Part shown: piece after piece, positions 1-26,332 of the stretch | How positions within the stretch are numbered: the stretch's first letter is position 1 | Layout: each line of letters opens with the position of its first letter | From: Candidatus Vampirococcus lugosii | GTDB taxonomy: Bacteria; Patescibacteriota; Gracilibacteria; Absconditabacterales; Absconditicoccaceae | Assembly: GCF_018420025.1 (NCBI RefSeq) | Contig: NZ_JAEDAM010000004.1 | Location: forward strand, 1-26,332 | Length of the DNA stretch: 26,332 nt | Reading direction: 5' to 3' | Program-made: the position numbers and the translations under genes | Notes under the pieces: generated by a model | What the model was told of the DNA's origin: nothing | The model's input: only the letters and a program-made list of their open reading frames with translations | Database searches by the model: none

Positions 1-42
1 TGATATAAAAAAATATTATGATTTATTTAATAGATAAGTTTA

Positions 43-1083
43 ATGAAAAAGAAAAAACTACTATTTGTAATAACTTGATTTAAAAAATGATGAGCTGAAA
101 GACAAATGCTCAATCTTTTAAATTGAATAAAAAATGATTTTGAAATACAAGTTGTATGATTTTTTGATGGATATTATAAAAAAGAGATAGAAAACTTATG
201 AATAAAAGTTCATCTTATAAAACTTAAATCAAATCTATGAATCTTTAAAGCAGTTTATAAAGTAAATAAGATAACCAAAAACTTTAAACCTGATACAATC
301 CAATCAATGCTTCCTCATGCAAATATAGTCTGTAAACTTGTAAATGCTATAAATTTTAATAAATATACTATTTTTACTTGAATAAGAAATTCTAGGGAAC
401 CAAAACTTTTAGAAATACTTGAAAAAATTACTGATAGATCTTCAAATAAGATAATTACAAATTCTATTACAAACAAAAATGCTCTTATAAAAAGATGATT
501 TGAAGATAATAAAATACAAGTAATCTATAATTGAATAAATTTTCAAGAACCAAAAGAAAAATATCATTATGATAAAAAAACTATACTTACAGTTTGAAAA
601 TTTTATCCTCAAAAAGATTATGAAACAAATGTATTAGTAGTAGAAAAACTTTCACAAAAAAGGGGTGATTTTCAATTTTTATATGCATGAGTTTGACCAG
701 AAAAAGAAAAAATAGCAAATTTAGTGAAAGAAAAAAATCTAGATAATTTTATAAAATTTTTATGAGTAAGAGATGATATTCCTGAACTTATGAATAGTGC
801 AGACTTATTTTTCTTACCTACAAAATTTGAATGACAAGCAAATGTAATACTTGAAGCTATGTATTATAATCTCCCTATCTTAACAACAGATATACCTGAA
901 AATACTGAAGTTTGTGAAGCTTTGTTTTGAGAAGTTGGTGATATAAATTTTTTTGCTGAAAAAATAAATGAGTTTTTAGATAATAAAATTGATTTTAAAG
1001 AGAAAATCATTATTAACAAAGAAAGTATACAAAATTTTACTGTTGATAAGATGGTGAATGAATATTTAAAGTTTTATAAGTAA
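43..1083 (+). CDS. Glycosyltransferase family 4 (GT-B fold, Glycos_transf_1-like)
   Basis: ATG at 43 follows in-frame TAA/TAG at 28-33. The frame runs 346 codons to TAA 1081-1083 with TGA=Gly. N-terminus is MKKKKLLFVITGFKKGGAERQMLNLL, where both Gly of GGAE are TGA (88-93). The C-terminal E-x7-E region reads FFLPTKFEGQANVILEAM. Confidence 0.85.
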
Positions 1084-1088
1084 ATAGT

Positions 1089-1904
1089 ATGAAAATAAAA
1101 GACATTTTATATAAATCAGGTATTTTAATACCATTTTATATAAAAAATAATATAATAAGAGTTGTTTTAAGAATAAAATATTCTCCTTTATTTTTAGAAA
1201 AAATAAAAAATTGAAAATTGTATTCCAAAATTTTATCAACAATAAATGTTTGATGATTTTTTAAAACTGTTGCATATAAAAGACATATAATATGAGATAA
1301 AGAAATTGAAAAAATAATTTGAAAAAATAATAAAAAAATAAAATTTGCAGATGTATGATGTTCAGACGGATCAGCAAGTATAAACTTATATGAACATATG
1401 CAAAATAATTTTGAAAAATATGATTTATTTGATTATTATAATTACTTAAAATATATAAACTATTGACCTATAAAATTATTTTTAAATAAAGATAATTATC
1501 TTGTATATTTTCAGTTTTTATTTATATTGATATACATAAACAAAAAAATAAATTGAAAATTAAATAATCAAAAATATATTAAATTTTGGAATCCTGATTT
1601 AAAAAAACATTGACTGAAAATAAATGAATTTAATATTATAACTGATGTATTAGAAATTGAATATGATATAGTTAAATGTGCTAATTTATTACATTTTAAC
1701 TATTTTAAAAAAGAAGATATATTAAATATTGTAAACAATAAAATGTTACAATATGTTAAAAAATGATGATATCTAGTTTTGATTCATAATAATAGTAAAT
1801 ATCAAGATAATGAGGCTGTGCTTATTCTTAGAAAAAATGAAAAATGAGAATTTGAGATATATAAAAATATAAATAATTATGAAATAATTAGTTTGTTTAA
1901 ATAA
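1089..1904 (+). CDS. Class I SAM-dependent methyltransferase-like protein
   Basis: ATG at 1089 lies 5 nt after the previous stop. The 271-codon frame was checked triplet by triplet and has no TAA/TAG. Motif I-like KFADVGCSDGSASI (about 1344-1382) and a later KKGGYLVLIHN strand are present. Family assignment rests on motifs only. Confidence 0.55.
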
Positions 1905-1912
1905 AAAAGATT

Positions 1913-2587
1913 ATGAAAAAAATTATAATAGAGCTTACTTGATTACAAGGATCTTGAAAAACATCAATAATTAATGCTTTAAATCCCAAATATGAAAAAA
2001 ATGTTTTTTATTGTGAAATTTTTAACAAAAATTATAATAATTTGAAAATTTATAAAAAATTTATAATAAGATTATTTTCTATATTGAAAAATATTAAAAT
2101 AAATTGGAAAATATTTAAATTTAGTCTTTCTTTTGAAAAAAGATTAATAGTTTTTAATAAATTATCATATTCTATATATAAAATTAATTATATAAATAAA
2201 TATTATAAATCAAAAATTATTATAACAGATGAATTATTTTTACATTCTATTTTTAGTTCTTTGTTTTTATATGAAAATAAAATAAATAAAACTAAAATTG
2301 AAAAGTTTTTAAAAAACATTATATTAAATAAAATTCAACCTATATATATTGATGTAAAATATGATGAACAAATAATTAACACAAAAAAAAGAAATATCTT
2401 TAAATTATATGACAATTTACAAGATGAAGAAAAAAAAGAATTATTAGTAAAAAAATGAAATTTATCAGAATTTATAACAAATAAATATTGTGAAATTTAT
2501 AATAGACCATTTTTAAAAGTTCCTTCACTATCTTTAAAAGAAAAAATACACAAAGTTGAGGAATATATTGATTTAATAATTAAATAA
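1913..2587 (+). CDS. P-loop NTPase / kinase-fold protein of unknown function
   Basis: The 224-codon frame contains the standard-code ORF 2042-2458 as an internal fragment. N-terminal Walker A is MKKIIIELTGLQGSGKTSIINAL, with two Gly encoded by TGA. The rest is Lys/Ile/Asn-rich with no other recognisable motif. Confidence 0.5.
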
Positions 2588-2594
2588 ATACACT

Positions 2595-3290
2595 ATGAAA
2601 AAAGTTCTAAATTATATAAGACAAATTATGTTTTATATAGATGCAAAAATGTTAAATTATTTTAAATTTAAAAATTGAAGAATAACAGAATTTGAATATA
2701 AATTAAGAAAAAAGTTTTTAAAAAAAATAAATCAGTTTTGAGTCTATGATTTTTATCAAAGTTATCCTCCTTTGATGATAACTTGAGTTAGACCAACAGC
2801 TTCAAGATTTTGAAATTATTGATTAGAAAATTATCTAAGTAAAGAAAAAGAGGTTTTAGATATTTGAGGGAATATAAGTTTTTTTTCAGCTTATACTTCA
2901 AGATTTGTAAAAAATATTGATGTTGTTGAATATGAGTGAAATTTATGTGATATATGAAATGAATTATTAGGATTTGAAAATATACAAAATGTTAAAATCC
3001 ATAATGTTGATTTTAAAAAATATAAAACAGACAAAAAGTATGATGTAGTTTTTTCATTTGCTATACATATGTGGGTATGACTAAGTATTGAAAAATATTT
3101 AGAACAAATTTATAATTTAATGAAAAATAATTGAATTTTAGTTTTAGAAAGTCATACTTTTTATCAAAACAAATCTGATAGTTTAGATAATCATATTAAA
3201 AAATTTGGAAAATTTGATATAATTAAAAAATGAATTAGTGATGATCAATGATGAAATTATAGAGAGTTTTTTATTTTAAGTAAAAAATAA
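2595..3290 (+). CDS. Class I SAM-dependent methyltransferase
   Basis: The 231-codon frame was checked for stops. Motif I is EVLDIGGNISFF (GG = TGA GGG). Motif II/III-like YDVVFSFAIHMWVG and NGILVLESH are present. Confidence 0.75.
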
Positions 3291-3293
3291 TAT

Positions 3294-4421
3294 ATGTTGA
3301 ACATTTTTTATCCTGTTGAAGTTTTTGTAGTAAATTGAAAAAAATATACAAGAAGTGCTTGGGTTGTAAATTGATATTGAAAATACTTCAATAAAGTAAA
3401 TTTTTATGCCAATATATTTTATGTAAATAATATTGATACAAATAAATTTCAAGAAATTGATTCAAATATTGCATTAATTAATTTTTTTGACAAATGAATA
3501 GATTTCAAATCTTTTATTAAAAATATATGATATTATAAAAATAAAATTAAAAAAATAAATGATGATGAACTATTTTTTATATTATATCCTTATAAGTTTA
3601 TTTGATTTTTATTATGATTAATATTAAGAAATAAAAAACTTATAATTAGAGTTGTTAGTGACCCTATCCAACAATTTACAATTCATTGAAATAAATTTCA
3701 AAGATTTATAAGAAAATTATTAAAACCTTTTGTTTATATTATTTATGAATGAATTTCAAGATTTATATTTCAAGATAACTTAATTTTTTATACTGCAAAT
3801 ATAACAACTAATAAAAAAAATCATATAAATCAAATTGAAATAATTTCTTGCTCAAATTTTAATGAAGATAAAGCACTTATAAACAATAAAATAACAAAAA
3901 AAATTTCTTTTGTATGATGAGAGATAAATAGAAAGTGATTAAATGTATTATTGAAAGCATTAAATCATACAAATCATAATGTAGAATTGAATATTATTTG
4001 AATGGATAAACTACAAAGAAAAGAAAATATAAAATTAGCTCAAAATTTGAATATTAAATTTCATGGTAAAATATACAAAAGAGATGTGTTTTATAAAAAA
4101 CTTGCTCAAAGTGATATACTTGTTATGCCAAGTTTTGGAGAAAAACAATGAAAAACTCAACTTGAAGCTATGAGTGTAGGAGTGGTTCCTATATGTGCTG
4201 ATGGAGGTTGAACTTATAGAACAATAGATAATTATTATAATGGTTTATTATTCAAACAACTTGATTGGAAAGCTTTGGCAAAAAATATTGATATGCTATA
4301 TAATAAACCTGAATTGTATGAGGATTTGAAACAAAATGCACTTGAATATATACAAGAATTATCTTTGGAAAAACAAGTAAAGAAGATGAGTAAAACTATA
4401 AATAATTTTTATAATTTATAA
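3294..4421 (+). CDS. Glycosyltransferase family 4
   Basis: The 375-codon frame was checked for stops. The C-terminal GT4 signature is DILVMPSFGEKQGKTQLEAMSVGVVPICADGGG (E-x7-E). It starts 3 nt after the previous stop. Confidence 0.8.
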
Positions 4422-4430
4422 ATAATAAAA

Positions 4431-5300
4431 ATGAATATAATTAAAAAAAATTTTTCAAGGTTATATATGGCTTATGATACAATTTTTAATACAAAAGTAA
4501 TAGAATGATGAAAATTTAATTGGATAAAATTAAAATCTTTATCATATATGCCTATTATTTTACCTTTTTTGAAAGAAAAAATAAATAACTTTCTATCCAG
4601 AAAAGAAAGAAAAAATTATATAATACAAAATAAAGTTGCCAAGTTTTTTCTATACAATAATGATGATACTTTATGAAAAAGCTCACAATATTTTGAACAT
4701 CACTTACAACATTTTTTGGATGATACAGAAAATAAAAAACTTTTTGTAGATATATGAACAAATATTGGTTTTTATACTCTGTATGCAATAAATAAAAAAT
4801 GATTTCAAAAATCTATTTGTTTTGAGGCAAATCCTGATACCTTCAAAGTATTAAATAAAAATATTGAATTAAATAATTTAGATAAAAATGTGGATTTAAA
4901 AAATTTTTGATTATGAGATAAAGAAGATAAATTAACTTTCTTACAAAACAAAACTCATACTTGATGAAGTAAATTTATATCTTCAGAAGAAAAATCAAAT
5001 TACACTTGAGAAAATTACAATATTATAGATGTAAATATTAAAAAGTTTGATGATATTATTAGTAATAAAAATATTGATATAAATGATATTTGATTTATAA
5101 AAATGGATGTAGAATGATTTGAATACAATGTTTTAATATGAATGAAAGAAACTTTAACAAAATTAAATAAATGAACAAAGTTATTTATAGAAATATGGTG
5201 AAAACATCCAAAACTTGAGGAAACAAAAAAGTTTATACAAGATAATTGATTTGTATTAAAAGAGAATATTTGAAGTAATTATTTATATATTAAAAAATAA
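4431..5300 (+). CDS. FkbM-family methyltransferase
   Basis: The 289-codon frame was checked for stops. Motifs are LFVDIGTNIGFYTLYA (SAM-binding motif I) and IGFIKMDVEGFEYNVLIGM (the KxDVEGxE motif typical of FkbM methyltransferases). Confidence 0.8.
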
Positions 5301-5302
5301 TA

Positions 5303-6265
5303 ATGCCAAAACCAAATTTTTTTATAATATGAGAACCTAAATGCTGAACAACTATACTTCATAATTATCTTTCTAATCATAAAGATATTTTTATGTCTAA
5401 AACGAAGGAGCCTCATTATTTTAATACAGACCATCATCAAGAAGCTATTCAGTTAAATTGAGAAGGTAAAACAAAAAATAGTATTTTTAGATATATTAAT
5501 AAAGAAGATTACCTTTCATTATTTGAACAAGCTAATAAAGAACAAAAAATTATTTGAGAATCAAGTACAAATTATGCTTATAGTAAATTAGCAGCAAAAG
5601 AAATATATAATTTTAATCACAATCCTAAATTATTGTTTTGTATTAGAGAACCTTTAAGCTTTTTACAAAGTTGGCATTCTCAAATATATAAAACTTGAAG
5701 TGAATTTATAGAAAATTTTGAAGAAGCTTTAATTTCTGAAAAAGATAGAAAAAAATGAAAAAAAATTTGAAAAAGAACTAAATATTCTTCATTACTTTAT
5801 TACTCAGAATGGATAAAATTTACAGAACACTTACAAAGATACTTAGATTATTTCCCAAAAGAACAAATAAAAGTAGTCATATATGAAGAATTTAAAAAAG
5901 ATAATCAAAAAACTATAGATGAGATTACAGATTTCTTGTGAGTTGATAGAATGAAAATAGATTATAAACAAGCTAATATAACTCCTAAAACAAAATTAAC
6001 AAAATTTTTAAAATCTAAAAACATATTTAGAAGATTTTTTTGAAAAATTTTACCTTTATCTTTTAGAAAAAAATGGTGAATTTTTGTTGATTATATAGAT
6101 TCAAAAATTGATAAAAAAACAAATACATTAAGTCTTGATGCAAAAACAAAACTTATGAAACAATTTAAACCAGAGGTAGAGAAAATAAATGATTTACTTC
6201 ATAAACATAATCTTATAGATCCAGAGATTGATTTAGTAAAATATTGGTGATATGATAAAGTTTAA
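5303..6265 (+). CDS. Sulfotransferase (PAPS-dependent, Sulfotransfer_1-like)
   Basis: The 320-codon frame was checked for stops. The 5'-PSB loop is PNFFIIGEPKCGTTILHNYL. The 3'-PB-like segment is LLFCIREPLSFLQSWHSQ. Confidence 0.8.
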
Positions 6266-6287
6266 ATATTAATATAAATAATACAAT

Positions 6288-7184
6288 ATGGACAAAGTAA
6301 AAGTTATTTATACAGTTTGATACTGACATAGTGGCTCTAGTTTGATTAATGCTATTTTATGATGAGCTAATGATAGTATAGCAGTTTCAGAATTGATAAA
6401 ACTATGACATAGAATAAGAAAATTATGAAATAGTAAAATATTAAGTAATAGATGAAAATGTCAATGATGCAGAGAAAATATTTATAATTGTAAATTATGG
6501 TCTCAAGTATTAAAAGAAGTTCCAAAAGATAATATATATTTTCAAAATGAAAATTTTTTAGATAATTTAAAAATTAGCTTAAATATATTATTTTGATTTC
6601 CAAAAATAAATTTTAATAATTTAGATGATACTAAACTATATAATTCCATTATAAAAAATTCTAATAAAATATATGATAAAAATATAAATACTGTTGTAGA
6701 TTCTTCTAAAGACCCAAGAAGATTAAAATATTTACAAAAAAATCCTAATATAGACTTATATGTAATTTACCTTACAAGGGATCTAAGATGAGTAAGCAAC
6801 TCTATGGAAAAAAGATGAAAAAACTTTTGAAGAACTTATATTATATGGCATATATGGAATATATTATCTTATATAACATATAAAAAACATAATAAAAATA
6901 AAAAAATAATGATAAGTTATGATAAATTTACTCAAAATCCAGATAAATATTTAAAAAGAATAAAAGATAAATTTAATATTGATTTAAATATGGAAGATTA
7001 TCTTGATAATGCTAATAAACAAGAAATACACTATATATGATGAAATAGTATGCAAAAAAAAGATATTACTGAAATCAAATATGACCAATCTTGGAAAAAA
7101 AGAATGCCAAAATGGAAACAATTTATTCTTAATATGATTTGCTATATTCCAAATAAAATTTGGGTTTATAATAAAAAGTTATAA
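6288..7184 (+). CDS. Sulfotransferase-family protein (second, divergent)
   Basis: The 298-codon frame was checked for stops. The P-loop-like PAPS site is VIYTVGYGHSGSSLINAI. A later VDSSKDPRRLKYL...VIYLTRDLRGVSNS resembles the RDPR..S motif of bacterial sulfotransferases. Confidence 0.65.
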
Positions 7185-7195
7185 CTTACTACCCT

Positions 7196-7244
7196 TTCCT
7201 TATCTTTACAACTTCTTTTTAAAGTTTTAGTAAACTTTTATAGT
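7196..7244. repeat. wzx-tail repeat, copy A (decayed relic)
   Basis: Sequence TTCCTTATCTTTACAACTTCTTTTTAAAGTTTTAGTAAACTTTTATAGT has 3 mismatches over 49 nt to copy C (10114-10162). On the minus strand it reads YKSLLKL*KEVVKIRKG*, so the flippase tail is broken by a stop. Confidence 0.85.
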
Positions 7245-7338
7245 CAACTTTCTATCAAGGACTTAATTAAAAATACTTGATTTTTTATCAATATTGTTTA
7301 TAATGTTTTTAATTTAATTAGATAATTACTTATTATTT

Positions 7339-8594
7339 ATGTTAATAAAAAGATTGATTTTTGATGAAATTCAAAAAGTATTGGATACAAACAAAATAAT
7401 AATATTAAGATGACCAAGACAAGTTGGTAAAACCACTATAATGAAAGACTTACAAACAACTTTCAAAAGTCAGAAAACTGTGTTTTTGGATATGGATGAC
7501 CTTGATATAAAAGAAAAGATAAAGACAGCTTGAAACTTGATAAATTATATAAAATTTGAATACTCATATCAAGAAAATGAAGATATTGTTATATTTTTAG
7601 ATGAATTTCAAAATATAGAAAATGCAGGTGTTTTTCTTAAAAATATATATGATAAATATTCAAATATAAAGTTAATTTGTAGTTGATCCTCAAGTTTGGA
7701 AATAACAAAAAATATTGAACATCTTACAGGTAGAAAAATAGTGTTTGACATTACTCCATTTACTTTCAAGGAATATCTAAAAGCAAGAAAATTTAAAAAT
7801 TATAATATAAAGTTTAATATAAATAACTTTAATGAAATAAATGATTTTTATAATATTTATCAAAATGAGCTAGAAAATTTTTTAAAAGAATATCTAACTA
7901 TATGATGATATCCTGAAATTGTTTTGACTACTTGAAACATTAGAAAAAATATAGCAAAAGATATTACAAAACATATATTCAAAAAGATATAACATCATTT
8001 TTACATATAGAGAATATACAAGCTTTTAATAATTTGCTTAAAATAATTTCTTCTCAAATTTGAAGTTTGTTAAACAAATCAGAACTAAATGCTACTTTAT
8101 GAATATCAATAAATACTTTAAAAAAATATCTTAATATACTTGAATGAACTTTCATAATAAACATATTAAATCCTTTTTATAAAAATGTAAGGAAAGAGCT
8201 TAGCAAAATGCCAAAAATTTATTTTAATGATATGTGAATTAGAAATTATTTACTTTACTGAAACCTTGAAGAACTTCCAACTGCTAATATATGAGAATTG
8301 GTAGAGAATTTTGTTTATAATGAATTAAAATTAAAAGATAATAATTGAATAAATTTTTATAGAACTATATCCAAAGCAGAAATAGATTTTATATTTCAAA
8401 AATCATTTGATAAAATTATACCTATGGAAGTAAAGTATAGAAATAAAGTAAATGTCCCTGAAATTATGCAAAATTTTAGTAAAAACTATTCAAGTAAAAT
8501 AGATAAAAAAATAATTATTACAAAGAATAAATTAGAAATAAAAGAAGATGTTTATCTTATACCAGCTTGTTTGGTAAGTTTTATAAACCTTTAG
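7339..8594 (+). pseudogene. AAA+ ATPase with DUF4143 / PD-(D/E)xK-like C-terminal domain, disrupted by a 1-nt frameshift
   Basis: Frame 1 (7339-7992) encodes MLIKRLIFDEIQKVLDTNKIIILRGPRQVGKTT (Walker A), FLDEFQ (Walker B) and TIGGYPEIV, then stops at 7990-7992. Frame 0 continues from about 7971 with YIQKDITSFLHIENIQAFNNLLKIISSQIGSLLN...MPKIYFNDMGIRN...AEIDFIFQ...PMEVKY to TAG 8592-8594. The total of 1256 nt is not a multiple of 3. One extra A in the run at 7968-7971 would restore a 418-aa protein. Confidence 0.8.
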
Positions 8595-8597
8595 CTT

Positions 8598-8641
8598 TTC
8601 CTTATCTTAACAACTTCTTTTTTAAGTTTTAGTAAAGTTTT
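8598..8641. repeat. wzx-tail repeat, copy B (relic)
   Basis: Sequence TTCCTTATCTTAACAACTTCTTTTTTAAGTTTTAGTAAAGTTTT has 2 mismatches over 44 nt to copy C. The minus strand reads KTLLKLKKEVVKIRKS* with no gene body upstream. Confidence 0.85.
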
Positions 8642-8757
8642 TCTTGATTTTATTTTTATTATGTATATAATTTCTCCCATATATGGTAATATAAACCTAC
8701 CTAAAATTCCCAGAATTGGTAAAGACAATATATTTTTTATAATATTATAATATACAA

Positions 8758-10110
8758 ATGGAACTTAAAAGAAATATATATCAAGAATTGACAAACTGGA
8801 GTAAAAAGAAAAATAAAAAGCCTCTTATCTTGAAAGGTGCAAGACAAGTATGAAAATCTTTTGTTATAGAACATTTTGCAAAACATAATAATATAAACAT
8901 ACATAAGATAAACTTTCAATCTCAAAAAGATGCTTTTTATATATTTGATTGAAATCAAGATGCCAATACTATATTAACCAAGATTGAGTATTTTTTAGAT
9001 ACAAGTATAGATATAGACAATGATTTATTATTTTTTGATGAGATACAGGAATATCCTAAAGCTATAAATTCACTTAAATTTTTACAAGAAGAAAAACCAG
9101 AACTTAAAGTTATAGCAGCTTGAAGTTATCTTTGAATTATGAAAAATCAAGAATCTTTCCCGGTATGAAAAGTTGAATATCTTTCTATGTTTCCACTTAC
9201 TTTTGAAGAATTTTTACAAGCAATCGATAAAAAACTTTATGATTTTTATAATACTATAGATGTGGATAATATGAAAGTTATAGATACTTTTTTTCATCAA
9301 AAATTGCTTGATAAGTTTTATTTGTATTTGGCTATATGATGAATGCCTGAAGTTGTTTTGTCTTTTATAGAACATGTAAAAGATAATTCTTTATATGAAA
9401 CTTTAAATATAGTTAGAAAAAAACAAGAACAGCTTCTTGAATCATATAAATCAGATTTTTCTAAGCATGCATGAATAGTAAATTCAAGTCATATACTAAA
9501 TGTTTTTGAAGCAATTTCTATACAATTATCAAAAGCAGATTATGAAGAAACCAACAAGTTTAAATTTACTTGAGTTATACCAAATCAAAAAGGTTATGAT
9601 AGGATAGTATGACCACTTACTTGGTTATCAAAAGCAAGACTTGCTATACAAAGTTTTATCATATCAGATACTAAACAACCTTTAAAGGCAGAAGTTCAAA
9701 AAAATAAGTTTAAAGTATTTATGCATGATATATGACTTTTAAATGCTGAATTATCTACTCCTATACATTCATTATTAAATATAAAAAGTTCTTTATGATC
9801 ATATAAATGATATATTATAGAAAATTTTATAGCTTGTGAATTATTTTCAATTACTGATAAACATCTATTTACCTGGACTAGATGAAAATCAGAGATAGAG
9901 TTTATATTTGAGAAAAAAACACATCTAATACCCATAGAAGCTAAATCATCAGATAAATCAAGGAAAGCTAAAAGTTTACTCTCTTTTATAAAAAGATATA
10001 ATCCTACATATGCATATAAGTTTACAGCACAAAACTATTGAAATAAAAATTGATTTGAAACTATTCCTTTATATTTAATTTGAAAAATATTTAAAGAAAG
10101 AAAGTATTAA
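8758..10110 (+). CDS. AAA+ ATPase with DUF4143 / PD-(D/E)xK-like C-terminal domain (intact paralogue)
   Basis: The frame has 450 codons. Motifs are PLILKGARQVGKSF (Walker A, Gly=TGA), LLFFDEIQ (Walker B), LAIGGMPEVV, FMHDIGLLN and SEIEFIFEK...IPIEAKS (nuclease-like E-x-E/D...E-x-K). It matches the 7339-8594 gene only at family motifs. Confidence 0.85.
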
Positions 10111-11642
10111 TTTTTCCTTATCTTAACAACTTCTTTTTTTAGTTTTAGTAAACTTTTATAGTTTATGATCAAAAATCATAATCAAAATATAGCAAAAGCT
10201 ATCATCAAGTACAATAAATTTTCATACCTTGCACTATTTGTATATTCAAAAAAAATTCATTTCAAACTATATAGTATAAGTCATACTATCAAAAAATAAA
10301 CTATATTTCAAAATAAAAATCACCTATAAAGTATGATAGGGTTTTTCTTATATATGTAGATAAATGAAAATAAAAACATCATAAACCAAGCTATGATACT
10401 TGATATAACTGCTCCATATACTCATATAAAAGGTATCAAAGCTCCATTTATAAGGATATTTACAAGTGCAGCAAAAGCTATTATCTTTACTCTATTTTTT
10501 GGTTTTCCATAAGCATTTATCACTACAAAATTGAACTGAAATAAAACTTTTAGAACCAAAAATAAAGCTATAAACTGTAAAAGTATACCAGAAAGTAAAA
10601 AATGATCACCAAATAATACTATAGATACTATATCTCAAAATAATAAGAAAAATACTCAAAGTGCAAAAAATATAATTCAAAAATAATTATAATATATGTT
10701 TTGTAATATCTTAATTTTAAAATTTTCTTTTTTTTCTATAAGCTCTGTGATGATAGGCAAGAAAAGTTGCATGATAGGTCATATAAACATTCATTGTATC
10801 ATAAACAAACTTTTAAAATTTGTATAATATCCTGCACTTTCTGTTCAAGCAAGGAACAAAACCATCTGTAAATCTATCTGTCACATAACAACTCATGCTT
10901 GACCTCAAAGTAATGCCCATAATCCATAACTATGAAAACTTTTTAAAGTATCTTTATTGTATGATATATCTATCTTTTGAAGTTTAACCTTTTTTAAAGC
11001 TTTTATATATAAAAATATACAAGAAAGTACAAAAGCTATAACTCATCAAAGTATCCAAGTAAGAAAATAATTTTCTATACTACCATTTTCAAAAAGAAAA
11101 AAACTTAATGTAAAAGCAAATATAAGCCACATTCTTATAGCATTTGAAAATCTTTGATAGAATATTTCTTGAAAAGAATTTAATATATTATTTACAAGAC
11201 CATATAAATTTAAAAGTATAAAATAAGCTATAATATAGTATATAAAAGTTTTACTAGCATAAGAATCAAGATATATGTTTGATATCACATCTGCTCAAAA
11301 GTATATAAGTAAAGATATGATAATAGAAAAAAATATTTGAAAAATGATAGTATATCATATCAAAAATCAAACTTTTTTATCTTCACCTTTAGCAAGAAAC
11401 TTAGGTATAAAATAATTTAAAGCTCACTTATTTCAAAGATCTCAATATATTACAAGTATACTTACAAGTCAAAGAAGTGAATATATAATTCAAATATCTG
11501 AAACTCATAGATCATTTGAAAGTATAGTTCTTATAAGATATCAAGTAGGAGCTATGATAAAAGCAAAAAAGTATAACCAAAATCATTTAGTTAATAATTT
11601 CTTTGCAAGTGTTTCTTCCTTGAAAAGTTGATTATCTTTCAT
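10107..11642 (-). CDS. wzx: MOP-superfamily oligosaccharide flippase (Wzx / polysaccharide biosynthesis protein)
   Basis: The 511-codon minus-strand frame was checked triplet by triplet for TAA/TAG. It contains track ORF 11046-11288 in frame. The protein is hydrophobic with many helix-length segments. The N-terminus MKDNQLFKEETLAKKLLTKGFWLYFFAFIIAPTGYLIRTILSNDLGVSDIG is typical of Wzx/PST proteins. It sits beside the glycan locus. Its stop codon (complement of 10107-10109) overlaps the ATPase stop at 10108-10110. Confidence 0.75.
10114..10162. repeat. wzx-tail repeat, copy C (functional 3' end of the flippase gene)
   Basis: Sequence is TTCCTTATCTTAACAACTTCTTTTTTTAGTTTTAGTAAACTTTTATAGT. On the minus strand it encodes the last residues NYKSLLKLKKEVVKIRKN* of the 10107-11642 ORF. 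Confidence 0.85.
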
Positions 11643-11675
11643 TTATATTTGATTTTTTTAGGTAAATAATAAGTT
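11642..11675. repeat. 34-bp direct repeat, copy 1 (immediately upstream of the wzx start codon)
   Basis: TTTATATTTGATTTTTTTAGGTAAATAATAAGTT is identical to 12953-12986. Position 11642 is the A of the wzx ATG on the minus strand. Confidence 0.9.
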
Positions 11676-11725
11676 AAGAAAAATTAATTTTCATATTTAT
11701 TAAATTTATAAGTTCTTGAATTAAA

Positions 11726-12337
11726 TTATTTTTTACAAAAGTTTTTTTGGTCTTGAGTTAAAACTTCTCATAGTCAATCAAGTATCTTATAGTTTTTAGG
11801 TGATTTTTCTAATTTTTCTCTTATTTGTATGAGTGCTTTTTTGTATGTTTTTCAAGTTCTTTCTTCTATAACTTTCTCATTTACATCAAAAAGATTTTTA
11901 AAGAAAAAGTATATATCATATATATCTCTATTTGCATTTCTTTCAATAAAAGAAACAAGTTTATTTGCAAATATAGTTGATTTATCTTGTACTTTTATAT
12001 CTGTTCCATAAAAATTTACTATTTCATATTTATTATTTTTCCAAATTTTCCTGTTTATATCTATTTTTATATTTACATCATATTCTCAGTAAGAAAGCAA
12101 TATATTATGACCTTTTTTAACTTTTCAGTATTTTTTTAATATATCTACCATCTCCTCATCTACTTGCTCAAAGTCTTCCAAAAGATCAAAATCTAAATCT
12201 GTAGAAAATCTATCTAATCAATATAAAAAATAACAAGCAGTTCATCATTTAAAAGCCAAGTATTTACCAAGTTTTGATGAAAAAATATCCTTTAATATTA
12301 AAAACATAATTTGTCTATGTTTATCAGTATTAAGCAT
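11726..12337 (-). CDS. abiEii: AbiEii/AbiGii-family nucleotidyltransferase toxin (type IV TA, DUF1814)
   Basis: The 203-codon frame was checked for stops. The N-terminus MLNTDKHRQIMFLILKDIFSSKLGKYLAFKGGTACYFLYGLDRFSTDLDFDL carries the KGGTA...R.S.DLDF nucleotidyltransferase signature of AbiEii. It overlaps the upstream gene by 8 nt (ATGCTTAA). Confidence 0.8.
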
Positions 12338-12890
12338 TGTTTAGTATTTTTTTAATTTCTAAAATAACTCTTTTATTGTATATCAAACTTATCTTTTCTA
12401 ATTTATCTTTATCTATATCTTCTAAATTATCAAAATAATAGTTTGCTGATAAATATAACCTATCACAGATAGCTCTTTCCTTGCTTGCTATCATATAGTT
12501 TCATTTGTTTATAATTCATATAGGATTTAAAAGAATATCTTTTTTTAGGTTTAAGTATCTAAAATTAACTCCTAAAAACTGTTTTGTAATAGTATTATCA
12601 CTTGCAAGAAATATAGTGTCTTGATAATCTTGAAATATAATTCATTCTTTTTTAAGAACTGTTTCAAAGCTAATATATGAATTTTTTTTAAGTTTTGTTG
12701 AAAGTTCAAGTTTGTTATATTTTTTTAATGTATATATTCATTTAGTTATATAGTCAAAAATACCGTTTTTTACTCATCTTGAAAAAAAACTTTTTATAGT
12801 TTCTTTATTTTCTATTCATACAATATTTTTTATATCATTGTATGTAAAAACTGTCTTTCAAGATCAGATTATTTTATCTATATTTTTCAT
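12330..12890 (-). CDS. abiEi: AbiEi-like antitoxin / transcriptional regulator
   Basis: The 186-codon frame was checked for stops and is translationally coupled to abiEii. The N-terminal wHTH-like segment is FTYNDIKNIVGIENKETIKSFFSRGVKNGIFDYITKGIY. The C-terminal SKERAICDRLY is as in AbiEi_4-type antitoxins. Position and size fit the family. Motif evidence is moderate. Confidence 0.65.
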
Positions 12891-12903
12891 ATATCATCTC
12901 ATA

Positions 12904-12927
12904 AGGTTTAAATCTAAACCTATTATA
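12904..12927 (-). promoter_or_regulatory. Candidate abiE promoter -10 box with overlapping inverted-repeat operator
   Basis: The minus strand reads TATAAT (complement of 12922-12927), followed directly by AGGTTTA-GATT-TAAACCT. This is a perfect 7-bp inverted repeat (plus 12904-12910 / 12915-12921), 14-31 nt upstream of the abiEi ATG. AbiEi proteins are known to autoregulate through inverted repeats. The AT-rich background makes chance matches likely. Confidence 0.35.
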
Positions 12928-12952
12928 ATGAAATTATGTAAAAATCAATATT

Positions 12953-12986
12953 TTTATATTTGATTTTTTTAGGTAAATAATAAGTT
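12953..12986. repeat. 34-bp direct repeat, copy 2 (upstream of the abiE operon)
   Basis: Identical to 11642-11675. It lies 63 nt upstream of the abiEi start. Confidence 0.9.
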
Positions 12987-13127
12987 TCAATGTATCTATA
13001 TCATATATTATATATAATTTTTTATTCAAATTACTGAAAAGATTTTAGTTTTTTATGATGAATAGCTATAAAATATTTATTTTTTGTAATATTTTGTTTT
13101 TGCATATTAAAAAAATATTTAAAATTT

Positions 13128-15206
13128 TTACAAAATTCATGTATACCAGTGAATATCTTTTATTATTTGTTTTTCAAATGCTCATGGTGCATAATATACA
13201 TATATATGATCAAAAGATATTTTACTTGACATAAGATTTAATAAAAATTCAAATCATCAAACTACTATTTTTTTATTTTTTATTTGAGAATAGTAAATAT
13301 TTTTACCAACTCATCAAGTAATATTTTCAAATAATAATTCATAATTAAGATTATAGTTATTATTTAATAAATATTCAAAAAGTTCTTTAGATTTATTTTT
13401 ATTGACACAAAGTATAAATATATTATTATGTTTTGATATATTATCAATTATTTTATTTTTATCATTTTGTTTAGATAATTTAATATTACTATAAGATTTA
13501 TCACCTCATATTGAATAAAATCATTCTTTAGTATTATTTGAAAAAAATACAACTTCATTTTTATCAAAAAAATCCATAAATTCTTGATAATTAATTAAAT
13601 TATTTGTTCTATAAAATGTAAAATAAAATTTATTTTCATCATACATCATTTTTTTTATCAAACAAATATTATTGAATATATCGTCCATATCATCAAAAAA
13701 ATCTACAATACAATCTCTATCTTCATTTTCTAATTTTTCTGAAATAACAAGTAAATCTTCTCTCAGAGAATTAAAAAGTTTATTTGATAAATAAAAATCA
13801 ATATTTCATTTGATATAATCAATTTCTACTATATCTTTTGAAATTCAAATAAATTGTTTTGTTATTTCTTTGAAAAGAATACCAGTAAATATAATAAATT
13901 TAGTATAAAATTTATTTAATTCATATATATCAAGTCATTTAATTTCATATTTATATATAAAAAATTCAAGTTTATAAATAACAAAATATAGATCAAATGG
14001 TTTATTTAAATATTTTGATAAACTATTGTACCAAGTATCCCGATCAAAAAAATAAATTTTGTAATCAGATATATTTTTATTTTTTATAAATTCAAATAAA
14101 TTATAATGATTTGCTAGAACTATATCAGATAATTTTTTATCAATTCACTTTTGCAAAAAATTAGAAATTTTGAAATCATTTGCCAAAGATAAATCCAAAA
14201 ATCAATGTCATTTATCATATTGACTAAAATACTTTATTAAAAAATTAATTTCAAAAAAATTAAAATTATCTTTTCATAAAAATAAATTTGTATTTTCTTT
14301 ATCAAAAATAGAATTATTTCCCAAATATCAAATATTTTTTACTCATAAATTTGATAATAAAGTTTTTGCAATTTTAAGTTTTGATGGATTTTGAAAACAA
14401 ATAATTCATTTTTTATTTGTTGTTGCTATATCATACAAAACTTTTTTGAAAGATTCATCTCATACATAAAATTTATCTCAATCTTTTGATTTAGAAATTG
14501 TATTATCAGGTCATTTATTTATAATTTTGGAATTAACAGCTACTTCTTTTTTTAATCAAGGTAAAAAATAATTTGATTTATCTACATAATAATCATCTTT
14601 TATATCAAATATTTGATTATAAATACTTTCTGATCTTAAAATACAATTTTTTAAAATAGGAAATTTATTTGACAAATTTCAAAATCTTTCAACAAAAAAT
14701 TTAAAAATATTATAAGATGCCAAGCTATCTGTCAAAGCATCATGATAGTCTCAATCAATAATTATATTATATTCTTTTTTTAAAATTTCACTTATAATTT
14801 CCAAAGAATAACTCGGTAAAAAATGAAATATACTATGCGACAAATGAAAAGTATCCAAAGTTTTAACAAAAGATAAATCCATATATTTTGATAAAATATT
14901 TATATCAAACATAATATTATGTCAAATAATAACAGTATTTTTATCAAAATATTTTGAAATTTGCTTCAGAATATCTTGTATATACGGTGCATCTTGCAAA
15001 TCATTAACATTAATATTAGTTACGAATTTTACAATATTTTTTAAATCTAAACTGTTTGATTGTGGTTTTATATAAGATTTATATTTTTCTAATATATTAA
15101 AATTATTATCAAATTTTACTATTCATATTTGAATGGGTTCATCTTTTTTGATATCTAATCAAGTTGTTTCTAGATCTAGAGATATATAATTTAAATTTTT
15201 AAGCAT
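13128..15206 (-). CDS. dinG: DnaQ-type DEDDh 3'-5' exonuclease domain fused to a degenerate DinG-like helicase region
   Basis: The 692-codon frame was checked triplet by triplet. Exo I is ISLDLETTGL, Exo II is IIGHNIMFDINIL and Exo III is YHDALTDSLA, all in the first ~170 aa. The long C-terminal region has DinG-like end segments (VVGGFEFLLNL...YVYYAPGAF). I could not find a GxGKS/T Walker A. Confidence 0.7.
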
Positions 15207-15299
15207 AATCAAATTAATAAATATAAAAATACAATATTTATTGTATACTAAATAATTTCTTGAATTCAAGATTTTTAATAAGTTTTTATCAATTTTTAA

Positions 15300-15338
15300 A
15301 ATAAACAAAATGATGAAGTTTTTTGTCAACTTCATCAT
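15300..15338 (-). terminator. Rho-independent terminator after the clpC-like gene
   Basis: A perfect 11-bp stem ATGATGAAGTT (15310-15320) / AACTTCATCAT (15328-15338) has a 7-nt loop. On the minus strand it is followed by TTTTGTTTAT. It lies 22 nt after the stop codon. Confidence 0.7.
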
Positions 15339-15359
15339 AGTTTATATACTTAATATAAA

Positions 15360-17390
15360 TTAAACATTTTCAATTATTTCTTCTATTATTTTTGGTTCTA
15401 TTTGTTCATGAATATATCTAGAAATTGGTCTAGCTCAATATTCAGGTGCATAAATTTCATCAATAATAGATTGTATATTTTTTACATTATATTTTGGTAC
15501 TGATATTCATTTTTTTTCTTTCCATAATCTTGAAAATTCTTTATATTCTTTTTGAAAAATATCAATCATTATTTCTTTGGAAAGAGGTTTAAATACTATA
15601 GTATTATCTAATCTATTTAATAATTCAGCAGATATTTCAGATTTCAACTTTTCCATAACTCTTTCTTTCACTATATCAAAATCTTTATCAAAAGAATCTT
15701 TTGAAGATTTATTATTAGTTCAAAATCAAATTTTTACTACTTTTTTGGCAAATTCTTCCGATCAAATATTTGAAGTAAGAATTATTATAGTATTTTTGAA
15801 GTCAATTAATCTTCATTTATTATCTTTTAGTGTTCATTCATCAAGAATTTGCAACAAAATATTTAAAACATCAGGAGATGCTTTTTCTATTTCATCAAAT
15901 AATATAATACTATAAGGATTTCTTCTTACAGATTCTGTAAGAGTTCATCATTCATCATAACCAACATAACCAGGAGCAGATCAAATAAGTTTACTAGAAC
16001 TATTTCTATCCATATATTCCGACATATCAACTCTAATAAGTGACTTTTCGCTTTCAAAAAAATGTTTTGCTAACAATTTAGTAATATAAGTTTTACCAAC
16101 ACCTGAAGGTCATAAAAATAGAAATGATGCAATAGGTTTTTGTCTATCTATCACAGATATACGATTTCTTTTTATATAGTTTACTAAAGATTGAACTGCT
16201 TCATCTTGTCCAACTAAATCTTTTTTTATCAAAGTATCCAAATCTTTAAGTTTATTTAATTCTGATTCATTAAGTTTAGATTTAGGAATTCATGTTTTCA
16301 TAGACAAAACTTCACTTATATTTATACTATCAACATTTGTTCTCAAATGTTTTGGTAATGAATTTTGAGATCTAATATTTTTCATTTCTTGTTTCAAATT
16401 TTCTTCTTCTTCTTTAAGTTCCGCCGCTTTAAAATAATCTTGATTTAAAATTGATGCTTGTATTTTTTTTTGCAAAATTTCAAGTTTTTTTTCTACTTGT
16501 TTGTATTCATCATTTTTTTCTAATTTTTCTCATAAAGTAGATTGTCTTGCACATGCTTCATCAATTAAGTCTATTGCTTTATCAGGCAATTGTTTATTTA
16601 ATATATATCTTGAACTTAATTCAACAGAAGTATGTATTGCATTATCTGCAATATTTACACCATGAAATGATTCAAATTTTTCTCTAATACCAAATAAAAT
16701 TTTTTTAGTATCTTCATTACTAGGTTCATCAACATTTACTTCTTGAAATCTCCTTTTTAATGCAGGATCTTTTTCAATATGTTTTTGATATTCGTCATAT
16801 GTTGTTGCACCTATTAATTGTAATTTACCTCTAGATAAAAAAGGTTTAAGTATGTTTGCGGCATCAGCTCATCATTCTGTATTTCAAGCTCATATTATAG
16901 TATGTAATTCATCAATAAATAAAATAATATTATTAGTAGGATCAGTTGCTTCTTGTATAATAGTTTTTAATCTTGATTCAAATTCTCATCTATATTTGGT
17001 ACCAGCAACCAGTCCACCAACATCAAGCATAAAAATTCTTTTATTTTTTAATTTCTCAGGGACATCATTATTTTCTATTTTTTGAGCTAATCATTCAACT
17101 ATAGCCGTTTTACCAACTCAAGCTTCTCATATAAGTAAAGGATTATTTTTTGTTTTTCTCAAAAGAGTATATATAGTTTGCTGAATTTCTTCATATCTAC
17201 CTATCACTGGATCCAAATATCAATTTCTTGCTTCAAAATTTAAATTTGTTCAAAAATGTTCAATAGTAAGTTTTTTTTCTTCTACTTGTGAGGAAGTGTC
17301 TATTTTACTATCATCTCAATTATTTGTTCAATCTATAAGATCTTGATCCGATTCATTTTTTATTGACTTATAATTATTGTTTATATACAT
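15360..17390 (-). CDS. clpC: ClpC-like class I Clp/Hsp100 AAA+ ATPase lacking the Clp_N domain
   Basis: The 676-codon frame was checked for stops and contains track ORF 16290-16475 in frame. D1 motifs are [23 protein letters not shown] and ILFIDELH. The UVR-like linker is [20 protein letters not shown]2 motifs are [21 protein letters not shown] and GARPISR. The ClpP-docking loop is KIGFG. Only about 45 residues precede D1. Confidence 0.9.
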
Positions 17391-17488
17391 ATTTTATTTT
17401 TTAAGATATTATTTTTTAAATTTATTATTAATTTTTACTTTTAAGTAATTAATATTTATATATTAAACTTAAAATAAAATTAAATATA

Positions 17489-17701
17489 TTATTTTTTAAA
17501 AACATTTTTTAGACAAAATCTTTTCATTTCTTTCATTCATGAAAAAAAGAAATTAAATTTATTTTTTAAATTATTTTTTAATTTAGAAAAAAATGATTTT
17601 CATTTTGGAGATTTGGAAAATCAACCAAATCACAATAATGCTGTACCTATAACACCACCTATTATTACTTTATTAATTTTTTTTTCAAATAGATTCTTCA
17701 T
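17489..17701 (-). CDS. Small hypothetical protein (70 aa), possible single-pass membrane protein
   Basis: The ATG at 17701 opens MKNLFEKKINKVIIGGVIGTALLGFGGFSKSPKG... with one hydrophobic Gly-rich segment and a basic tail. No family was recognised. It is supported only by an open frame and a plausible upstream promoter. Confidence 0.3.
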
Positions 17702-17740
17702 AATTATTTTTTTAAGATAAATATATAAAAAAGTTTTTTG

Positions 17741-17768
17741 ATTATAATAATTTATAATATAAAATCAA
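17741..17768 (-). promoter_or_regulatory. Candidate sigma70-type promoter for the small ORF / clpC unit
   Basis: The minus strand reads TTGATT, a 16-nt spacer, then TATAAT (complements of 17763-17768 and 17741-17746), about 40 nt upstream of the ATG at 17701. Such hexamers arise easily by chance in this AT-rich DNA. Confidence 0.3.
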
Positions 17769-17790
17769 TATTAGTTGACTTTAATTTTTG

Positions 17791-17978
17791 TATTAAAAAA
17801 ATAATTAATAATCTCATTATTTTATATACAAATAAATTAATTTTATCAAGTTTACAAATTTTTGTAATACTGACAAATATTATTAAATAAACAATTTTTG
17901 CATTTAGGATTTTTTGCAAGACATTGATATCTACCAAAAAATATAAACAATTGATGAGCTTTATTTTTTCTGTTATTA
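17791..17978. repeat. 188-bp perfect direct repeat, copy 1 (orphan nth 3' end plus 61 bp downstream)
   Basis: Identical base for base to 21890-22077 by manual comparison of the full strings. On the minus strand it encodes NNRKNKAHQLFIFFGRYQCLAKNPKCKNCLFNNICQYYKNL* but is preceded by an in-frame stop (complement of 17984-17986). It is therefore a gene fragment, not a gene. Confidence 0.95.
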
Positions 17979-18053
17979 AGTGTTTAATCTCATTAAACTA
18001 TTAGAAAGCTGTTATTCTATTATTTATTTCAGTCTACAAAGATGAGTTTAAAT

Positions 18054-18105
18054 TTATAAAAAAATCAAGAAATTAAAGTAATTATATTTTACTTAATTTC
18101 TTGAT
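18054..18105 (-). terminator. Rho-independent terminator after the secreted-protein gene
   Basis: The stem ATCAAGAAATTAAAGTAA (18064-18081) / TTACTTAATTTCTTGAT (18089-18105) has one bulge and a 7-nt loop. On the minus strand it is followed by a T-run (complement of 18058-18063). It lies 60 nt after the stop at 18166. Confidence 0.65.
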
Positions 18106-18165
18106 TTTAGTAACAGACAATTTCTATTATAACTAGAATTATTATTTTTAATCTAAAAAATTAAT

Positions 18166-20472
18166 TTATTCAAATAATTTTGGAGATTGTCAAATATGAT
18201 ATTTTACAATAAAATTTTCTGCATAACCAGATGTTGTATGTCATTTATTTCAAGTTCTAAATTTGTTTAAATCATACATTAATGATTTATGATAATTACC
18301 AGTTTTTTTTCATCAAGGTAATTTATAAGTACCAGCTTCTCATATAGATCATCAAATTGTATTCCTAGTATATAACCTTCATTCAAGTATTAATTGTTTA
18401 TCTAATCAAGTTGTTCTTTCATATGAGTCAGTATAATTACTAAATCAAATAGCATCATCCCATATACTTATGAAACCTCAATCTCAATATATATATGCAT
18501 TTATTTTTTTTACATCATTTTTTATAAAGATATTTCATAAATGATCGTCATCATAATGATCTCTAATTAAAACTATTCATTTCATATCAACAATATCACT
18601 ATCAATTATTAAATTTCAATTTTTAATTACTATTGTTGACACATCTGATAAATCATAAATATTTGATATATCGTCTTCATATACTATATCATCATTATTA
18701 TTAATATCTAAATATAGTATTCAATTATTTTTTTGTTCATGAACCATTCATCTTATAGACTTTAATACATTACTTTTAAATTTATTTCTAAATTCAGATG
18801 TAGAAATACTAGAAAAATTTCTTTGCTGATTTGTTATTTTTTGATTTCAAATAGCTTGTGAATATCAAATTATCCTAATTCAAGAATAACTTGAATCATC
18901 TAGTGTTACTTTCCTATCATCTGGTTCAATTCAATCAGATAAATAATATCTAACTGTATTTCAATCTAAATCATATAAAACATATGGATCTGATTCTATA
19001 CTTACATTATTTATAAATTGATCTGTACCAGTATAATTTAAAATAAATTGTAATTCTGATTTTCAATCACTTAACATGTTATTAAATCAAGTTGTATACT
19101 GTATATAATATCAATTACTTGATGAAGTTAATGTATCTAAATTTTCAGTTTTTAAACCACTTTCTCAACTCAATCCAGATAAAGATTCTTTTTTTGGAGT
19201 TAATATTAATTTTTGTTGATTTCATATTATAAATCACATTGGATCCACATTCAATTCTCAAATATATGGTTTCAAAAAACTATAACGAACTGAAGAGACT
19301 GTCATCTTCGTTCATCATAAATTAAATCATATATCTCAACTATTTGATTTAAACGGTGATCTTGATTTAATTCAAGTCATAGGCACTGAAAAAGATTTAG
19401 CAGTAGAAGTAGGTATTCAAGAAGATGAAACAGTACCAAAATTTAAAGCAGTTCAAGAATTATTTATTCTATCAGAATTTTCTCAAGATTCATCCTCTAT
19501 ATTTGTAATAGATCTTGTTCAAGGTGTTCGTTTAATTCATTTATTTTGTTTAGTAGAAGCTGATATATTAAGACTAACTTCACATGAAGAAGAATTATCA
19601 GCATATATATTATTACATGTAGAAGATGGTGTATTTAAAGCATTTATAGTTATAGTAGCTGGAGGTGTAGTAGGCTTAGGTGCATCAGGAGGACACGAAG
19701 AAGTATTACATGGTCAACAACTTGTACTACAATTTCAGTCATCATCACAAGATTCTTTACAAGTTTGACTTCAACAAGATGATCTATTAGCAGTAAAAGA
19801 AGGAGCTTGAATACACTTTATTTTTCAATCATTAGACCATGATCAAGTAACTTCACAAATAGACCAATGTGTACTCCATGATGCTATATAACTACTACAT
19901 GCAGATGTAGTTGTTGTTACTGTTAAATCTGGATCTGGATCTGGGTCTCAATCTGGATCTGGATCTGGGTCTCAATCTGGATCTGGATCTGGGTCTCAAT
20001 CTGGATCTGGATCTGGGTTTCAATCTGGATCTGGATCTGGGTCTCAATCTGGAGCTGGATCTGGGTCTCAATCTGGAGCTGGATCTGGGTCTCAATCTGG
20101 ATCTGGATCTGGGTCTCAATCTGGAGCTGGGTCTGGAGCTGGTTCTGGAGCTGGGTCTGGAGCTGGTTCTGGATCTACCACTCTAGCACTAGCTCAATTA
20201 TGACAAGCTACGGAATTTTCATCTCTATCAACCTTAGCATGATCTAGTCACCCCTCTTCAATTGCATCAAACAGTTCATCTACAGTTTCAAAAGTTGTAG
20301 CATGATTAGACCATTCATCAAGTTGTTGCTGATTACCTCATCAAACAATAACTTTTGTTCAATCTCCAATAGTAACTTCTTTTTCAAGATTTCCTAATAC
20401 TAAAGGGTTTCATAAAATAGAACTTAAAGATATAAAAACAATTATAAACATTTTATATAATATTTTTTTCAT
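18166..20472 (-). CDS. Secreted protein with an acidic Pro/Asp tandem-repeat linker, a Cys-rich module and a large C-terminal domain of unknown function
   Basis: All triplets of the 768-codon frame were checked and show no TAA/TAG. The signal-peptide-like N-terminus is MKKILYKMFIIVFISLSSILG. It contains (DPDPDPDG)x8 plus PAPD/PAPE units. The Cys-rich stretch reads SACSSYIASWSTHWSICEV...CGSQTCKESCDDDGNCSTSCGPCNTSSCPP. About 480 aa then follow that I could not assign to a family. Confidence 0.8.
19927..20175. repeat. Coding tandem repeat: 8 x 24 bp followed by degenerate 12-bp units
   Basis: The plus-strand unit ATCTGGATCTGGATCTGGGTCTCA repeats at 19927, 19951, 19975, 19999, 20023, 20047, 20071 and 20095, with a few A/G/C variants. 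AGCTGGGTCTGG/AGCTGGTTCTGG units then run to 20175. In the gene frame each 24-bp unit encodes DPDPDPDG with the Gly as TGA. Confidence 0.95.
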
Positions 20473-20481
20473 TTTTTAATT

Positions 20482-21699
20482 TTAATTATTAAATTTTAAA
20501 TCTGCTACATAATCATCAACTCATTTAACATTTCAAAACAATCAATAATTATTTCTTTTTAATTCATTATCAACAAAGATATCCCAATAATAATATTTAT
20601 TCATATTATTAAATAAATAATTCATATCCGTTTCTTTATCTTTTTTAAGTACTTCAAATACTGTAAAAAACATAATAGTGCTTCTAATTTTATTTTTTCT
20701 TAACTCTCTTTGATTATCCATAAGTATAATATCATTATCTACAACACTTAATCATTTATTCATATAATTAACAGCTAATTCAAAGTCTCAAAAATTATAT
20801 TCAACAAGTCATTTATAATAATATGCTTCATATCAATTAGGATTTAAATCAATACTTTTATCTAAATAATCATTTATTTCTTCATATAAAGAAGAATCAT
20901 TTTTCATATATAATCATCTAGCAACTCATAAATATCACATAGGATAATTTTTATTATAATTTATTGATTCTTTAGCATATTCAATAGATTTTTCTATATC
21001 TGGATTTAATTGATTAACATTTAATACTATACTACTCAAAGAATAATAAATTTCAGATTTTAAACTATTACTATTAGTATCTAAAGATTTTTTAAAATAT
21101 TTAATAGATTCTTTATATTTTCAATTCCTAGCTAAATATCTTCATATATTTCAAGATGCCTCATGATTATTATCTATATCATAAGATTTATGATAATATT
21201 TATATCATAATTTTCTATCTCACATAATATCATATACATGTCATATCTGATTCAAAAGTATAGCTGCTTCATTTTCGGAAAGATTATCCAAATTTAATGC
21301 TTTATTATAAAAATTAATTGCTAATTCATATTCTTTTATAATTTCATTTGCAAATCATTTATAATACAAAACATTAAAACTATCTTCCTTATCTTCCAAA
21401 AGATCTAATACTATAGATGAATATTTATTCTCTTCATACTTATAGACTCATTCTTGCAAATAAGAATGTAAAAGTTGATCAAATTCTGCACTATCTAAAT
21501 TATCAACTCATTTTTCAGTATAATAAGTAATTACTGTTTCATAATTTCATAACTCAATCATTTTACTTATATCTACATTATTTTCTTTATTATTAAACTC
21601 TTCATCATTAAACTCATCTTTGTTAAAAAATAAAAAATAAAATACTAGTAAAAATGAAAAAGAAAAAATTAGTAAAAATAAATATTTTTTTTGATACAT
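20482..21699 (-). CDS. Tetratricopeptide-repeat protein with N-terminal membrane anchor
   Basis: The 405-codon frame was translated row by row. The N-terminal hydrophobic segment is MYQKKYLFLLIFSFSFLLVFYFLFF. Repeated TPR-like units follow, such as YYKGFANEIIKEYELAINFYNKAL, GHVYDIMGDRKLGYKYYHKSY, RYLARNGKYKESIKYFKKSL, YLGVARGLYMKNDSSLYEEINDYLDKSIDLNP and AYYYKGLVEYNFGDFELAVNYMNKGL. The stop lies 9 nt before the next gene's start. Confidence 0.75.
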
Positions 21700-21727
21700 A
21701 TTAAATAATATAAACGAATAAATTTTA

Positions 21728-21754
21728 ATACTAATTTTTAAAAAAAATTAGTAT
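21728..21754. repeat. Perfect 12-bp inverted repeat (A/T-rich palindrome) upstream of the TPR gene
   Basis: ATACTAATTTTT (21728-21739), an AAA spacer, then AAAAATTAGTAT (21743-21754). It lies 29-55 nt upstream of the TPR ATG (21699), inside the cassette. Its function (operator or terminator) is unknown. Confidence 0.5.
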
Positions 21755-21889
21755 ATGTCAATACTATTATTTTTTTTATCTTTTTCAAGTCTTTTTTGCT
21801 TTTTATAGCAAATATGTATTTAAAGTACTCCATTTTTCAAAACCAATTTAAACCTTTTAAGGTAGTGACATTTAGTATAAATTAGTTCT

Positions 21890-22077
21890 TATTAAAAAAA
21901 TAATTAATAATCTCATTATTTTATATACAAATAAATTAATTTTATCAAGTTTACAAATTTTTGTAATACTGACAAATATTATTAAATAAACAATTTTTGC
22001 ATTTAGGATTTTTTGCAAGACATTGATATCTACCAAAAAATATAAACAATTGATGAGCTTTATTTTTTCTGTTATTA
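21890..22077. repeat. 188-bp perfect direct repeat, copy 2 (true 3' end of nth plus 61 bp downstream)
   Basis: Identical to 17791-17978 and contiguous with the rest of the nth reading frame. Confidence 0.95.
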
Positions 22078-22640
22078 GGAATTATTTCTTCCAGTATTTT
22101 TGAGGTTTGAACTTCTCTTTTAGTTTTTACAATTCAAATTCTATTTACAATTCTATGAATATGTGTATCTACAGGCATAGTAGGAATTTTATAATATTCA
22201 CTCAAAAATACTTTTGCAGTTTTTTCACCAACTCAAGGAAATTTTATTAATTCATACAAATTATCAGATATCATATATCAATATTTTTCATACATAATAA
22301 TAGAAAGATTATTTTTAATATCATTTTTTGATAAATTTAATGATTGAGTATATAATATATTACTAGTTTTATAAATATTATTTCATTTTGAATTATAAAG
22401 TCATATTGATTTTATTTTTTCTTTGAAATTATCTAATCCTATATCCAAAATATCTTTTGGAGAATTTATATAATCATAAAATTTTGCAGTTGTTTTATTT
22501 ACTTGTATATCAGTTGATTGTGCTGAAAGCATAATTGAAATTAATAATTGAAAAGGAGTTTTGTAATTCAATTGAATTTTTGCATCAGGAAATTCTTTTT
22601 CAAGTTGATCTAGTATATAATTTATATCTATATTATTCAT
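21951..22640 (-). CDS. nth: Endonuclease III (DNA-(apurinic or apyrimidinic site) lyase / glycosylase)
   Basis: The 229-codon frame has track ORF 22401-22640 as its N-terminus (MNNIDINYILDQLEKEFPDAK...LLISIMLSAQSTD). The HhH-GPD motif is LIKFPGVGEKTAKVFL followed by VDTHIHRI. The C-terminal 4Fe-4S loop is C-x6-C-x2-C-x5-C (CLAKNPKCKNCLFNNIC). Confidence 0.9.
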
Positions 22641-23598
22641 AATATTATTTCAAAATAAAATATTTTTATACAAACAAAATCTTGAATAAATAATCTCAAG
22701 CAAAAAATAAAACCCAAAATCAAGCTATCATAGCTGGCAAAAAAGGTAAACTAGATCATTGTTCTCATTTATTAATAATAGAACTTACTACAAAAAATAA
22801 TATTCACAATACAGAAGAAATTATAGTATAAATAAATACATAATAAAACAAATTAGTATATGATAAATCATACATCATAAAATGAATAAATAAACCTACA
22901 AAATAAGCGATCATTACATCTCATCATCAAATTCATTCGGCATCTTTTATTCAAAATCTAAATCTAACATAGTATTTTCCAAATATATATATAAACATAA
23001 AGAAAACAAAAAAGATAATTCAACCAAAGAAACTTCGATAAAAATTTCAAACATATCCAAAAAATTGCCAAAATATAGTCCATAAAACTAAAAATAACCA
23101 AAAATAAGTATTTACACGGAAAAATAAAATATCATAAAAAAGTAATAATACTAATAACCAGTTAATAACTAAATAATATATCATATACAAAAAAAAGTTA
23201 TTTGAAAACAGTTCAAATCAAGAATTAAGAACCATAAAATAACTAATAACAAAAGCAAATCAAGAAACTATTTCCAAAACAGGATAAAATGAACTAATTT
23301 TTGATTTACAATTTCAACATTTAGCACCAGATAACAACCATGAAAATAGTGGAATTAAATTGTACCAAGATAGTTTTTTTTTGCAATGTGGACATTCAGA
23401 TCTTCAATAAAGTATTCATTTCAAAACTTCTTTATTAATTTCTCATCTTGTTCTCCAAATCAAAACAGATCCAAAAGATCAAAATACTAAACCAAAAATA
23501 AAAATATTAACAATAATAAACCATTCTATTATTTTAAAATCAAAAATAGTATAAGATTGCATTAATTCAATATTAATAAGTGATAATAGTATTTCCAT
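22627..23598 (-). CDS. pilD: Prepilin peptidase (A24 family, PilD-like) with N-terminal Cys-x2-Cys pairs
   Basis: The 323-codon frame was translated row by row. Motifs are SECPHCKKKLSWYNLIPLFSWLLSGAKCGNCKSKIS (zinc-ribbon/methyltransferase-domain motif), the aspartyl-protease motif GIGGGDVM, and the distal SLPFLPAMIAG. It is multi-pass hydrophobic. It overlaps the nth start by 14 nt. Confidence 0.85.
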
Positions 23599-23672
23599 AC
23601 TAAAAAATATAATTATAAAAAAATAAAAAACATATTAAATATAAAAAAGCATATAAAAAAACAATTATTTTT

Positions 23673-25883
23673 TTATAATTTTTCCAAAAATTTAGTATCA
23701 ATTTTTCTTATTCAAAATTTTGGGTTATCAAATTTTACTACAACTATTTCATTCCAAGTTTCCAATATACTTCATTTACCAAATAATTTATGTTGCACTA
23801 AATCTCATTCATCATAACTTATTTGAGTATTTTTTGCACTTGATCATCATTTTATATTATAAAATTTGGTAAGATAATCAGGAATTTCTTCTACAAACCT
23901 TGATTGCTTATTGAAACTTAATTGTCATCGTTTCATTCTACTATCTGCATGAGAGAAAAATAATAAATCTTTTGCTCTAGTAATTGCAACATACATAAGT
24001 CTTCTTTCCTCTTCCATCTCTTTTTGTTCAAATTTTGCTTTGGAAAGAGGGAACATATTTTCTTCAAGTCATACTATAAATACTACTGGAAATTCAAGTC
24101 ATTTACTTCAATGTATACTCATAAGTTTTACCATATCAGGTTCAGATTCTTCAGCCTCTTCCATATCTACTAATATTGAAATTTCTTCTATAAATTGATT
24201 CATTGCATCTATTCAATTTGTGTGAGTTTTTTCATTATATTTTGATGCAAGATTTATTAATTGTCATAAATTTTCCATTTTTTCTTCTGCTTTATCTTTA
24301 CCTTCACTTGTTATTAAATAATCTTTATATTTTATTGAAGATAACAAATTATTTATAAAATCCGTTGGATAAAGTCATTCAATTTGATTTTCCAAAAATC
24401 TAATCATTGTATTAAATGATTTTATATTATTCGTAGCTCAAGCAGTTATTTTTATGGGTAATGTATCAATATTATCTATAACATAATTCATATCTAAATT
24501 ATTTGTATTGGCATATTCTTGTATATTTTGAATTGTAGTTGTTCATATTTTTCTATTTGGTGTATTTATAATTCTTTTGAGAGAAATATTATCTTTTTTA
24601 TTCATTATATATTTTATATATGAAATTATATCTTTTATTTCTTTTCTCTCAAAAAATTTAAGTCATCACCATATTTTGTAAGGAATTCATTCTTGAAGTA
24701 ATATTTGTTCAAAAGGTTGTGATTGTGAATTTGTTCTATACAAAACTGCAAAATCTGACCATTTAAATCATTTTTCTTTTTGCAATCTTTTCATCAAATC
24801 AATAATTTGTGTTGCTTCATCAAATTCATCAGTAAATCCAAAAACTCTAATATGATCAGATCATCATCTATTTGATGTTACATTTTTTTGATATTGTTTT
24901 TCATTTCTTGCTATTATAGCATTTCATGCTTGTACAATATGATCTTTTGATCTATAATTTACTTCCAATTTAAAAGTTTTTAGATCTGGCCATCGTTCTC
25001 ATAATTTCAAAAAATTATCCATAACGGCTCATCTTCGTCAATATATACTTTGAAAATCATCTCATATAAAAGTTACATTTCAATCTTGTCATAATAATTT
25101 AATTATATCAAATTGAATTTGATTAGTATCTTGTGCTTCATCTACCAAAATATATTTAAATTGTTTTCTGTATTTTTCCAATATATCTGGATATTCTTCA
25201 AACATAATTTTAGTAATCATAAGAAGATCATCAAAATCCATAGAATTTGATGCCAACATTGATTTTTGATATTTTTCATAAATTAAAGAAACTGCTTCTT
25301 CCCAATCATTTCATACTAAATATAGAAATTTTTTATAAGTTATTCATTCATTTTTAAGAGCTGATATTTTCCATTTTGCTTCTTTTGGTTCTATTTTATT
25401 TTTTAATCAATTTTCATTTATTAAATTTTTGATTAAAGTCAATGTTTCTCAAGTATCATATATACCAAATTGAGAAGTATATCAAAGTTCCGTTTTATCA
25501 ATTTCATGTTTTAGTATTTTCAAAAATATACTATGAAATGTTCCCAACCATTTTAATGTTGATTTATTTATTTTGTGAACATTTGATATTGAATTTTGTC
25601 ATAATAATTCATCAAAATCTTGAGTATTTTCTGGGATATCAATATCTTGAGATATATTAATAAGTCTTTCTTTCATTTCATTTGCAGCCTTGTTTGTAAA
25701 TGTTACTGCAAATATTTGCAAAGGATTTATTCAATAATCAAATACTAAATTTGCTATCTTGTATGTAAGAACTCTTGTTTTACCACTTCCTGCTCAAGCT
25801 AATATTAAACTACTTGTTTCTATCCATTGTGCAGCTTCTCATTGTTGTTCATTCAAAGTTTCTTTTATTACATCTTTTATCAT
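23673..25883 (-). CDS. pcrA: UvrD/PcrA-family ATP-dependent DNA helicase
   Basis: All triplets of the 736-codon frame were checked. Motifs are [15 protein letters not shown] (motif I), [12 protein letters not shown] (Ia), [10 protein letters not shown] (II), FIGDDFQSIYGRRGA (III), VNYRS (IV), [18 protein letters not shown] (V) and [12 protein letters not shown] (VI). Confidence 0.92.
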
Positions 25884-26332
25884 TTTTGAAAAAAATATTA
25901 TTTTAATTAAAAATTATAACCAGTATAATAATCAAAAACTTATGAAATTCAATTAATTATGAATATAATCTTATACAACTAAATTAGAGAAAAAAATGAA
26001 TACTATAATATATATCTTTCAATATAATTTACAATCATTTCGAAAAGTCAGCACTTACAAAAACTTTATCTAAATTAGAACATTAACCTTCTGCAGTAAA
26101 AAAATAAAAAAAATTGAAAAGTTAATTAAGAAGTGATCTTTATAGAGTAAATTTTCTAAATACTTGATTTAGACAAGGATTTACGATAATCTAAAAAAGT
26201 ATTTATGTACTAAACAAATTTTATAATTTTATTTTAAATAATTTAAATATTTTTTCTTGAAGCTCATTTATTTGTTCTACTTTATTTATTCTCAACAAGT
26301 AAGTAATATCAAATTATTTATTTAATTTTATT

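Follow-up and report, generated by a model that had tools for sequence, protein, structure and literature searches.

Cassettes without a recombinase of their own between duplicated gene ends at wzx and nth in Candidatus Vampirococcus lugosii

In staphylococci, SCC and pseudo-SCC elements at the 3′ end of rlmH (orfX) include recombinase-less cassettes that are flanked by direct repeats containing the last bases of the gene and that occur in tandem arrays; SCC integration itself depends on the serine recombinases CcrAB/CcrC and an integration-site sequence of 15–20 nt. Campbell-type integration is best known from laboratory use and from plasmids with extensive homology, and we know of no description of a natural, recurrent flux of cassettes on gene-end homologies of 34–188 nt. 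Integron cassettes are recombined by IntI at attI through attC sites, which are structured imperfect palindromes. CIMEs, known from accretion at gene 3′ ends in streptococci (ICESt1/ICESt3; PMC5704250), arose by decay of ICEs or IMEs whose cognate integrase is known and have a single fixed att core, and the tycheposons of Prochlorococcus (bioRxiv 10.1101/2020.12.28.424599) insert at tRNA genes and encode tyrosine recombinases or replication modules. Here we describe a locus in which cassettes lie between direct copies of protein-gene ends. The structures are biological insertions with duplication, and the cassettes, which carry no recombinase of their own, are gained and lost.

The DNA analysed (the window, 26,332 nt) is an entire contig of Candidatus Vampirococcus lugosii, a predatory and recoded CPR bacterium, with 21% GC and genetic code 25. 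Code 25 was required for gene calling; TGA far outnumbers GGN in counts, and under this code the coding density of the window was 94%. The genome was assembled by SPAdes 3.6.0 from 2 × 125 bp reads of MDA/MALBAC-amplified DNA from about 10 consortia.

Repeat sets and cassettes in the window

Three sets of repeats, all direct, lie at the wzx 3′ end, the wzx 5′ end and the nth 3′ end, as the original prediction had placed them, and they are far beyond chance. In 100 Markov-1 simulations the longest exact repeat averaged 17.6 nt and reached at most 21 nt; the exact repeats of 188, 34, 28 and 22 nt are the only ones in the window above this maximum, apart from one coding tandem repeat. The predicted polarity also holds for the repeats in the window: the host gene is completed by the proximal copy, and the distal one is the orphan. 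Each cassette forms a short self-contained unit set at the very end of a host gene and flanked by direct copies of that terminus, with the gene intact and the displaced copy orphaned. Cassettes comprise 1–2 genes each, span 1.3–4 kb and mostly have a promoter-like start; their orientation is uniform per site, convergent with wzx at its 3′ end and co-directional at its 5′ end. Searches with Pfam and defence models bore out the gene identities proposed earlier, namely AAA_14/DUF4143 ATPases, a Polysacc_synt flippase, AbiEii/AbiEi, an HhH-GPD Nth and a TPR protein.

The features at the wzx 3′ end (site 1) are as follows.

~7190..7244, minus strand: R_A, distal orphan wzx 3′ tail, in which the wzx frame reads LLKL*KEVVKIRKG*
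7277..7304, plus strand: promoter-like start of the ATPase1 cassette, TTGATT-16-TATAAT
7339..8594, plus strand: ATPase1, AAA_14 + DUF4143, match to the PADLOC candidate defence family PDC-S01
8596..8640, minus strand: R_B, middle orphan wzx 3′ tail, still encodable (LLKLKKEVVKIRKS*)
8644..8671, plus strand: promoter-like start of the ATPase2 cassette, TTGATT-16-TATAAT
8758..10110, plus strand: ATPase2, AAA_14 + DUF4143 (PDC-S01), its stop overlapping the wzx stop as TTAA
~10107..10162, minus strand: R_C, functional wzx 3′ tail, third member of set 1
10107..11642, minus strand: wzx-like flippase (Polysacc_synt profile match), the anchor gene

Set 1 consists of three diverged copies of the last ~45–55 nt of wzx, 93–94% identical over 45–50 nt (BLASTN), and was reproduced in independent assemblies of two separate amplification runs (Logan contigs L149 and L150). 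R_B and R_C have one exact 28-mer in common. R_A is 83% identical to the functional tail across the 70-nt family, retaining the frame and terminal stop with one internal nonsense change. The two ATPases are only ~30% identical at the amino acid level, against 93–94% for the tails that flank them, and tandem duplication was therefore rejected as the origin of the array. ATPase1 is frameshifted at 7967–7968 in the deposited contig, which had been read as a split gene; in an independent assembly of SRR13241708 it is an intact protein of 418 aa. Matches to the PDC-S01 model (PADLOC, 4e-123 for ATPase2 and 2e-81 for the intact version of ATPase1) make both ATPases candidate defence proteins.

At the wzx 5′ end (site 2), the repeat is a perfect one of 34 nt (11642–11675 versus 12953–12986, 100% identical).

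11642..11675, minus strand: proximal R34, directly upstream of the wzx ATG and including its A
11726..12902, minus strand: abiEi-abiEii cassette (AbiEii 11726–12337; AbiEi 12330–12890 or to 12902)
12953..12986, minus strand: distal orphan R34, ~50 nt upstream of the abiE promoter-like region

Judged by its sequence, the cargo is an AbiE type IV toxin-antitoxin or abortive-infection system, with adjacent AbiEi antitoxin (PADLOC 1e-38) and AbiEii nucleotidyltransferase (Pfam 3.5e-19; PADLOC 3e-46). Contig L149 breaks 30 nt (k-1) inside the proximal R34, matching the expectation for a true repeat.

At the nth 3′ end (site 3), the repeat measures 188 nt (17791–17978 versus 21890–22077, 100% identical) and consists of the terminal 127 nt of nth and the 61 nt that follow.

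17489..17701, minus strand: small 70-aa ORF, named YtxH-like by NCBI, which adjoins nth on the right in the empty-site allele
17791..17978, minus strand: orphan R188, with nth codons 188–229, the stop codon and 61 nt downstream
18050..18112, minus strand: intrinsic-terminator-like hairpin with U-run at the end of the cargo operon (by folding)
18166..20472, minus strand: cargo gene for a secreted Pro/Asp-repeat protein, 768 aa, absent from L153
20482..21699, minus strand: cargo gene for a TPR protein, 405 aa, absent from L153
21761–21734, minus strand: promoter-like site of the cargo, TTGACA-type
21890..22077, minus strand: proximal R188, the functional 3′ end of nth (HhH-GPD; nth 21951–22640)

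A terminator-like hairpin of its own closes the site-3 cassette; it folds at −20.5 kcal/mol (z = −5.3), and 0 of 200 shuffles were as stable. The original prediction has to be amended here, the cargo being a transcription unit typical of the lineage, neither defence nor clearly foreign.

An empty site, which had been sought, was found at nth in an independent assembly of SRR13241709 (contig L153). It contains nth, one R188 copy, the small ORF and ClpB, and corresponds to window positions 24528–21890 joined to 17978–16414 through a single R188 copy. The site-3 cargo, together with a shorter contig carrying the small ORF, is present in other Logan contigs. The cassette at site 3 is recent and still present or absent across the sampled cells. 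Both alleles, one-copy empty and two-copy filled, as Campbell-type integration requires, were found at this site only; in V. lugosii no empty alleles were found for sites 1 and 2. Since L153 differs from the deposited contig by 9 substitutions and 2 indels, the empty allele may be a separate haplotype rather than a recent excision.

Single-strand folding of nine repeat units drawn from the three genomes, with one or both strands of each, yielded no hairpin or attC-like structure (z −0.2 to +1.7 versus shuffles), no core sequence common to the wzx 5′, wzx 3′ and nth 3′ sets was found beyond chance, and none of the 25 longest inverted-repeat pairs of the window lies at cassette ends. No window ORF matched an integrase, transposase, relaxase or reverse transcriptase in Pfam/domain searches, and neither tRNA/tmRNA genes (ARAGORN) nor RNA families (Rfam) were found in the window. 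The claim that no recombinase is present holds for this contig and fails genome-wide, the genome paper listing two integrases and several transposases outside it.

Three familiar classes of element were considered and rejected. A tRNA-targeting island or tycheposon is ruled out, there being no tRNA, tmRNA or integrase in the window. An integron or CALIN does not fit repeats without a hairpin, the lack of an integrase Pfam match and an array head formed by wzx. A transposon or insertion sequence does not fit the lack of a transposase domain and of terminal inverted repeats, or duplications of 34–188 nt as opposed to 2–15 bp.

The wzx region in other Absconditabacteria

The same architecture was found in two further Absconditabacteria. 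In the complete genome of Absconditicoccus praedator, three orphan copies come after the wzx tail and mark off a DUF4325 pair, an AbiE pair and an ATPase, and SoFic lies between duplicates of the wzx 5′ end (70 nt, 93%); an assembly of the raw reads is 100% identical across 14.8 kb. In the MAG GCA_041694255.1 (L154), a 103-nt copy of the wzx tail (98%) encloses an AbiE pair together with the ATPase, and an epimerase and AbiE are enclosed by a 101-nt copy (71%) and a partial copy of the wzx 5′ end. Other cargo at the same site, which had also been looked for, is thus present at wzx in both genomes, where it comprises a PDC-S01 ATPase, AbiE, SoFic, the DUF4325 pair and the epimerase. In a further relative (L089), PcrA lies directly upstream of wzx. 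No integrase Pfam match was obtained among the called genes of A. praedator (L086) or the MAG, and across ~10 cassettes in the three genomes neither integrase remnants in or beside the cassettes nor transfer-gene remnants of a decayed ICE or IME were found. Repeat length differs among genomes at the 5′ end (34, 70 and ~130 nt) as at the 3′ end (48, ~50 and 103 nt).

Cassettes and anchors differ in conservation. The abiEi-abiEii pair is 95–96% identical in amino acids and 91% in nucleotides to the pair upstream of wzx in the MAG, and ATPase2 is 72% identical in amino acids to its A. praedator orthologue and 79% to that of the MAG; the anchors are less conserved between lineages (wzx 35–40% aa, Nth ≤58%, ClpB ≤75%). 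Homology of the window to L151 and L154 starts at 8643, precisely at the start of the ATPase2 cassette. The block at 7276–7296 (CTTGATTTTTTATCAATATTG), a single-copy 21-mer in the window, has an exact counterpart upstream of the A. praedator ATPase, again in single copy (L086, 15964–15984, rc).

Taken together, sequence comparison across the three genomes indicates that both wzx ends form a common landing zone collecting mostly predicted anti-phage cargo, and that this hotspot probably predates V. lugosii as a species. The original prediction of three independent sites has to be revised, sites 1 and 2 being the two ends of one gene. Nor are these three recent private acquisitions, since the junction of ATPase2 with the wzx tail (TTAA) and the linkage of abiE to wzx are older than V. 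lugosii or were exchanged as blocks. The recurrence in three genomes and the empty nth site do sustain the view that the repeats are insertion-type duplications, neither coincidence nor assembly artefact. Of the att-style integration reading, the part concerning integration-type duplications around mobile or polymorphic cassettes stands, and the independence of the three sites does not.

Origin and movement of the cassettes

We tentatively prefer gain and loss of the Campbell type, guided by homology, to the action of a recombinase in trans, with a probability of roughly 0.45. A crossover between the flanking direct repeats would excise the cassette as a circle with one repeat copy; this circle, or imported DNA with a copy of the gene end, would enter the corresponding gene end of another cell or lineage through one Campbell-type crossover, which would recreate the gene-end duplication. 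The machinery would be host homologous recombination plus the encoded competence apparatus, with no cassette-borne recombinase; ComEC, ComEA and type IV pili are reported in the V. lugosii genome (PMC8080830). The fast-evolving wzx body could later be swapped by allelic replacement, with the conserved cassettes as homology arms, and we propose that orphan and functional ends therefore differ mainly at synonymous sites. Orphan wzx ends retain frame and stop, and 25 of their 53 differences from the functional end are synonymous, versus 18.5% expected.

This model is supported by the empty one-copy R188 allele, by the variable repeat length at the same site with no shared core, by the window's lack of a recombinase gene, tRNA or structured site, and by AbiE and ATPase2 cassettes that are more conserved than wzx, Nth and ClpB. 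Against it, homology of 34–50 nt is an inefficient substrate for homologous recombination, and several orphan copies, at only 66–83% identity to the functional end, are too diverged for present-day RecA. The origin of the first duplication at each site and the preference for both wzx ends are left unexplained by it, uniform cassette orientation is equally compatible with a directional site-specific enzyme, and integrases are encoded elsewhere in the genome.

Those integrases and transposases, with the uniform orientation within each site, lend some weight to a reading we consider unlikely, though it is the strongest rival: that the cassettes are integrase-less passengers, resembling CIMEs or pseudo-SCC, for which a site-specific recombinase in trans, genomic or on a visiting element, uses gene ends as att. 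Orphans at 66–75% identity, poor for homologous recombination, would still be usable by such an enzyme, and the arrays would grow by tandem accretion. Three unrelated targets with no common core beyond chance argue against it, as do repeat lengths and boundaries that vary among genomes at the same site, repeats without inverted-repeat or hairpin structure, and the absence of an integrase remnant from ~10 cassettes in three genomes.

We regard as improbable that the orphans are immobile scars, left where wzx, a fast-evolving surface-glycan gene, was repeatedly replaced through natural transformation and where one-sided homology (homology-facilitated illegitimate recombination) occasionally stranded old gene ends and their neighbours. 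The reported competence genes and the flanking cassettes, more conserved than wzx, would agree with this, as would the mosaic structure of wzx (the first ~176 nt 91% identical to L154, the remainder ~37% aa) and the resemblance of orphans to ends of other wzx alleles that had evolved under selection. It is contradicted by the perfect 188-nt duplication at nth with an empty allele in the same population, by the position of every orphan exactly on a cassette boundary, and by recent duplicates that have hardly diverged (100% over 34 nt, 98% over 103 nt and 93% over 70 nt).

An assembly or amplification artefact (SPAdes loop resolution, MDA/MALBAC chimeras or template switching) is very improbable: the DNA was so amplified and assembled from short reads, the filled nth arrangement relies on read pairs because the 188-nt repeat is longer than any read, and one run gives the empty arrangement only, but sets 1 and 2 are sub-read-length or diverged, set 1 recurs in two runs, the complete A. 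praedator genome (from another laboratory), its raw-read assembly and a third MAG share the architecture, the nth cargo is joined to the repeat at both ends as two independent chimeras would not be, and cluster look-ups point to a run in which R188 forms a branch and the cargo occurs.

Comparison with known systems

Like CIMEs and the accretion elements at gene 3′ ends (PMC5704250), the present cassettes have no integration or transfer genes, form arrays in which one repeat copy separates the units, and leave the target gene intact. They differ from CIMEs in being single transcription units of 1.3–4 kb without decay remnants, in using both ends of one gene, and in having repeats of variable extent with no core or recombinase found. 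They resemble the SCC and pseudo-SCC arrays in lacking recombinase genes and in lying in tandem beside a gene whose last bases recur in the direct repeats between them. From SCC they differ in that the repeats measure 34–188 nt and neither such an enzyme nor a conserved short site is evident.

The likeness to tycheposons (bioRxiv 10.1101/2020.12.28.424599) lies in a streamlined genome that lacks classical mobile elements, defence genes in the cargo, successive integrations at one site, partial target copies and presence/absence heterogeneity; the present targets are protein-gene ends rather than tRNA genes. With integron cassettes and CALIN they have in common one or two genes per cassette, uniform orientation, a repeated site between units and toxin-antitoxin or defence cargo. 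Unlike attC, however, the present repeats are unstructured copies of a coding gene end, and most cassettes have their own promoter-like start. A further parallel is Campbell-type insertion-duplication, in which direct duplicates flank the insert, the event is reversible through the repeats, and no dedicated enzyme is needed.

It is possible, though we hold it more tentatively than the preferred model itself, that Absconditabacteria, which lack conjugation and encode competence, swap cassettes of defence and surface genes independently of recombinases, with the conserved termini of certain host genes (wzx at either end, nth at its 3′ end) serving as portable landing pads. Cassettes would leave through the repeats that flank them, travel as DNA and come back in by one homologous crossover, restoring the duplication. 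If true, such exchange would resemble the cassette economy of integrons while operating without an integrase or structured sites.

Repeat sets, gene content and assembly support

Direct repeats of gene ends fall in three sets within the window (forward-strand coordinates):

17791-17978 and 21890-22077: 188-nt repeat (R188) of the nth 3' end, perfect copies, bracketing the TPR and secreted-protein cargo (site 3)
11642-11675 and 12953-12986: 34-nt repeat (R34) at the wzx 5' end, perfect copies, bracketing abiEi/abiEii (site 2)
about 7190-7244, 8596-8640 and 10107-10162: wzx 3' tail, three copies, with ATPase1 and ATPase2 between them (site 1)

Exact repeats in sequences simulated with first-order composition never exceeded 21 nt, and every longer exact repeat on the contig belongs to these sets, save one coding tandem repeat; the three sets named in the original prediction are confirmed, beyond the simulated chance maximum. 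The wzx tail copies beside the ATPases are 93-94% identical over 45-50 nt. All three copies keep the wzx frame and stop position, with the functional end, attached to the host gene, encoding LLKLKKEVVKIRKN and the orphans, displaced to the far side of a cassette, encoding LLKLKKEVVKIRKS and LLKL(stop)KEVVKIRKG, each closed by a stop. A tandem duplication of one ATPase and its flank was ruled out for this set, as ATPase1 and ATPase2 are only ~30% identical at the amino-acid level.

No core common to the three repeat sets was found, and attC-like structure was rejected on folding, the repeats being unstructured. The motif AAAATCAAG (CTTGATTTT on the other strand) borders all orphan tails; it was rejected as a recombination core because it falls on the -35 box of promoter-like sites where cassettes start, supplies the stem of the terminator at site 3 as well, and has six occurrences across the window. 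Taken together, the 175 promoter-like matches in this AT-rich DNA show no enrichment over shuffles (157 ± 12), so the promoter assignments are only suggestive.

The window uses genetic code 25. The standard bacterial code gives no ORF longer than 138 aa; with TGA translated as sense, the coding fraction of the window is 94%. In almost all genes TGA is used much more often than GGN glycine codons (59 against 12 in the 768-aa ORF), and TGG is retained. The genes include two AAA_14/DUF4143 ATPases, a Polysacc_synt flippase, AbiEi/AbiEii, a DinG-like exonuclease, ClpB, a 70-aa ORF, a 768-aa secreted repeat protein, a TPR protein and Nth. Domain matches uphold the cargo and flanking identities originally proposed, and the domain search agrees with the claim that recombinases are missing: no recombinase, transposase, relaxase or reverse-transcriptase domain was found in any contig ORF. 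The window contains no tRNA and no known RNA family. In the DinG-like ORF (13128-15338), an RNase_T/DnaQ-type exonuclease domain is clear at N-terminal residues 53-212; the other ~500 residues have no Pfam helicase domain match, and the annotated start, with its 45-residue hydrophobic leader, is doubtful. The 768-aa gene carries a 12/24-nt tandem repeat (19878-20231) encoding ~20 (D/A)PDPDPDG-like units, a stretch at which short-k assemblies break and whose copy number may vary.

Composition and TGA-glycine usage are equally extreme in cargo and host genes, indicating that the exchange pool is the recoded lineage itself. Close relatives are absent from the collections, the best non-self identities being 58% for Nth, 40% for Wzx and 73-75% for ClpB. 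A ClpB-centred genome scan returned no empty sites and only distant relatives, the best with 73% ClpB identity and synteny limited to small ORF-ClpB. A metagenome scan with ATPase2 gave nothing above 37% identity, and viral-contig scans with AbiEi and the TPR protein gave no matches.

The window is evidently contig 7 of the V. lugosii genome paper, whose list of horizontally transferred genes names the VAMP_7_1 glycosyltransferase, 7_63 sulfotransferase and 7_102 AAA+ ATPase (PMC8080830). Supplementary Data 1 of that paper lists ~13 V. lugosii 'AAA ATPase' genes as horizontally acquired, many with low contig gene indices, that is, near contig ends (PMC8080830); this suggests that the PDC-S01/DUF4143 family, a PADLOC candidate defence family of ATPases, is multi-copy and tied to assembly breaks genome-wide. 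DNA from ~10 cell consortia per reaction was amplified by MDA or MALBAC, sequenced as 2x125-bp reads and assembled with SPAdes 3.6.0 (PMC8080830), a history that makes the question of artefact serious.

Logan assemblies of two V. lugosii runs reproduce the diverged set 1, one contig (L149) corresponding to window 7200-11671 and another (L150) to 8607-10712. L149 ends 30 nt into the 34-nt repeat, reproducing the break predicted at 11671, and a further Logan contig of 1336 nt compares with a predicted 1337-nt unitig between the R34 copies; both are signatures of a genuine repeat. The 188-nt repeat is longer than the reads, the filled nth arrangement rests on read pairs, and the assembly graph at R188 fits a circular 4.1-kb form equally well. 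Artefact is nevertheless unlikely, since the cargo joins R188 at both ends and a like structure occurs in an independent genome: that the repeats are purely artefactual seems highly improbable overall, and perhaps slightly less so for site 3. Compared with the Logan assembly of SRR13241708, in which the gene is intact (418 aa), the deposited ATPase1 has a substitution and a 1-nt deletion at 7967-7968 that split it into ORFs of 217 and 128 aa; this difference is likely an amplification or assembly error or a minor variant.

The wzx ends and their cassettes in other genomes

In the complete genome of Absconditicoccus praedator (CP054059.1), the functional tail at the wzx locus (L086) encodes IFVKELKRFRKSK and a stop. 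It is followed by three orphans (LVKELKRFRKK and FLGKELKRFREG, each with a stop, and FVKELARFKKSQ...) each in the gap between one convergent unit and the next; the units are a DUF4325 gene and its 296-aa partner, an AbiEi/AbiEii pair, and a 450-aa AAA_14/DUF4143 ATPase. At the other end of the gene, 70 nt across the wzx start are repeated 1312 nt upstream with 93% identity, and the two copies enclose a Fic gene with a match to the SoFic defence system. Over 14,852 nt, a k-mer assembly of a raw run is 100% identical to the region. Two tandem 40-nt units (L086 9857-9936), each with a palindrome TCGACA...TGTCGA, operator-like in appearance, separate the wzx 5' copy from the SoFic gene.

At the wzx locus of MAG GCA_041694255.1 (L154), the last 103 nt of wzx are repeated 3084 nt downstream with 98% identity, bracketing a second AbiE pair and an ATPase; an older tail remnant (...KKNRKN, stop) adjoins the ATPase stop. 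The wzx start region has a 101-nt copy of 71% identity (MTNNLLKYETLTEKLVKKGF versus MNNNLLKDETLTHKLISKGF) plus a partial copy (codons 8-14), and these 5'-end copies bracket an epimerase gene and an AbiE pair. A sensitive scan of four further loci (L085, L087, L088 and L089) found no wzx-end copies; AbiEi-AbiEii-Fic lie directly upstream of wzx in L085, and PcrA abuts wzx in L089. The recurrence of the architecture in other genomes marks both wzx ends as a recurrent landing zone. Both V. lugosii ATPases match PDC-S01, and most wzx-end cargo is, by such model matches, probably defence-related (PDC-S01, AbiE, SoFic).

On alignment, the cassettes are discrete units, better conserved than their wzx anchor. 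ATPase2 is 72% identical in amino acids and 75% in nucleotides to the A. praedator ATPase, 79% and 81% to the L154 ATPase, and 81% in nucleotides to that on a contig of a fourth organism (L151). Its nucleotide homology to L151 and L154 begins at window 8643, at the -35-like CTTGATTTT, and that to L154 reaches about the ATPase stop (10118); the stops of the ATPase and of a convergent wzx tail overlap as TTAA in each of the three genomes. The AbiE pair is 95-96% identical in amino acids to the L154 pair, and 91% nucleotide homology, which begins a little upstream of abiEi, takes in the proximal 34-nt repeat and the first ~176 nt of wzx (11466-11642, ~59 codons, ~91%); over the remainder of wzx, amino-acid identity is ~37%. 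The gene is mosaic, which implies an internal recombination breakpoint and replacement of the flippase body by that of another allele.

V. lugosii (7276-7296) and A. praedator (L086 15964-15984) share an identical non-coding block of 21 nt, CTTGATTTTTTATCAATATTG, at the distal edge of both arrays. Two short palindromes lie in it, TTGAT..ATCAA and CAATATTG. It precedes ATPase1 in V. lugosii and, in A. praedator, an ATPase with only 31% identity to ATPase1. On the L151 contig, an ATPase2-type cassette follows an epimerase gene across a 76-nt spacer (2653-2728) with an unusually G+C-rich GAGTGAAGGAGGCATGAGAGG, and the contig (end 4177) stops exactly at the ATPase stop codon, as expected if the following sequence is repeated.

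Seven orphan-versus-functional comparisons yield 53 nucleotide differences in all, 25 of them synonymous, against 18.5% expected without constraint (crude binomial p ~2e-6, the comparisons not being independent). This excess indicates that much of the divergence built up while both copies were real gene ends: either they diverged in different lineages before a cassette was imported together with its end, or the functional wzx allele was replaced later.

The nth cassette

The V. lugosii Nth protein cluster includes a 4016-bp Logan contig (L153) from run SRR13241709, with the gene order PcrA'-PilD-nth-small ORF-ClpB'. It aligns to window 24528-21890 and 17978-16414, and the 189-nt overlap represents a single repeat copy without cargo, which is the predicted empty site. 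The nth cassette is polymorphic, present or absent within the population. Since a k=31 assembly cannot traverse a repeat with two contexts, the SRR13241709 library is one without cargo junctions.

Cluster look-ups placed the TPR protein on one 1694-bp Logan contig, an exact small-ORF copy on a separate 1890-bp contig and full-length Nth on only one; indirectly, they point to another run in which the cargo is present and the assembly branches at R188. The predicted unitig for the TPR contig is 1819 nt, not an exact match to the 1694 observed, so independent support for the filled R188-cargo junction is only indirect. L153 differs from the deposited contig by 9 substitutions (7 C/T) and 2 indels in 4 kb, and L150, also from SRR13241709, is 100% identical to the deposited contig over 2.1 kb. 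The L153 differences could reflect amplification noise, introduced unevenly, or mean that the empty site belongs to a distinct haplotype.

A TTGACA-type promoter-like site and a strong terminator hairpin (-20.5 kcal/mol, z = -5.3) make the site-3 cargo a predicted transcription unit, complete in itself. Other organisms have full-length homologues of its TPR protein (up to 44% identity), and the cargo matches no defence model; it is lineage-typical, not foreign. A possible collapsed R188 copy at the right end of the cargo, with a shared 8-mer and 11-mer, was judged compatible with chance.

Routes of cassette exchange and comparison with known systems

Insertions at gene ends carry a direct duplication of that end, three genomes reuse the wzx ends, the presence of one cassette varies within a population, cassettes have crossed between lineages, and no recombinase is encoded in cis. 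As to how the DNA is cut and joined, we infer that cassettes may be gained and lost by homology-guided, Campbell-type events, a route to which we assign a probability of roughly 0.45. It is favoured by the lack of a core common to the three sets, the variation between genomes in duplicated extent at the same site, the unstructured repeats, the identity or near-identity of the youngest duplications, and the encoded ComEC, ComEA and type IV pili. Against it count lengths of 34-50 nt, marginal for RecA, older orphans too diverged for homologous recombination, the uniform orientation of cassettes, the unexplained origin of the first duplication, and integrases elsewhere in the genome. A site-specific recombinase acting in trans, in CIME or pseudo-SCC style, is a less likely alternative, with the missing core on one side and those integrases on the other. 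Immobile scars of wzx allele replacement, the event to which the mosaic gene points, are less likely still.

The original prediction of integration stands as regards the direct gene-end duplications, the nth empty site and the absence of a recombinase in cis, and other cargo is found at wzx-end duplications in A. praedator and L154. Its three independent sites do not stand, since both wzx ends form one recurrent landing zone, and the site-3 cargo is without a defence match and lineage-typical.

In CPR bacteria horizontal gene gain is substantial, even though their genomes are tiny, their genetic code is deviant and mobile elements that can be recognised are few. The locus offers a concrete, testable architecture for this flux: minimal cassettes at duplicated gene ends, conserved in three Absconditabacteria genomes, enriched for anti-phage genes next to a surface-glycan flippase, and polymorphic for presence in a natural population. 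Standard mobile-element finders would miss it, because they search for integrases, tRNA targets, inverted repeats and attC sites. As A. praedator is kept in co-culture, excision circles, empty sites and candidate recombinases are directly testable. A homology-driven route would add a recombinase-free mode of cassette exchange; a trans-acting enzyme would represent a new att specificity in a recoded lineage.

In its working, the locus is like SCC composites. It also resembles the arrays that integrative elements build by accretion at the 3' ends of genes, and CIMEs, the derivatives of such elements that lack an integrase (PMC5704250); of the CIME definition only the descriptive part applies. 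It works like tycheposon arrays (bioRxiv 10.1101/2020.12.28.424599), although it has no tRNA target. The likeness to integron arrays is superficial, as the locus has neither attC structure nor IntI, and the defining features of a transposon were not found there. Compared with CIMEs, tycheposons, SCC and integrons, no recombinase or core site is identified at the locus, the extent of its repeats is variable, most of its minimal cassettes have a promoter-like start of their own, and one protein gene is used at both ends.

Follow-up and report, generated by a model that had tools for sequence, protein, structure and literature searches.

Direct copies of a flippase gene end flank accessory ATPase cassettes in Candidatus Vampirococcus lugosii

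Introduction

Genomic islands, ICEs and CIMEs occur at the 3' ends of genes, for example ICESt1/ICESt3 and the CIMEs at fda in Streptococcus thermophilus. In such accretion, direct repeats of the target 3' end flank the units, the insert rebuilds the gene end, and tandem units, some without an integrase of their own, pile up beside the anchor gene; the same holds for the locus described here, the 3' end of a flippase gene in Candidatus Vampirococcus lugosii. It differs in that no integrase is found nearby, in that the units measure 1.3-1.7 kb and comprise one or two genes, and in that the stretch repeated is constant neither in length nor in position between genomes, the 5' end and the downstream promoter also being used. 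Sedentary chromosomal integrons likewise carry small cassettes, often of toxin-antitoxin or defence genes, with a host-specific repeat between them, and homologous cargo in different hosts bears the repeats of each host. At the flippase, however, no IntI is found, the cassettes have their own promoters, and the repeat shows no attC-type fold but is a copied coding end of the resident gene. A third parallel is provided by the orphan toxin-immunity modules of rhs and cdiA, whose downstream arrays arise by 3'-end displacement: the displaced module retains a piece of the main gene, newcomers take the 3' end, and older ends are pushed outward, as they are here; in contrast, the modules at the flippase do not encode alternative C-termini but are genes in their own right, most of them on the opposite strand, and in the flippase itself only the last codon and stop change.

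Closest in outcome is Campbell-type insertion-duplication integration, which occurs in naturally transformable bacteria and is the basis of insertion-duplication mutagenesis. The insert comes to lie between direct copies of a common chromosomal fragment, which sets the repeat length, and a dedicated recombinase is unnecessary; it is known, however, as a laboratory outcome with engineered circles, and we are aware of no description of natural, recurrent insertion-duplication building accessory-gene arrays at one conserved gene. Candidatus V. lugosii is a predatory member of the CPR, a group whose genomes are very small, use an altered genetic code and contain few mobile elements that can be recognised as such; as far as we know, the gain and turnover of defence and toxin-antitoxin genes in CPR bacteria is poorly understood.

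Results

Three copies of the flippase tail bracket two ATPase genes

The window, i.e. the whole 26,332-nt stretch of DNA analysed, is read in genetic code 25 (TGA = Gly, for example in GPRQVGKTT); ORF calls with table 11 return almost nothing. A block of about 50 nt occurs in it as three direct copies, A, B and C, in the following setting:

5303-6265: neighbour gene, clear Sulfotransfer_1
6288-7184 (+): last gene of the polysaccharide-modification cluster, a code-25 ORF, weakly sulfotransferase-like (Sulfotransfer_3 E 0.018, sub-threshold)
7189-7244 (-): tail copy A, flippase 3'-end relic; block 7195-7244, private GGG and TAG at 7189-7194
7277-7304 (+): promoter-like site of cassette 1, TTGATT-N16-TATAAT
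7339-8594 (+): ATPase1, AAA_14 (E 7.7e-31) and DUF4143 (E 3.1e-40), PADLOC PDC-S01 (E 1.8e-81)
8591-8640 (-): tail copy B, relic; block 8597-8640, private AGC and TAA, reading ...KTLLKLKKEVVKIRKS and stop
8644-8671 (+): promoter-like site of cassette 2, TTGATT-N16-TATAAT, 3 nt past copy B
8758-10110 (+): ATPase2, intact, 450 aa, AAA_14 and DUF4143 (Pfam), PADLOC PDC-S01 (E 4.3e-123)
10107-10162 (-): tail copy C, functional flippase 3' end; block 10113-10162, then AAT and TAA
10107-11642 (-): Wzx/MurJ-like MOP flippase, 511 aa, the anchor gene (Polysacc_synt E 5.7e-11)

A 39-nt consensus is found at 7196, 8598 and 10114 with at most two mismatches and has no match in shuffled sequences (n=100), so that none is expected by chance; the whole contig holds these three copies only. 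As a preliminary description of this DNA had stated, they align without indels, with substitutions at 3 of 50 positions between A and C (47/50 identical) and at 2 of 45 between B and C, and the alignment refines the block boundaries to those listed. Identity among the copies is 93-96%, and successive copies are spaced by 1402 and 1516 nt. Only copy C runs on into the flippase frame, as the minus-strand readings bear out: ...NYKSLLKLKKEVVKIRKN and stop is the true end of the flippase, while copy A reads DYKSLLKL*KEVVKIRKG*, with an internal stop, and in copy B, shorter than C at the proximal edge, nothing upstream of the block resembles the flippase. Each copy ends in a codon and stop of its own (GGG TAG in A, AGC TAA in B, AAT TAA in C), which belong to the flanks, outside the repeated block. 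The stop of copy B overlaps that of ATPase1 (TTAG, 8591-8594) and the stop of copy C that of ATPase2 (TTAA, 10107-10110), both as originally reported. The relic stop of copy A (7189-7191) lies 4 nt past the stop (7182-7184) of the gene at 6288-7184; its reported position just after the last sulfotransferase gene is thus correct, although the name suits that gene poorly, its match falling below the cut-off.

Private changes number just 1-2 per copy; the sole one in the functional copy C is synonymous, and the relics bear a nonsense and a missense change. Copies B and C have one private difference each, on the side that a Campbell crossover predicts to be donor-derived, a placement that is consistent with such a crossover but not decisive.

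The block is a coding tail

The flippase is identical (100%) to an NCBI protein of Candidatus V. lugosii. It matches Polysacc_synt above the cut-off and MurJ below it (E 4e-4), has 39 homologues of 500-520 aa, and fits the Wzx/MurJ type of multi-span membrane protein some 500 aa long. The tail motif N[YWF]K..L/I..KKE(I/V)..(I/L)(R/K)K is kept in about 20 homologues whose overall identity is merely 30-40%. Since these homologues conserve the tail as protein, rather than lacking it, the block is a genuine flippase coding tail, and its proposed derivation from the flippase 3' coding end is upheld.

The cassettes carry their own promoters

The two ATPases are only 27% identical, in agreement with their being described as strongly divergent. 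Both belong to the AAA_14-DUF4143/PDC-S01 family, with Walker A motifs GPRQVGKTT and GARQVGKS and C-terminal ExD/E...E.K motifs; both match the PDC-S01 models full-length, a likeness to PADLOC PDC-S01 (COG1373-type) that concerns the cargo only. PDC-S01 ATPases are a candidate defence family by genomic association, and a sequence search found no solved structural relative. In the present assembly alone, ATPase1 is frameshifted by one base near 7968; in the Logan contig L083, an independent assembly of this locus, the gene is intact, with 418 aa.

In cassette 1, the 21-mer CTTGATTTTTTATCAATATTG (7276-7296) is matched letter for letter by the ATPase promoter of Absconditicoccus praedator (L001, 13964-13984, minus strand); the ATPase2 homologue in L086 has a promoter conserved with the promoter-like site of cassette 2. 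In four of five convergent cassettes the relic directly abuts the -35 box. The genes between the tail copies behave as cassettes acquired separately, each with a promoter of its own.

Further repeats in the window

Two other repeat pairs flank genes in the same window:

11642-11675 (-): flippase 5' leader copy 1, perfect 34-nt direct repeat
11726-12902 (-): AbiEii (11726-12337; Pfam E 3.5e-19) and AbiEi-like gene (12330-12902), between the leader copies
12953-12986 (-): flippase 5' leader copy 2, 100% identical, upstream of the AbiE cassette
17791-17978 (-): nth 3'-end relic, 127 nt coding and 61 nt downstream, 100% identical to 21890-22077
18166-21699 (-): two-gene block between the nth-end copies, encoding a 768-aa Pro/Asp-repeat surface protein and a 405-aa TPR protein
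21890-22077 (-): functional nth (HhH-GPD) 3' end and 61 nt downstream, partner of the 188-nt repeat

A TTGATT-N15-TATAAT site belonging to the AbiE cassette lies at about 12922-12948 (-). One 26-kb contig thus holds three unrelated repeat sequences: the flippase tail, the flippase leader and the nth end.

Related genomes

In Absconditicoccus praedator the tail of the resident flippase occurs four times, around three cassettes (DUF4325 plus HATPase, AbiE, and an ATPase2 orthologue); the flippase there is just 35% identical to that of the window, and the architecture is the same. That this array is built from the host's own tail points to repeated insertion at the flippase end and speaks against a tandem duplication with later divergence. 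ATPase2 is 71.8% identical (aa) to the gene in the A. praedator array and 78.7% to that in L086; because orthologues (72-79% aa identity) occupy the same polysaccharide-cluster/flippase boundary in three related genomes, it may be long established there and not the most recent addition. Between the genera only the ATPase2 ORF is common (about 75% nt identity from ATG to stop), and the flanking tails match each host's flippase; the TTAA stop/stop junction is common to the orthologues of both genera. A DUF4143 ATPase convergent to wzx, the donor context envisaged in the preliminary description, is rare: it is seen in 2 of 83 loci, namely the window and A. praedator.

That description had proposed that two units, each an ATPase plus a wzx tail, were inserted successively at one spot. 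The separateness of the cassettes and the recurrence in A. praedator support this in part; a donor unit of ATPase plus tail cannot be demonstrated, since between genera only the ATPase2 ORF is shared and the tails are genome-specific. The order is weakly founded: a graded decay A > B > C as relative age comes down to 3 versus 2 substitutions and one nonsense change, too weak an inference with 1-2 private changes per copy.

In other Absconditabacteria and Gracilibacteria, the flippase head (L001, L013, L028, L056, L077) or the promoter just downstream (L016/L019) is duplicated around Fic, RhuM, MazF and Schlafen-type genes, and in L028 and L056 the duplicated head runs in frame into a cassette ORF, at or close to the natural start of that ORF. 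Empty sites exist in related genomes (L017 versus L016/L019; L011 versus L013). The repeats range from 32 to about 440 nt and lie in the UTR/leader, the first codons, the last codons, the region after the stop, or a downstream promoter. Repeats touch 9 of 166 flippase ends, as against 31 of 2032 other gene ends (OR 3.7, p 0.002). The pattern is wider than the preliminary description had it, involving other cassette types, both flippase ends, and another gene (nth). Such loci will be mishandled by gene callers and assemblers, since relic ORFs and heads fused in frame occur there and contigs break at the repeats.

Search for a recombinase and known element classes

Pfam finds no recombinase among the window genes, and the precomputed Pfam listing for A. 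praedator has none within 8 kb on either side; a crude motif search of 1527 ORFs in 83 loci (about 20 kb per genome) yields no Tyr/Ser recombinase signature. The text of the V. lugosii genome paper mentions neither 'integrase' nor 'transposase', and the organism encodes ComEC, ComEA and type IV pili (PMC8080830). An integron is rejected, as no IntI-type recombinase is found in the window genes, the A. praedator flanks or the 83 loci, and the tail block is no attC site, its three copies folding like shuffled controls on both strands. An integrase-type island or CIME with a fixed att core is incompatible with the varied lengths and positions of the repeats and the three unrelated ones found here. 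A transposon or IS is rejected because, by inspection, the cassette ends (7245.../...8596, 8641.../...10112, 11676.../...12952) have no shared or inverted termini and the duplication is not of fixed length. A Xer/dif-type module (a 28-nt site with two inverted 11-nt arms and a 6-nt spacer) would fit poorly with a block without inverted-repeat arms.

Discussion

The tail copies may well be insertion-duplication scars of general recombination at conserved gene ends, as distinct from att sites, fixed-length target duplications or an RNA element; we favour this reading tentatively. That small, self-promoted accessory genes were added singly and in succession at the flippase 3' end, here two PDC-S01-type ATPases, is partly supported; in other cases, AbiE, Fic, RhuM, MazF and Schlafen-like genes have been added. 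Every addition leaves a gene end of about 50 nt flanking the insert on both sides; the flippase stays intact through the copy continuous with the gene body, to which the adjacent cassette end supplies the last codon and stop, and the displaced copy persists as a decaying relic.

General (RecA-type) recombination, rather than a dedicated site-specific enzyme, would act on incoming DNA, circular or 'ends-in', that shares a short identical stretch with the gene end and would most plausibly come from related cells via the competence machinery. Integration in Campbell fashion would duplicate the shared stretch, and the repeat-flanked cassette could then loop out and re-enter any genome with the same gene end. 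Selection would retain only those events that leave both resident gene and newcomer expressed, which would account for where the scars lie, in the heads and tails of genes and in promoters; with toxin-antitoxin cargo, the arrays would be less prone to deletion. The variable length and position of the repeats fit homology-driven events, not an att core or a fixed target duplication. Against this stands that neither a circular intermediate nor a recombinant allele nor a donor strain has come to light, that the first event at any site needs an illegitimate join of cassette and gene end in a donor, and that the abutment of relic and -35 box is explained solely via selection. Nor can homology move a cassette between genera with differing tails, so that the common TTAA junction of the ATPase2 orthologues calls for vertical inheritance or a homology-independent mechanism; tails at 93-96% identity beside an ATPase2 at 72% (aa) likewise require recent events or gene conversion.

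A less probable alternative is that the target is duplicated de novo during illegitimate insertion of DNA without flippase sequence, by fill-in of widely staggered breaks, capture of foreign DNA at a tandem-duplication joint, or template switching, homologous recombination spreading the product later. Some such first event is logically required at each site, the copies at the flanks agree in every case with the gene end of the host itself, including those around the ATPase2 cassette common to the genera, and the wide length variation is what unprogrammed breaks would give; two of the repeat pairs in the window (34 nt, 188 nt) are moreover 100% identical. Yet copies B and C differ, B being the shorter at the proximal edge, the in-frame head fusions near natural starts would need strong selection on random events, and we know of no bacterial pathway documented as duplicating its target in this manner routinely.

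It is improbable that the units are integrase-less, cis-mobilisable cassettes, CIME-like or integron-cassette-like, on which a recombinase encoded elsewhere acts in trans with the tail block as att site. The arrays of one- or two-gene units, rich in toxin-antitoxin and defence genes and separated by a species-specific repeat, would suit it, as would the seeming addition of new units beside a fixed anchor gene and the restoration of the gene 3' end upon insertion, as with islands that target gene ends. It is hard to reconcile, however, with three unrelated repeats within 26 kb, with repeats that change position and length among genomes, with a block without hairpin or inverted arms (z about 0), with the lack of a recombinase within about 10 kb in the 83 loci, and with a genome paper that names no integrase or transposase (PMC8080830).

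Quite doubtful, too, is a dedicated, as yet undescribed and homology-independent capture of promoter-bearing defence or toxin-antitoxin cassettes at conserved gene ends in Absconditabacteria and Gracilibacteria that copies the adjoining 30-400 nt, the flippase being an integron-like platform without IntI or attC; it would explain why ATPase2 has the same TTAA junction in two genera yet genus-specific tails.

Tandem duplication of a single ATPase-plus-tail unit with later divergence, or an assembly artefact, for which the similar unit sizes and a genome derived from few amplified cells might speak, is refuted for the tail copies by ATPases 27% identical between tails at 93-96%, by substitutions that distinguish the copies, by an independent assembly with the same order A-ATPase1-B-ATPase2-C, and by the diverged copies in the complete A. 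praedator genome. A functional non-coding element (a bidirectional terminator, REP-like repeat or RNA motif) into which the flippase frame merely reads is largely refuted and scarcely credible: the block does lie at the 3' ends of convergent genes, but its folding energies equal those of shuffled controls in all three copies and on both strands (z -0.64 to +0.82), which disposes of the suggested conserved RNA structure, no terminator-like site is found at the copies and no match in Rfam, the contig holds just three copies, and distant homologues of the flippase conserve the peptide that it encodes.

As insertion-duplication scars, the tail copies are a record from which one can read the gene end involved, the DNA that came in and, roughly, the condition of that end when the insertion took place. 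The conserved flippase gene is a recurrent docking point in several genera, with no integrase visible nearby, and such scars in related genomes show how tiny genomes add accessory genes. Were the process not homology-driven, an unknown integration mechanism would be implied; if it is homology-driven, repeat-flanked cassettes would in effect be mobile by transformation alone, a simple route of defence-island formation that could apply beyond CPR bacteria.

Genetic code and gene order

At a G+C content of 21%, the 26 kb of the window yield only four ORFs of at least 80 aa under translation table 11, and a dense gene map throughout under code 25. The genome uses code 25 (TGA = Gly): TGA codons sit on conserved glycines, as in the Walker A motif GPRQVGKTT, and the flippase in code-25 translation matches the NCBI protein of Candidatus Vampirococcus lugosii at 100% identity.

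Genes at and around the flippase locus of the window
43-7184, plus strand: glycosyl-, methyl- and sulfotransferase genes
7339-8594, plus strand: AAA_14-DUF4143 ATPase1
8758-10110, plus strand: AAA_14-DUF4143 ATPase2
10107-11642, minus strand: Polysacc_synt/MurJ-like flippase
11726-12902, minus strand: AbiEii and AbiEi-like gene

Three copies of the flippase tail

The three copies of the flippase 3' end (the tail) marked in the preliminary description are present as described there: the repeated block occupies 7195-7244 (copy A), 8597-8640 (copy B) and 10113-10162 (copy C), with a chance expectation of zero in shuffled sequence. Copy C is the real end of the flippase, on the minus strand; read on this strand, copy B gives ...KTLLKLKKEVVKIRKS* and copy A gives DYKSLLKL*KEVVKIRKG* (asterisks denote stops). 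The final codon and stop are GGG TAG in A, AGC TAA in B and AAT TAA in C; because they differ in all three copies, they lie outside the repeat. The final residue and stop of the flippase are supplied by the adjoining end of the cassette, the accessory gene unit between two copies, and this accounts for the overlaps with the stops of the ATPases (TTAG and TTAA), which had likewise been correctly recorded.

A conserved motif, N[YWF]K..(L/I)..KKE(I/V)..(I/L)(R/K)K, ends about 20 flippase homologues of only 30-40% overall identity; homologues do carry the tail, and the block is coding. The conserved RNA structure considered at the outset is not borne out: on both strands no copy folds better than shuffled sequence, the tail copies show no terminator-like sites, and the window contains neither Rfam family matches nor tRNAs. 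A 57-codon open frame in relic B was considered as a longer remnant of the flippase and rejected, as a profile search returns only noise (E 0.16-0.5) and no flippase similarity beyond the block. Exact-pattern scans for the tail TTCCTTATCTTNACAACTTCTTTTT give 0 matches in GTDB representative genomes and JGI metagenomes, both collections evidently being without this genome, as the window itself is unmatched.

Other direct repeats in the window

A perfect 34-nt direct repeat (11642-11675, immediately upstream of the flippase ATG, and 12953-12986) brackets the AbiEi/AbiEii cassette, whose own promoter-like site lies directly behind the upstream copy. A perfect 188-nt direct repeat, as assembled (17791-17978 and 21890-22077), combines the terminal 127 nt of nth (EndoIII) with the 61 nt downstream of it, and encloses a 3.9-kb block that codes for a TPR protein (405 aa) and a surface protein (768 aa). 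The surface-protein gene contains about 20 tandem 12-nt units (19878-20231), encoding a Pro/Asp-rich PDPDPDGD repeat.

The ATPases and their promoters

ATPase1 and ATPase2 are 27% identical, and both have matches to PDC-S01, a candidate defence family in PADLOC; a sequence search found no solved structure for ATPase2. In this assembly, ATPase1 is split by a one-base frameshift near 7968: at 7960-7975, a one-base deletion and one substitution (GATATTACA-AAACA, versus GATATTATAGAAACA in an independent Logan assembly) break it into two frames. The Logan assembly has an intact 418-aa gene and reproduces the order A-ATPase1-B-ATPase2-C-flippase; the break probably reflects an error of assembly or a minority variant.

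Each cassette begins, right behind the relic, with a TTGATT-N16-TAnAAT site. Its element CTTGATTTT was considered as a cassette-specific recombination core; since it is also found at other promoters of the window (18069, 18100), it represents a -35 box of the generic kind and no such core. The 21-mer CTTGATTTTTTATCAATATTG, which contains the palindrome TTGAT-N5-ATCAA, is identical at 7276-7296 and at 13964-13984(-) of L001, the flippase locus of Absconditicoccus praedator. Both occurrences are in promoters, that of ATPase1 in V. lugosii and that of the ATPase2 orthologue in A. praedator, whose proteins are only about 27% identical. The 21-mer may be a shared operator; its six metagenome matches are all unrelated chance matches.

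The same layout in Absconditicoccus praedator

The A. praedator flippase is 35% identical to that of the window. Its own tail (...IFVKELKRFRKSK*) is repeated at about 10791, 12492 and 13985 in L001, and the copies mark off three cassettes, each of them convergent to the flippase.

Cassettes at the A. praedator flippase locus
DUF4325 and HATPase_c protein
AbiEii and partner
450-aa ATPase, the counterpart of ATPase2 (71.8% aa identity)

Between the two genera, the DNA similarity of ATPase2 (about 75%) is confined to the stretch from ATG to stop codon; on either side, the sequence matches the tail of the respective host, and in A. praedator, too, the stop overlaps that of relic 3 as TTAA. A third homologue (L086; 78.7% aa identity) lies behind an epimerase gene and has the ATPase2 promoter in common; its contig runs no further than the ATPase stop. 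Compared for signs of a recent transfer of ATPase2 between the genera, the flippase is 35% identical, UvrD 61% and ATPase2 72%, with synonymous sites near saturation.

Successive insertion at one spot, as originally proposed, is supported by these comparisons. The proposed composition of the inserted units, an ATPase with a tail brought from a donor, is not established, and neither is the ranking of the copies by age (A > B > C): per copy, only one or two changes are private, and in three related genomes ATPase2 gives the impression of having occupied this locus for a long time.

Small P-loop proteins (224 aa, window 1913-2587; 239 aa, L001 14027-14746) with the motif IIE(L/F)TG.(Q/S)GSGKT and only weak kinase/GTPase-like matches are likewise encoded in the polysaccharide clusters of the two species; the A. 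praedator gene adjoins the outermost tail relic.

Scars at other flippase loci

The comparison with another 80 flippase loci of GTDB genomes shows that tail duplication is not universal, as only the window and A. praedator are positive for own-tail repeats among the 81 loci scanned. Several loci carry duplications of the flippase head or of a promoter just past its stop.

Duplicated stretches (scars) at flippase loci
L001, L013: flippase head, around Fic
L028: flippase head, around RhuM-Fic; in-frame fusion MNGELLADQ
L056: flippase head, around RhuM, MazF, a second flippase and a glycosyltransferase; four heads starting MIDQHKTLSEK
L077: flippase head, around a short insert
L016, L019: promoter just past the flippase stop, three copies, around a Schlafen/AlbA_2 gene and a MazF gene

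Empty sites are seen in L017, which is related to L016 and L019, and in L011, the counterpart of L013; the segment duplicated in L013 measures about 440 nt. Ends of flippase genes are touched by repeats more commonly than the ends of other genes (9/166 against 31/2032, p 0.002). This type of scar is not restricted to flippase ends, since in L013 a 165-nt direct repeat (93%; 15698-15862 and 17220-17384) brackets an AbiEii/AbiEi pair 4-6 kb downstream of the flippase. A 2.1-kb difference past the flippase stop between L040 and L046 is no scar: it is an ordinary difference in sugar-pathway genes (Gmd and fucose synthase) without repeats.

The tandem flippase paralogues of L056 (7269-8774 and 9992-11506) are 57% identical overall in amino acids and 93-96% identical in their first ~200 nt, a mosaic that would fit recombination with a breakpoint in the head of the gene. 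In at least seven genomes (L002, L009, L023, L037, L041, L050 and the window, 11726-12902), the flippase is immediately preceded by a co-directional AbiEi/AbiEii pair, which could reflect either conserved synteny or recurrent insertion; repeats around it are detectable only in the window and in none of the six others. L013 also contains a small G+C-rich palindromic element (TTCCCCTGTAAGGGGAAG-like; 4680-4709, 8185-8214 and about 8260-8300), intergenic in an otherwise A+T-rich genome and possibly a terminator or REP-like unit.

Mechanism of insertion

An att site, a fixed target duplication and an integron-type site are all argued against by the length of the repeats (32 to about 440 nt), by their position, which differs among genomes, by the three unrelated repeat sequences within one contig, and by a block without hairpins and cassettes without common termini. 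De novo target duplication is a possible but less likely source of the repeats than general recombination, and a recombinase acting in trans a still less likely one; no recombinase is found in the window, in the A. praedator flanks or among 1527 ORFs (crude motif search).

General recombination is favoured because the repeats are variable, att and integron features are lacking, no recombinase is found, and V. lugosii carries DNA-uptake genes (PMC8080830). It does not explain the first event at any site, the identical ATPase2 junction in two genera with different tails, or the 93-96% similarity of the window tails as against the long-diverged ATPase2. Under general recombination, a short shared segment would be duplicated by Campbell-type or ends-in integration; cassettes could then loop out between the repeats and re-enter, and selection would keep those events that leave both partners expressed.

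Follow-up and report, generated by a model that had tools for sequence, protein, structure and literature searches.

The locus analysed here raises the question of how a small toxin-antitoxin module came to lie between two identical copies of a 34-bp sequence, immediately before a gene for a surface-glycan flippase. It was found in a stretch of DNA of 26,332 nucleotides (26 kb; hereafter the window) from Candidatus Vampirococcus, a tiny predatory member of the Absconditabacteria. The locus is otherwise ordinary, since AbiE is known in this host and has already been listed for Vampirococcus lugosii (PMC8080830). A preliminary description of the window proposed that the module had been inserted precisely upstream of the flippase gene (wzx) with duplication of the target. 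On the evidence below, we consider it probable that a mobile AbiE cassette was inserted before the flippase ATG by recombinase-less "long target duplication", in which local DNA, far longer than the stagger of a transposase, would end up flanking the insert while the neighbouring gene remains intact. The question bears on how tiny, recombination-poor CPR genomes acquire and exchange defence genes.

The 34-mer, TTTATATTTGATTTTTTTAGGTAAATAATAAGTT, occurs at 11642-11675 and at 12953-12986, in both cases on the + strand and with 0 mismatches, exactly as first described, and the identity stops precisely at each repeat edge. The genes of the locus are read from the minus strand, where the flippase ATG begins with the A at 11642. 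In the sense of these genes, the inner (downstream) copy makes up the whole spacer from the ancestral abiEii stop to the flippase ATG, and the outer (upstream) copy lies between the stop of an exonuclease gene (13128) and the cassette promoter. The window showed no further match at up to 3 mismatches, and dinucleotide shuffles gave none in 100 trials. The search of the genome that had been recommended found only these two copies in the 1,255,885-bp assembly (up to 3 mismatches), and the 34-mer is therefore not a dispersed intergenic repeat. An exact scan of 185,579 species-representative genomes found no occurrence. The name "wzx leader" given to the sequence at first had to be dropped: 20 relatives lack the 34-mer ahead of the flippase gene and a single related genome, G142, has it, so that a conserved flippase leader is ruled out. 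The predicted folding energies of the two strands (-0.2 and 0 kcal/mol) were no better than those of shuffles, and the 34-mer has neither dyad symmetry nor hairpin potential, which rules out an attC-like or dif-like site.

The 1277 bp between the copies (hereafter the cassette) consist of a promoter, an operator-like palindrome, abiEi and abiEii, all on the minus strand. Apart from the two genes, identified by PADLOC and Pfam, and a 50-bp promoter region, it holds nothing else. The promoter/operator block (12903-12952; 92% identical to that of G142) contains a -35-like TTGATT (12943-12948), a -10 TATAAT (12922-12927) and, directly after the -10, the 7+7 bp palindrome AGGTTTA-gatt-TAAACCT (12904-12921). 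This layout is kept in the cassettes of G142, G154, G125, G130 and P0043, and five other cassettes have the palindrome at the corresponding place, with a largely conserved sequence. In distant cassettes the conservation ends 2-5 nt upstream of the -35, which marks a discrete cassette end. By analogy with AbiEi of Streptococcus agalactiae and with Rv2827c (PMC3985639, PMC7319586), the palindrome is a candidate AbiEi operator.

The antitoxin and transcriptional repressor gene abiEi (12330-12890, minus strand) encodes 186 aa from a conserved ATG at 12888-12890. The start had been placed at an in-frame ATG at 12902, which would add 4 codons; the members of the AbiEi family are 186-187 aa long and the G142 gene, 95% identical at the nucleotide level, has no upstream ATG, so the start was corrected. 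AbiEi matched PADLOC AbiEi (PDLC02255, 1.2e-38, residues 9-188) and gave no Pfam match at E values up to 0.01. It overlaps abiEii by 8 nt (12330-12337). The latter gene (minus strand; ancestral extent 11674-12337) encodes a DUF1814 nucleotidyltransferase toxin, with matches to PF08843 (3.5e-19; 70 bits against a cut-off of 22.5) and to PADLOC AbiEii (3.2e-46). Both genes can be read only with TGA=Gly (table 25), the code of this host, and the invariant Gly-Gly of nucleotidyltransferase motif I is encoded in abiEii by TGA-TGA.

As read, abiEii encodes 203 aa and ends at the TAA 11726-11728, the stop given previously. This stop, however, is the product of a +1 frameshift. An extra A is present in an A7 run at 11742-11748, where G142 has A6, and the conserved C-terminus (FVKNNLIQELINLINMKINFS) is intact in the +1 frame up to the TAA at 11674-11676. 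This ancestral stop overlaps the 34-mer and lies 31 nt before the flippase ATG. The AbiEii homologues (n=12) are 218-234 aa long and have the conserved C-terminal block. Motifs I-IV (FKGGT, DLDFD, KLVSFIER and RDIYD), set against the definitions in PMC3985639 (hGG for I, DhD with an upstream R for II, KLxAaxxR-like for III and +DxxD for IV; RFSTDLDFD shows the upstream R), all lie upstream of the frameshift. Since the frameshift in the A run replaces the last ~22 residues of the toxin, the predicted addiction and defence activity of AbiE in this strain may be reduced or lost. The earlier suggestion that the module stabilises neighbouring DNA is weakened because the toxin gene is frameshifted.

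The module resembles the studied AbiE systems, which are type IV toxin-antitoxin and abortive-infection modules, of Streptococcus agalactiae and Lactococcus (Dy et al. 2014, PMC3985639) and the Rv2827c/Rv2826c pair of M. tuberculosis (PMC7319586) in its bicistronic order, with the antitoxin first and overlapping genes. It also shares with them the toxin motifs I-IV of DUF1814 nucleotidyltransferases, a COG5340-type antitoxin and an inverted repeat in the promoter region, features known here from sequence. It differs from them in the shorter proteins (186 and ~219 aa), in the single 7+7 bp palindrome directly after the -10 in place of two 23-bp inverted repeats, and in the frameshift near the C-terminus of the toxin.

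The limits of the cassette were defined by comparison with G142, which belongs to another genus (aa identities of the core orthologues rpmA, mraY and galE: 73%, 63% and 59%). The G142 cassette is 95-96.5% identical at the nucleotide level and is placed before its own flippase gene, the product of which is 37% identical; the orthologue of the exonuclease shows 31% identity. Along the locus, the nucleotide identity between the window and G142 runs from 52% through 68% (flippase), 91% (leader), 84-96.5% (cassette) and 92% (promoter) to 59% and 52%. The fall from 92% to 59% occurs exactly at 12952/12953, the inner edge of the outer 34-mer. On the other side, the inner 34-mer of G142 (30/33 identical) stands beside flippase coding DNA of 68% identity. 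The cassette has been transferred horizontally. These observations support the view that the AbiE genes form a discrete cassette that moves horizontally, and that its left end falls, to the base, on the inner edge of the outer 34-mer.

The block of high identity common to the two genomes (91-96.5%) corresponds exactly to the cassette plus one 34-mer (1311 bp). Directly upstream of the G142 cassette there is no significant copy of the 34-mer; 45 of 300 shuffles scored as well, so that a degenerate outer copy there is not supported. As the 34-mer of G142 sits in the high-identity block, it may be cargo rather than target, judging from the alignment. The 34-mer could then be part of a 1311-bp mobile unit, which would be excised as a circle between the copies and re-integrated by a single crossover, RecA-dependent or with a recombinase acting in trans, at a copy or scar of the 34-mer; the two copies would be attL/attR-like. 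The sharp drops on both sides of the shared block agree with such a unit, as do the absence of the 34-mer as a general flippase leader and the presence of tyrosine recombinase genes elsewhere in the genome (C90, C18 and C92 only). In addition, a length of 34 bp is close to the lower limit for RecA-type exchange. We nevertheless regard an element-borne 34-mer as unlikely. The outer copy is missing in G142, no third copy or scar was found anywhere in the 1.26-Mb genome, and the 34-mer lacks the symmetry and folding noted above. The cassettes related to that of the window also argue against it.

At least seven other AbiE cassettes of the family are each flanked by a duplication of their own, and these repeats are unrelated in sequence. 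All seven duplications abut the promoter. In the eight family cassettes the duplications measure 25 bp (P0043), 25 bp (P0084; leader and ATG of the next gene), 27 bp (G014), 30 bp (P0064), 31 bp (P0059), 34 bp (the window), 51 bp (G154; 3' end of the upstream gene) and at least 177 bp (G125; 3' end of a convergent gene). The observed scores (19-168) exceed the 99th percentile of a null of mismatched pairs (14), and the background for arbitrary 1.3-kb units was 0/692 and 9/2073 windows (at most 0.4%). Several of these repeats are clearly ends of host genes or terminators, which points to target-derived DNA and not to a conserved att site. Duplications of variable length thus recur at the ends of this cassette family, and they are consistent with insertion by long target duplication. 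Duplicated gene ends, of ~48 bp (three copies) and 188 bp, also flank two further cassettes of the window.

The two copies in the window are identical although their arrangement is common to the window and G142, at a divergence of about 5-9%. From the identity profile we estimate that ~3 differences would be expected, and that the chance of none is ~0.05. A recent event, gene conversion or selection is therefore needed. This can be turned into an argument that no insertion took place here: since the arrangement predates the split between the cassettes of the window and G142, the second 34-mer might have arisen locally, by tandem duplication of cassette and leader followed by deletion of the cassette, or by gene conversion. 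Alternatively, the 34-mer might be a regulatory element that couples the expression of abiE and the flippase gene and is kept identical. An imperfect palindrome over the -35 (12940-12968), formed by the outer 34-mer and the first bases of the cassette, is in line with a regulatory role (ΔG -6 kcal/mol, z = -2.2; 5/200 shuffles fold equally well). Duplication and deletion do happen at this locus, as G142 holds a second, diverged copy, extending over ~65 nt of the flippase start, 2.5 kb away and beyond a galE-like gene. A local origin, however, would demand a deletion that is exact to the base at the left end of the cassette. The junction palindrome is missing in G142, and the conserved palindrome that is the likely operator is internal to the cassette and follows the -10, so that a part in the AbiEi operator is unsupported for the 34-mer. 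Shuffled sequences give at least as many promoter-like matches as the 34-mer, and the leader matches no Rfam family. An origin without insertion therefore seems to us quite improbable.

Two further observations were made around these repeats. A 13-nt stretch resembling abiEii ahead of the G142 remnant is not significant alone (61/500 shuffles). A "stacking" model, with a decayed older cassette before the outer copy of the window, was rejected when no similarity was found: the 141 bp of intergenic DNA that separate the exonuclease-fusion gene from the outer repeat (12987-13127, minus strand) resemble neither the cassette nor the 3' end of abiEii. These 141 bp are presumably the region that lay upstream of the flippase gene before the insertion; shuffled sequence yields promoter-like matches at least as often as they do.

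It is worth noting that the published Vampirococcus genome was obtained from MDA/MALBAC-amplified DNA of ~10-cell samples (PMC8080830), and that in this assembly contig C47 joins the 3' part of the flippase gene to the interior of abiEi in an unusual way. The outer junction might thus be an artefact of whole-genome amplification or assembly. The junction of cassette, leader and flippase gene is, however, repeated in the independent genome G142, and the contig runs without a break over 26 kb. A chimera is also unlikely to give a clean, co-oriented insert with an exact 34-bp repeat ending at a conserved cassette terminus. We consider an artefact hardly credible.

If a cassette was inserted, the next question is by what means. 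No recombinase or transposase domain was detected among the window genes scanned, contig C93 gave no match to PF00589, and no terminal inverted repeats pair the two cassette ends. An empty site, that is, a locus with no cassette, was found neither among flippase homologues, AbiEi homologues and genome or metagenome contigs nor by synteny in the 20 relatives; no congeneric genome has the locus, and the metagenome contigs hold no close cassettes. The claim of a precise insertion with target duplication thus stands in part: the mobile cassette, its exact left end and the sister duplications are observed, and the target duplication itself is deduced, since no empty site turned up in any collection searched.

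We infer that the 34-mer was present as a single copy before the insertion, and the direction of events and the molecular route are likewise reconstructed from the present arrangement. The most likely route would start with DNA uptake through a ComEC/ComEA/type IV pilus system. Recombination anchored by homology would follow, with one illegitimate, microhomology-based junction overlapping the anchor. Alternatively, a circularised unit might integrate by a single crossover. Vampirococcus lugosii is reported to have ComEC, ComEA and type IV pili (PMC8080830). Furuta et al. 2010 (PMC2853133) note that long target duplications are found mostly in naturally competent species.

Long target duplication was described for restriction-modification (R-M) units (2000, Gene 259:99; Furuta, Abe & Kobayashi 2010, PMC2853133). 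As with those units, the insert here is a complete addiction or defence unit of less than 20 kb, without transposase, integrase or inverted repeats, and is flanked by a low-copy direct repeat of more than 30 bp of local DNA (34 bp, two copies). The repeat length varies in both: in the present family it spans 25 bp to at least 177 bp, and in the tables of PMC2853133 considered here 26-65+ bp; neighbouring genes stay intact, and the hosts have DNA-uptake genes. The present case differs in that the cargo is an AbiE pair and not an R-M unit, the host is a CPR bacterium with TGA=Gly, the defining comparison with an empty site is missing, and the repeat travels with the cassette in one relative (G142). 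We found no report of long target duplication for TA or Abi cassettes in the literature. Taken with the other independent cases in its family, the locus indicates that an insertion mode described only for R-M units also moves TA/Abi cassettes, without transposase or integrase. If this is right, annotation pipelines based on mobility genes would overlook an entire class of mobile defence cargo, and short duplicated gene ends could be a practical marker of recent acquisitions.

Other mobile systems agree less well with the observations. Integron gene cassettes and CALINs are likewise small accessory cassettes, often TA, lying side by side with repeats between them. Here, however, no intI integrase gene was found near the cassette, and the 34-mer is neither an imperfect palindrome nor a folding sequence, as an attC site would be. 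Integron cassettes are usually promoterless and have cassette-specific attC sites, whereas the AbiE cassette has its own conserved -35/-10 and is flanked by identical copies of local DNA. A transposon or insertion sequence differs in having a transposase gene and terminal inverted repeats, both missing here, and in making a short target duplication of fixed length; the duplication is 34 bp in the window and 25 to at least 177 bp in the sister cassettes. In gene-end elements (SXT/R391 ICEs in the prfC 5' end and islands at tRNA 3' ends), the target gene likewise retains a working start, and its start region is found again at the far side of the insert, much as the G142 remnant holds flippase coding sequence. 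Such elements bring a site-specific recombinase of their own and rely on a single conserved att site. Nothing of the kind is present here, and the targets differ among the cassettes of the family.

The consequence for the flippase gene was then considered. This gene (10107-11642, minus strand) encodes a MOP-family, Wzx-like (Polysacc_synt) flippase (PF01943, 5.7e-11; a MurJ match was below the cut-off), the nearest homologue of which, among 5.8e9 proteins, is 40% identical. It stands directly downstream of the cassette at the end of a glycan locus, of which positions 43-7184 hold genes for GT4 glycosyltransferases, methyltransferases and a sulfotransferase. The neighbour on the other side of the cassette, first named dinG, has an RNase_T-type exonuclease domain only, and the proposed comparison of dinG-wzx loci came to nothing, as no relative has the exonuclease gene beside the flippase gene. 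The lack of a hairpin terminator between abiEii and wzx was verified: none was detected within 11400-13300. The read-through into the flippase gene that was first proposed is plausible: cassette and flippase gene point the same way, no terminator intervenes, and the ancestral abiEii stop is only 31 nt from the ATG. An independent flippase promoter was not supported, since the 17 promoter-like consensus matches found do not exceed the 20.2 expected from shuffles. The flippase gene would now be transcribed by read-through from the AbiEi-repressed cassette promoter, together with any upstream promoter. Since the cassette is placed directly before a surface-glycan flippase gene, expression of a surface-sugar gene may have become wired to the autoregulated promoter of a defence module. 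Surface sugars are frequent phage receptors.

A wider reading may be put forward tentatively, although we think it rather unlikely as a whole. AbiE cassettes of ~1.3 kb, composed of promoter, operator, antitoxin and toxin only, might form a minimal class of recombinase-less mobile units in Absconditabacteria and other competent bacteria of reduced genome, with long target duplications of variable length. They would prefer the upstream edge of glycan clusters, co-oriented and without a terminator, and so place glycan genes under an AbiEi-repressed promoter. The duplications would be a substrate for later excision or exchange, as the 1311-bp block common to G142 may illustrate.

The preliminary description had observed an identical 34-bp sequence on either side of the AbiE module, and this observation was confirmed: the two copies (inner copy, 11642-11675; outer copy, 12953-12986) are exact and placed as described. 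The window contains exactly these two, and no further near-matches were found in it or in shuffled sequence. The whole genome (1.26 Mb, 102 contigs, of which the window is C93, about 20% G+C) likewise holds exactly two, so the 34-mer is not a common intergenic repeat, and it is absent from 185,579 representative genomes. In minus-strand order, an RNase_T-type exonuclease fusion gene ends with its stop at 13128, an intergenic stretch of 141 nt follows, and then come the outer 34-mer, a 50-nt promoter, abiEi, abiEii and the inner 34-mer, the last base of which is the A of the flippase ATG.

Reading of the window with table 11 gave short ORFs only. With TGA as a sense codon the window is filled by long genes containing up to 59 TGA codons each. 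Since the invariant Gly-Gly of nucleotidyltransferase motif I in abiEii (motifs as defined in PMC3985639) is written TGA-TGA, TGA was read as glycine (table 25). The paper on V. lugosii uses the same table and reports an AbiEii-AbiEi system (PMC8080830).

Judged by its sequence, the cassette is a bona fide AbiE module. Its promoter comprises a -35-like TTGATT (12943-12948), a perfect -10 TATAAT (12922-12927) and, directly after the -10, a palindrome, AGGTTTA-gatt-TAAACCT (12904-12921). The same layout was found in the cassettes of G142, a relative of another genus, and of four other members of the family, G154, G125, G130 and P0043 (55-96% identical); upstream of the -35, conservation among these ends within 2-5 nt. 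The repressors AbiEi and Rv2827c of studied systems bind inverted repeats located in their own promoters (PMC3985639, PMC7319586), and by analogy the palindrome is likely to be the AbiEi operator. The conserved abiEi start (ATG, 12888-12890) gives a protein of 186 aa, the modal length of the family.

The annotated stop of abiEii is at 11726. All 12 homologues examined, however, are 218-234 aa long and end in a conserved block, QK.FVKNNLI.ELI..I.MK..F. Because this block (FVKNNLIQELINLINMKINFS*) is intact in the window but in the +1 frame, and because the homopolymer at 11742-11748 is A7 in the window versus A6 in G142, the toxin gene is either frameshifted or affected by a wrong base call in the A7 run. 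Nucleotidyltransferase motifs I-IV lie upstream of the frameshift. The ancestral stop, TAA at 11674-11676, overlaps the inner 34-mer by 2 bases. The 50 bp after 11726, first taken for a tail, are therefore coding sequence; the space between the 34-mers is wholly occupied by the cassette, and the distance from the ancestral stop to the flippase ATG is only 31 nt. The first of two ATPase genes in the window is also split (7339-7992 and 8034-8594), into an AAA_14 part and a DUF4143 part. Together with abiEii and its A7 run, this makes two genes of the window interrupted at or close to a homopolymer; amplification or sequencing error, or else real decay, might account for the breaks. The V. lugosii paper describes assembly from MDA/MALBAC-amplified DNA (PMC8080830).

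G142 carries the same cassette ahead of its own flippase gene. Its core proteins are 73% (rpmA), 63% (mraY) and 59% (galE) identical to those of the window's genome, the exonuclease orthologues are 31% identical and the flippases 37%. Identity between the two loci is 52% over flippase nt 178-340 and 68% over nt 1-177, rises to 91% (30/33) in the inner 34-mer, 84% in the abiEii tail, 96.5% in abiEii, 95% in abiEi and 92% in the promoter, and falls to 59% in the outer 34-mer and 52% beyond it. The cassette's left end and the inner edge of the outer 34-mer lie at exactly the same base position. Since identity in the cassette is far above that of the flanks and of the core proteins, the comparison shows that the cassette was exchanged horizontally, long after the two lineages split. 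The next-closest AbiEi among 5.8 billion proteins is 70% identical.

In G142 the 34-mer lies inside the high-identity block, and the transferred unit is the cassette plus one repeat (1311 bp). For this reason we keep alive the explanation that the 34-mer is borne by the element and acts as an att-like recombination site. Comparison with 20 relatives also ruled out the 34-mer as a general flippase leader, a further point in favor of this explanation. The preliminary description had proposed that the module was dropped into the flippase upstream region with duplication of the target. That proposal is partly supported and could be sharpened: a discrete, horizontally mobile cassette and recurrent duplications around sister cassettes agree with it, whereas the 34-mer, which is no general leader and travels with the cassette in G142, may be cargo and not target.

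Directly upstream of the G142 cassette there is no significant copy of the 34-mer. A diverged duplicate of ~115-130 nt lies instead at a distance of 2.5 kb, with rpmA on one side and a galE-like gene on the other (score 100 versus a shuffle maximum of 50). It combines a few bases of the abiEii end with the leader and the opening ~65 nt of the flippase gene (MTNNLLKYETLTEKLVKKGF...; L077, the G142 locus on contig C17, 11436-11565), and shows repeated duplication at this flippase gene start. The G142 flippase gene has AbiE modules on either side, since a second, different AbiEi/AbiEii-like pair lies 3' of it (L077 5976-7417). In the window the two 34-mers are identical although the arrangement predates the ~5-9% divergence from G142, which implies recent re-insertion, gene conversion or selection. 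An imperfect palindrome, AAAAATCAAATAT-AAAA-ATATTGATTTTT (12940-12968; ΔG -6 kcal/mol, z = -2.2), spans the junction of outer 34-mer and cassette and overlaps the -35; as it is absent in G142, it is probably a by-product of the junction.

In 37 loci of the family, representing about 27 distinct cassettes, the 350 nt that precede abiEi were compared with the 350 nt that follow abiEii, mismatched upstream/downstream pairs serving as the null (99th percentile score 14). Three cassettes exceeded the null: G125, where at least 177 bp at the 3' end of a convergently oriented 896-aa gene are duplicated, G154, where the 51-bp repeat consists of the final codons and stop of the gene upstream, and G014 (27 bp). 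The contexts of additional homologues gave four more duplications, in P0064 (30 bp), P0059 (31 bp, exact), P0043 (25 bp) and P0084 (25 bp, 2 mismatches). In P0084 the repeat consists of the leader and ATG of the GT4 gene that follows, which makes it the nearest parallel to the window. Every sister duplication has its upstream copy ending a few bases short of the cassette's -35, and the repeat sequences are mutually unrelated. Around arbitrary 1.3-kb units, comparable flanking repeats occurred in 0/692 windows of the relatives' loci and in 9/2073 windows of the own genome, the latter in four regions, one of which is the ATPase cassette of the window. In L112 (a GCA_003940745.1 contig, about 2000-4300), a PhdYeFM-type TA pair and the AbiE cassette are set apart by a 31-bp terminator-like hairpin, AAAAAATCAAACTGTATAGTTTGATTTTTTT, present in three copies that go on to share further bases; successive TA cassettes are stacked there behind copies of one duplicated sequence.

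The duplications vary from 25 to at least 177 bp, which rules out a fixed transposase stagger. The window contains no recombinase or transposase gene, and the tyrosine recombinase genes of the genome are on other contigs. We found no terminal inverted repeats on the cassette, no hairpin or dyad in the 34-mer and no RNA family match at the locus. The same kind of insertion has been described for restriction-modification units, in a 2000 study and by Furuta et al. 2010, with a repeat >30 bp, an insert <20 kb and no other mobile element as criteria; most of those cases came from naturally competent species (PMC2853133). ComEC, ComEA and type IV pili are reported for V. lugosii (PMC8080830). Our literature search found no paper reporting this insertion mode for AbiE or other TA cassettes. 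We read the locus as a further case of an insertion mode that is already known, though poorly understood; both the kind of cargo and the host would be new to it. Transformed DNA might integrate by a homology anchor, the illegitimate junction falling within the anchor; in other cassettes an A-rich stretch similar to the junction bases ATATAAA/AAT precedes the -35. Alternatively, a circularised unit might integrate by a single crossover. Both routes are compatible with the data. No collection searched held a close relative for a single-copy empty-site comparison.

Two more insertions of like style were found in the window. The last ~48 bp of the flippase gene occur three times (7195-7244, 8596-8641 and 10113-10162; about 90-95% identical), bracketing two divergent AAA_14/DUF4143 ATPase genes, whose mutual identity is only about 31%, with one copy after each. 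The true flippase 3' end and the second ATPase gene share a TTAA stop-to-stop overlap. G142 has a flippase-tail remnant beside its ATPase gene (C17:4333-4608). The second insertion is marked by an exact 188-bp direct repeat (17791-17978 and 21890-22077) that includes the 3' end of an nth-like (HhH-GPD) gene; between its two copies lie a gene for a TPR protein (20482-21699) and one for a protein of 768 aa that contains 59 TGA codons (18166-20472). Elsewhere in the genome, contig C47 (6866 bp) is a variant glycan locus of about 92% identity and different gene content. In C47 (6289-6866), the 3' part of the flippase gene is fused at position 10571 to the interior of abiEi at position 12593 via a 3-bp microhomology, and the terminal 122 bp of the contig match the window exactly as an assembly overlap. 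Either the sampled population included a deletion variant, or C47 is an amplification (MDA) chimera. Contig C79 carries a CRISPR array (36-bp repeat ATCTACAAAAGTAGAAATATTATACGAATTATAAAG) and a Cas12a-like gene (534-2761, 10470-12020), the first 49 coding bp of which are repeated 2083 bp upstream (11970-12018 and 14053-14101) with IS-transposase-like fragments between the copies.

The studied AbiE toxins are bacteriostatic GTP-binding nucleotidyltransferases, neutralised without interaction by an antitoxin that also represses the operon, and the studied systems confer phage resistance and plasmid stabilisation (PMC3985639). Because the C-terminal ~22 residues are replaced, it is uncertain whether the AbiEii toxin of the window would be active. 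Stabilisation of neighbouring DNA by the module, as first suggested, is a general possibility only. The reported lack of a hairpin terminator between abiEii and the flippase gene was borne out, and no terminator-like hairpin was found around the cassette. As cassette and flippase gene share one orientation, with no terminator and a gap of 31 nt between the end of the cassette and the ATG, transcription of abiE, and any that comes from the 141-nt upstream region, most likely continues through the flippase gene.

About 9 of 13 contexts of the cassette family are at the edge of surface-glycan gene clusters (the set comprising L098, L104-L108, L112, L115, L078, L077 and the window), with flippase, GT2/GT4, rml, epimerase and GtrA genes as neighbours. 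This repeated placement, together with the family-wide recurrence of duplications, raises the interest of the locus. Most cassettes at glycan clusters run in the same direction as the glycan genes downstream of them, and many lie beside an AAA_14/DUF4143 ATPase gene; in L108 the cassette lies between two Polysacc_synt flippase genes. L104-L107 (Logan SRR239508xx contigs) encode an AbiEi homologue of 191 aa without abiEii (L104 3001-3576), located 60 nt upstream of rml/epimerase glycan genes, which may be an orphan AbiEi-type regulator kept ahead of them.

Follow-up and report, generated by a model that had tools for sequence, protein, structure and literature searches.

A two-gene operon that encodes a TPR protein and an adhesin-like surface protein, and that is native to its lineage, has probably been inserted recently behind the endonuclease III gene nth of the predatory bacterium Candidatus Vampirococcus lugosii, duplicating 188 bp of the target in the process. 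The window that we analyzed is a stretch of 26,332 nucleotides (contig NZ_JAEDAM010000004.1, positions 1 to 26,332, forward strand), and the genes on this contig are readable only because TGA is taken as a sense codon: translation table 11 broke the open reading frames into fragments, long frames returned once TGA was sense, and motifs such as GAGSGKT and GEAGVGKT indicate that it is read as glycine.

The two copies of the duplicated segment lie at 17,791-17,978 and 21,890-22,077. They match at 188 of 188 positions in direct orientation, are spaced 4099 bp from start to start and enclose 3911 bp, and their identity ends with the first base beyond the 188 bp on either side. An exact repeat of 188 bases within 26 kb cannot be of chance origin. 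The target gene, nth (21,951-22,640, minus strand; Pfam HhH-GPD, E = 1.5e-21), is intact and encodes 229 amino acids; with TGA as glycine its frame runs from 22,640 to 21,951 with the stop codon at 21,951-21,953, and its product is a 100% match to the endonuclease III domain protein of Ca. Vampirococcus lugosii at NCBI. Copy 2 (21,890-22,077, minus strand) provides the functional end of nth, namely the last 41 codons (and one further nucleotide), the stop codon and 61 bp beyond it, and it encodes the Fe-S loop of Nth, C-x6-C-x2-C-x5-C (CLAKNPKCKNCLFNNIC). Copy 1 (17,791-17,978, minus strand) repeats this tail with the same 61 bp and is an orphan, because the nth frame is shut there by a TAA at 17,986-17,984. 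A sequence-only reading of this DNA had claimed the identity, orientation and spacing of the copies, the part of nth that copy 2 supplies and the orphan state of copy 1; each of these held at all 188 positions and in the TGA = Gly frame, and the complete identity also supports its view that the event was recent. It had made no mention of TGA as a sense codon. Copy 1 is followed by the region upstream of the next gene. This gene (17,489-17,701, minus strand; an ORF under code 25, no Pfam match) encodes a small membrane protein of 70 amino acids and is presumed to be the original neighbor downstream of nth. Examination of the four repeat borders revealed neither microhomology nor a common motif, and a fold test of the 61 bp 3′ of nth gave no significant hairpin (z = 0.7).

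Both genes in the 3911-bp block lie on the minus strand. The first (20,482-21,699) encodes a TPR protein of 405 amino acids with a hydrophobic N-terminal segment (Pfam TPR_2, 7e-15; TPR_12, 5e-10), in which every glycine codon (100%) is TGA. The second (18,166-20,472) encodes a secreted protein of 768 amino acids that belongs to no Pfam family and consists of a signal peptide, a (G)DPDPDPD linker, a Cys-rich region and Ig-like beta-sandwich domains. Its AlphaFold2 model (pLDDT 81) has FdeC, intimin, InvE and SbsC as top PDB matches, so that, judged from the model, the product is likely an adhesin or an S-layer-like surface protein. The block also carries, as had been recognized before, its own 12-bp perfect palindrome upstream of the first gene (21,728-21,739/21,743-21,754) and its own hairpin with a U-run (18,061-18,108, minus strand; 16-bp perfect arms, -20.5 kcal/mol, z = -5.5), the predicted terminator of the operon. 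A promoter-like site, TTGACA-16-AAAAAT, lies beside the palindrome, but such sites occur near chance frequency here (76 found, 59 expected), and promoter scans are uninformative in this AT-rich DNA (21% GC).

The cargo has host-like codon usage (GC3 0.08; TGA makes up 83-100% of the glycine codons). A tetranucleotide outlier at 19-21 kb reflects no foreign origin but is due to a 24-bp tandem array (19,926-20,136, minus strand; 8.8 copies, 96% matches) that encodes the Pro/Asp linker of the second gene and has a local GC content of 45% versus 21% for the contig. A phage or plasmid source lacks support as well, since tblastn against phages returned no match and viral contigs contained no relative. 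We found no integrase, transposase or other mobility gene among the ORFs of 17,979-21,889 (Pfam scan included), no recombinase family among the Pfam-scanned ORFs of the 26-kb contig, and no reverse transcriptase ORF on the contig. Terminal inverted repeats were not found by end-to-end alignment of the block (score 14 versus 13.6 +/- 2.2 for shuffled sequence).

The same 26-kb contig contains two more bracketed insertions, both of which involve a flippase gene (10,107-11,642, minus strand; Pfam Polysacc_synt/MurJ). In one, three copies of the flippase tail (~50 bp) enclose two AAA/DUF4143 genes. The functional 3′ tail (10,112-10,162, minus strand) is the source of two orphan copies, one between both AAA_14/DUF4143 genes (8,596-8,641, minus strand; ..LLKLKKEVVKIRKS, then stop; 96% identical to the functional tail) and the other upstream of the first AAA_14/DUF4143 gene (7,195-7,244, minus strand; ..LLKL, stop, KEVVKIRKG, stop; 94% identical). 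We rejected a recent tandem duplication of the AAA genes, which are about 31% identical while the flanking tails are 93-96% identical. In the other insertion, a 34-bp exact repeat from the flippase leader, present by the flippase start codon (11,642-11,675) and again at 12,953-12,986, encloses an AbiEii/AbiEi-like module (11,726-12,953; Pfam AbiEii, 3.5e-19). Compared with 108 unrelated loci, the density of such repeats is about 10-fold higher here.

To place these observations, we compared the nth region with its relatives, a check that had been proposed with the sequence-only reading. Scans of genome and metagenome contigs with the Nth protein yielded nothing nearer than 44-47% identity. The nearest Nth relatives overall are 44-58% identical, and the cassette does not follow nth in them: the genes downstream of nth in three such loci (L001, L161 and L162) are unrelated, and pilD-(M17 peptidase)-nth is all that is common to them. 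These sequences included neither an empty site nor a second genome of V. lugosii, and because relatives of this distance offer no empty site, the presence of a single repeat copy before the insertion is something we infer. The cassette itself recurs elsewhere. The pair of a TPR gene and a large-protein gene is a conserved unit in seven other loci, with a different neighborhood every time. The closest homologue of the cargo (47% identity) sits in another Absconditabacteria assembly, L163, where the pair lies between two copies of a 135-bp repeat (80% identical) that corresponds to the final 40 codons of fur; directly before sufC lies the orphan fur tail, whose frame is still open, with many conservative changes. 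No core shared between the nth-tail and fur-tail brackets is evident. Locus L164 has a bracket repeat of ~150 bp and carries family copies in tandem (large protein-TPR-large protein), and locus L165 contains an exact duplicate of 127 bp; the TPR protein of V. lugosii shares 29-30% identity with the large-protein-paired TPR genes of L163 and L164. A flanking repeat is absent at five of the seven other cassette loci.

The bracket repeats thus range from 34, ~50 and 188 bp on the contig to 135 and ~150 bp at L163 and L164, and all of them span the start or the end of a gene. They look target-derived and variable in length, as fits insertion with long target duplication, and because they follow the target and differ in length we attribute them to duplication at the time of insertion and not to a fixed attachment site. 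At nth, the duplicated stretch would reach from codon 189 to 61 bp past the stop codon, and the insert would have come to lie between both copies such that nth kept its full end and the following gene its upstream region. This would account for the survival of the insertion in a gene-dense genome. The duplication could have arisen from widely staggered breaks that were filled in, from a replication template switch or from a circle that entered by a single crossover. It is plausible that repeats of 188 bp recombine; once formed, they should permit RecA-type events that excise the cassette exactly, so that position 17,790 again follows nth, or that amplify it.

Site-specific integrating elements classically leave direct repeats of a gene 3′ end behind, and the sequence-only reading had interpreted the locus as an integrated island that had carried a copy of this end along. 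Its account of an inserted block behind a whole nth with an orphan tail stands. As in islands, prophages and integrative mobilisable elements at gene 3′ ends, the repeats here derive from the 3′ end of the target, the gene is functional and the orphan tail marks the far border. The block could then be a non-autonomous element, cis-mobilisable or satellite-like, with a surrogate nth tail in its attachment site and an integrase supplied from elsewhere; integrase genes are indeed listed in the V. lugosii genome outside the 26-kb contig and might act in trans. The open orphan fur tail of L163, with its conservative changes, resembles a surrogate tail from another strain, and the two different AAA genes at the same flippase-tail point resemble the reuse of one site. 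The notion of a self-carried gene end does not hold up, however, against a block that lacks integrase, transposase and inverted repeats and has host-like codons, against the fur tail that brackets the most similar cassette instead, and against the ~50- and 34-bp duplications of a gene tail and leader around the other insertions of the contig. An island would also be expected to differ from this block, which has no excisionase or relaxase, no foreign composition and a perfect identity of 188 bp that far exceeds the usual core site. No recombinase is found in the block or among the Pfam-scanned ORFs of the contig, related cassettes occur at different genes with unrelated tails (nth, fur) and without a common core, three bracketed insertions on one contig would need three specificities, and lengths of 34, ~50, 135 and 188 bp do not suit one fixed site. 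We consider site-specific integration unlikely.

Integration by a single crossover yields exactly the arrangement repeat-insert-repeat, with identical repeats and reversibility through homologous recombination, and a circle carrying the cassette and the 188-bp nth end, for example one excised in a sister cell and taken up via competence, could have entered in this Campbell-type manner. The perfect identity throughout the repeat, the borders free of sequence signal or microhomology and the DNA-uptake genes of V. lugosii agree with such an entry. Yet neither a replicon nor a circle is known from this locus, and the circle must itself stem from a locus of the same arrangement, which moves the question back and leaves the cassette's first nth piece, and the first arrival at nth, fur or the flippase, unexplained. 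Moreover, 34 bp is a marginal length for a RecA-dependent crossover, and we judge this route quite unlikely as the origin of the locus. Very unlikely is an artefact of assembly or amplification, in which the chromosome has one 188-bp copy and the second comes from a collapsed-repeat path or an MDA chimera, or a separate circle was threaded in. The DNA behind the genome was indeed amplified by MDA/MALBAC from about 10 cell consortia, sequenced as 2x125-bp reads and assembled with SPAdes 3.6.0 (PMC8080830), with contigs cross-matched between assemblies; the 188-bp repeat exceeds any single read because of this read length, and the 127-bp exact duplicate at L165 has a typical assembler k-mer length. 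But all four junctions would need to be produced consistently, the contig's other duplicated tails have diverged to 93-96% identity and hence are not assembly products, and the independent assembly L163 has the same architecture at 80% identity. We give still less credence to a local history without insertion, in which the cassette always followed nth and a tandem duplication with one end in nth was succeeded by a deletion or a patch of templated repair, leaving the extra tail. Orphan fragments do result from tandem duplications that break within a gene, and family copies occur in tandem at L164. This history requires a second, precise deletion that removes an entire cassette copy and makes the repeats end flush, an equally improbable series would be needed again at fur and at the flippase, and the relatives have no cassette after nth.

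Insertion with duplication of the target, the reading that we prefer, has a published counterpart. Insertion with long target duplication was described by the Kobayashi group in 2000 and is cited as ref. 37 in Furuta, Abe & Kobayashi 2010 (PMC2853133); as far as that article describes the class, the insertions have no mobility genes, their repeats exceed 30 bp, vary in length and often span start or stop codons, they occur mostly in naturally competent species, and the cargo consists of restriction-modification genes, with breakage by those enzymes proposed as the cause. The nth locus is alike in being a few-kb block without a mobility gene between direct repeats of more than 30 bp (188 bp, 100% identical), in a repeat length that differs per event and spans a stop or start codon with the target gene intact, and in repeats that could drive later amplification or loss. 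Its host also appears competent for DNA uptake, since genes for ComEC, ComEA and type IV pili are part of the V. lugosii genome (PMC8080830). It differs in that the cargo is a surface-protein operon, with AAA/DUF4143 and AbiE genes elsewhere on the contig, and in its host, a CPR bacterium that recodes TGA. Furthermore, published cases are defined by an empty site, and none was found for the nth cassette among the relatives compared. This result, a cargo other than restriction-modification genes, the five cassette loci that lack a flanking repeat and the integrase genes elsewhere in the genome speak against the reading that we prefer. Transposons also copy their target on either side of the insert, but their duplications are fixed per element, usually <10 bp and 19-26 bp for Mycoplasma IS1630 (PMC2853133), in contrast to 188 bp here without inverted ends or transposase. 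A diversity-generating retroelement differs as well, since the repeats are identical and not adenine-variable and the contig has no reverse transcriptase ORF.

Since 2000, long target duplication has been known solely from genome comparisons of restriction-modification genes. The same scar surrounds other cargo here, namely a surface adhesin-type operon, AAA/DUF4143 genes and an AbiE module, and with such cargo, three cases within 26 kb and a second genome, the process would not need restriction enzymes and may be common in the V. lugosii lineage. For CPR biology, it may represent a route by which reduced, recombinase-poor genomes acquire accessory genes while leaving the neighbors undamaged, and the 188-bp repeats could permit loss or amplification of a prey-contact surface protein within a population. 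A bolder reading, which we consider less likely than not, is that Absconditabacteria such as Vampirococcus possess a general, sequence-independent mode of cassette insertion that duplicates 30-190 bp of target and is possibly coupled to DNA uptake, and that the TPR and adhesin operon repeatedly relocates in this way. If so, long target duplication would be a principal way in which these reduced genomes gain genes and reversibly lose those for surface and defense functions.

The large surface protein belongs to a wide family. An exhaustive search of representative sequences retrieved 954 proteins at E<=1e-3; matches to the full-length query were swamped by the Pro/Asp linker, and the family was also recovered with the C-terminal part alone.

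We found that the segments 17791-17978 (copy 1) and 21890-22077 (copy 2) of the window are identical at 188 of 188 bases, in direct orientation and 4099 bp apart, with identity breaking off sharply at both borders. It spans the final 41 nth codons, with the Fe-S cysteine loop, then the stop and 61 bp further; in copy 1 a TAA two codons upstream (17986-17984) shuts the nth frame. With TGA read as glycine, all genes between 13128 and 25913 lie on the minus strand and are transcribed in the order uvrD, prepilin peptidase gene, nth (22640-21951), copy 2, a TPR protein gene (cargo gene 1, 21699-20482) and a gene for a 768-aa protein (cargo gene 2, 20472-18166), followed by a strong hairpin terminator (18108-18061, minus strand, z = -5.5), copy 1, a 70-aa membrane-protein gene and the Clp ATPase gene. 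The sequence-only reading had described this direct duplication of the nth 3' end, and every detail of it holds on recheck, as does its 12-bp palindrome (21728-21754). The prepilin peptidase gene is found upstream of nth in three genomes (window, 22640-23634; loci L001 and L161), and relatives carry an M17 peptidase-type gene between the two that is missing in the window.

The two cargo genes also occur together elsewhere. At seven other loci with a gene 2 homologue a TPR gene lies immediately upstream, and the neighbourhood differs each time: the cassette stands, for example, between fur and sufC (L163), nrdB and an aminotransferase gene (L166), a thioredoxin gene and rnpA (L168), or a divergent rplJ and rpsT (L172). 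The constant pairing and changing neighbours thus indicate a conserved unit of variable position. The closest gene 2 homologue (47% identity) is that of L163, from an Absconditabacteria-type assembly (GCA_041694255.1). A direct repeat (907-1041 and 4440-4571, 80% identical) flanks the unit in L163, the first copy being the last 40 fur codons, the stop and about 12 bp, and the second an orphan fur tail, its frame still open, between the large gene and sufC. L163 has the architecture of the window, made from the tail of another gene.

Brackets like the nth and fur tails were absent at the remaining cassette loci examined. At L164, a repeat of ~150 bp (91-249 and 957-1121), containing the tgt tail, a TTGACA/TATAAT promoter and the first codons of a gene (MKRKLL start), brackets a 219-aa gene beside a gene 2 family member. 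A tandem of large protein, TPR protein and second large protein follows (1065-3479, 3719-5155 and 5269-6402), the two large genes being 84% identical over 516 bp. At L165 the tyrS 3' end is duplicated exactly over 127 bp (3729-3855 and 3956-4082), 227 bp from the original and with a 100-bp gap; this length is a common assembler k-mer, and the duplicate may be an artefact. The same large protein occurs in two samples (L169, 4032-4439; L170, 3895-3935), one of which has an extra segment of ~326 bp 3' of its gene, within 41-bp repeats (85% identical).

Self-comparison of the contig revealed two further bracketed insertions. Orphan copies of the last ~17 codons of a flippase gene (10107-10162, ending in KSLLKLKKEVVKIRKN and the stop; tail copy 10112-10162) lie at 8596-8641 and 7195-7244, 93-96% identical, and the three tails bracket two AAA_14/DUF4143 genes. 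With a mutual identity of only ~31%, these genes must have come to this gene end separately and do not stem from a recent tandem duplication. In both cases the AAA_14/DUF4143 stop overlaps the flippase-tail stop identically; the first gene is frameshifted (7318-7992 and 7944-8594). At the other end of the flippase gene, a 34-bp exact direct repeat of its leader (11642-11675 and 12953-12986), one copy abutting the start codon, brackets an AbiEii/AbiEi-like toxin-antitoxin module. In total, the window (26 kb) has five pairs of direct repeats of 30-400 bp with at least 80% identity, compared with 22 in 1675 kb from 108 unrelated control loci.

Across these cases the repeats measure 34, ~50, 135, ~150 and 188 bp; they always take in a gene end or start, and the neighbours remain intact. 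Judged from these sequences, the repeats seem to go with the target and not with the cargo. Repeats that follow the target and vary in length are not what a fixed attachment site or the stagger of a transposase would leave. By ORF and Pfam scan, the 3911-bp, two-gene block encodes neither an integrase nor a transposase or reverse transcriptase, and its two ends do not form inverted repeats. The scar recurs at different targets, and the cargo has a host-like composition. Of the integrative element proposed from sequence alone, the insertion that keeps nth intact stands and is probably recent, but a gene end brought in by the element is probably wrong, as the repeats follow the target.

The finding is a variant of an already known, poorly understood kind of insertion. 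Insertion with long target duplication is a class drawn up from genome comparisons of restriction-modification genes; it lacks mobility genes, has repeats >30 bp, often across start or stop codons, and occurs mostly in naturally competent species by an unknown mechanism (PMC2853133). The window block is alike in having no recombinase and repeats >30 bp that span start or stop codons. The V. lugosii genome encodes ComEC, ComEA and type IV pili (PMC8080830). We infer that the target was single-copy before insertion, and likewise the way in which the duplication forms; the 188-bp repeats could now let the cassette be precisely lost or amplified. The finding would gain value if the pattern holds for Absconditabacteria in general.

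An integrase encoded elsewhere in the genome could possibly act in trans, and integrases are listed elsewhere in V. lugosii, but several specificities would be needed. Entry of a circle by a single crossover would account for the perfect repeat identity, yet it leaves the first arrival at nth unexplained. The genome was assembled from 2x125-bp reads by SPAdes 3.6.0; the DNA came from about ten cell consortia and had been amplified by MDA and MALBAC (PMC8080830). Because the repeat exceeds the read length, so that read pairs have to carry the evidence for two copies, an assembly artefact is a formal rival. It is less likely, given that other duplicated gene tails in the contig have diverged (93-96%) and that the independent assembly of another organism, L163, has the same architecture at 80% identity. 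A purely local history of duplication and deletion is also less likely. The collections searched with Nth contain no close relative (best match 58% identical).

The gene 1 product is a TPR protein with a hydrophobic segment at its N-terminus. That of gene 2 comprises a signal peptide, a Pro/Asp linker, a Cys-rich stretch and ~560 conserved residues. The linker (GDPDPDPD) is encoded by a 24-bp tandem array (19926-20136, 8.8 copies, 96% matches, 45% GC), which likely varies in length by slippage. An exhaustive search returned 954 gene 2 relatives at E<=1e-3; phage genomes and viral contigs yielded no relative. An AlphaFold2 model built with 33 relatives as input (pLDDT 81) is a chain of beta-sandwich domains. 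Among PDB structures it best matches three adhesins (FdeC, intimin and InvE) and the S-layer protein SbsC; the low TM-scores (0.11-0.15 over the query) are in keeping with a flexible chain of several domains. We read the product as a surface protein, which agrees with the fibrous surface described for the predator V. lugosii (PMC8080830).

Under the standard code (table 11) the ORFs are fragments only, and long ORFs appear with TGA as sense; the motifs GAGSGKT in UvrD and GEAGVGKT in Clp identify TGA as glycine (code 25). TGA makes up 50-100% of glycine codons in each gene of the window (GC 21%). Codon usage in the cargo resembles that of its neighbours (GC3 0.08; TGA 83-100% of glycine codons), so the cargo comes from a TGA=Gly lineage and not from a distant donor. 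Many public gene 2 family entries (alignment A1, P0142-P0191) are translated with TGA as Trp, which puts W at conserved glycine sites (e.g. NTIWW) and lowers apparent identities.
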